Under the pieces are notes generated by a model, which ran no database searches, was not told the DNA's origin, and saw nothing but the letters and a program-made list of their open reading frames with translations. The position numbers were made by a program, and so were the translations under genes. Source: Macrostomum lignano (lineage: Eukaryota). From it: a DNA stretch of 64,000 nucleotides. Below are positions 1-64,000 of the stretch, one piece after another (within the stretch, counting starts at the first letter, position 1; each line of letters opens with the position of its first letter). Where the stretch lies: the NCBI GenBank assembly GCA_002269645.1, contig NIVC01000052.1, positions 310,001-374,000 of the forward strand. Reading direction: 5' to 3'.

Positions 1-3000
1 TCATCCTCCAGTTTCGCGCAGTCTACAACACAAGTGGCGGTGGCTGCAGCAGCCTCGGCGCCCTCCTCGTTCACCTCCAGGCAGGCCTTGTGAACCACCT
101 TGGACACGAACAGGTCCCTGGAAGACTTGCTGATACCGCTGAGGTCAGCGCAGCCCTCCGTGAACAGGCGCTTCACGCCCATGGCTGGCAAGTACTGGGG
201 ATCGCTCAATGTAAACTGCGTTTCCACCTGCAAAGGGAGGAAGGATTGGTTGCAGATGTGAGCTTGGCTTGGACTGGGCCAAATCTGGTTACGATGTGTC
301 GGAATCGGTCATTAACGATCATACCGCTGGGTCATGAAGTAGGCTAAATGCATACTGAACTTTGGGTGAATTGGATTTGATCTATTCAGGGTACATTACA
401 TCAATTTACGATGATAACAGCATTACGGATACTTGCTTATACAAGCTATTTTTTCGGTAAGTTCTGTACACTCACTAGCTAATAAAGGCACTATCAATTG
501 TAGGTAGCTGTTATGTGATCCAATTACATGTATGTTGCGATAAAACCGTGGTTGTAACCATGCACGATGGGAGATGTAACTCGCTTCTTTATGAGTATTG
601 GCATTTTATTTTACGTAGAAACTAGTAAATATTTGTAAGTAAGTATTAAAGCAGTAAAGAGTTCATTAAAACGTCACTATAGAAATTTAGTAAAGTAACT
701 ATACAGCTTGCTGAAAAGCCTTTCACAAGATGTTTTCGTTGCTGCTTCTGCTAATCTTGGCACAGAGCTCAATAGGTTCATCAGTTGAGCAGCTCAATTA
801 CAACTTAGTGCACCATATGAGCATGAACAAGGATCCTGGTGTTGTACAGGTCAGTAAGACTGGAGTAAGACCGTCATTGGCCACAAGGAAAAATCTTATT
901 GCTCTTCTGCCAGACCGAGTCCCGCTGCAACGCCTCAATCGGATGCCACAAAGACCCGGTGACTCTCTCGTGCGGCCTGCTGCAGATCAAAAGCACCGAC
1001 TGGATTGACGCCTCAGACTTGCCGGAAAACCTATTAGAGGAGGTCTGCGTAATTTATGAGTCTATAACATTCCGACCATAAACCCTGACCCTAACCTAAA
1101 TTGTCGGCAGTCAAATGGCTGGTAGTCAAATGCTTGACAGTCACATATCGGGCTCCTGCAGTCTATAGGACTTAAATAATTCATTTTAATATCCATATAC
1201 TTGCTCCGTTCTTATTCCCAAACCAAACCAGACTGGATGACCTGCACTACTGGGTTACAGAGTCTGCTTGTGCTCTGCTATATGGCAAGGTATGGCAAAT
1301 ATTGCTCAGGCGGAAGACAGCCAACCGATGAGTTGAAGAAAATGGCTCTTTGTTCAAGTGTGTTCGACCGACGTTGCGTTTGACCATTTGTGCAAAGCTC
1401 CCTTATGAGTTTAAAGATACATTTAACTACGTGTCCATCGATGAAGAAATGCCGCTTTAACACAACCGCTGAATTCACAGGACTATGCTCGCATTCACAA
1501 TGGCGGTCCACTAGGTAAGACAAGAACACCTCACTAATGTGAACTTCAGTGGTTGTGTTAAAGTGGCATTGCTTCATCGATGGCTACTGGAAGAAGAAAT
1601 GTTTAAGAATTCGTCTGCCTTGTGTGTATATGAACACTTGGCGTCGCAAGTATCAGTTTGATGTGCCCTCTCTACAGTTTAAGATGCACTCTCGGTCTGC
1701 CGATTCAATAGAATCATGCAACTCTCGCCTGCTGCTGCAGCCTGATGATTCTTATTTAAGTTGCTGATTAGTTAGTCTTTACAATTCAAACCCTTAATTT
1801 TCTCATTAGCAAACAAATACAACAAATACTCCTATGTAACGAAAGGCTTCCTTGTTAGAACGAAAGACCTCCGTTCCTTGTCTGCTCCGGCCCTGCCGTT
1901 GTTGACCCTGCAGCTTTAGCCCTCCCCTCGATAGAATTGAGTCTCATCAGCTCAGTCCAGTAAGGTTGAGTTGATCTGAATAAGCATCTTCACTAAATAA
2001 CTGACTATTAACTGATTAGAAGCACGCGTGTGTTGCCTTTGCGTTCGTTCTTTGGGACAGACCAGCCATTTGGAACGGACAGACCTGTGCGTTCGTGCGA
2101 CCCTGGTTGTCGGCCTAACTGCCAGCATGTGTAGTGCGAAATTTTGAACCTCACTAATCATTCAGAGCACGGACAAAGCCGGCTGGTCCATCTCGGGACA
2201 CAATTTCGTTGTATAGGTCATAAAGTCAACCAGAAATACTCACCTTGAATCGAGGCAGGTGTAAGTCAACCTCTCGTGCCATAGCCTGACGCGCCAACTC
2301 CAAGATGTTGTCTAACCGAGCTTCAGACTTTAGAGCCGCGTCCAGCTGGTGCCGCTCCTGCGGCAGGACTATTACCATGCTGCAGCTGTCACCAGCGAAC
2401 AGCAGCTGGACTAGACGCAATCCGCGACCTTCAGTGTAGAGAAAATCGCGTTTGTTCTGCATCATCCGCACGGGAGACTGGCTGCCCGGCACCGACTCGA
2501 ACTGTCCATCGTAGGTGTCATCTCGGTCGAAGGGGTCCATCCAGTCGCCTTTGAAATAGATAGCGTTCACCAGCACAAAGCGAGTGTTGGTATCGAGAGA
2601 ACCTCTGAAAGTGTTACATTGTTAGCTATCTGTCATTAATTGAACCTACTTAAAAAGTTTTAAAAGCAAAAAACGTTAACTTACTGCTTACTACTCAAGT
2701 CAATAACTTGAAAGACGTAATCAAGTTTTTTAAAGCATTTAATAAAAAATCTTTACTGAATACACAGCCGTATTGAGAATATTCTGTGGTTTTGTATACA
2801 GTACGAAGTCGTGTCCTAAAGATTGAAGTAACATGAAGGAGACATTGATTTACCTATTAGCTATTAGCTTAGCTAGCTTAGCTTAGCATTAGCTATTTAC
2901 GGCTACAAGACCAATCTAACTGAGACGTTCTAAATCCAAGAGGTTAAATTTTCTAGCTTAGCTTTACTCACCGTGCGAGCAGCTCCCGGATCTTGCTGCT

Positions 3001-3420
3001 GGTCTGCTGCTCCACCCACTGGTTGATGGCCTCTCTAGCAGCTTCGCACTGCTGCTTGAAGTCCACACTGCCCAGCTCGGCTCCGTAGCTCTTGGCCAGG
3101 GTGCCGCTGAACTCCGCCTCGATGGCGAAGCTTCTCTCCGCGAACAGCCTGTTGGCCACCGCCAGCTTCACGCCCTGACGTCCGCTGTTCAGCGCCGAGA
3201 TCAGCCGGCCCATGTCCGAGTGCGGAGACTTCAGCTGGCTCAGGTGCAGAGCCTGCGACAGCTCCGCCTCGGTCTCGGTCTTGGCTCCGGCCAGGGTCAT
3301 GGCGAGGGCCACCTGCACAGAGGCTGGCGACAGAAACACATTCTCAGACTTGTGCTGCTCGATCACCTGGTTCAGCAGCGACCAGGCGAAGCGGACGGCG
3401 CTCTCGGTTAGGCTGGACAT
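1..3420 (-). CDS. Intracellular serpin (clade-B-like, no signal peptide); 3' end lies beyond the window. Exons 3420-2972, 2604-2244, 227-<1
   Basis: Serpin motifs [75 protein letters not shown]. Junctions CG|GTGAGT..TTTCAG|A (phase 2) and AAG|GTGAGT..TTGCAG|GTG (phase 0) join in frame. Confidence 0.95.
730..1620 (+). pseudogene. i-type lysozyme/destabilase (GH22i)-like gene, probably degenerate or containing assembly indels, nested antisense in serpin intron 2
   Basis: Signal peptide [14 protein letters not shown] (730-). [35 protein letters not shown] (about 905-1010). [22 protein letters not shown] (about 1232-1330). CAG|[12 protein letters not shown]|GTAAG (1481-1514). GYWKKKC (about 1585-1605). 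These match i-type lysozyme blocks in the correct order, but several splice phases/frames do not reconcile. Confidence 0.8.
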
Positions 3421-5859
3421 TCTCGGGATTGCAGTTTCTGCTGAAATGCACCGAGAAAATACAGTCAGTACAGCAGTCTTCGAAAATCGAAATTTCCGAA
3501 AATCACAAATGTACTTTCAACAGTTGCCCTATCCATGGCCATGCACTTTATCATACCCATTGTATGGCATCTCAGTAACAAATAGGCAACTAGCTACTGG
3601 TTCCCTTGTTGGTCCCACTTACATTAAGTTATGAAACCATTATGGAGTATTCCATTTTTTAAACAGCAGATATCCTTTGGGGTATCCCTTAACCAACACC
3701 AAGTCTGTTTTAATCAACACAAAGTTCTAAGAAATTCGTCTATAAGTTCCCTGCACTTGTTGCTACTCGTAAACGACTTTGTTGGTCGTAAATTTTCGGA
3801 AAGCAGTCTTCAGTAAAATTTATTCATCGCTGACTTCATTCGTACACGGAATCATTATCAAGCATAGTTGCATGTCACCAGATGCATGAGTTCAGTTTCT
3901 AGTAGTTCACAAAGCTAATTCACGCTCTTAATGCATTCGATGCGCACTGAATCTTAATGCATGGCGTTACACGTACGCGGCAGCTTTCAATCGAAGCGTT
4001 TTGCTCAGTCGTTGCTTTTTTGGCTTATTAGACATCAAATACTATGACAACAATTGTGCATTGTTCTCACACTCTTGCTCGCCCTGACGCATTTAAAATG
4101 AGGCATTTCGGTTTGGCGTCTGGCACCTTTGCGTGTATCCGCTTTAAGGCTATATACAAAAGTAATTAACTGGAAAGTCGATCTGTTGTTGAGTTCTGCT
4201 GATTTTTTGTTAATGAAGCAATTCGACTTCGAGTAGCAAAATGGCTGCCCCCTTCACTACAGGGATACAGTGTTTGCCCGGCCATATTCCCGATTTCCAA
4301 TGCACGTTGAATCACGCTGATCTGTGAGTGAACACTGACTAGTTTATCGGTTCTCAAATTGTATAATTCGTGTTTCTCAACGCCCAAAATCTGGACTAAC
4401 GTGACTTAGCAAATCATTAAAAGTTTTCTTACGATGCTGTAGCTAAAACCAAGACAAGGCGCCAAGCATGCAAAGGCGCCAAAATGCTAAATAGGTAACA
4501 CACAAATTAGGCACCGAAATGCCTGGTAACCGATGTTTTCGACTCAAACCCTGATGCTGAGTACTTCCGATATACAATCTACCGCAATATTGTTTAGTCA
4601 AGGACTACTCAAGTTGAGTCAAGTATGAATAGTACAAAAGTCTAGGATGCAGGTTTTACCGAAAATACAGTAAAAATACAGGAGAATGAAGGTTTTCAAA
4701 AAATTTGTTATTGCTTTTGATAGAAGGTAGACCCAATGCTCATCTTTTGATATGTTTTGCCTTTTAGTACATGTTGGGTGCCTAAAAATCATTTAAATGG
4801 CACAGCTTCTCATGGGTTTCATGAATATATTTTGTCATTCTTATTTGACTGTGCAATAAAATGTGTAACAGAGCGATAAAATGGATTCTTAAAACCAATG
4901 AGTCAAGCTGTGCCATTCTTTATGAAAATGAAAAGCCGTCCTTCTACTTGAGTGGTCCTTGTGTTTAGTATGCACCACAGATACTAGAATAATATGATAT
5001 TTATTAATTAGTTATTCTAGCCTTTTAATAGCTATACTTAAGAGCTATTAAAGGCTGGAGAGAGCTGGGAAAGAGAAGGCTTTTTATCACTTTGGTTGGC
5101 TTTTGCAGTCTATGGCCCACAGACTTAGGCAAGACGCAGCCAAGGCCCCTCGTCACTTCAGCATTTGATTTCGTCCATTGATACACGAAAGCCATAGAAT
5201 AGGATCGTGTGCCACTAAAAAGGCACACTGCGTTTAATTTCGTCAACATCACGAAGCCATAGCCATAGACCATGAAATGACAAACGCAAACTTGTAAGAG
5301 AGAAACTTGAACAGAGCAGAAAGTCTCCGGTAATTGACGGCAAGCATTCAGCGATGATTTTCATGTTGAGCCATGGATAGTTCCTTAGACGAAATCTAAG
5401 GCAGTTTTTCCCGAAATCCATTTCTTGTCTCTTCATTTATCCCACACTGCTTTGGCTATTTTGTTTTCCCAAAAGCCCTATTTGCAATGAATGAAGCTTG
5501 AAAAAATCAAACGCTGAAGTGACGAATTCAATCGTAAACGGTATAGCATAAAGGTATAGTATAGTTATAGCTTATTTCCTTATGTGCGCTATGACCTTGA
5601 TTTAAATATCGGGCAAAGCACGAGCGCGCGTGTTTTCTGGCAATTGTTTAACAAAGCTACACACTATAGACAAGTGTATTGTATAATATATCGTATTTGC
5701 CCGGCACAGGTGTCATTTTTCCACACTAGAGAGAAAAATAAGAAGGGTCGAAACCGTCTAATAGATGATAAAGTTGGGAAAATAGTCACGTGATATAGTA
5801 CTAGGGAGGAAAAAGCCCGTTGAAAACGATACCGTGACAAGAATTGCCGAATACTTGTT

Positions 5860-6245
5860 GCAAACAGCTCTCTAGTGACTCTTTAACGACTCAAACATGT
5901 CTAATGCGATGGAAAGGCGAATGTTAGCGCGTCACGTGAATTGTAGAATCGTATAGTCGCGAAAGAATCGTCCTAAGAATCCTTGTACCAGTGCCTAACT
6001 TTCGCTTTCTAATAACTGACTCTAAGTCACCAAGCGACGCAAATGCGCTTCAAACACATCTCAGTGGCTCTAAGAGGTCTCAAATACGACTCAACGGCCC
6101 CAGAGTCACTAGCGTCACCCCAGATTCGTTTCAGAGTTGCAGACAACAAAACGCTGTAAAATTGATTCCAAGGTAACTCTGACGACTTTTAGAGTGAGAA
6201 GATCTCGTCGCTTTAGAGTCGTTTAGGGTCACTTCTTGCAAAAAC
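5860..6245. mobile_element. Dispersed MITE-like repeat rich in GACTC/GAGTC; related inverted copy at about 7860-8170
   Basis: The reverse complement of 6181-6230 (gaccctaaacgactctaaagcgacgagat...) matches 7921-7980 (gactctaaacgactctaaaatgacgagat...). Imperfect terminal inverted similarity; no clear TSD. Confidence 0.5.
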
Positions 6246-7353
6246 TGATTGCCTATGAAATTATATTCTTATGATTCTTATGCCACAAACTTCAAAGCAC
6301 ATACCAGTTAGTTACTGAACCCATTTCCGTTCATACGATTTCGAACGAATAGGAAGGGATACTGCCATCTGACTGCCGATGATTTAGGTTTATGGGCTTA
6401 GGGTTAGGTTCGGGTCAGGTTTAAGGTTGGAGTTGTTTTTTTGGAGCTGCCGAACGTCTCATAAGCCTAATTAACAGTTCCATTAGAACCAACAAAAGTA
6501 CGCAAAAAATCTCATGCATTTGACTAAACGATTGCTATGGACTAAAATCGGTTGTAAAATTGAAAAAAAATGCAATGCATTAAAAAGACGTGCAGAAAAA
6601 ATTGTAAAAAACGCAACAATAGGTTAGAGCAGAATCTCTAGGGCTAGAAGACAAATATATTTTACTAGTGTAATACCAGTATTCATACAGGCCCCAGCAA
6701 ACAATCAAAGCTTTTTAAGAAGAAAAGTTATTTTTTACAGAACGGGATCAATCAAGCTACTAATAGAAGAATCGAGAAGTTGTTTGAGAAATCACTTGTA
6801 CTTGTAAGTTATTAATAAATTTTTCATTTGTGATAGAATACAACTTTATATAAGTGATCCGCGTATAGGCTTGGCCTATTTTTTGGCGGCAATCATTAGC
6901 AAGAACACAGAGAAAGTCACTTTTAACTACAAGATTTATTGGGAGGGGCTACAGACCCAACCGCAAAGCTCGAATCTAATGATTCCCTGACTGTTAACAC
7001 TGGAAAATGATTTCAAATTTATTCAATACATGTATGACAAAAATATTTCACCTAGAAAAATGCTACCTAAGGGCTACCGGGCGAGCGACCATCCACCTCC
7101 TGGACTCTCGGGAGGTGCTCCCCCTCTGCAGCTGAGTCAAGAAAGTTGATGATTGGTCTTCAACTATATCGACTTTGATTTGGCAATTAATCAACAATTG
7201 ATTAATAATCGCAGCTTTTCCTACCGCTTGAAGAGGATTTTTCGGCAGGTTAAGTCCCTCATCTTTGCCAGTCTCCAATAGAATTTCGGATTTCCAAGAG
7301 CATTCATATCTCGCTCTACTGCCTAGTTCATGCAAGCTCAAAAACCAATTGAT

Positions 7354-8853
7354 TTAAAACACTGGCGACTCCTGCCGCTCCAACTGCAGCTTCCTGCCGC
7401 CGTCTGCTACTCCTCGGGCGTCACCTTCGCCGATGTCGCCGCGAGTGGGTTTTGGCGGCCTGGCCAGCAGCTCCACCAGGGCTTCCAGAGCCGCCTGACT
7501 CTCCACGAAGCCGGCATCGGCGGCGCTGGCCAGCTCGGCAGCTAGATGGCCGCAGCGGAGCCGGTCAGCCTGGCGCAGGGCCCGCACCGTGTCGCAGCTG
7601 CCGTCGCTGCCGCCACCAGCAGCTTCAGAAGCAGCTCCCGCTGCAGTGCCGCCGCCGCGCTGCGGGGCCAGGTGGGTCCGGCAGACCGGCAGCACCTCCA
7701 TAGGCAGGCATTCCATAGCGCCGCCGGAGACACCGCCGGAACCCGGATGCAGCTGCAGCGCTGTTGTGTCCGTCACCAGAGCCTGAAGTAGGTAAATGTA
7801 CGCTGCATTGGAACTCATGGCACACTCTCCCGATATACACGGTGCCCAGGCCAAGAAGTGTCCCAGAGTGACTTGCATCGCCCCAGAGTCGTTGCAGATG
7901 ACACAGGTAAAATAGGAAAAGACTCTAAACGACTCTAAAATGACGAGATGTCACGGTACAAGTCGCCAAAAAGTCGTCAAAGACTCGCCCAATAATCACT
8001 TTGAAGTGTTTTATTATCTGCGACTCCAAAATGACTCTGAGGCGATGGTATAACGACTCTGCCGGCCGTAGACTAGTCACTGATTAGTATTTGAAGCACT
8101 CTAACTAGCCTACTGAGTTAGTAGACAGTTAAGCGCCAGCACAACGATTCTTTAGATGACTCTTTTAAGCATGCATTCATAGCCCTGAGTTTCTCATTGT
8201 GCCATTTTTCCGGAATCGAACCCGGGACTTTGGTGCTAGATCAAGTCGAATTAAATTGACAGAACCACTCATTTGCCCTCTTTTTTCCAGTAATATGAAG
8301 CGGTGCCCAGAAGCTGACCACTCAGCCCCAATAGCCAAGAAGAGGGCCCACTCCAGCCCACCTGAGTAGTGGCATCCCTGGCGTGCTGCACCAGCACCAG
8401 CAGCAGGTCGGGCTGTTTAAACTCCTCGCACAGCCGCCTGTGAATGTGCGCCTCCTTGGCTGACAGCTGCACCAGCTGCGGCTGCTGCTCCGGCCGAAGG
8501 CAGTCGCCGATCCGGCGGCGATACCAGCCGATAACGGCGCCGTCGGTGGCTTCGGCGGCGGCCCGAGCGGCGGAAGCGGCGCCGGAGACGGCCAGACGGG
8601 GCAGCGGCGCGAGCGACACGACCCGGTAGCGCCGGCTGGCCGTGGTGGCGGCCTCCGCCTGGTCGGTCCTGACGGTGCGAGACTCCAGCTCGCGGCTGCC
8701 GAGCAGGAGGCCGTCAGGCGGATCGAGCTGGGCGCACAGGGAGGCAAACTGCGGCGAAGGCAGCGAGACGTTGCCGGCAGTCGCCGCCGCAGCGGTCGTC
8801 GATGCGGGGGCGCTGAAGCCGCCATTGGTGAATTCACCGCCTGGGCTGAGCAT
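7354..8853 (-). CDS. ABRAXAS: Abraxas/FAM175-like MPN- domain protein (BRCA1-A/BRISC scaffold family), about 306 aa. Exons 8853-8362, 7782-7354
   Basis: DGLLLG, VIGWYRRR, SAKEAHIHRRL, DLLLVLV parallel the Abraxas MPN- core (EGFLLG, VVGWYKFRR, RERLLHKNL, DLVFLLL), followed by a helical C-terminus. CAG|GTGGG..TTCAG|GCT is a phase-0 join. Confidence 0.65.
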
Positions 8854-8937
8854 GGAGAGTCCGCAGCGACATGAATTAACAAATTGGATTTGCAGTTCAA
8901 GTGAAATATTTTAAACTAAGGCCAGATCTAGTTAGCT

Positions 8938-9232
8938 CATCACGTGATTAAGATGACGGCATCACGTGACTGAACACAATTGCATCACGTGTTAGATAGC
9001 GACATCATGTGACTAAAGAAAATGAAATCATGTACCTAAGAAAGTTACAGCACGTGACTAAAGAAAGTTACATCACGTGACTATAGAAAATGACATCACG
9101 TGACTAAAGTTACGTGGCATCACTTGACTAAAGACAGTGGAATCACGTGATTAAAGACAGTGGAATCACGTGATTAAAGACAGTGGCATCACGTGACTAA
9201 AGAAATGGCGTCACGTGACTAAAGAAAATGAT
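8938..9232. repeat. Degenerate ~22-bp tandem array containing 10 exact CACGTG E-boxes (mostly TCACGTGA)
   Basis: Repeated atcacgtgactaaag units, starting about 90 bp upstream of the Abraxas-like ATG. Confidence 0.85.
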
Positions 9233-9834
9233 ATCAATATGAGAGCGATTATGAAGAACACGAACTCCACTTTAATCAAGACAGTTTAGAGGTGATTAAT
9301 ATAATAGAATATCCAGAACCTTGTGTTGACAACCTCTTACTTAGAGAATCGTCAGGGGGCTCAAAAGTCAGTCTTCTCTTCTTATTAAAATCTAAATTCT
9401 ACACTGAAGTAATTGAGCAAAGATATTTTCAAAAATTCATAAAAATTGAATGAAGATCAACAGAAAAGTTCAAGTATATTAAAGCTCATAAAGTTTAACA
9501 ACAACATAAAATCTGATTTGAAAAAACCAATCAGACTACTCGCGAATGACAGTGAGATGCGCAAAATGGCCTACTGATTGCCAGTAGTATCGAACAAAAT
9601 GAATATTGCTACAGCAAAAAGTCGTGCTGAAAATGCATTGAACGATATATTGTTTAATTCTTGATAGAAATTGATTAAAAATCATCGATGATGACAAAAA
9701 ATTTTATGATTATTGCAACGGCTAAAAACGACAAAAACACGAAAGAGCAACTTTAAGTCCCACAAGTTTTGACTTTCATTTTGTTTTAAATGAAAAAATA
9801 CATGCGATAGTGTAAAATATTCAAATCTAACTGT

Positions 9835-10410
9835 ACATTGTCACCCGCACTAACCTTATCTCGACTCTGTCCCAATGTGCATTGTCTCCCGCGCTAACCT
9901 TATCCGCCGACTCTGTCCCAATGTACATTGTCTCCCGCGCTAACCTTATCCGCCGACTCTGTCCCAATGTACATTGTCTCCCGCGCTAACCTTATCCGCC
10001 GACTCTGTCCCAATGTACATTGTCTCCCGCGCTAACCTTATCCACCGACTCTGTCCCAATGTACATTGTCTCCCGCGCTAACCTTATCCGCCGACTCTGT
10101 CCCAATGTGCATTGTCTCTTGCGCTAACCTTATCCGCCGACTCTGTCCCAATGTACATTGTCTCCCGCGCTAACCTTATCTCGATTCTATCCTAACTCCT
10201 AATGTACATTGTCTCCCGCGCTAACCTTATCCGCCGACTCTGTCCCAATGTACATTGTCTCCCGCGCTAACCTTATCCGCCGACTCTGTCCCAATGTGCA
10301 TTGTCTCCCGCGCTAACCTTATCCGCCGACTCTGTCCCAATGTACATTGTCTCCCGCGCTAACCTTATCTCGATTCTATCCTAACTCCTAATGTGCATTG
10401 TCTCCCGCAC
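9835..10410. repeat. 46-bp minisatellite, about 12 copies
   Basis: Unit tgtacattgtctcccgcgctaaccttatccgccgactctgtcccaa; period checked at 9921 and 9967. Confidence 0.95.
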
Positions 10411-10642
10411 TAATATTTCCCCGTAAAAACGCCTGAAAATCAAAAGAAATGTAAGGACACGAAGAGTCCGATCTCGAATGCCCTCGAATAACCTAAATCG
10501 AGCTATTTTGTTCCTGATCCATTGCTGAAATTCTGAAACAGCTACTGAAAGTAGAAAAAAAGAACTTTTTTTTACAAAACAGACAACCGGAACCGGATTA
10601 ACTACTAGCGGTTAGTCGCATCTGATTATAACAATTTTTTTA

Positions 10643-11533
10643 TCAGAACTCGCCGCGTCTGATCGGGCCAGCAGCCATGTCGGCGCAGTGGGCGGGCGCG
10701 CCCGGATCGGTCGGGTCGTAGGCCAGACAGGCGGACCAGAGCGCCGCAGGCAGCAGCGCCAGCAACGACAGGGCGGCGAGGAGAGCCAGCATGCCGGCTG
10801 GGCCGCAGGCGGAGCCGAAGCGAGCCAGGCAGAGCTGAGCAGCCAGCCAGACTGACACAAGCAGCAGGCCGGCCGCTTCTCGGCCCTCCTCGTGCGCCAG
10901 AGGATTTCTAGCTAACAACGACTGCTGATGTTGGTTGCCATGGAGACTGGTTGGTAGCAGGGCCGACTGGAGCAGGTAAGCGAGGCCCGACAGGCAGATG
11001 GCAGAGTGAGCCAGCATTAGCCAGCGGGTTGCGTTGTTGGCTGTTAATAAAATAAGGGAATAAAATACGGGTTAAAATGTCTGCATTAGCCTACTAGCAG
11101 TAGAAATGCAAGAAAAATAACAGTTTTCAGGAGTCTGACTCACTTAAAAGCGAAGGCTTCAAGGCAAGTGCCAGCGCCAGCAGACAGGGTAACGCGTAGA
11201 TGGGCTGAAGTGCGGGATATTAAAAACAATAAATACGCTATAGCTGCCTACTATTAGTAGTCTGATGCCAACAATTACTCAATTTTTTGCTGACAAACTC
11301 ACAATCCAAACCGCTGGGTCGGGATCGTTGGTCTGCACAGCGGCGCACATGAAAAACAGGCAGCTGGCCAGCAGGTTGGCGCAGCGCCAAATCCAGAACC
11401 GACCGCCCGCGCTTCCCAGCGGCTGAGAGGGTACATCATGCCCTTGCTGCTGCTGCGGCTGGCTTGAGTGCATACTGATGAGGCGAGAGTCTGGCGCTCC
11501 AGATGATGATGATGATGAATGTCGCCTTATCAT
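10643..11533 (-). CDS. TMEM220: TMEM220-like membrane protein, about 229 aa. Exons 11533-11303, 11204-11144, 11040-10643 (start Met uncertain)
   Basis: WRCANLLASCLFFMCAAVQTNDPDPAVWI, HEEGREAAGLLLVSVW and the terminal PAHC match TMEM220 (VQVNDPD, HEEEGRELSGL, PTHC). GT-AG junctions are in phase (0, 1). Confidence 0.9.
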
Positions 11534-11626
11534 TTTTACGCATGAATTTCATCAAGTTTTGTTTGTTTGTCCGACTTGAATATGAGAGCCATTTGCAAGA
11601 GGCGAGGGCGATCGTAGAAGGGGAAT

Positions 11627-12412
11627 TAGGGGAATTCTAGAAAGGGATAGTAGGAAATTCTAGAAGGGAATTAGGGGAATTCTAGAAGGGGATAAGGGGA
11701 AATTCTAGAAGGGGATTAGGGGAAATTCTAGAAGGGGATTAGGGGAATTTTAGAAGAGGATAACCGGCGATTCTAGAAGGAAATAAGGGGCGATTCTAGA
11801 AGGAGATAAGGGGCGATTCTAGAAGGGGATAAGGAGCGATTTTAGAAGGCGATAAAGGGTGATTTTAGAAGGGGATAAAGGGCGATTCTAGAAGGGATAG
11901 GGGGAAATTCTAAAAGGGGATAAGGGAAAACTCTAGAAGGGGATAAGGGGCGATTCTAGAAGGGGATTCGGGGAATTCTAGAAGAGGATTAGGGGAATTC
12001 TAGAAAGGGATAAGGGGAATTCTAGAATGGGATTAGGGGAATTCTAGAAAGGGATAAGGGGAATTCTAGAAAGGGATAAGGGGAAATTCTAGAAGGGGAT
12101 TAAGGGAATTCTAGAAAGGGATAAGGGGAATTCTAAAAGGGGATTAGGGGAATTCTAGAAGAGGATAAGGGGAATTTTAGAATGGGATTAGGGGAAATTC
12201 TAGAAGGGGATTAAGGGAATTCTAGAAAGGGATAAGGGGAATTCTAGAAGGGGATTAGGGGAATTCTAGAAGAGGATAAGGGGAATTTTAGAATGGGATT
12301 AGGGGAATTCTAGAAAGGGATAAGGGGAAATTCCTAGAATAAAGGGAGATTCTAGAAGGGGATAACGGGCGATTCTAGAAGGGGATCACGGGCGATTCTA
12401 GAAGGGGATAAA
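11627..12412. repeat. ~21-23-bp purine-rich minisatellite
   Basis: Unit like ttctagaaggggattaggggaa, with TCTAGA and GAATTC cores. Confidence 0.95.
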
Positions 12413-12768
12413 GGACTGATTGCTAAGCTTGGATACTGGAAAAGGCTCTAGATTCCAGAAGTAAATTTTGATCAGAGCTGAACATGCGTTGTAAACCAAG
12501 GCAAGCAAAATCATGCAAATCGGCTATGTATTTTTATATGTAGAAATATTTGCAGTACTTAGCAGTACCAAAAACTGAGTAACACAATTTTATAACAACT
12601 TGGCGATTCACACGATTGTTAAACGCGAGCCAAGGCTAAGCTTGACGCCGAAATGCGGAAACCGGAGAAAGAAAAAAAGAACAACAGAAGAAAAAATGCA
12701 CTGTAATTAACCGGTATGAACAGATATTGGGAACAGGCTACTAAAACTAGACAGACATGTGAGACCCA

Positions 12769-15700
12769 TCAGCCAGACAGACCATCATCCCAGTCGGCTA
12801 AAAACTCGTCATCTTGAGCAGCCAGTCCAGCCTCCTGCTGCCGGCCTCCCCGCCGTTCTTGAGCTTTCCTAGCCCGGACCCGACGTCGCAGAGCATCGAC
12901 GTCGGCATGAGTGACGCAGCGGAAGCGAATCGCCGTGGCCGTCTCCTGCCGGATGTCGAAAGCCAGCAGGAACAGGCCGGCCATGTTGGCCAGCTGCTGC
13001 TGCATCTCCAGCAGAGCCGCTTGGCAGCGGGCCAGAGTGCCCGAGTCTCCGGAACGGCGGGCGGCATCGGCCTCGGCCGCTGTGAAGCCCAGCAGATCTG
13101 CGGGGATGGAGCCAGCTAGGAGTTTTGAGAGGCTGAGCGCGACTCGAATCCCGGTCACAATTCATCAATATTGAGCACATTCTGAAAGCCACAAATTGAT
13201 AATCAGGGCACCACACCTAGGATTTATGATCCCACACCTATGAATCATGATCCCACACCTATGAATCATGATCCCACACCTATGAATCATGATCCCACAC
13301 CTAGGAATCATGATCCCAAACCTAGGAATCATGATCCCACATCTATGAATAATGATCCCACACCTAGGAATCATGATCCCACATCTATGAATCATGATCC
13401 CACACCTATGAATCATGATCCCACACCTATGAATCATGATCCCACACCTATGAATCATGATCCCACACCTATGAATCACGATCCCACACCTGAATCATGA
13501 GCCCACACCCATGAATCATGATCCCACACCTAGGAATCTTGATCTAGGAAGCAGCTACTTATATCGCATTAAAAAGTAATTTCAAATCTCTTTACTACCT
13601 GTAAGCACTCGGTCCCCCAGATTGCAGCTGATAGTGCAGGTGGCATCAGCCAGCAGACAGGGCAGGCTGTAGCCGCCGTCTCGAATCTCCAGGCGACCGC
13701 GCAGACCCATCAAGTAGCCGCGCACAGTGAACTCTCTCACCTGGGGACCGGACTCCTCCAGCCAGGTGTAAACGTCTTTCAGGTAAACGAATGGCTCTTT
13801 GCTAGTGGGGATGCCTGCGATGTCCCGGCCTTCTGGTTGGGCTGGTGAAGGAGACAGATTGACGCGAATTAATATAGAATGAAAGCTTTTAAAATACTCT
13901 GTCCCAAACAGACGATAGCCCATTAGATACCTCCCTCAGTCACTCACTCATTCATTTAACAGAATGAATAATTCATTCTATCACTCACTAATTCTTTCTA
14001 TCACCCGCTCATTCATTCTATCCACACCTATGAATATTAATTCTATCATTCAATCATTAATTCTATCATTCACTCATTCATTCTATTACTCACTCATTCA
14101 TTCTATCATTCACTCATTCATTCTATTACTCACTCATTCATTCTATCATTCACTCATTCATTCTATTACTCACTCATTCATTCTATTACTCACTCATTCA
14201 TTCTATTACTCACTCATTCATTCTATCATTCACTCATTCATTCTATCATTCACTCATTCATTCTATCACTCACTCATTCATTCTATCATTCACTCATTCA
14301 TTCTATCATTCACTCATTCATTCTATCATTCACTCATTCATTCTATTACTCACTCATTCATTCTATCATTCACTCATTCATTCTATCATTCACTCATTCA
14401 TTCTATTACTCACTCATTCATTCTATCATTCACTCATTCATTCTATTACTCACTCATTCATTCTATCATTCACTCATTCATTCTATCATTCACTCATTCA
14501 TTTTATTACTCACTCATTCATTCTATCACCCATTTGTTCTATCACTCACTCATTCATTTCATCACTCACTCTAACTCTATCGCTCACTCATTCCATCAGT
14601 CACTCTTATCACTCACTCACTCATTCAGTCAGGTATTCACTCACTTACTATCTCATTCATTCACACATTTCTTCATACACCGGCCCCTCATTCATTCATT
14701 CATTCATTCTCTCACTACCTTATTCACGCACTCACTCACTCACTCATTCACTCAGTGACAATGAATCACGAACACAGTCTCACCCGCACGCCGCTCCAGC
14801 TCCATCCTAGGCCGCTTAGTACTTGTAGAGGGGAACAGCGGCTGCCGGTCAGCGGAGGCAGACGTTGCAGCCCGGTTGGCTGACGAGGCGGCCGCCGAAG
14901 GAGCAACAGCGGCGGCTTCCAGCTCATCGCAGTCGATGCCTTCGATAGCCTCGGCGAAGAGCAGATCGTCGGCATCGAGGACTTCTTGGACTGACATCTG
15001 GCGAGGTGGCTGAGGCTGCTGCTGTTGATAGCTTTGCTGCCGTTGGAGACTCGTTCCGCTTGATGACGGATTCATGCCTGATGCAGTTTGCCTGCGTTTT
15101 TTAGGATAGAGGCTGCGCAATCAGATACATGCTATTTGGGATTTGGGACTAATTGATGGATGGGGATCTTTTTAGTGTTGATGGATTGGGGATTTTTCTA
15201 GTGTTGATGGATTGGGGATTTTTCTAGTGTTGATGGATTGGGGATTTTTCTAGTGTTGATGGATTGGGGATTTTTCTAGTGTTGATGGATTGGGGATTTT
15301 TCTAGTGTTGATGGATTGGGGATTTTTCTAGTGTTGATGGATTGGGGATTTTTCTAGTGTTGATGGATTGGGGATTTTTCTAGAGTTGATAGATTGCGGA
15401 TTTTTCTAGTGTTGATGGATTGGGGATTTTTTTAGAGTTGATAGATTGGGGATTTTTCTAGTGTTGATGGATTAGATGGATTAGAGATTTATTTAGTGAT
15501 TATAGACGTGGATTTTTGTAGTGTTGATGGATTGGGGATTTTTCTAGTGTCAATGGACAAGACAGTTAGTTACCTGGAAGACTGCTGCTGAAGCCGCTGC
15601 CGAGGCTGAGCACGCTGCACCTGAGCACTATTCTCAGCAGCATCTTCATCGTCCTCAAAGGGATCGAATCCGCCCAGCAGGTCGCGCACATTGTTTCCAC

Positions 15701-18160
15701 CAGCCAGTAGGGAATTTCCTCGGTTAGTTGCTAAGGTGTCCGGATAAGGGCGCGACCGGATGTTGCTGGCGCCGCGGTTATTCGCTGCCGAACTGGAAGC
15801 AGGTGGGATATATTGGTTCCGGTTGGTTGCCATGGAATCCGGCTGGTTCCGGTTGGTTGACATGGAATTCGGCTGGTTCCGGTAGGTTGCCATGCTATCC
15901 GGCTGGTTCCGGTTGGTTGCCATGGCATCCGGCTGGTTCCGGTAGGTTGCCATGGAATTCGGCTGGTTCCGGTAGGTTGCCATGCCATCCGGCTGGTTCC
16001 GGTTGGTTGCCATGGCATCCGGCTGGTTCCGGTAGGTTGCCATGGCATCTGGCTGGTTCTGTTGCTGATGCTGCTGATTCCCAACGGTCGCTGGGCGGTT
16101 ATTTCCGGTGTCCAAGTCGGCAAACAGGCGGTTTGCTGCATCGGCTGCTGCTGCTGCTGGCTGGCGCGGGCCTGCCTGAGAATTTGGAATATGCGGCTTG
16201 GTGCAGGAGTTCGCGGTACACTACTAACTATAGTAGGCTAGTTTGAAAATAAAAGTAAGATATTAAGTAAAATTAGTAAACTATCAGCCACTCAGAAAAT
16301 CAAAACTCTATTCCAACCCCTACCTGCTCCAAATCCGTGGGTTCGAATCCCAGCCGACGCAATGCCGCTAATAGCAGACTCTCCTGGCTTCGCTCGACAA
16401 CCAACTCGTCAACTTGGCCGCCCAGCACTTCAACAGACTGCGGCGAGGTCAGCATCGCGATGCCCCGCCTGACCAGCAGCGGCGGCAGCAGTCGCAGCTT
16501 ACAGCCGGCCGGCAAACCAACGCTGAGCTGCGGCATCGGGCGGCACTCAACAGCCCGCAGCTGGGAGCAGCCGTCTGTCAGGGTCAGCAGCAGCATGCGG
16601 CCGCCTTTCGGCTCGTCCCAGTTGCCGCCTGCGCCGCGGTCGCCGCCGCCGCCGCCACCTCCGAAGTTTCCTCCGTTTGTCTCGTTTGATGTAACCTGAG
16701 GGAGATTAGGTTAGCGAATTCTAATCTCTTTGGATTCTTGGAATTTTGTTTAGTGAACTCTAAGAGTAACAATTGGTCATAGACTACCGAAGCTAATTGT
16801 GTAGAATTCGGTCATAGACTATTGTATCTGGCTGTGTAAAATTGCGGTCATAGACTACTGAAGCTAATTGTGTAGAATTCGGTCATAGACTACTGTATCT
16901 GGCTGTGTAAAATTGCGGTCATAGACTACTGTATCTGGCTGTGTAAAATTGCGGTCATAGACTACTGTATCTGGCTGTGTAAAATTGCGGTCATAGACTA
17001 CTGAAGCTGGTTGTGTAGAATTGCGGTCATAGACTACTGTATCTGGCTGTGTAAAATTGCGGTCATAGACTACTGAAGCTGGTTGTGTAGAATTGCGGTC
17101 ATAGACTACTGTATCTGGCTGTGTAAAATTGCGGTCATAGACTACTGTATCTGGCTGTGTAAAATTGCGGTCATAGACTACTGTATCTGGCTGTGTAAAA
17201 TTGCGGTCATAGACTACTGTATCTGGCTGTGTAAAATTGCGGTCATAGACTACTGAAGCTGGTTGTGTAGAATTGCGGTCATAGACTACTGTATCTGGCT
17301 GTGTAAAATTGCGGTCATAGACTACTGAAGCTGGTTGTGTAGAATTGCGGTCATAGACTACTGTATCTGGCTGTGTAAAATTGCGGTCATAGACTACTGT
17401 ATCTGGCTGTGTAAAATTGCGGTCATAGACTACTGTATCTGGCTGAGTAAAATTGCGGTCATAAGACTACTGTAGCTGGTTTGTGTAGAATTCCGGTCAT
17501 AGACTACTGTATCTGGCTGTGTAAAATTGCGGTCATAGACTACTGAAGCTGGTTGTGTAGAATTGCGGTCATAGACTACTGTAGCTGCTTGTGTAGAATT
17601 GCGGTCATAGACTACTGTAGCTGGTTGTGTAGAATTGCGGTCATAGACTACTGTAGCTGCTTGTGTAGAATTGCGGTCATAGACTACTGTAGCTGGTTGT
17701 GTAGGATTCGGTCATAAACTACTGTAGCTGGTTGTGTAGAATTGCGGTCATAGGCTAAATTGGGTTTGTAGACCTTTACCATATATATTGACTAATTGGT
17801 GTAGAACTCGGCCACAACAACTCAAGTAACAGCTCACCTCCAAATTAGCATTCTCATCGCCCCTGCATTTCCGGTACTGACTGTACAGAGACTGGCTGAC
17901 ATCAATCACTGACTCCAGCTGCAGCACCAGCTTCCCAGTCAGTTGCAGTTTCTCTTCACTAGCAACTTGAGCTGGCAGGGAGGGGTTCTCAAACTCGCGC
18001 AAATCCGAGTGCAGGTATTGCTCATAGAGCAGGCTGCGCAGCTCATTGGGTGCAAATTCCTCAGGCTGGCGGCCGTGCTCCTGACAGAGCCAGTCCTGAC
18101 CAGCCTCCAGCCAGCCCTGTGGCACCGCCAGGGCCTGAGCTCTGAACCAATCTGACAGAG
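12769..18160 (-). CDS. RMI1: RMI1 (RecQ-mediated genome instability 1), 5'-incomplete. Exons 18160-17838, 16695-16324, 16175-15574, 15112-14784, 13841(or 13832)-13599, 13097-12769
   Basis: VPQGWLEA..LYEQYLHSDLRE..LQLESVIDVSQSLYSQ and RMLLLTLTDG..LPAGCKL..VEVLGGQVDEL match the RMI1 N-terminal/OB1 region. EPFVYL..LADAT..VLTDLLGFT match RMI1_C. All junctions are GT-AG and in phase. Confidence 0.93.
13222..13533. repeat. 21-bp intronic minisatellite (RMI1 last intron)
   Basis: Unit atgaatcatgatcccacacct. Confidence 0.95.
13938..14755. repeat. 20-bp / ATTC-type intronic minisatellite
   Basis: Unit ttctatcattcactcattca. Confidence 0.95.
15140..15550. repeat. 26-bp intronic minisatellite
   Basis: Unit gtgttgatggattggggatttttcta. 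Confidence 0.95.
15812..16060 (-). repeat. Coding 30-bp minisatellite within an RMI1 exon, about 8 copies of NQPD(A/S/G)MAT(Y/N)R
   Basis: The RMI1 frame stays open through the array and there is no phase-compatible intron around it. Confidence 0.8.
16775..17752. repeat. 36-bp intronic minisatellite with two interspersed unit variants
   Basis: cggtcatagactactgtatctggctgtgtaaaattg and cggtcatagactactgaagctggttgtgtagaattg. Confidence 0.95.
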
Positions 18161-19967
18161 CTGAGTGGCTTGACAGGAAAAATAATACATTAATAGAGAT
18201 AGGCAGGGCTAGTCTTTGAGCCAGGGATTTTCAACTTTATAGCAATCTCCAGCCAGATAGTTATTGTAGTCATATTTATGATTTTTAGATGAAAGATTTG
18301 TCTAATAGCTTATCTATAATTCCTTTATTTTATAATGTATTTTTCTTATCTAAAATTTGATAGATGATGATTTAGGGAAATATACATTCCTTTGTCTATT
18401 TTAAATAGTCTATAGAAAATGTATAAAGAGAGATAGAAAAAATAGAGAAAAAATAATCTATAATAAATACATTTTATTTTTATATAGACAGTTTGAATTT
18501 AGCCTAGAACTAGTGCCCCTATTGGGGAGCCAATAGAGAGTTGAATTATAAATTTTTTTCAAATAAACTACAAGTGTATATGTAGGTTCTGACCTTTGCC
18601 TTGATCTTATTGCAGCCAATGGCCATTATTGTAGATAGCATTTGGTGCAGATTGGCTCTCAGTACTGCAAGTATAATCTGGCATCATACATGCGCAACCT
18701 TCAAAATTCGGTCAGCCATGCGACTTAGTTTTAACAAAAATGTGACATAGTTTTTGGCCAAAAATGCGACTTACATGTAAAAAAACCCCTAAAGCAAAAT
18801 TAACGCAACTTTGGGTAAACGGCAAGAGTAACTATGACTATCTTATTAAGTCAAAATGCCTCGTCAGCTACTTAATACTACCTACTACTTTGGTATTTTT
18901 TAGGGTGGGTATTTTTGCAACTTCTTTGCTTGGCTGCCAAATTGGTCGGCCAAATCGGCTGACTTGGCTGACTGTTGCGCATGTATGTCTGGCATATTGG
19001 TGTGGTTTGGTGCAGGAAAAGGGGGTGTCAATGCAATTTAGACATTGGCTACAATAGGAAGCCTTGGTTGATATCTAAGCAATTTCTCAAATAAGCCTTG
19101 TTATCTTAGTAATTCTCTAATTATTCTTATATATAGGTTCAACATGAAATTTCTTTTACTTTTACCATGATGCTTTTTCATGATATCCCTATTAAAAAAG
19201 TTTCAAAAACCCATAGACATATGACAGCAATACAAAAAACTAGCTAAAATGCATGACACACAAGACAAAAGTATAAAAAATGGTATGCAATGCAATATTG
19301 ACAAGTTGCAAATGAACTAAAATACAAAAAGAATGATTTGAAAAGTTACAAAACATGGTGGGTAATGACAAAACAACCAATATAAAAAATTCTGAAACTC
19401 TATACTTAAGTATCAAATAAGAACTGTTATTCCTGCAATGTTGCATGTGCTATGCTTCTGGAACTGTAACCTATCAATCGCAAAATGACATTGCCTGAAT
19501 TTTTTGAACCCATAATGTGACATAAAAAAATATTAAAAATACAATAGACAACCATCTATAATTTGTTTACTTATTCTATTAGGGCATGATATTATGTTTA
19601 AAATAGGGTTCAACAGTTATTTTATATTTGACTTGATGATTCTTAAAGTTTTGATATGATAATTCTTCTATATTAAATTATATGATCTACTTCTTTTGTG
19701 GTTAATATAATGCTTCTTTTACATTTAACATAACAAGGTCTAATGATACATACATAGCAATAATAATAACAATATATGAACATTAATAGAAAAACTATAT
19801 AGTAAAATATATAATATATATAAATGATTTAAATATTGTTTGACAGTTAGGAATTAAGATAAAAAAGAGAATAAATAAGTAGGCCTACCAAATCAGAAAT
19901 ATTTATGAATTTATAAGGCTTTATAAAGATATTTAGCTTATTTAAAACTAGGCAAAATTATGCTTGG

Positions 19968-20125
19968 GCGCAACTTAGGGATTTACCTAGCCGTTTTTAT
20001 TGGCAACACATATGTATATAAGTCGCTATTGGACAGAATAGCAGCCATGTGACTACTTTCAGCCAATAGTGACTTATATGTGTATGTTGCCAATAGAAAC
20101 AGCTGAGTGATTTCCAAGGTTGCGC
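19968..20125. mobile_element. ~160-bp imperfect palindrome (foldback MITE remnant)
   Basis: Left arm gcgcaacttagggatttacctagccgtttttattggcaaca... versus reverse complement of the right arm gcgcaaccttggaaatcactcagctgtttctattggcaaca... Confidence 0.75.
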
Positions 20126-20919
20126 ATGTATAGGTAAAATTATTAGACTTTATAAGCAAGACTCATAAGAGAATAGCGCATGACTAAAACTACCATACAC
20201 TAAGACTGCCACAACTATTACTAGCTATTGGTACTCATATTGAGGGGAGCTACTAAAGCATTGCTAATTCTTTTTGTAGGTTAGGCTACTTTCTTGCAGC
20301 CTTGTCCTACTAGCTTTTCTACCTACTTATCTCCTTTCTAACATTATCTAATATTGGGGACAATAACACATTGAGCCAAATTCTTCCCCTAGCTCCCCAA
20401 AGAGTGGCAGACTTGGTGTGTAGCCTAGGCCCTACTTCACAAAATGGCCTATGGCTTTAGTTTTACAAAATGACTTAGGCCTATATCTATATTCTAAATA
20501 TAACTAACAAGTGTGCAAGCGCTTAATGCTACTAATAGTAATAATAATAGTTTTTGTAAATAAATTTGTCAATAATAATTTCGAGTTTTATCACTCAAGA
20601 ATAGTATTCACATATTATTTGTTTTAATCTTCTAACGTTTAATAATAATATTCATGTAAAAATTGTATGTATTTTTAAACCGAAAACTAATTTTAGCCCT
20701 ATTTGTTTTAATACTGCATATATCAAAATTAATATTGATCAAGTCTCAAAATAGTATAAATAGACGGGATCTGGCCAGAGAGCCACCAACTGGCTGATTG
20801 CTTGTTCCTAAATTAGTCTCAAGTCTCGCTACTTGTTGAGCCTTAAACTGTTACTTAGAAATCTTTTCAAGACTTAGTAAATTTTTCGATTCAAAGAGTG
20901 AAGTGGAAGTTACTCATAT

Positions 20920-21360
20920 CACAGATACTACTGATACTCAGAATACCAAGGAGATTGAAGTAAAACAAAGTAGATCTCGGGAATACATATACAGTATTGA
21001 GAAGGCCGTGACCCTCTAATCTCGGGAACGCCTAAACGACTGGACTAGACGATCAGACACTTAAATAACTACAAAAGAATTACAAGGAAGATCATTCTGA
21101 GAAATACATTCCAGGCCAATAGTAGACCACTCGGCATATACTAAGAACGCTACTAATACATATACTAAGAACGCTACCAATAGAAGTAGATACTTAGACT
21201 AATCCTTAGACATATACCTAGACTTATTCTTAGACTTATACTTAGACTGATACTTAAAGACTTATACTCAGACCTATTCTAAGAAACATTTCTCAGATTA
21301 TTCTAATATTGATAAACTCATAATTTATTAATCGAATAATCTTGGTGGCAGCTACCAACC
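20920..21360 (+). repeat. Diverged copy of the dispersed repeat found at 56851-57300 and from 63067
   Basis: Shared blocks accaaggagat, aaacaaagtagat, gaatacatat, tgaccctctaatct, ggccaatagtaga, cttggtggcagc. Confidence 0.85.
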
Positions 21361-22175
21361 TAAGAAGAACACTTAAGAGATTAGTAAATTAGCCCTGTGA
21401 CAGCTTTTGGTGACAGTGTGAAATTATCAGTGCTGGGCAAGTTAATCAATTTTTTTAACTCGTTAAAAGTTAAAAAGTTAATTTAATTGCTCCAAAAAAA
21501 TTAACTGTAACTAGTTAATTATTTAACTTTTGCCCAAAATTTAACTTCTGAAAAGTTAAAAGTTAAAGTTAATAATTCTCTAACGGAAAAAGTGACATTT
21601 TCCCGGACATGCGTCCGGCGCGTTTTTTAAATTTCAGGTCGGCGCGGCGCGGCTGTGGCCAGGTCGCGGTGCGGCGCGGCGCGCCGCGGTGGCGCGACGC
21701 AGCGCAGGAGGTCGTTCGGCGGCGCGGGAAGTCGCGCGGCGGCGCGACATGGCGCAGAATGGTGCAACGCGACAAGGAAATATCTATGCAGCGCGACGCG
21801 GAGCAGCGCAGCAGGGAAGGCAGAATTACAACTACATGTATACAACTAGGGATGTCGACCCCGGGAGGGCTCCCGGGGCCCCGGGGAGCTTGTCGGGGAA
21901 TACTCCCCGGGGAATTAGACCGGGGACCCCGGGGAGAAAAAAATCATTTTTAACTAAATTTTTGCCATTTAAATAAGAAAATCATTCACAGAAAGCTGAT
22001 TGAAACTCTGTCTATGCTTTTTTTACCGCAAAACTGCTTATTTCAATGTATTATTTCAAACACAACACACGTTTGAATGGGGGGGGGTTCATAAGACCGA
22101 AATTTCACAACGCCGAAACACCATACTTCACAAGACCGAAACTTCATAAGATCGAAATTTCACATCGTAGAAAAC

Positions 22176-24235
22176 CTTACTTACTACTGACGGGGGGCGC
22201 AGGCGCCGCGAATAGGCCGCGAGGCCCCTATCGCAACCCCAAGGTAAAAGAGCACAAGGATTAGCCTTGGGGGTGCGCCCAGTCCCCGCCAGTAGTCGGC
22301 AGGTCCGCAGTGGAGGCATCGGCGACCCTCATCCGGCCGGAGTCCCGGACGAAGGCGCGGAGGTCTCGGATATTGTCCGCGGTGGTCAGCTCGTCCATCC
22401 GCTGGGGGTGGCCGAGGTATTTGTGCCGCGCCTTGTTGAAGTAAGGGCAGAAGGTGACGTGATGCTCCGCGGTCTCCTCTCCTATGCCACAGAAGGGACA
22501 GGTGGGAGGGCAACCGGTTTGCAACGATATATGTCTCTGGAAGAATCCGTGGCCGGTTAGGACCATGCACATCTCCCTGAGGTCGGTTCTGTTAAGCGAA
22601 ATCAGATAATCAGAGACTTTCCTGTTCAGGTTAGGCATGGCAGAGCGGCTCTGCCTGTACTCGGTGCAGCTGTTCCAGTGGAGCTGGTGCTGCTGATGGA
22701 GCCACCTGTTGATATGGCGGGTGACTTGCGACCTGGGGGTGGGTAGCCTCATCAGACGGTGGTTGCCGTCTGGGTTGCTGCCCTCCTTGGCGAGAGAGTC
22801 CGCGAGCTCGTTGCCCAGGATGTTGCTGTGACCAGGTGTCCAGATAATTCTAATCCTGTTAAGGACTGAGAGAGATTGCACACTGCGGTGGCATTGAGAT
22901 ACTGTAGCAGCGGAGATATTCTCAGTGGTTAAGGCCTTAATAGCAGCTTGGCTATCAGTGTAGAAATTAATGTCAAAATTATTAATGTTCGCCTGAAACA
23001 GTTGCTGGGCACACTGCTCGATGGCGCAAATTTCAGCATGGAAAACTGAGGTGTTCTCACCGAGGTGCAGACTTTCCTGGAGAAGCATCTTACCCTCGTG
23101 GAAAATGGCAATACCCGCTCCAGCGCGGCCGTTGAACAGCGAGCCGTCGGTGAAGCAGTGAATGCCCTGGCTGCGCCGGTTCACACCGACATCCAGCGGA
23201 ATGTTGTCTCGGCCAGGGATGGCGGTCTTGAAGCCCCTCCTGATGTTGAGGGCGGGAGGTCGACTATCCACATTGCCCAGGTCCATGTGGATGTTGTTAA
23301 GGTCGCGGCGGACAAAGTCCATATGCGGGATTAATGTTTTCATTGGCATAAAGCCAGAGGGCGCGTTATTTAACGTTTTATCTCTGATAAGCCGGGAGGC
23401 AGACTTCATAGCCTCCGCCCTAATAAATAGGTGAAGCGGAGGTAGGTTAAGGATAGTGTTCAGCCCCTCGTAAGGGGTGGACGGGTACGCACCTGTGATG
23501 GCACGGCAAATGCTGCCCTGAAGCTGGTACAGCCGCTGACGGGCGGCCTTCTGCTCCAGCACGCTAGTCCAGATGAGACTCGCGTATGTGATACTGGGCC
23601 GGATGATGCCGGTATAAATCCAACGGACCGTTCTAGGCGAGAGGCCCCAAGTCGGCCCGATGGCTCTGCGCAGCTGGGCAAAGCAGCGTTTTGCCCGACC
23701 GATGACGTTATCAAGGTGCTTCGTCCAGCGCAGGTCATGCGTTAGCGTCACACCGAGGTATTTGACCTCCTTCTTGAAGGGGATGTTTCTGCCATAGACA
23801 GTGAGGTTTTTCATCTCCCACTTACGGCGCTTGGTGAAAACGACAGCGACAGTCTTAGTGACGCTGATTTTTAGGCCATGCTGTGTAGCCCAGTCGGCCG
23901 CCTTGTCGGCGAATTGCTGCATCAGGTTGCGCAGAGTGGCGGGGTCGGGTCCGCTGACGACCGCGGCAACGTCATCGGCGTAGCCCGCCCTGGTGATACT
24001 GCTGGGAATGTCAGCGGTTAGAAGTTCGTCCATGACGAGATTCCAGAGAAGTGGAGTTAGCACGCCACCTTGCGGGCCGCCTTTCATCACCGCCCGGGTG
24101 AGGGTAACGCCCATAAGTGTGGATGTCACAAACCTTTTGCGGATCATAAAATAAATCCAGCGAACAATGCTGTGTCTTACATTCCTGCGGGAAAGAGAAT
24201 TTCTGAAGGAGATTCAATAAGGATTGTATTGCATG
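22176..24235 (-). mobile_element. 5'-truncated non-LTR retrotransposon (LOA/I-group-like) with 3' UTR and short TAAG-type tail
   Basis: ORF below, a GC-rich 3' UTR, and a tail GTAGTAAGTAAG on the minus strand abutting the left TIR. Confidence 0.85.
22261..24147 (-). CDS. LINE ORF2 fragment: RT C-terminal half, RNase H and CCHC zinc knuckle (at least 628 aa, no stops)
   Basis: [31 protein letters not shown]; RNase H FTDGS..E(I)CAI..YTDSQA..WTPGH..GNELAD; CPFC..EHHVTFC. Confidence 0.95.
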
Positions 24236-26402
24236 CAGAATTTTCGGCGTTGTGAAATTTCGGTCTTATGAAGTTTCGGTCTTGTGAAGGGTAGTGCTTT
24301 TCGGTGTTGTGAAATTTCGGTCTTGTGAAAGCGACCCGTTTGAATGTTTTTTTCACTATGAGTCTTTCAATCAAGCAAATTGAACGTACGAGCGTAGAAA
24401 GCCGTCAGGAAAAAGAAGCCTTACTGACTATTGTGTTGGTCTGCGTTGACGGCTTGACGCATTTGACGCAGGCACAGCGCTATATCCTGCGTCAGTCACT
24501 GACGCATAGGGGGGTGTCATACAATAACAAAATACTCCCTATTAGACAGGACAAAATTGTGATTTACATGTATCTGCAAGAAATTAAAATTCCGATTATA
24601 AAAACAGTCTCATTCATTAATTATCCTCCCTCGAGTGCAGCTGCTGAGTATGCATTTTCCGCCTCCGGAGTCTGGACCCTTTCTGATAAAGGTGCGCGCA
24701 CGATTTGGTGATGCCACGTTGTCAAATACAGTTTTAAACAAACATTGCCTTAAGTTTTTACCCTTGCGCCTTGAACATGTAGTCCATCCAAAGCTTTAAT
24801 CAAAGTTTAAGAAATGCCACTTAGTGACTTAAGATCTAAGTTATCCGCCGTTTTTTACTTATTTTTTCCCCGGAGTCCCCGGGGTCCCCGGGGAATGACA
24901 GTAAATTACTCGGGTCCCCGATAAGAAAATTCCCCGGGGAATCGACATCCCTATGTACAACGATAACTTCTAGTAGTCCTTGGGTAGAATATCAATAGAT
25001 AATAGTTGAAGATTCCAGAATCTTCCGAATATTCTATACATTATAACTTGTAACTGAAATTATATACATGTAATAGTTTGTGACGCGTTAAATAATGCTT
25101 AGAAAGGCGAAGTTATTTTATGTATGTATTAATTTTACTTTTTAATGGCATACAAGCTGTTGAAACCCGCGGATTTTGAACCCGGGGAACTCTATTTCCC
25201 GGAATTATTAACTTTTGTCATTTAACTTTAACTTACAGAAAAAAATTAACGATTTTTGTTAACTAGTTAATACATAAAAAATTTAACGAAAATTTAACGA
25301 TTTTTAAAAAAATTTAACTAGTTAATTAACTAGTTAAACAATTAACTAGTTAACGCCCAGCACTGGAAATTATTATTAGAGACAGAAGTAACCCCTAGGA
25401 CACAAGTCATAAGTGCAATAAAAATTATATAAAGGCTTGAATATCAATAAAAACATTAAGTTATCTTAGTATTGAATATATTGAATAAGATGATTATTTC
25501 TGCATTCTGCTTAAAACCACAATGCAATGCCAATACTAACTTGGCTATTATCAAAAGGGTCTTTTTCTTATTACTAAAATAACTTTTGCTTGCCACTGAA
25601 ACAACTGTCATGGAATTGGAAACATCTTGTTACCAAAATGACTATAATCTGATGAATAATACATGAATAATAATTTTTAATAATTTGAATAATAATAGAA
25701 ATCAGCCATACTCATACTCTGTACTTTGTAGTTGACTCCTATTCACGTAGTAGTGATATAATTGTAAAAAATCTTTATAGACTAGCGATATATAACGATA
25801 TTTAATGTTAAATCACACTGAGTTACTTCTTGTATATATCAGGACTAGATATCTACTCTACTCTCTAGGCCTACTCTGTCTAACAGTTGCTAAAAACTAC
25901 AGTAACCTCTCCAGCTCTCACTGCTGCTCGTCTAGGATGGTGATTTCGTATTTTGCTGATACTTTCCTTAAATTTTTGGGTTTTATTGCATAAAAATATG
26001 TTAATTACAAAACCATAGTTCTAATTGATAAGCTCAGTATTTGTTTTTATCTTTACTGTCAAAGTGTAAAAACAAAATTTTGTTATAACCTAAAGCGAAA
26101 ATCTTTAAAACTTTTGAAATTTTCGCTGACGTTAACAGACTGCACTGTGGGACTTAGGCAGTCGTATGGAATAGTATATGCTAAGTTTTCTTTTTTTCTT
26201 TAGTCACTAATACTCTTCACTTGGAACTGAATCCCTTACCTAAATAAAATGCACTTCGCTGCTTAAAACTATTCGACAGTCACTTCGGAAGTAATGAATT
26301 TCCAGTAGCCATTGTAAAAATCAAGCCATAATTAGCATCCGTCTACTCAGCTGTTTGTGTAAAAACTGGCTATTGAGCAAAGTTTTATAACCTTGTAATA
26401 AA

Positions 26403-28833
26403 ATGGACTTTAAAAAAATTGCCGGAGGAATTACAGCTTCGATAAATCGGGCAGTTCAGGTAATTTTTCATTATTTTTGTTCCGTCTTTTTTACAGATTC
26501 ATTTATTATTAAGATGTTTAATTATAATAGGACAAATTAAATAAAAAATTAAAATACTTTGACAATCAACTTTCTCGAATGATTTACATAAATACTGTAT
26601 TTTCTATGAATAAAGTTTCGGTTTATATTCTTTGATTTTTTTATTACAGCTCACAGAAGAGAAACTGGGCCAGACTGAGCGCACTCAATATGACGCTGAG
26701 TTTGAGGCGCTCCTGCTGCTGGCCGACCGCTCCGAGAAGTGGACGGAGCGCATGGCCAAGGCGGCCGAGGCCGTGATGCAGCCCAACCCGGCCTACCGGG
26801 TGGAGGATTTCTTCAGCGGCAAGCTGGAAGCTGCCGGGCACCGGCGTCGGGAGCGGCCCTCGCCGCTTGAGGAGCTGGGCAGCGCGCTGGTGGCTGCCAG
26901 CACCGAGATCGGCGGCATTGGAGTCGACGAAGGCGGCGGCGGTGGGATCAAGTTTACTGCGCAGGTGACTGTGGAAGTGATAAGACATCCCTCAATAGCA
27001 CACAAGAAGCCTGTTGGGGGATCCCCATTTCCTGTAGCTCATAATCCCCAATTCCTGTAGCTAATAATCCCCATTTCCTGTAGCTCATAATCCCCATTTC
27101 TTGTAGCTCATAGTCCGCATTGCCTGTAGCTCATAATCCCCAATTCCTGTAGCTCATAATCCCCATTTCCTGTAGCTCATAATCCCCATTTCCTGTAGCT
27201 CATAATCCCCAATTCCTGTAGCTAATAATCCCCATTTCCTGTAGCTCATAGTCCCCATTTCCTATAGCTCATAGTCCCCATTTCCTGTAGCTCATAGTCC
27301 CCATTTCCTGTAGCTCATAGTCCCCATTTCCTGTAGCTCATAGTCCCCCATTTCCTGTAGCTCATAATCCCCAATTCCTGTAGCTCATAGTCCCCATTTC
27401 CTGTAGCTCATAATCCCCAATTCCTGTAGCTCATAATCCCCAATTCCTGTAGCTCATAATCCCCAGTTCCTGTAGCTCATAATCCCTTATTCCTGTAGCT
27501 CATAGTCCCCAGTTCCTGTAGCTCATAATACCCAATTCCTGTAGCTCATAGTCCCCAATTCCTGTAGCTCATAGTCCCCAATTCCTGTAGCACAAAACCC
27601 CATTTCCTGTGTACTTCAGAAGGTCATTTCTGCAGCTCAACATCCCCATCATCTGTGGTTCGAATCCTTTATTTTCACCCAGCCAGAATCCGAAATTCAT
27701 CTTCTTCCCAAAGGCTTCATCAGATGGCGCCACCACCACGGCCCGCTACGCGAAGTCGCTGGCGTTGGCGGGCCACGCTGAGCTGCGCCTCGCCCAGCTG
27801 GAGGCGGACTTCTTGGCCAGCTGCGGCAGCGCCTTTGTCGCTCCGCTGCGCGCCCATCTGGCTGGCGATGCGCGCTCGCTGCGTAAAGAACGCCGGTCGC
27901 TGGAGATTTTCCGATTGGATCTTGACTGGGCCAGGACCAGGCTGCGCAGGTGCGGTGATGATGAGGCGGCGAGGAGAGCGGTGAGTGGAGCACTGAAGCT
28001 GTACACTTCTGAATACAATGGCGGATCTAGAAGCTTATAATGCTGCCCGCTTACTAAATAATAGCGGCGCTTAATGAATGATAGCGGCGCTAACTGAAAA
28101 GACAATATGGCACTTACTGAATAATAAAGGCGCTTACTGAACTGATAGCGACGCTAAACGACAATAGCGCTTAATGAATGATAGCGGCGCTTACTGAAAA
28201 GACAGTGGCACTTACTGAATAATAAAGGCGCTTAATGAATGATAGCGGCGCTTACTGAAATTACAGCAGCGCTTACTGGAATGACAATGGCGCTTACTGA
28301 ATGATAGCCGGGATTACTGGAATGACAGTGGCGCTTACTGAATGATAGCGGCGCTTACTGAATGATAGCGGCGCTTACTGAATGATAGCGGTGATTACTA
28401 TACCAGCACTTACTGTAGAATTAGTTGGGTAGCAGCGCTTACTGTAGGATTTGGAAGATAGTGGCGCTTTCTGAAGAATGGTGAGTGCGGCGGCGCTTAC
28501 CAAAACGTTTTGAATGTCCTACCAATATACTACTGCAAGTAAAGTGAATTGGAAATTTCAGGCAGAACAGGAGTGCGACAAAATGGAGGCGGAATTTGAG
28601 CATCAGTTGCGAGTAACCCGACTGCTTTTAGAAGGAGTCAATGCTACTCATGTGAGCATATTTATTATATATTTTGCTTCGATTATTTACAATCCATATC
28701 TCTACACGTCACCATCAAGGACTACCACCTGAACTGCCTGAACGAGTTGGTGGCAGCTCAGCTGAACTACCACTCCGAGTGCCTGAATCGGCTGCAGCAG
28801 CTTCAGAGACAAATGGCCGACAAGACTGAATAA
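26403..28833 (+). CDS. SH3GLB1: Endophilin-B-like N-BAR protein lacking SH3, about 280 aa. Exons 26403-26459, 26650-26964, 27714-27980, 28562-28651, 28720-28833
   Basis: MDFKK..INRAVQ|LTEEKLGQTERT, MQPNP..RVEDF, LRKERR..RLDLDWARTRL, EFEHQLRVTRLLLEGV, HLNCLNELVAAQLNY. All joins are phase 0; the stop TAA overlaps AATAAA. Confidence 0.92.
27022..27606. repeat. 23-bp intronic minisatellite
   Basis: Unit tttcctgtagctcataatcccca. Confidence 0.95.
28045..28500. repeat. Degenerate ~20-bp intronic minisatellite
   Basis: Unit gcgcttactgaatgatagcg. Confidence 0.85.
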
Positions 28834-29401
28834 AGTTTTGTCCGTTTCTCTACTTGCAGTAGCAAGTTGAGCGTTTTTATCCAATTTCTGGATGCTAGTT
28901 CAACTGAAAGCCGACTAAAGGCGTTAAGCGAAAGATGTCCAACTGAACACTTCCGAAAATAGCAGCTTTGAATCACGGCTTCTTTTCCTTCTGATAACGC
29001 GTTTTTTACACTTATTTTGTTTTAATCAAATTTTGTTAAATCTCGCTTCCTTTTTTAAAAAATGCTCTTGAATTTTGAATTTTCAATTAAACCACGCCGT
29101 GGAAACTAGTCCTGAGATGCGGTGCAACTTTGCTTCCGTTTGACTATCGCGGGAAGACCACGCGATAATACTACTTACTGCGAGAGTAGCTTGAAGACAT
29201 CGGTTGATACATTTTTGTTACATGTATCTACATGTATGCAGAGATGTATTTTTATTTATTTAATCTTATAACGGTAAATTATGTGCTGCATTAAAATATT
29301 TTTTTTTCATAAGATGCTCATAAACTCTAAGTACATTATTGCCTATTAAATATATCGTTTTAATATCTATTTGAGCAGCTTTTTTGAATCAATTAGTATG
29401 C

Positions 29402-29663
29402 TCTAGACAAGGACTTCTATAATTAGCATCTGGAGTGGAAACGAGGTTTTGACTCCTTTGGATCTGTTGGGACATTTGATGGAATTCGCGGGAAAACCAT
29501 CGAAAAGAAAAGCCTAACAGGAACTGTCCTTCTCTTAAGCCACTTAGAATGACAAAATGCGCTGAGAGCACAGAGCCATAGACATTCAATGGTGGACGGA
29601 CGTGTAAAAAATTAAATTAATCTTTCCACTCCAGATGCTGATTATAGAACTCCTTGGCTCTAG
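29402..29663. mobile_element. ~260-bp MITE with ~40-bp TIRs
   Basis: tctagacaaggacttctataattagcatctggagtggaaa ... tttccactccagatgctgattatagaactccttggctctaga. Confidence 0.8.
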
Positions 29664-29784
29664 ATAACGCATAGCGCTGAATGAGGTTTGGCCATAGACA
29701 AATTCTGTCGATAAAAACCGAGATTTCTCGAGAGCCTACTAGGAGCCTTAGCTCCCTGCCACAGAAATGAATAAACGGGGAATA

Positions 29785-30086
29785 ACTGATACCATGATTA
29801 CACCTGCCATAATGAGCAGATGTGCAACCGACAGCTCAGCCGCAGCTATTGCGCAACGCATCTGAAGGCTGCGTACGGCTGTTCAGTCCAAGGACTGGGG
29901 GGTCGCCACACACCCTCTCAATTACCCCAGCTAATGCTGGCACCCATTTTACAGCTGGGTGAACTGAAGCAATGTAGAGTTAAGTGTCTTGCTCAAGGAC
30001 ACAAATTGTTGCGAGTGGGATCGGGAATCGAACCGCCGACCTTCAAGTCGTGAGTGCGAGGCTCTAACCACTAAGCTACAACCCCC
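29785..30086 (-). mobile_element. tRNA-derived SINE with a CORE-like central domain
   Basis: Minus strand: A box TAGCTTAGTGG, B box GGTTCGATTCC, then GTGTCCTTGAGCAAGACACTTAAC...CAGCTGTAAAATGGG. Confidence 0.8.
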
Positions 30087-30837
30087 AATAGTAAATTCAA
30101 TAGCGATAACGACATGTATTTGTACTATTTGAGGACAGTTGCATGGAGTCTGACCATAGACTACGCAAAAGTGCATAATTATGCTGGCATTAAAAATAAA
30201 AATAAGCTGTATTTATTGTTGTTATGCCCTCGAGAGCAAATCGGCGGCCAAGGCTTAGTGGATGCTGGTATTTGCATATATTTATTTGATATAATAATTT
30301 ATCAGGTTTGCAACAGATCTACCAGCTCACAATTAAACAGCAGTTTATATCTTCACAGACGTTCAGATTCTCACTACTAGCTGGGAATATAAAAATAAAT
30401 GTGTTGAGAGGGTTGCATACAATATTATGTGCTGTGTCCATGAGGTATGCTTTGTATTATTATGGAGAGCGAGAGAGAGAGAGAGAGAGCGCGAATTCGA
30501 AAGAGTGCCTCAAAACGTTCTGAAAAAAATAATAAAATTTGAACGTGCGCCAAAGTATGTTCAGTGCAGTAAAACAAATAAGCTTTAGTCAGATAGTATT
30601 GATTGCTGGGATTTGGGACTGTTATTTAGGAATAGCCCAGGGATTAGCGAGAATACAGGAAATGAGATAAATGTACTGCATACAGTGTAAAGTGCGGTCT
30701 GGTGCGAAATCACCCAATGCCAGTTTGCCTTATTCAATGCAGTCAGACAAATTTTTTGAAGTCAGAGCATTGTTGCTTGCGACGGGCAAGATTGCCGCTA
30801 TGACTTGCGAGTCTGGAAAATTAATTATCATTGTAGC

Positions 30838-31583
30838 TAAACTGTCTGTAAGCTGTAGCTAAACACTGTCTGTAAGCTGTAGCTAAACTGTCTGTAAGCT
30901 GTAGCTAAACTGTCTGTAAGCTGTAGCTAAACTGTCTGTAAGCTGTAGCTAAACTGTCTGTAAGCTGTAGCTAAACACTGTCTGTAAGCTGTCGCTAAAC
31001 ACTGTCTGTAAGCTGTAGCTAAACTGTCTGTAAGCTGTAGCTAAACTGTCTGTAAGCTGTAGCTAAACTGTCTGTAAGCTGTAGCTAAACTGTCTGTAAG
31101 CTGTAGCTAAACTGTCTGTAAGCTGTAGCTAAACTGTCTGTAAGCTGTAGCTAAACACTGTCTGTAAGCTGTAGCTAAACTGTCTGTAAGCTGTAGCTAA
31201 ACTGTCTGTAAGCTGTAGCTAAACTGTCTGTAAGCTGTAGCTAAACTGTCTGTAAGCTGTAGCTAAACACTGTCTGTAAGCTGTCGCTAAACACTGTCTG
31301 TAAGCTGTAGCTAAACTGTCTGTAAGCTGTAGCTAAACTGTCTGTAAGCTGTAGCTAAACTGTCTGTAAGCTGTAGCTAAACTGTCTGTAAGCTGTAGCT
31401 AAACTGTCTGTAAGCTGTAGCTAAACTGTCTGTAAGCTGTAGCTAAACACTGTCTGTAAGCTGTCGCTAAACACTGTCTGTAAGCTGTAGCTAAACTGTC
31501 TGTAAGCTGTAGCTACTGTAAACTGTCTGTAAGCTGTCGCTAAACACTGTCTGTAAGCTGTAGCTACTGTAAACTGTCTGTAA
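30838..31583. repeat. 22/24-bp minisatellite just downstream of the collagen stop codon (possibly in a 3'-UTR intron; donor CAG|GTATTG at 31590)
   Basis: Unit aaactgtctgtaagctgtagct. Confidence 0.95.
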
Positions 31584-31621
31584 GCAATACCTGCAGCAGT
31601 CAACCGTCCGTGACGCACCTT

Positions 31622-49080
<17,459 letters not shown>

Positions 49081-50384
49081 GCTGACCCCGACTGCGAAAT
49101 TCTGTCTCAGATGCAAGACTGCTCGGCGCGGAGCTGTCTTTCTTGCGTTAAAGATGAAATGCAGTCTAAACTGGGAGAGCTGTGCTGGGCCAGGAGAACT
49201 TCAGTACTATGGCGCGCAGGGGGACCAAGCTTGCAAGCGAAGCCTATTGGCTCATAGAGGTGCAGCCAATAGGCATGCGGATATTCACTCATAGACAGAT
49301 TCAGACTATAGTTGAGTTTGACGACATCACGACCGCTGGTAAATGACCCGACTGACACCTTTGAAAGGTACTGATATCCCTGCACCTGACACCTTGATTT
49401 GAGATGACATTTTGCTAGCGACCTGACAGACTACAGAGACCCAACATCCATTCGAGATCCGACATCTTTGTTACATAGCGACCTGACATCTCTACCCGAG
49501 CCCTGACACCTTTGTTACATAACGATCTGACATCTTTACCCGAGCTCTGACACCTTTGCCCGTAGTAGGCAGTCAATTTACTGGATCGCAATTCAAATCT
49601 GCGCTAATAAAATTACGAAATTAACAAAGCCGGAAAAAGTCAGTCAACAGAAACAGTTGTTCACACCCTTTCCGCAAGTACGCGGGGCCCTCCGACACAA
49701 AAATCCAAGATTTGTAATTTTTTTCCAATAGCAAATTTATATTAATTTTGTTATTATTATTAGTTACCTTGGATAACTACAGCCTGAGCAGATGGCACAG
49801 GGCAAGCGCACACGGCGGGCCAGCAGAACAGGTGTGGCAGCGGTAATGGCAACGGGAAAGGAGGCAGATGAAGCGGCTATGAATTAGTGGACGAGATTTT
49901 TAGCAAGCTTATTGCTGATTGGCCGGCCAGATTTCAACTTTCTAGCCCCCTGGCAGACAGCCACTCCATCCTCCGCCATCTGATTGGCCAACACCAATTC
50001 CTCCAAAAATACCAGGAATCAACGAAGCAGCAAGTGGGGCGTATGTACAGAAGACAAGCGGATGCTATATAAAAGGTGGCGGCAGTTACACGAGCATTCG
50101 GTGGGGGGGGGGGGAGAATGGCAGCTGATGAGTGAGTGGCACAGTAACAAGCAAAGCGTTCTGAGGGACTGGGAAAGCAAAGTTGCAGCACCGAGTGTCT
50201 TCTTCTAATGCTGTTGCATCTTTGAAATAGGAAAATGCCACCAACTTTGGCAGCGAGTGAGAAGTGGAGGAAAATCCTAAATGAATGCAGAGGAAGCCTT
50301 GGACGAGATTGGGTGGGAATTAAAACTAGGAAAAGGGTGAGATTAATGTAGAGACTGGTTAAGATTAAAGAGAGACTTTCTGAG

Positions 50385-50615
50385 ATTAATAGAGACTGGG
50401 AGAGATGAATTAAGAGACTGGGTGAAATAAATTAAGAAACTGGGTGAGATAAACTGAGAGACAGGGGTGAGATAAATTAAGAGACTGGGGTGAGATAAAT
50501 GAAGAAACTGGGTGAGATAAATCAAGAGACTGGGGTGAGATAAATTAAGAGACTGGGGTGAGATAAATGAAGAAACTGGGTGAGATAAATCAAGAGACTA
50601 AGGTGAGATAAATGA
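50385..50615. repeat. ~23-24-bp minisatellite
   Basis: Unit gagactggggtgagataaattaa. Confidence 0.85.
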
Positions 50616-51324
50616 AGAGAAAATGCTAGACAGGATGGAGATTAAAGACAACAAGTGAGACGGCAGGTTGCAAACCGGCTAAAGAGAGGAAAAGCAGACC
50701 AAATGAGGCAAGCAAAGGTAAGCAAGGAGAGACACAGCAGGTGAACAGAGCAAGTTGCCCAGCGGGCGGGTTTGAAAAGACAAGTTACAAAAAATACAAC
50801 AAAAAGGCTGGGGGCAATAGAGCATAAAACTTTGGATTAACTGCATTTAGTGCGTCTGCGGTGAGCGAATCAAATATACAGGTAATCAATCATAAGCAGA
50901 GACTGCAGTTGGTGAAGTTTTGAATTAGCAAATCAGATCAACTATTAGAGAGAAATTATGCAGCTGACTGAGAGACCAGCTGGGTGGGGACGGGGGACTC
51001 ATGGACTGCAACAGAATTTTTAATTTACTATTTAAAAAATAAATAAAAACTTGTAACCTGGACACGATAAAAAGCCAAGAGGGTCGTTCGGGAGAACAAA
51101 AGCAATAATAATAAGAAATACGCAGACACGGTTGTAAAACTGGCGGTCAAATATTTGGCAGCTGGGCTGGGTTGGCCAGTGAGTTTCCTGCGCGCGGCAG
51201 AATGTACATTGGAGGAGAGGAGAGGGGGTGGAGGCGGCGCCGCACTCTCGTTGAGGCGCATCAGGAAAAGAGGGGGGCAAAATGACAATGTACACGCCTT
51301 TCTAGCTTAACGGCAAATTTCCCT

Positions 51325-52082
51325 AAAGTGTACGCCAGAATGTACATTCCCCAGATGTACACTAGAATGTACATTCCCCAGATGTACACGAGAATGTACA
51401 TTCCGCAGATGTACACTAGAATGTACATTCCCCAGATGTACAGTAGAATGTACATTCCGCAGATGTACACTAGAATGTACATTCCGCAGATGTACACTAG
51501 AATGTACATTCCGCAGATGTACACTAGAATGTACATTCCCCAGATGTACACTAGAATGTACATCAGCTGATGCACACTAGAATGTACATTCCCCAGATGC
51601 ACACTAGAATGTACATTCCCCAGATGTACACTAGAATGTACATCAGCTGATGCACACTAGAATGTACATTCCCCAGATGCACACTAGAATGTACATTCCC
51701 CAGATGTACACTAGAATGTACATCAGCTGATGCACACTAGAATGTACATTCCTCAGATGCACACTAGAATGTACATTCCCCAGATGTACACTAGAATGTA
51801 CATCAGCTGATGCACACTAGAATGTACATTCCCCAGATGCACACTAGAATGTACATTCCCCAGATGTACACTAGAATGTACATCAGCTGATGCACACTAG
51901 AATGTACATTCCCCAGATGTACACTAGAATGTACAACACACTGGTGAACACTAGAATGTACATTCCCGATGTACACTAGAATGTACATTTCCCTGATGTA
52001 CCCTAGAATGTAAATTTCCCGGATGTACAATAGCATGCACATTCCGCTGATGTACACTAGAATGTAAATTTCTCTGATGTAC
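51325..52082. repeat. 27-bp minisatellite with an 80-bp higher-order segment
   Basis: Unit atgtacactagaatgtacattccccag; the variant catcagctga recurs at 51561, 51641, 51721, 51801 and 51881. Confidence 0.95.
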
Positions 52083-52752
52083 AGTTTTGGGTGTACAAAA
52101 GTACATTAGACCCTGGAACATGACAGGAAAAGCGTGTACATACAGTCAAACAAAGCAGATAATAGTAAAAAGCATACAGCAAAAGCTCCAAGCGTCATGC
52201 GCATAGAATGAGAATCAACCAACTCGCCTATTGCACGCACTGGGGCTGGCAGGCAGGTAAAAAATAGACAAAATAAATCGCTGACCGGGAACTGAGTCCT
52301 GTGTGAAATAAACGAAACTTATTAAAATAAGACTGGGTCGGGTTCTCAACCTCTGGCAAGATCAGCGGTTGTCGCTGATGAATCAGGTCTCTGGAGGCTC
52401 GGGGGGGGGGGGGTCGCAGCTCCCACTACCGGAAGACGGTGGGCGGCGGGCAGCGGCAGCGGAAAAGAAGTCAAAAAAGGTCAAAATAACTCATTATCAG
52501 GAAATAAATAGAAAGATAAATGACACGGAGAAAATGGGAAGCAAAATATAATAAAAAAATACATACAGAGATGGATAGGCTATTCCACACGGAAACAAGC
52601 GGAACTCGGGCCTGATAAAAAGCAGCTATGCTCACCAGTCTCTGCCAGTTTGATAACAAATTTGTACAGAATAGGGAGAGGCTGGGCGGGGACGAAGAGC
52701 AAGAGTAGGAGAAGACGCTCTGGCACACAACTGCACAGCCCCAAATGCCAGT

Positions 52753-55700
52753 CTAGTGGGGATGGCTGGAGACGGACAGGTAGGTGTGGGCGCCGCGATT
52801 CTCGGGAGTGCCGCCAGGTACAAAGGAGCCCGGCGGCCGGACCACGCCCACATTGTAGTTTGGCGGGAACTGCGGCTGCTGCTGCGGCTGAGGAGAGAAG
52901 AACTGCTGCTGTTGCTGCTGTCTGCTTCGTGGACCCCGCTGCTGCTGCTGCTGAGGCACCGCGTAGCCAACAGCTGCCGGGGCAACAGCGGCATGATGCT
53001 GCGGCATGGGGACAGCGAGCGAGTGCAGCTGCGGATGGAACTGCTGGTGCTGCGGCTGGTAGAACTGAATGGCAGCGGAGGCGGCCTGGTGGGCCTGGGG
53101 AGCGGCATAGTAGGCCTGGTGAGGGTCCGGCAGTGCCGCTGGAGCGGCGGCGGCGGCTCCGTAGGGCCAGGCGGCCGGGGGAGCCATGGCTATCATTGGA
53201 CCGGCTGCGTACTGGGCGGCCACGGCGGCCATCGCCGATGGGTTGTGCGGCTGCGGCTGCAGAGGCGCGGCCGGCTGCTGCTGCTGCTGCGGTGGCTGCG
53301 GCTGAGGAATCTGGGCCGGGCCGGACACCTGAACCTGCGGCTGCTGGGGCATGGGAGCCGGCACGTACTGAGGCTGCGGCGGCGGCGGAGGAGGCTGGTG
53401 GGCCTGATGATGATGGTGGTGATGTGGAGGCGGCGGCGGCGGCGGCGGCGGCATCGGGTGCTGGTGATGCTGGGCAAAGTGGCCGTGAGGAGGATGATGA
53501 GGCGGCCCGTGATGCTGCACTGGCATCATCTGTTGGTACCTAGCCATACGTCGCTCCTCCTTTCTCTGCTTGGCCCGCTCGGACACTGGCCGGGCCATAC
53601 TGACTGACAGCTGACTTCCAGCCAATTCCGTCCCGTTCATGGCCTCCACCGCGCGGACCGCCGCGTCCCGATTGGCGAAGTGCACGAAGGCGTACTCGGA
53701 CTGCACCAGGCGGACTCGCTCTGGCTGGCCGCAGTCTGCGCCAGCGAAGGCCTCGGCCAGCTGCTGCTCAGTGACTGACGGCGAGATGCCGCGAACGTAG
53801 ACGGCGCGGACGGTCTCTAGCGCGGCCGGGTCCGGCTCCTCCAGCGGGTCGGCCCAGTCCACCCAAACGTCGGCGGCGGCCGGCCAGACGCGGGGCTGGC
53901 GCTGCAGACGGCGCCTGGCTGCGCTGGCCGCGCTGTGCTTCTTGAATTCAACGAAGCAGAAGCCGCGATTCTTGCGCGGTACGCCGGGGACGCCGCCGCC
54001 GCCGTTGGGGCCGGTCGGCGCGGTCACGATGACGTCAACAACGCCGTCGAGGTGGCTCTGGAAGTCGGCTAGCAGCTCCTCGCGGCTCTTCGTCTTTGGC
54101 ACGTTGCCGACAAACAGGCGCAGATTGGGGTTGGTGATGTTCACCTGGGAGAGGCGGGGTAAACGGCGGGAGTAACTATGCAATTCCAAACAATAGTAAG
54201 TAGGCCGTCAGCTTATCAGCAATGAGCAAGGTAATTGATTGTTTACCATATCTGAATGGAACTGAGTTAAGCGCACTAACCAAGTCTGACGTTGGTTCGA
54301 GTCGCAACTGTTGACAAACTTTGCATTTTGTGCTTCCACCTCAATACCTGATTTTATTTAAGCACTGTACTTTTTAATATAGGAATTGGGATAAGATAGA
54401 GTAATATTACAAGAACAAGACAATACATTCCTCACATGTACAGCTGCCAATCTTGGCTAACTGAATTCGAACTAAAGAGCAAAAAATCATCTAATCTCTA
54501 TCCCTCTCTCATAGGGGGCCGTAGCCCAGCGGTAGCGCAGCTGCTCTGGTGTGCCAGCGACCCAGGCTCGATTCCAAGTGCAGTCACATTAATTTGGGGC
54601 TGAATTGGAATCTCGGCTTGGCTCTGCTCGTGCAATTAACGGCCTTGAGAGCCAACCCCCCAAGGCGCAGTGAAGTGTACATGCCTAACGATAAAATAAA
54701 GTTAGGGCCGCTGTACACTCCTGTGTGAGTGTGTGCCTGCGTACGTATCCGCGCGCTTGTATGCCTGCTCAGGGGAGTCGGCGGAATGGGCAGTAATGCC
54801 TCTCGCCGGTTGTGTGCCTATGTCGCTTAAAGTGCGCCAGGGTGCACACAACCCCCCTGCCTCTAAAAAAAAATCCCTCTCTCATTGTATCTCTACCCTC
54901 TCTCACTGTATCTCTACCCTCTCTCACTGTATCTCTACCCGCTCTCACTGTATCTCTACCCTCTCTCGATGTATCTCTACCCTCTCTCGCTGTATCTCTA
55001 CCCTCTCTCGCTGTATCTCTACTCCTCTCTCACTGTATCTCTACCCTCTCTCACTGTATCTCTACCCGCTCTCACTGTATCTCTACCCTCTCTCGATGTA
55101 TCTCTACCCTCTCTCGCTGTATCTCTACCCTCTCTCGCTGTATCTCTACTCCTCTCTCGCTGTATCTCTACTCCTCTCTCACTGTATCTCTACCCTCTCT
55201 CGCTGTATCTCTACCCTCTCTCGCTGTATCTCTACCCTCTCTCGCTGTATCTCTACCCTCTCTCGCTGTATCTCTCTCCTCCTCTCAACCGACCTGCAGG
55301 TGCCGCCGCGTAGCAGCCTCGTAGCCATTGAACTTCTCCACAGCCGCGGCAGCGTCCTCTTTGTCGGCGTAGCACACGAAGCCGAAGCCGCGGCCGCAGC
55401 CGGTGTTCGGGTCCACCATGACGCGAACATCGCACACGTTGCCAACACTGGAAAACAACTCGTACAGCTGGTCCTCATACATGCCTCTGGGCAGGTGACC
55501 GACAAACACTTCCCGGCCGGTGGGGTCCAGCGCCGCCTGCGGAGAGTAGCAAGCAAATGGGAAGACAGGCCTCAGCTAGGAGGTCCCAGGCTGGAATCCA
55601 GGCAGGGCCACATTTCAACTAACAGCAATAAGTGGTGGCTATTTTAGTCCGTTCCGCACGTGGCCATCACCACCACATTCACTTGAGGCTTGCAGCACGA

Positions 55701-56427
55701 AACTTTGACCCGGGGGTCAGGGCCTGCTGCTGTACATCCTGTGTGAGCGCTTGCATAAGGCGATACTCCGGGGCGCTCACAACACTCCTGCGAATATACT
55801 CAGCAAGAGTACTCACTCACTAAAGAATGTCCCTTCAGGACGCCACAAGTAGTAACAAGCGCAAATCACCTGCTCTCCATTGGTTGACGGTCCCAGTCGG
55901 CGCTGGCCAACTGTGACGAAGTGCTCCAGCCCGGTGCGCTCCAGCAGAACCTTCAGCGCCTGCGGATCGGGGCCCAGATTGCCTGGTCCGGCCGCTTGCG
56001 GCTGCTGCTGGTAGCGGTACTGCTGATAGTGCTGTTGCCGATGCTGGCTACCGCCGTTGCCAATGACAACGCCGTTAGGAACCGGCCTTGCCGCAGAGTC
56101 GCCAGCGCCAGTGGCTACATTAGTTGATGATGAGGCCGCTTGGTCAGCTGGTGGAGCCTCCGCAGCGGATGACTCATCATCAGTGTCTGGTGTGCCGTTG
56201 CCATTCTGCTTCGGTGGCTGTGCCGTTGCTTTCGTATCCAAGGACACCGCCTCCATGGCTGAGGCAGCAGACTCTGCATCAGCTGCTGCCTCGGCTGCTG
56301 GAGCGGCCATCCTGGCTGGGCCCGCCTTCGATTTGCTCGATGCCGCCTTTGACATTTGGCCGGGTGGGAGCTGCGCTGCCGCTTGGAGCTGAATGATGTG
56401 CGGCAGGTTGAAGCATGACGTCATCAT
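52753..56427 (-). CDS. SYNCRIP: hnRNP R/Q (SYNCRIP)-family RNA-binding protein with 3 RRMs and a Q/P/H/A-rich C-terminus. Exons 56427 (or 56355)-55870, 55536-55294, 54144-52753
   Basis: GPDPQALKVLLERTG..VGQRRLGP, EVFVGHLPR..RGFGFV, RLFVGNVPKTKSREE..KNRGFCFVEF..H..A..ARRRL, VDWADP..EPD, YAFVHF. Joins are phase 0. Subfamily (HNRNPR/SYNCRIP versus RBM47/A1CF) is not certain. Confidence 0.9.
54514..54702 (+). mobile_element. tRNA-derived SINE or tRNA-like pseudogene in an hnRNP intron
   Basis: GGGGGCCGTAGCCCAGCGGTAGCGC (A box), GGCTCGATTCC (B box), a non-tRNA body and an A-rich end. Confidence 0.7.
54878..55275. repeat. 21-bp intronic minisatellite
   Basis: Unit gtatctctaccctctctcgct. Confidence 0.95.
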
Positions 56428-56865
56428 TAGAGAAGAAAACAAAACCCCAGTAGGCAAAAAATTGCTGTGTTTTGTAAAAATATTTTACAGTTTTCAGACT
56501 TCTATATAAAATTGATTCATAAAGTGTACTCATATACTGCTAGAGCAATTAAGTGTGTGATAAAATGTTAGTATATACACTGTGCAAGTGCTACTAAAAG
56601 TAATAATTTTTGTAAATAGTTTTGTTCTTAAAGGTTAGTAACAATTTTGAGTATATTTGTTCTTCCAATAGTCAATAAAATATTTATGTAAAAGTTGTAT
56701 GCATTTTAAACTGAAAATCAATATTTAGCTTTGCTTGCTTTATTCATACATAAATTCACCCTGTTCTAAACTTGTTAATCTAGTCTCCAAATGCTTAGAA
56801 ATATTTTCAAAGACAGTGTGTTTTTTAAGGAAGTAGAAAGAAATCATACCATAGATACTGCTGAA

Positions 56866-57799
56866 GGATCCTACTGAAGATACTACCAAGGAGATCAAAG
56901 TGAAACAAAGTAGATTTTAGGAATACATATATAGTACTTAGAAGGCTATGACCCTCTAATCTTGAGAACACCTAAGGATTGGATAATGAATACATAGATA
57001 ATATAATTGCTAAGACATTTAGAGATATTTTGAGTTATTTTGAGAGTTATCTATAATAAATTCTAGGCCAATAGTAGATTGCTCAGTACACAATAATAAT
57101 ATTACCAAAAGAAGTAAATTTTTTAGTAAATACTTATTTTTAAAAGAAGTAAATACTTATTTTTAGATTAGTATTCAGACTTATACTTAAAATAATACTT
57201 AGACTTATACTATGACCATATTCTAAGATCTATCCTTAGAAGTTAATTATAGTTTAGTATAGCTTGGTGGCAGCAATAAGATTGAATTTTAAAAAAGGAT
57301 AGAATACCCTTTCTATGATACCAAAATTTAATTTTCATATTCGACTTAGACACATATCTTGTAAAAAGTTTTTAAATGTGACATAATGACTATTTCTTAT
57401 AAATTTAATGCTTTCTTAATATCTGAAGTGTATGCCCCCTCTATGCCTTGTTATACTTCTCTTGAATAGCCTTCTTGACCAATGTGCATTAGCACTAGTC
57501 CTTCCCAACTATTGTATAACATTGTAAGCTACATATTGGTAGTGATTCTATATAATAGCTTAGATTTGATATCTACAAGACCATGTTTTACTCTGCATAC
57601 AAGTGCATTATAATATTTTACCATCATCTAGTTTTAGTTTTAATAATTTTAGTTTACATAAATATACATTTTAGCAAAAGAAAATGACTAGTTCAATAAA
57701 AAGATAGGCTATTTATAATTGCAAATATACTAATTCACATATTATAGCTTTTAATAAATTATTTATCAATTGCCTAATATACATATATGAATAGGCTAC
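56866..57799 (+). repeat. Direct repeat, copy 1 of an apparently identical block of at least 934 bp (offset 6201 bp)
   Basis: ggatcctactgaagatactaccaagg...aataggctac matches 63067-64000 at every position I compared. Confidence 0.95.
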
Positions 57800-58248
57800 A
57801 ATTTAATTCAAGGACATATGATTAAATGTCAATATCTTGAGCATTCTTTATTCAAAGCAGGGTTTTTATATATAGAATATACAAGCAAGCATACAAACCT
57901 TAGAGATTTAGTATATTTAGATGTATACACCTTAATTTTAAAATTGCACTTTGGAATTGAAAAGTGGATATGGTTTAGGTGTAGTCTTATAACTTATTTT
58001 TCTTTTTAAGGTTTAAGCTTTATTTAATAAGAAAAATTGAACTCTGGGCCTTTAAAATTATACTTTGAAATTAGGTATAGAGTGCAATTTTGTACCATGT
58101 CTTGGGCAAAAAACCCAGATCTAAATGAACAATGATATTGAAGGCTAACATTGAAAGCTAAATTTCTAAGCTTAGTAAGATAGCCTTCCATTTTGTATTC
58201 TAATATTCTTATACAACTATTATATAAGGAAAATTGACTTATTAATAA

Positions 58249-58927
58249 TAGAGCTGTCAAAATTAGAGATTTTATTCGAGACAAGATTCGAGACTAGAAA
58301 GGCTTATAAGTCAAGAATTTCAAGACGAGACAAGACAAAGTAAATCTAAAAAATATATTTCAGAATTTCATCTTGTCTTGCTCTTATCTTGCTTTATCTT
58401 GTCTTAAATTTCTTGATAAGATACAATTCTAAAATATATTTTTTAGATTTTCCAGAATACTTTCTTAATTCTAGTTTAAATTCTTTGCTATTTATTCATA
58501 AGAATTTATGCTTGTAGGCAGCATATAGGCCCTTGGCCCTACTATGTCTATTATTAATTCGTCAAAAGACCTGTGTAGATTGTCTGCTATGATACACCTT
58601 GTTGTAGAACTGAAATGATAACTAAAAGAGCGCATATGCAATGCAAACTCGTATATAATGACGTTTGTTAAATAACTGCTCGACATTGGCTAGATTTTAC
58701 CATTTGAAAATTTCCCTATCAAGCGTGTTACAACAAACAGTTGTATTTATATGAAAATTTGCTCCCCTTTTTATATCTTATCACTTAAAAGCTTTTGAAA
58801 AAAGGTATCAGAAAAGTTCTTGAATCTCGTCTCAAATTTCTTGACAAAATTTGAGATTTCTCGAGATGAGAAAAATGTCAAGATCTTGTCTCGAATCTTG
58901 TCTCGTCAAGATCTCGTGACAGCTCTA
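58249..58927. mobile_element. Degenerate hAT-like MITE (TIR TAGAGCTGTCA, GAGACAAGA subterminal repeats)
   Basis: tagagctgtca...cgagacaagattcgagac and gtctcgaatcttgtctcg...tgacagctcta; TSD not clean. Confidence 0.7.
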
Positions 58928-59470
58928 AAATAATATTTAGCTGATTATATAAGGACAATTGCAATGATTCTAGTGCAAAGCACATCAAAAGTATGACTGC
59001 ATATTTGTAGATCTTTGGCAAGAGCACCATTTGGCTTTGGTCTACACTCAACTAAAAGCATATTGGAGAAATATATTTGGTTGAATATACCTTAGCTTTG
59101 TAATGTAATTATCATAGACATAGGCTTTAATAATATTACCAATGAATAAATTTTGTTTTATTTGCTAAGATTGTTTTTATTAATTGTTTGTTTTATTTAG
59201 TCAATTATTTTTTAATATGTTAAAAATGGTTACTGCAAATGACAAAATGGTTATTGCAAAAGCCTTCTTTGCCATTATGGACTGTTTTTGTAAAATTTTT
59301 GTCAAAGTGGATTGAATCCCTTGGTATAGGGCCAGTATAAAAAATATTATTTATATATTTAGGTGTATATTAGTTAAGGTATATACTAGTTAAATTTGGC
59401 CTAGGCCTAGCCATATCTTTTTGAGATTTTTTATGGTTAGGTTTAGCTTAGTCAGATCTAGGCCTAGCAT

Positions 59471-60111
59471 GGTTGATGGTCATTTCGTCTGCCGCCTTTT
59501 CGTCTGCCAATATACGATATAGTCGTTTCGTCTGCCAATATATATAATATATAAATCGGAATAACTAATTATATCATCAAGCTTTGCATGGAAGTGTAAT
59601 GTAAATGTCTTATTAATTATAATTTATTATAATGCTAGGATTTTTCTGAAAGTTCCGGAGCTAATATGTTGCATATGAATACACAAAGCCAGAAGCAAAT
59701 ATCTCCAACCGTTTGGAGAATTGCATGTCCGATGCTGCCATTTGTTGCACAAAGTCGCACAGTAGCGCATGTTGTCTGGGTCGTACAGTCTGTTTACAAA
59801 TTACGCATGCGTCCATGGTGAAAAATTATCAATAACTCAGAAAATAACTTCGCATTGATGCGTCGAAAGTATTATATAGGTTAGTTAGGTTTCGTAGAAA
59901 ATGAAAAAAAAGAAAATGTATCAATATAAATAAGAAAACATACTTAAAACTTGCTTATACTAATTTATTTTAATTCCCTACATAAAAAATACTAAATAAG
60001 TGAACCAAAATAAACATAAATAAAAAAGTTGTTTCGTCTGCTAAAATTCTTTGGTGGCAATCTTCTTTGGTCGCTGCTAAAAAAAGGCGGCAGATGAAAT
60101 GACCGCAGACC
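59471..60111. mobile_element. TIR element (Mutator/hAT-like MITE) with an 8-bp or longer TSD CCTAGCAT
   Basis: ggtcatttcgtctgccgcc ... ggcggcagatgaaatgacc; cctagcat at 59463-59470 and 60112-60119. Confidence 0.8.
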
Positions 60112-60342
60112 CCTAGCATTAAACTAGTTAATGAAGACAAAGTCTTTTCGCCCCAGTGAGCTTTGGGGTTGGAATTTTATAATACCTAGTGTTGTATCGA
60201 TTATTTAAAGACTTTCAAGGCATTATTAACGCTGATGCTCCTAATATTTTGCGTCGTGTCATACATAAAGTTAGCCTAATAGATAAAGTAGGGCGAGAGT
60301 TGTAAAATGTCTCTAACGTCAAATGATTTATAGGAAGGGAAT

Positions 60343-61121
60343 TAGGGATGTCGATTCCCCAGGGAATTATCTTATCGGGGACCCCGGTGAAAAGAAAAAA
60401 TAAGTTAAAACGGCGGATCACTTAGATTGTAAGTGGAATTTTTTAAACTTTGATTTAAGCTTTGTACTACATGTTCAAGGCGCAGGGGTAAAAATTTTAA
60501 ACAAAGTTTTTTTAAACTGTATTTGACAATGTGGCATCACGAAATCGTGCGCGCACCTTTATCGGAAAAGTGCATTTGTTGGAATGCATGCTAAACAGCT
60601 ACGCTCGTGAGAGGATAATTAATGAATGAGACTGTTTTTATAATCGGAATTTTATTTCTTGCATATATATGTAAATCACCATTTTGTCCTTGTCTAATAG
60701 GGAGTATATGTATGACACCCCCCTATGCGTCAGTGCCTGACGCATGACGCAGCGCTGCGCCTGCGTCAAGCCGTCAACGCAGACCAACACAGCAGTCACT
60801 AGTCAGTAAGGCTTCTTTTTCCTGACGGGTTTCTTTTCTACGTGCAATTTGCTTGATTGAATGACTTATTAGTGAAAAAACAATCAAACGTGTGTTGTGT
60901 TTCAAATACATGTAATGCATTGAAATAAGCAATTATGCGGTAAAAGAGCATAGACAGAGTTTCAATCAGCTTTCTGTGAATCAGTTTCTTATTTTAATGG
61001 CAAAAATTAAGTTACAAATGCATTTTTTCATATTTTTTCTCCCCAGGGTCCCCGGTTAAATTCCCCGGAGAGTATTCCCCGACAAGCTCCCCGGGGAGCA
61101 CTCCCGGGGTCAACATCCCTA
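60343..61121. mobile_element. Uninterrupted sister copy (opposite orientation) of the TAGGGATG hAT element
   Basis: tagggatgtcga ... tcaacatcccta. The interior aligns with 21847-22078 plus 24337-24953. Near-TSD GAAGGGAA on both sides, with one extra base on the left. Confidence 0.88.
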
Positions 61122-63066
61122 GAAGGGAAACTACGAGCATAAGTTCTGCAACACATATACAAGTAGCTAAGCATTAATAGACGCACTGCACCGATAAAAT
61201 GTAATGGAATTGCTCGAATCACCGACACCAAGACCCATAAAACTGGAGAAACTGGCAGGATATAGTAGATACATGTAGGTCAGAATCAGAAGTGATCATG
61301 GGTGGGTGGGTCAAGTGATCATGGGTTCGACCTCGATTGTATTATTCCTTCTTAATCTTATGCAATTAATTGTAAATTAGGTATGAAGTAACAGTAATTA
61401 TCCTTGACCATGCTAGAGTAAAGACAAGTCAAAGTCAAGTTAATAAAATAGACACACAGTGTAACAATAACAATGGTTTTTAGAGCCATTTTTCTTGTCT
61501 GTGTTTGTCTTTGTACATACATGTACATTTGGGAAGACTTATCTGGACCCAATCCCTTCTTATTCTACATGTACGCTGTTTTGGGTATGGGGGTTAGAGT
61601 TGGGCCGTCTGACACCCCCTCCCCCCCTACCATAGTGGACTGGAGAGAAAGAAGCACATGCTATCGCTATTGGCTAGCCTGTCGTTCTCTTTCTCTTTAC
61701 CTTCTGTCTTGTGTAGCGTACACTATCCAATGCACAAGGCCCAACTTTCCACTAAAGGAAGGTTCATATAGTCCGCCCATGGGCTTCCTCTTGCTTTCGC
61801 GTACACTCAAGGCCACTCACTCTCAACACCAGCCACTAGAGGCTTGTTTTAAATAATCGATCGATAATATTAAATGTACACTTGAAAGCTTGCTTTGGAT
61901 CCTAGCAGAAGGGGGAGAAAGTGGCCAAGGCCACCACACCACACAAGGCAGGCAGGCCGGCCCGAGTGCGATAACGAATGACAAAAAAATAGAAAAGTAC
62001 AATTTACACATCAACTTTCAATACAATAAATACAATAATAGGTACGGTATTAATGACAGTGTATTTTCGCACAAAGTAGCTACGTTCAAACCACCAGCAC
62101 GTAAACAGCTAAAATTTCACTGTTTATGAAATTTTATAAAATTTAACACATCATTTTAGATATTGAAAACTTTTAAAGGAGGGTATTACTGTTGCATGTG
62201 ACTATAAAATCGTGGTAGGTATAGCTGATGATGAAACTGGTGATTGGTATCTAGCTTTTTTGATAACTTAGCCGGTTAGACCCCGAAATAGCTATTGTAA
62301 TTTGTAACGCTGGAGCCAAATACAAATACAATGGAGCAATTAGTTTCTCTCAAATCTGTCTCTGCCAGTGCCAGTTTAGTCCATAGTAAGTAACCAAAGT
62401 AAAATACCCATTAGTGGTCCCGTTTCTAATGTTTATAAATATTAAGCTTCAGTTTACTTTTGGCACAGTATGCAATTTTGAAAATTCACCCTAATAACGG
62501 TTTGCACCAGCAGGAAAGCAACTATTTTGTTGTTGGAAATCGGATTAAGCAGTCAAAAGAGTGTATTTCTATGAAAAAGGTACTTTTTTTCCATTTTTTC
62601 AAATATTTAAACAGGTTTCGCTCTTTCAATAAAAAAATCATCGCAGTACCTTAAAGTACAGTTAGTTTGGAATTAGATGACGGCGTTGAATTGTTTCTTC
62701 CATATTCCAAAAATTATAATGAGCACTTTTCCTCAAATCAGTTTGAGATCATGATTTTTAGTCTTTCGTCGATAACTTTCTGATTTCAAATGTTTAAGAA
62801 TTGAACTCCGCAGTGAATCCATACAAAACTATACTCGTTAAATAGATCAGATTCTTCTCTTTAAAATGACACCTCACTTGTGAAATTCGCACTTGTAGTT
62901 TTGAAGTTACAGCAGTTTTTGTGAGATTTTTCTTGTCATTTTTTCGATGCACACGTCTCATATTATTATATTCGTCACAAGCCAGACCACCCAATGCGCT
63001 TCGCGCATTGGCTGGCTGTTTGTTCCTCATGCTCGGCACTTTGTGCCTCGCGCGTTCGCTCCTACT

Positions 63067-64000
63067 GGATCCTACTGAAGATACTACCAAGGAGATCAAA
63101 GTGAAACAAAGTAGATTTTAGGAATACATATATAGTACTTAGAAGGCTATGACCCTCTAATCTTGAGAACACCTAAGGATTGGATAATGAATACATAGAT
63201 AATATAATTGCTAAGACATTTAGAGATATTTTGAGTTATTTTGAGAGTTATCTATAATAAATTCTAGGCCAATAGTAGATTGCTCAGTACACAATAATAA
63301 TATTACCAAAAGAAGTAAATTTTTTAGTAAATACTTATTTTTAAAAGAAGTAAATACTTATTTTTAGATTAGTATTCAGACTTATACTTAAAATAATACT
63401 TAGACTTATACTATGACCATATTCTAAGATCTATCCTTAGAAGTTAATTATAGTTTAGTATAGCTTGGTGGCAGCAATAAGATTGAATTTTAAAAAAGGA
63501 TAGAATACCCTTTCTATGATACCAAAATTTAATTTTCATATTCGACTTAGACACATATCTTGTAAAAAGTTTTTAAATGTGACATAATGACTATTTCTTA
63601 TAAATTTAATGCTTTCTTAATATCTGAAGTGTATGCCCCCTCTATGCCTTGTTATACTTCTCTTGAATAGCCTTCTTGACCAATGTGCATTAGCACTAGT
63701 CCTTCCCAACTATTGTATAACATTGTAAGCTACATATTGGTAGTGATTCTATATAATAGCTTAGATTTGATATCTACAAGACCATGTTTTACTCTGCATA
63801 CAAGTGCATTATAATATTTTACCATCATCTAGTTTTAGTTTTAATAATTTTAGTTTACATAAATATACATTTTAGCAAAAGAAAATGACTAGTTCAATAA
63901 AAAGATAGGCTATTTATAATTGCAAATATACTAATTCACATATTATAGCTTTTAATAAATTATTTATCAATTGCCTAATATACATATATGAATAGGCTAC
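63067..64000 (+). repeat. Direct repeat, copy 2 (continues past the window end)
   Basis: Matches 56866-57799. Confidence 0.95.

Follow-up and report, generated by a model that had tools for sequence, protein, structure and literature searches.

A clade-B-like serpin of Macrostomum lignano with two adjacent candidate reactive bonds

Results

The left edge of the window carries the reactive loop of an intact serpin gene

In the window, a 64,000-nucleotide stretch of a Macrostomum lignano contig, positions 1-90 of the minus strand code for the hinge plus the reactive-centre loop (RCL) of a serpin gene with three exons (hereafter, gene A). We put the probability that A is an intact serpin with its reactive site at either Asp339-Cys340 or Cys340-Ala341 at about three in four. 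The protein would act as an ordinary serpin suicide-substrate trap, in which cleavage of the exposed loop by a target protease lets the hinge enter sheet A, pulling the acyl-enzyme along and distorting it. The main reactive bond would be the canonical Cys340-Ala341 (P4-P1' Val-Val-Asp-Cys/Ala, the slash marking the bond), and Asp339-Cys340 would be a second site able to trap an Asp-specific cysteine protease (caspase). The Cys-P1 and Asp-P1 readings of the loop are not mutually exclusive.

The introns of gene A are GT-AG, and its exons join in frame into a 345-aa partial serpin (Table 1). Exon 3, the reverse complement of the window's left end after a CAG acceptor, continues past the left edge, which splits the codon of the second Asp in L-E-D-D. 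Its last 29 complete codons occupy positions 89..3, with Asp339 at 21-23 and Cys340 at 18-20. The 3' end, whose recovery the first-pass annotation had proposed, was read from the public contig NIVC01000052.1, where a further 103 nt (L001 13433-13535) supply the missing 34 C-terminal residues (...DSVTFNVNEPFLVLILDRSTGCVLFAGRITQPSE) and the stop codon. Hinge, RCL, and stop codon reside in one exon, together with the 53 residues preceding the hinge. Exon 1 showed 100% identity to the public protein P0001 (tblastn), and exon 2 contains NAIYFKGDW and the s2C strand LPRFK.

The leader sequence, TTTCAGCAG followed by AAACTGCAATCCCGAGA and the ATG, is the same in 3/3 homeologous loci, and the first residues of the public gene models, (T)AIPRM, lie directly 3' of the putative leader acceptor. 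The leader probably represents an acceptor region for trans-splicing or for the 5'UTR. In intron 2, a plus-strand ORF (730-1008) that opens with a signal-peptide-like segment was discarded as spurious based on the L003 alignment, in which the stretch holding its start is missing and intron identity stays at 93-97% over the full length.

Table 1 Features of gene A in the window.
Feature	Position	Strand	Basis
5' leader, short	3421..3437	-	between putative CAG acceptor (3438-3440) and ATG
Exon 1, Met1 to first two bases of codon 150	2972..3420	-	ATG at 3420; donor GTGAGT 3' of 2972
Exon 2, residues 150-270	2244..2604	-	acceptor TTTCAG, donor GTGAGT
Exon 3, in-window part, residues 271-345	1..227	-	acceptor TTTGCAG
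Hinge P17-P9, EEGAEAAAA (Glu324-Ala332)	42..68	-	translation
Candidate reactive centre, C-V-V-D-C-A (Cys336-Ala341)	15..32	-	count from P17 Glu324
Acidic P' stretch, start, L-E-D-D(-S), residues 343-346	1..11	-	translation and public contig

Gene A encodes a serpin with an inhibitory-type hinge and a predicted cytosolic location

The truncated window product matched the Pfam Serpin profile (PF00079) with an E value of 1.6e-96 (324 bits, cut-off 27) over profile positions 3-330 of 370, which bears out the first-pass reading of positions 1-90 as a serpin RCL in a spliced exon 3. The AlphaFold2 model has a pLDDT of 89.6 and a pTM of 0.88; only residues 330-348 (P0001 numbering), that is, the RCL, fall below a pLDDT of 50, and the C-V-V-D-C-A segment lies inside this disordered loop. 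Foldseek aligned the model to native serpin structures with TM scores of 0.82-0.93, the top match being SERPINB1 (4ga7, TM 0.89/0.93) and the second SCCA1 (2zv6), with the non-inhibitory ovalbumin and OVAX also near the top. All of the 47 invariant columns in a 46-sequence alignment are present in A. The hinge has Glu at P17, Gly at P15, a small uncharged P14, and an Ala-rich P12-P9, without an insertion-blocking Pro or charge; these residues are invariant or nearly so among the 46 relatives, and by them the hinge is of the inhibitory type.

This conserved, textbook inhibitory hinge speaks against the idea that A is not primarily an inhibitor and that its loop is instead a substrate, decoy, or regulatory site, cut for example by a caspase at L-E-D-D/S (343-346). 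Such a cut, six residues past the canonical bond, would be too distant for trapping and would inactivate the serpin. L-E-D-D/S does fit the initiator-type caspase motif (I/L/V)-E-x-D better than C-V-V-D/C, the acidic P' side exceeds that of SERPINB1 and of the paralogue B by two residues, and the window copy of A carries Pro218Leu. However, the scaffold is under purifying selection (see below) and the two highest-ranking Foldseek matches, SERPINB1 and SCCA1, are inhibitory, and we regard a non-inhibitory role as very improbable.

The alignment of A to SERPINB1 begins at its N-terminus, where residue 2-3 matches residue 4 in horse LEI and residue 12 in tagged SERPINB1. The N-terminus is without an h-region (maximum 9-residue Kyte-Doolittle mean of 1.33 in the first 20 windows), and an AG acceptor lies 17 nt 5' of the ATG. 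In the orthologous B transcript from a second species, the ATG is preceded by an in-frame stop at a distance of two codons. At the other end, A stops 6 residues past the ...FAGRI motif, and there are no terminal extensions. Judged by these features A is without a cleavable signal peptide, as the first-pass annotation had claimed, and it is predicted to be cytosolic, although some signal-peptide-less serpins of the ov-serpin/clade-B-like type nevertheless get released (PMC7437470). The best sequence matches were vertebrate SERPINB1 and coral serpins (39-44% identity), and we file A as an ov-serpin that appears "clade-B-like", not clade B proper.

The loop offers two adjacent candidate scissile bonds

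Counted from P17 Glu324, Asp339 is the 16th residue and Cys340 the canonical 17th, in the same alignment column as the P1 of SERPINB1 (Cys344). The first-pass annotation had placed Asp in a CrmA-like register and noted that the usual 17-residue count would make Cys the P1; both hold, but its "exactly 14 residues between EE and the Asp" are in fact 13, Asp being the 14th residue after EE. The P17-P1 span is "almost always 17 residues" in serpins, and the same source gives crmA, C1 inhibitor, and alpha2-antiplasmin as 16-residue exceptions (PMC4493575). In the canonical register Cys340 would be P1 and Asp339 P2. Cleavage after Asp339 would also be mechanistically feasible, given the 16-residue register of crmA and the 16th residue of SERPINB1, Phe343, which is a genuine second P1 for chymotrypsin-like enzymes (PMC11327461). 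We assign the P1 of A by counting and homology, with Asp339 and Cys340 as the candidates.

Among close relatives, position 17 is most often Cys (65/128). In 169 diverse RCLs, an acidic residue was found at position 16 or 17 in ~2% each, with Asp16 at ~2% and Cys17 at ~6%; one serpin (P0139) has Asp16-Arg17, where Asp is evidently P2. Because acidic residues are rare at these positions, Asp339 is likely a derived, specificity-changing residue, and it could equally be P1.

The P2 preference of proteinase 3 is for Asp, owing to Lys99, and at P1 and P4 it favours small hydrophobic residues (PMC6149181). Abz-VADCADQ is a routine substrate of this enzyme (PMC9432755), which SERPINB1 inhibits in the cytoplasm. 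In the canonical reading, V-V-D-C/A of A is closely similar to VADCADQ, and this likeness, together with the P2 preference, adds weight to Cys340 as P1. Asp at P2 is compatible with an elastase-family target. We favor, at somewhat below even odds, a cytoprotective inhibitor of a putative elastase/proteinase-3-like S1 serine protease whose S2 site accepts Asp, with Cys340 as P1.

A proteinase-3-like target explains V-V-D-C/A at least as well as the alternative in which Asp339 serves as the physiological P1, making A a cross-class inhibitor of the flatworm's own caspases (P4-P1' Cys-Val-Val-Asp/Cys), which we consider somewhat less likely. The canonical register puts Asp339 at P2, and Cys340 occupies the P1 column of SERPINB1 and also that of SERPINB9, the latter by residue numbering only (query 4-337 on chain 4-337). 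A Glu at P3, the preference of most caspases, is absent from the loop of A. The Asp-Cys pair itself could be fortuitous: with a library of >43,000 serpin homologues and the above frequencies of Asp16 and Cys17, dozens of Asp16-Cys17 loops are expected from composition. On the other hand, position 16 rarely holds Asp, which is probably derived here, and the predicted cytoplasmic location is the compartment of caspase action. The 16-residue register has its precedents in crmA (PMC4493575) and in the SERPINB1 scaffold at Phe343 (PMC11327461). P3 Val and P1 Asp fit CrmA, and a non-polar residue such as Cys is deemed acceptable at P4 (PMC8007001). There are cellular and parasite precedents as well, namely PI-9 acting on caspase-1 (PMC2213432) and NbSPN14 on BmICE (PMC11741654).

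Asp-Cys-Ala also recurs in unrelated intracellular-type serpins, in the register of A in a metagenomic fragment (P0275) and with Asp at the canonical P1 in a coral-like serpin (P0065), a recurrence that lends the caspase alternative some support. That the three proteins form a recurrent, independently evolved class of signal-peptide-less Asp-Cys-Ala serpins, of which A would be a caspase-trapping member, is a more speculative and rather doubtful extension.

Another conceivable role is cytoprotection against lysosomal cysteine proteases leaked into the cytosol (cathepsins L, B, and K, or legumain), with Val337/Val338 as the P2 determinant and SCCA1/SERPINB3 and Caenorhabditis elegans SRP-6 as models. 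Flatworms depend strongly on cathepsins and legumains of the gut, and legumain cuts after Asn or Asp, but we know of no serpin inhibitor of legumain. The Val-Val of A would suit papain-like enzymes, which mainly select an aliphatic P2, whereas Asp339, Glu344, Asp345, and Asp346 are not favoured by their S2/S1 sites, and no loop feature of A is specific to lysosomal cysteine proteases. SCCA1, the second-best structural match, inhibits cathepsins K, L, and S, and SRP-6 inhibits cathepsins and calpain (PMC7863939). We hold this role to be improbable.

Gene A lies upstream in an old tandem pair

A complete paralogue, gene B, lies in tandem 1.1 kb downstream of A, outside the window, and its loop is hydrophobic and SERPINB1-like (..AIACF-SMPMMMP..); by this comparison the loop of A is remodelled into an acidic one. 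The two genes are mutual closest relatives, and the pair is not orthologous to vertebrate SERPINB1. Their divergence (dS about 1.1; exon 2: dS 1.09, dN/dS 0.19) marks them as old duplicates, whereas exon 1 is nearly identical between them (dS 0.048) and was homogenised by gene conversion. The duplication is older than at least one species split. With the loop excluded, dN/dS between A and B is 0.14-0.19. Gene A is intact in 3/3 homeologous loci with the same RCL in all, and the three homeologs differ from one another by 4-7 synonymous versus 3-4 non-synonymous codons. On these substitution patterns A is an intact, functional gene under purifying selection. The window copy has Leu218 where the two other homeologs, B, and at least 90% of relatives have Pro, and it might be slightly impaired.

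Searches for an A-type orthologue in other species with the full-length protein, in a 50%-cluster library, and with a 79-aa C-terminal query found none; the sole orthologue of the pair in the data is B-type (P0002). The first-pass annotation had also raised alternative RCL exon cassettes. No such exons were detected by tblastn with A and B in the window and the 10 kb downstream, where the hits were the three exons of A only and the complete gene B only, respectively.

The evidence for transcription of A is the form of the public gene models, a point that we count against the preferred reading. One of these models (P0123) combines the body of A with the loop of B and was rejected as a real isoform: both genes are complete in L003, and the model switches from one to the other where their hinge sequences are identical. 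Fused or frame-shifted models were likewise set aside, namely the 782-aa and 724-aa proteins (P0125-P0127). We found no mention of Mlig027000, Mlig023593, or Mlig013530 in the literature, and for Macrostomum serpins only a Fasciola paper listing one, MlSrp1, in a supplementary figure. Whichever bond is used, the public annotation of the A/B locus needs correcting, as some entries are labelled "hypothetical" and some models are fused or chimeric.

Discussion

Endogenous caspase inhibitors are few (IAPs, PI-9 weakly, and SERPINB1 non-covalently), and the classic serpin ones are viral or parasite weapons. If the loop of A is Asp-directed, the CrmA solution would have arisen more than once, and a regenerating, genetically tractable flatworm would offer a handle on cell-death restraint in stem-cell-rich tissue. 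If a caspase-trapping Asp-Cys-Ala class exists, cells would long have controlled caspases by serpins, a strategy on which poxviruses converged. If the canonical bond is the one used, A and B would be a SERPINB1-like tandem pair with split specificity, B having a hydrophobic loop and A an Asp at P2, as in ordinary serpin evolution.

The first-pass annotation had noted that in CrmA, as in A, Cys-Ala follows the Asp. It had also proposed that A is convergent with or related to viral serpins, and of these only convergence stands. Identity is at most 26% to viral serpin models and 34-37% to human clade B structures, and CrmA is absent among the best 60 PDB sequence matches listed, both for the whole protein and for its C-terminal fragment. 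By sequence distance A is without special kinship to the poxviral SPI-2/CrmA group, and because the viral serpins are far more distant, any CrmA likeness is convergent. What A shares with CrmA/SPI-2 and myxoma Serp2 is a (predicted) intracellular location and an Asp 16 residues from P17 (PMC4493575). The P4-P1 of CrmA is Leu-Val-Ala-Asp (PMC8007001), of which P3 Val and P1 Asp also occur in A in the 16-residue register. Unlike in CrmA, the canonical 17th residue of A is itself a plausible P1.

Among parasite serpins, Nosema bombycis NbSPN14 (P1 Asp348) was shown experimentally to act on the caspase BmICE (PMC11741654), and Mc-S3/4/5 of Myxobolus cerebralis have an Asp P1 with a predicted caspase link (PMC8007001). 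These are parasite proteins thought to hit host or parasite caspases, whereas A is endogenous to a free-living animal; moreover, NbSPN14 has a signal peptide and is secreted, and the Nosema serpins group with poxviral ones, whereas A is predicted to be signal-peptide-less.

SERPINB9 (PI-9) was also a strong PDB sequence match of A (8zcr, E value 1e-57), and is a cytoplasmic clade B serpin in which Cys follows an acidic P1. Its acidic residue, Glu340, is the canonical 17th, one place beyond the Asp of A (the 16th), and granzyme B is, to our knowledge, absent from flatworms. PI-9 is an endogenous inhibitor of granzyme B and inhibits caspase-1 weakly (PMC2213432).

Like the cassette serpins, the A/B locus combines a near-identical N-terminal part (exon 1) with different reactive loops. 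Manduca serpin-1, Drosophila Spn42Da, and Anopheles SRPN10 do this by alternatively spliced RCL cassettes; unlike them, A and B are two complete tandem genes with no alternative 3' exons.

The closest parallel is SERPINB1 (MNEI, leukocyte elastase inhibitor), the best sequence match of A (E value about 1e-70), which protects the cytoplasm against elastase, proteinase 3, and cathepsin G (PMC11327461) and restrains caspases non-covalently through a CARD-binding motif. Both proteins are without a signal peptide and have the same hinge and a Cys in the P1 column. They differ in that identity is only 37-44% and position 16 is Asp in A and Phe in SERPINB1. SERPINB1 has two adjacent reactive residues, the 16th (Phe343) and the 17th (Cys344), and A has two adjacent candidate bonds at the same positions.

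Gene A is an intact serpin gene of the intracellular type

The loop-bearing sequence lies in a minus-strand exon with a TTTGCAG acceptor (the reverse complement of window 1-227) that extends past the left edge. The loop peptide read in the first-pass annotation was exact and corresponds to the last 29 codons, within window 1-90. Two upstream exons (3420..2972 and 2604..2244, minus strand) are joined in frame via canonical GT-AG introns, and the spliced in-window product, a 345-aa partial protein, matches Pfam Serpin (E 1.6e-96), bearing out its assignment. The sequence is a real serpin, and a chance ORF is excluded. An exact sequence look-up located the window on Macrostomum lignano contig NIVC01000052.1 (assembly GCA_002269645.1); window coordinate c corresponds to coordinate 13433-c of locus L001. 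The missing 3′ end was recovered: the terminal exon runs unbroken through a further 103 nt to a stop codon outside the window, giving a complete protein of 379 aa counted from Met1, the product of gene A.

Codon 218 is CTG (Leu218) in the window copy (window 2767-2769, minus strand) and CCG (Pro) in both other A homeologs, gene B and at least 90% of relatives, in a conserved LELPY/LPF strand motif; the Leu218 allele carried by this copy may be mildly deleterious. A 92-aa plus-strand ORF inside intron 2 (window 730-1008) has a start resembling a signal peptide, and is probably spurious because that start is missing from the alignment with homeologous locus L003.

The AlphaFold2 model of A (46 relatives as input) had a pLDDT of 89.6 and a pTM of 0.88, with disorder confined to the loop between s5A and s1C. 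The top Foldseek match was human SERPINB1 (4ga7; TM 0.89/0.93, 37% identity); SCCA1, ovalbumin-type serpins and MENT came next, and phmmer against PDB agreed, with horse and human leukocyte elastase inhibitor at E about 1e-70. All 47 invariant alignment columns are kept, and the hinge is an inhibitory-type one. From residue 2-3 onward the N-terminus can be aligned with signal-less clade B proteins, and it lacks a hydrophobic h-region. All three homeologs have a CAG acceptor 17 nt 5′ of the ATG, and in the transcript of a B orthologue from another species a stop codon lies in frame two codons ahead of the ATG. Together these support the claims that A has no signal peptide and is of the intracellular serpin type. 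We infer a cytosolic residence and go no further, because some flatworm serpins without a signal peptide are still released (PMC7437470).

The loop had been considered convergent with, or related to, viral serpins. Viral serpin models matched the fold of A as they would any serpin, but at no more than 26% identity, compared with 34-37% for human clade B structures, and CrmA did not appear in the top 60 PDB sequence matches with either whole A or its C-terminal 74 residues as query. Kinship is rejected, and any likeness of the loop to that of CrmA is convergent.

A tandem paralogue carries a diverged loop

Alternative reactive-centre loop (RCL) exon cassettes, which the first-pass annotation had raised, were absent from the window and the 10 kb downstream; a tandem paralogue, gene B, was found instead. 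The B loop, AVAIACFSMPMMMPFF, is hydrophobic and SERPINB1-like, with Cys16-Phe17. A and B are near-identical in exon 1 (dS 0.048), whereas dS is 1.09 in exon 2 and 1.17 in the hinge-to-end segment, and dN/dS is 0.65 across the loop compared with 0.14-0.19 on the scaffold. These contrasts show that A and B are old duplicates with a homogenised exon 1 and diverged loops, the homogenisation probably reflecting gene conversion limited to the 5′ portion of the pair. P0002, a B-type orthologue from another species (Logan runs SRR28338164/5), has an exon 2 dS of 0.66 to B, a divergence indicating that the A/B duplication is older than that species split. Its loop is almost the same as that of B (exon 3 dN 0.029), indicating that the target of the B loop is conserved. 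Searches with whole A, with a 79-aa C-terminal query and against the 50%-cluster library found no A-type counterpart in another species in which conservation of Asp and Cys could be compared.

The same A and B pair occurs at L002 and L003, the other homeologous loci of the polyploid genome. The three A copies are intact with identical loops, differing at 4-7 synonymous and 3-4 non-synonymous codons, and A is a maintained, functional gene: a signal-less serpin under selection, whose hinge is inhibitory in type and whose loop is exposed. Four public models (P0123, P0125, P0126 and P0127; L003 8001-14333) could be read as RCL isoforms, a reading we rejected, as one is a chimera of A body and B loop joined across identical hinge sequence and the others are A and B fusions of 724-782 aa.

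Features in and around the window and among related serpins
Feature	Location	Strand	Description
Gene B	L001 14645-16244	same as A	complete serpin gene, 1.1 kb downstream of A, outside the window; PAA92408.1, Mlig027000g2
Genes upstream of A	window about 7354-13432 (L001 1-6079)	same as A	RMI1 homologue end, TMEM220-family gene, 302-aa product
36-mer x27 array	window 16775-17757		
628-aa ORF	window 22261-24147	minus	reverse transcriptase (RVT_1) and RNase H domain matches
(AGAC)n array	window 34800-36289		
21-mer x35 array	window 41083-41816		
(AGAT)n array	window 46818-48800		
478-aa ORF	window 52753-54189	minus	two RRM_1 RNA-recognition motifs; GC-rich block, 60% GC
P0275	L006 1-333		metagenomic fragment, ..MVMMD-CAMPM.., Asp16-Cys17-Ala18, register as in A
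P0065	L007 2452-3609 and L008 1564-2721		signal-less serpin without introns, about 70% identity to coral serpins

Elsewhere in the window, minisatellite and microsatellite arrays (period 12-46 bp; 43 TRF rows at a score of at least 200) crowd positions 8938-55275 and explain the unusual AT-skew and GC blocks of its composition profile. The 628-aa ORF is a retroelement pol fragment, and the RRM_1 motifs make the 478-aa ORF a probable RNA-binding protein gene. The 302-aa product upstream of A had no Pfam match. The serpin pair likewise has a TMEM220-family gene upstream at L003 and, at L002, a 299-aa gene that matched no Pfam family.

Two adjacent bonds can be read as the reactive centre

With the hinge Glu324 (P17) counted as residue 1, Asp339 falls at position 16 and Cys340 at position 17. 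The P17-P1 distance is nearly always 17 residues, and is 16 in crmA, C1 inhibitor and alpha2-antiplasmin (PMC4493575). Two HMMER alignments place ...ATATCVVDC of A under ...ATAGIATFC of SERPINB1, matching Cys340 to Cys344, the elastase-type P1, and Asp339 to Phe343. SERPINB1 uses Cys344 as P1 for elastase-like enzymes and Phe343 for chymotrypsin-like enzymes (PMC11327461), and A likewise has two adjacent candidate reactive residues, the 16th and 17th. The crmA count and the Phe343 precedent in the closest scaffold make the proposed CrmA-like register, with Asp at P1, legitimate for A. The usual 17-residue count puts Cys340 at P1 instead, and this canonical register, with Asp339 at P2, is just as legitimate.

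A would act at one of these two bonds, through the standard suicide-substrate trap. Judged from sequence, the leading reading (probability about 0.4) is a reactive bond at Cys340↓Ala341 and a proteinase-3/elastase-like serine protease as target. Asp at P2 is not an obstacle to it. Proteinase 3, an elastase-family enzyme under cytosolic control by SERPINB1, cleaves the peptide Abz-VADCADQ between Cys and Ala. The peptide is a routine substrate of this enzyme (PMC9432755), which prefers Asp at P2, owing to Lys99, and small hydrophobic residues at P1 and P4 (PMC6149181). The canonical-register motif of A, Val-Val-Asp-Cys↓Ala, is nearly the same, so Asp-Cys-Ala has two possible readings: a caspase would cut after Asp, and a proteinase-3-like enzyme after Cys. 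In A the post-Cys bond occupies the standard serpin position.

A reactive bond at Asp339↓Cys340, in the 16-residue register and with a caspase as target, is a somewhat less probable reading. Both could be true, by analogy with SERPINB1, and caspase inhibition by A would be a possibility in competition with a canonical reading that is just as good. The (I/L/V)-E-x-D caspase motif is better matched on the P′ side, by L-E-D-D↓S (residues 343-347, window 1-11 and beyond), than by C-V-V-D↓C. As this site lies six residues further along the loop than the canonical bond, a cut there would inactivate A and trap no enzyme; a substrate or decoy role, or regulatory cleavage of this kind, is very improbable, slightly more so than an action on lysosomal cysteine proteases in the SCCA1/SRP-6 manner. 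What weight is left falls to other explanations.

Asp at position 16 is rare

Position 16 is mostly Phe, Leu, Met, Tyr or Cys in 128 loops of the closest relatives, with Asp in the M. lignano A copies only, and position 17 is Cys in 65 of them. Across 169 loops from 50%-identity cluster representatives, three have Asp and one Glu at position 16, and four have Glu and ten Cys at position 17. Asp16 of A is rare and derived. Some Asp16-Cys17 loops are expected from composition alone, given a searched library of more than 43,000 serpin homologues. The serpin P0139 has Asp16-Arg17, an evident P2 Asp. Asp-Cys-Ala recurs in the loops of other signal-less serpins, the fragment P0275 and the coral-like P0065 (loop ..VIAVLD-CARM..). 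P0065 has Asp at the canonical P1 and, judged by sequence alone, is a cleaner candidate than A for an endogenous Asp-P1 serpin.

Comparison with known or predicted caspase-acting serpins

Serpin action on caspases is not new in kind. PI-9 inhibits caspase-1 (PMC2213432), SERPINB1 restrains inflammatory caspases by means of a CARD-binding motif (PMC13612166), the silkworm caspase BmICE is a target of the microsporidian NbSPN14, which has Asp348 at P1 (PMC11741654), and P1-Asp serpins of myxozoans are predicted caspase inhibitors (PMC8007001). Compared with these, an endogenous caspase-acting serpin in a free-living invertebrate would, if true, be new.
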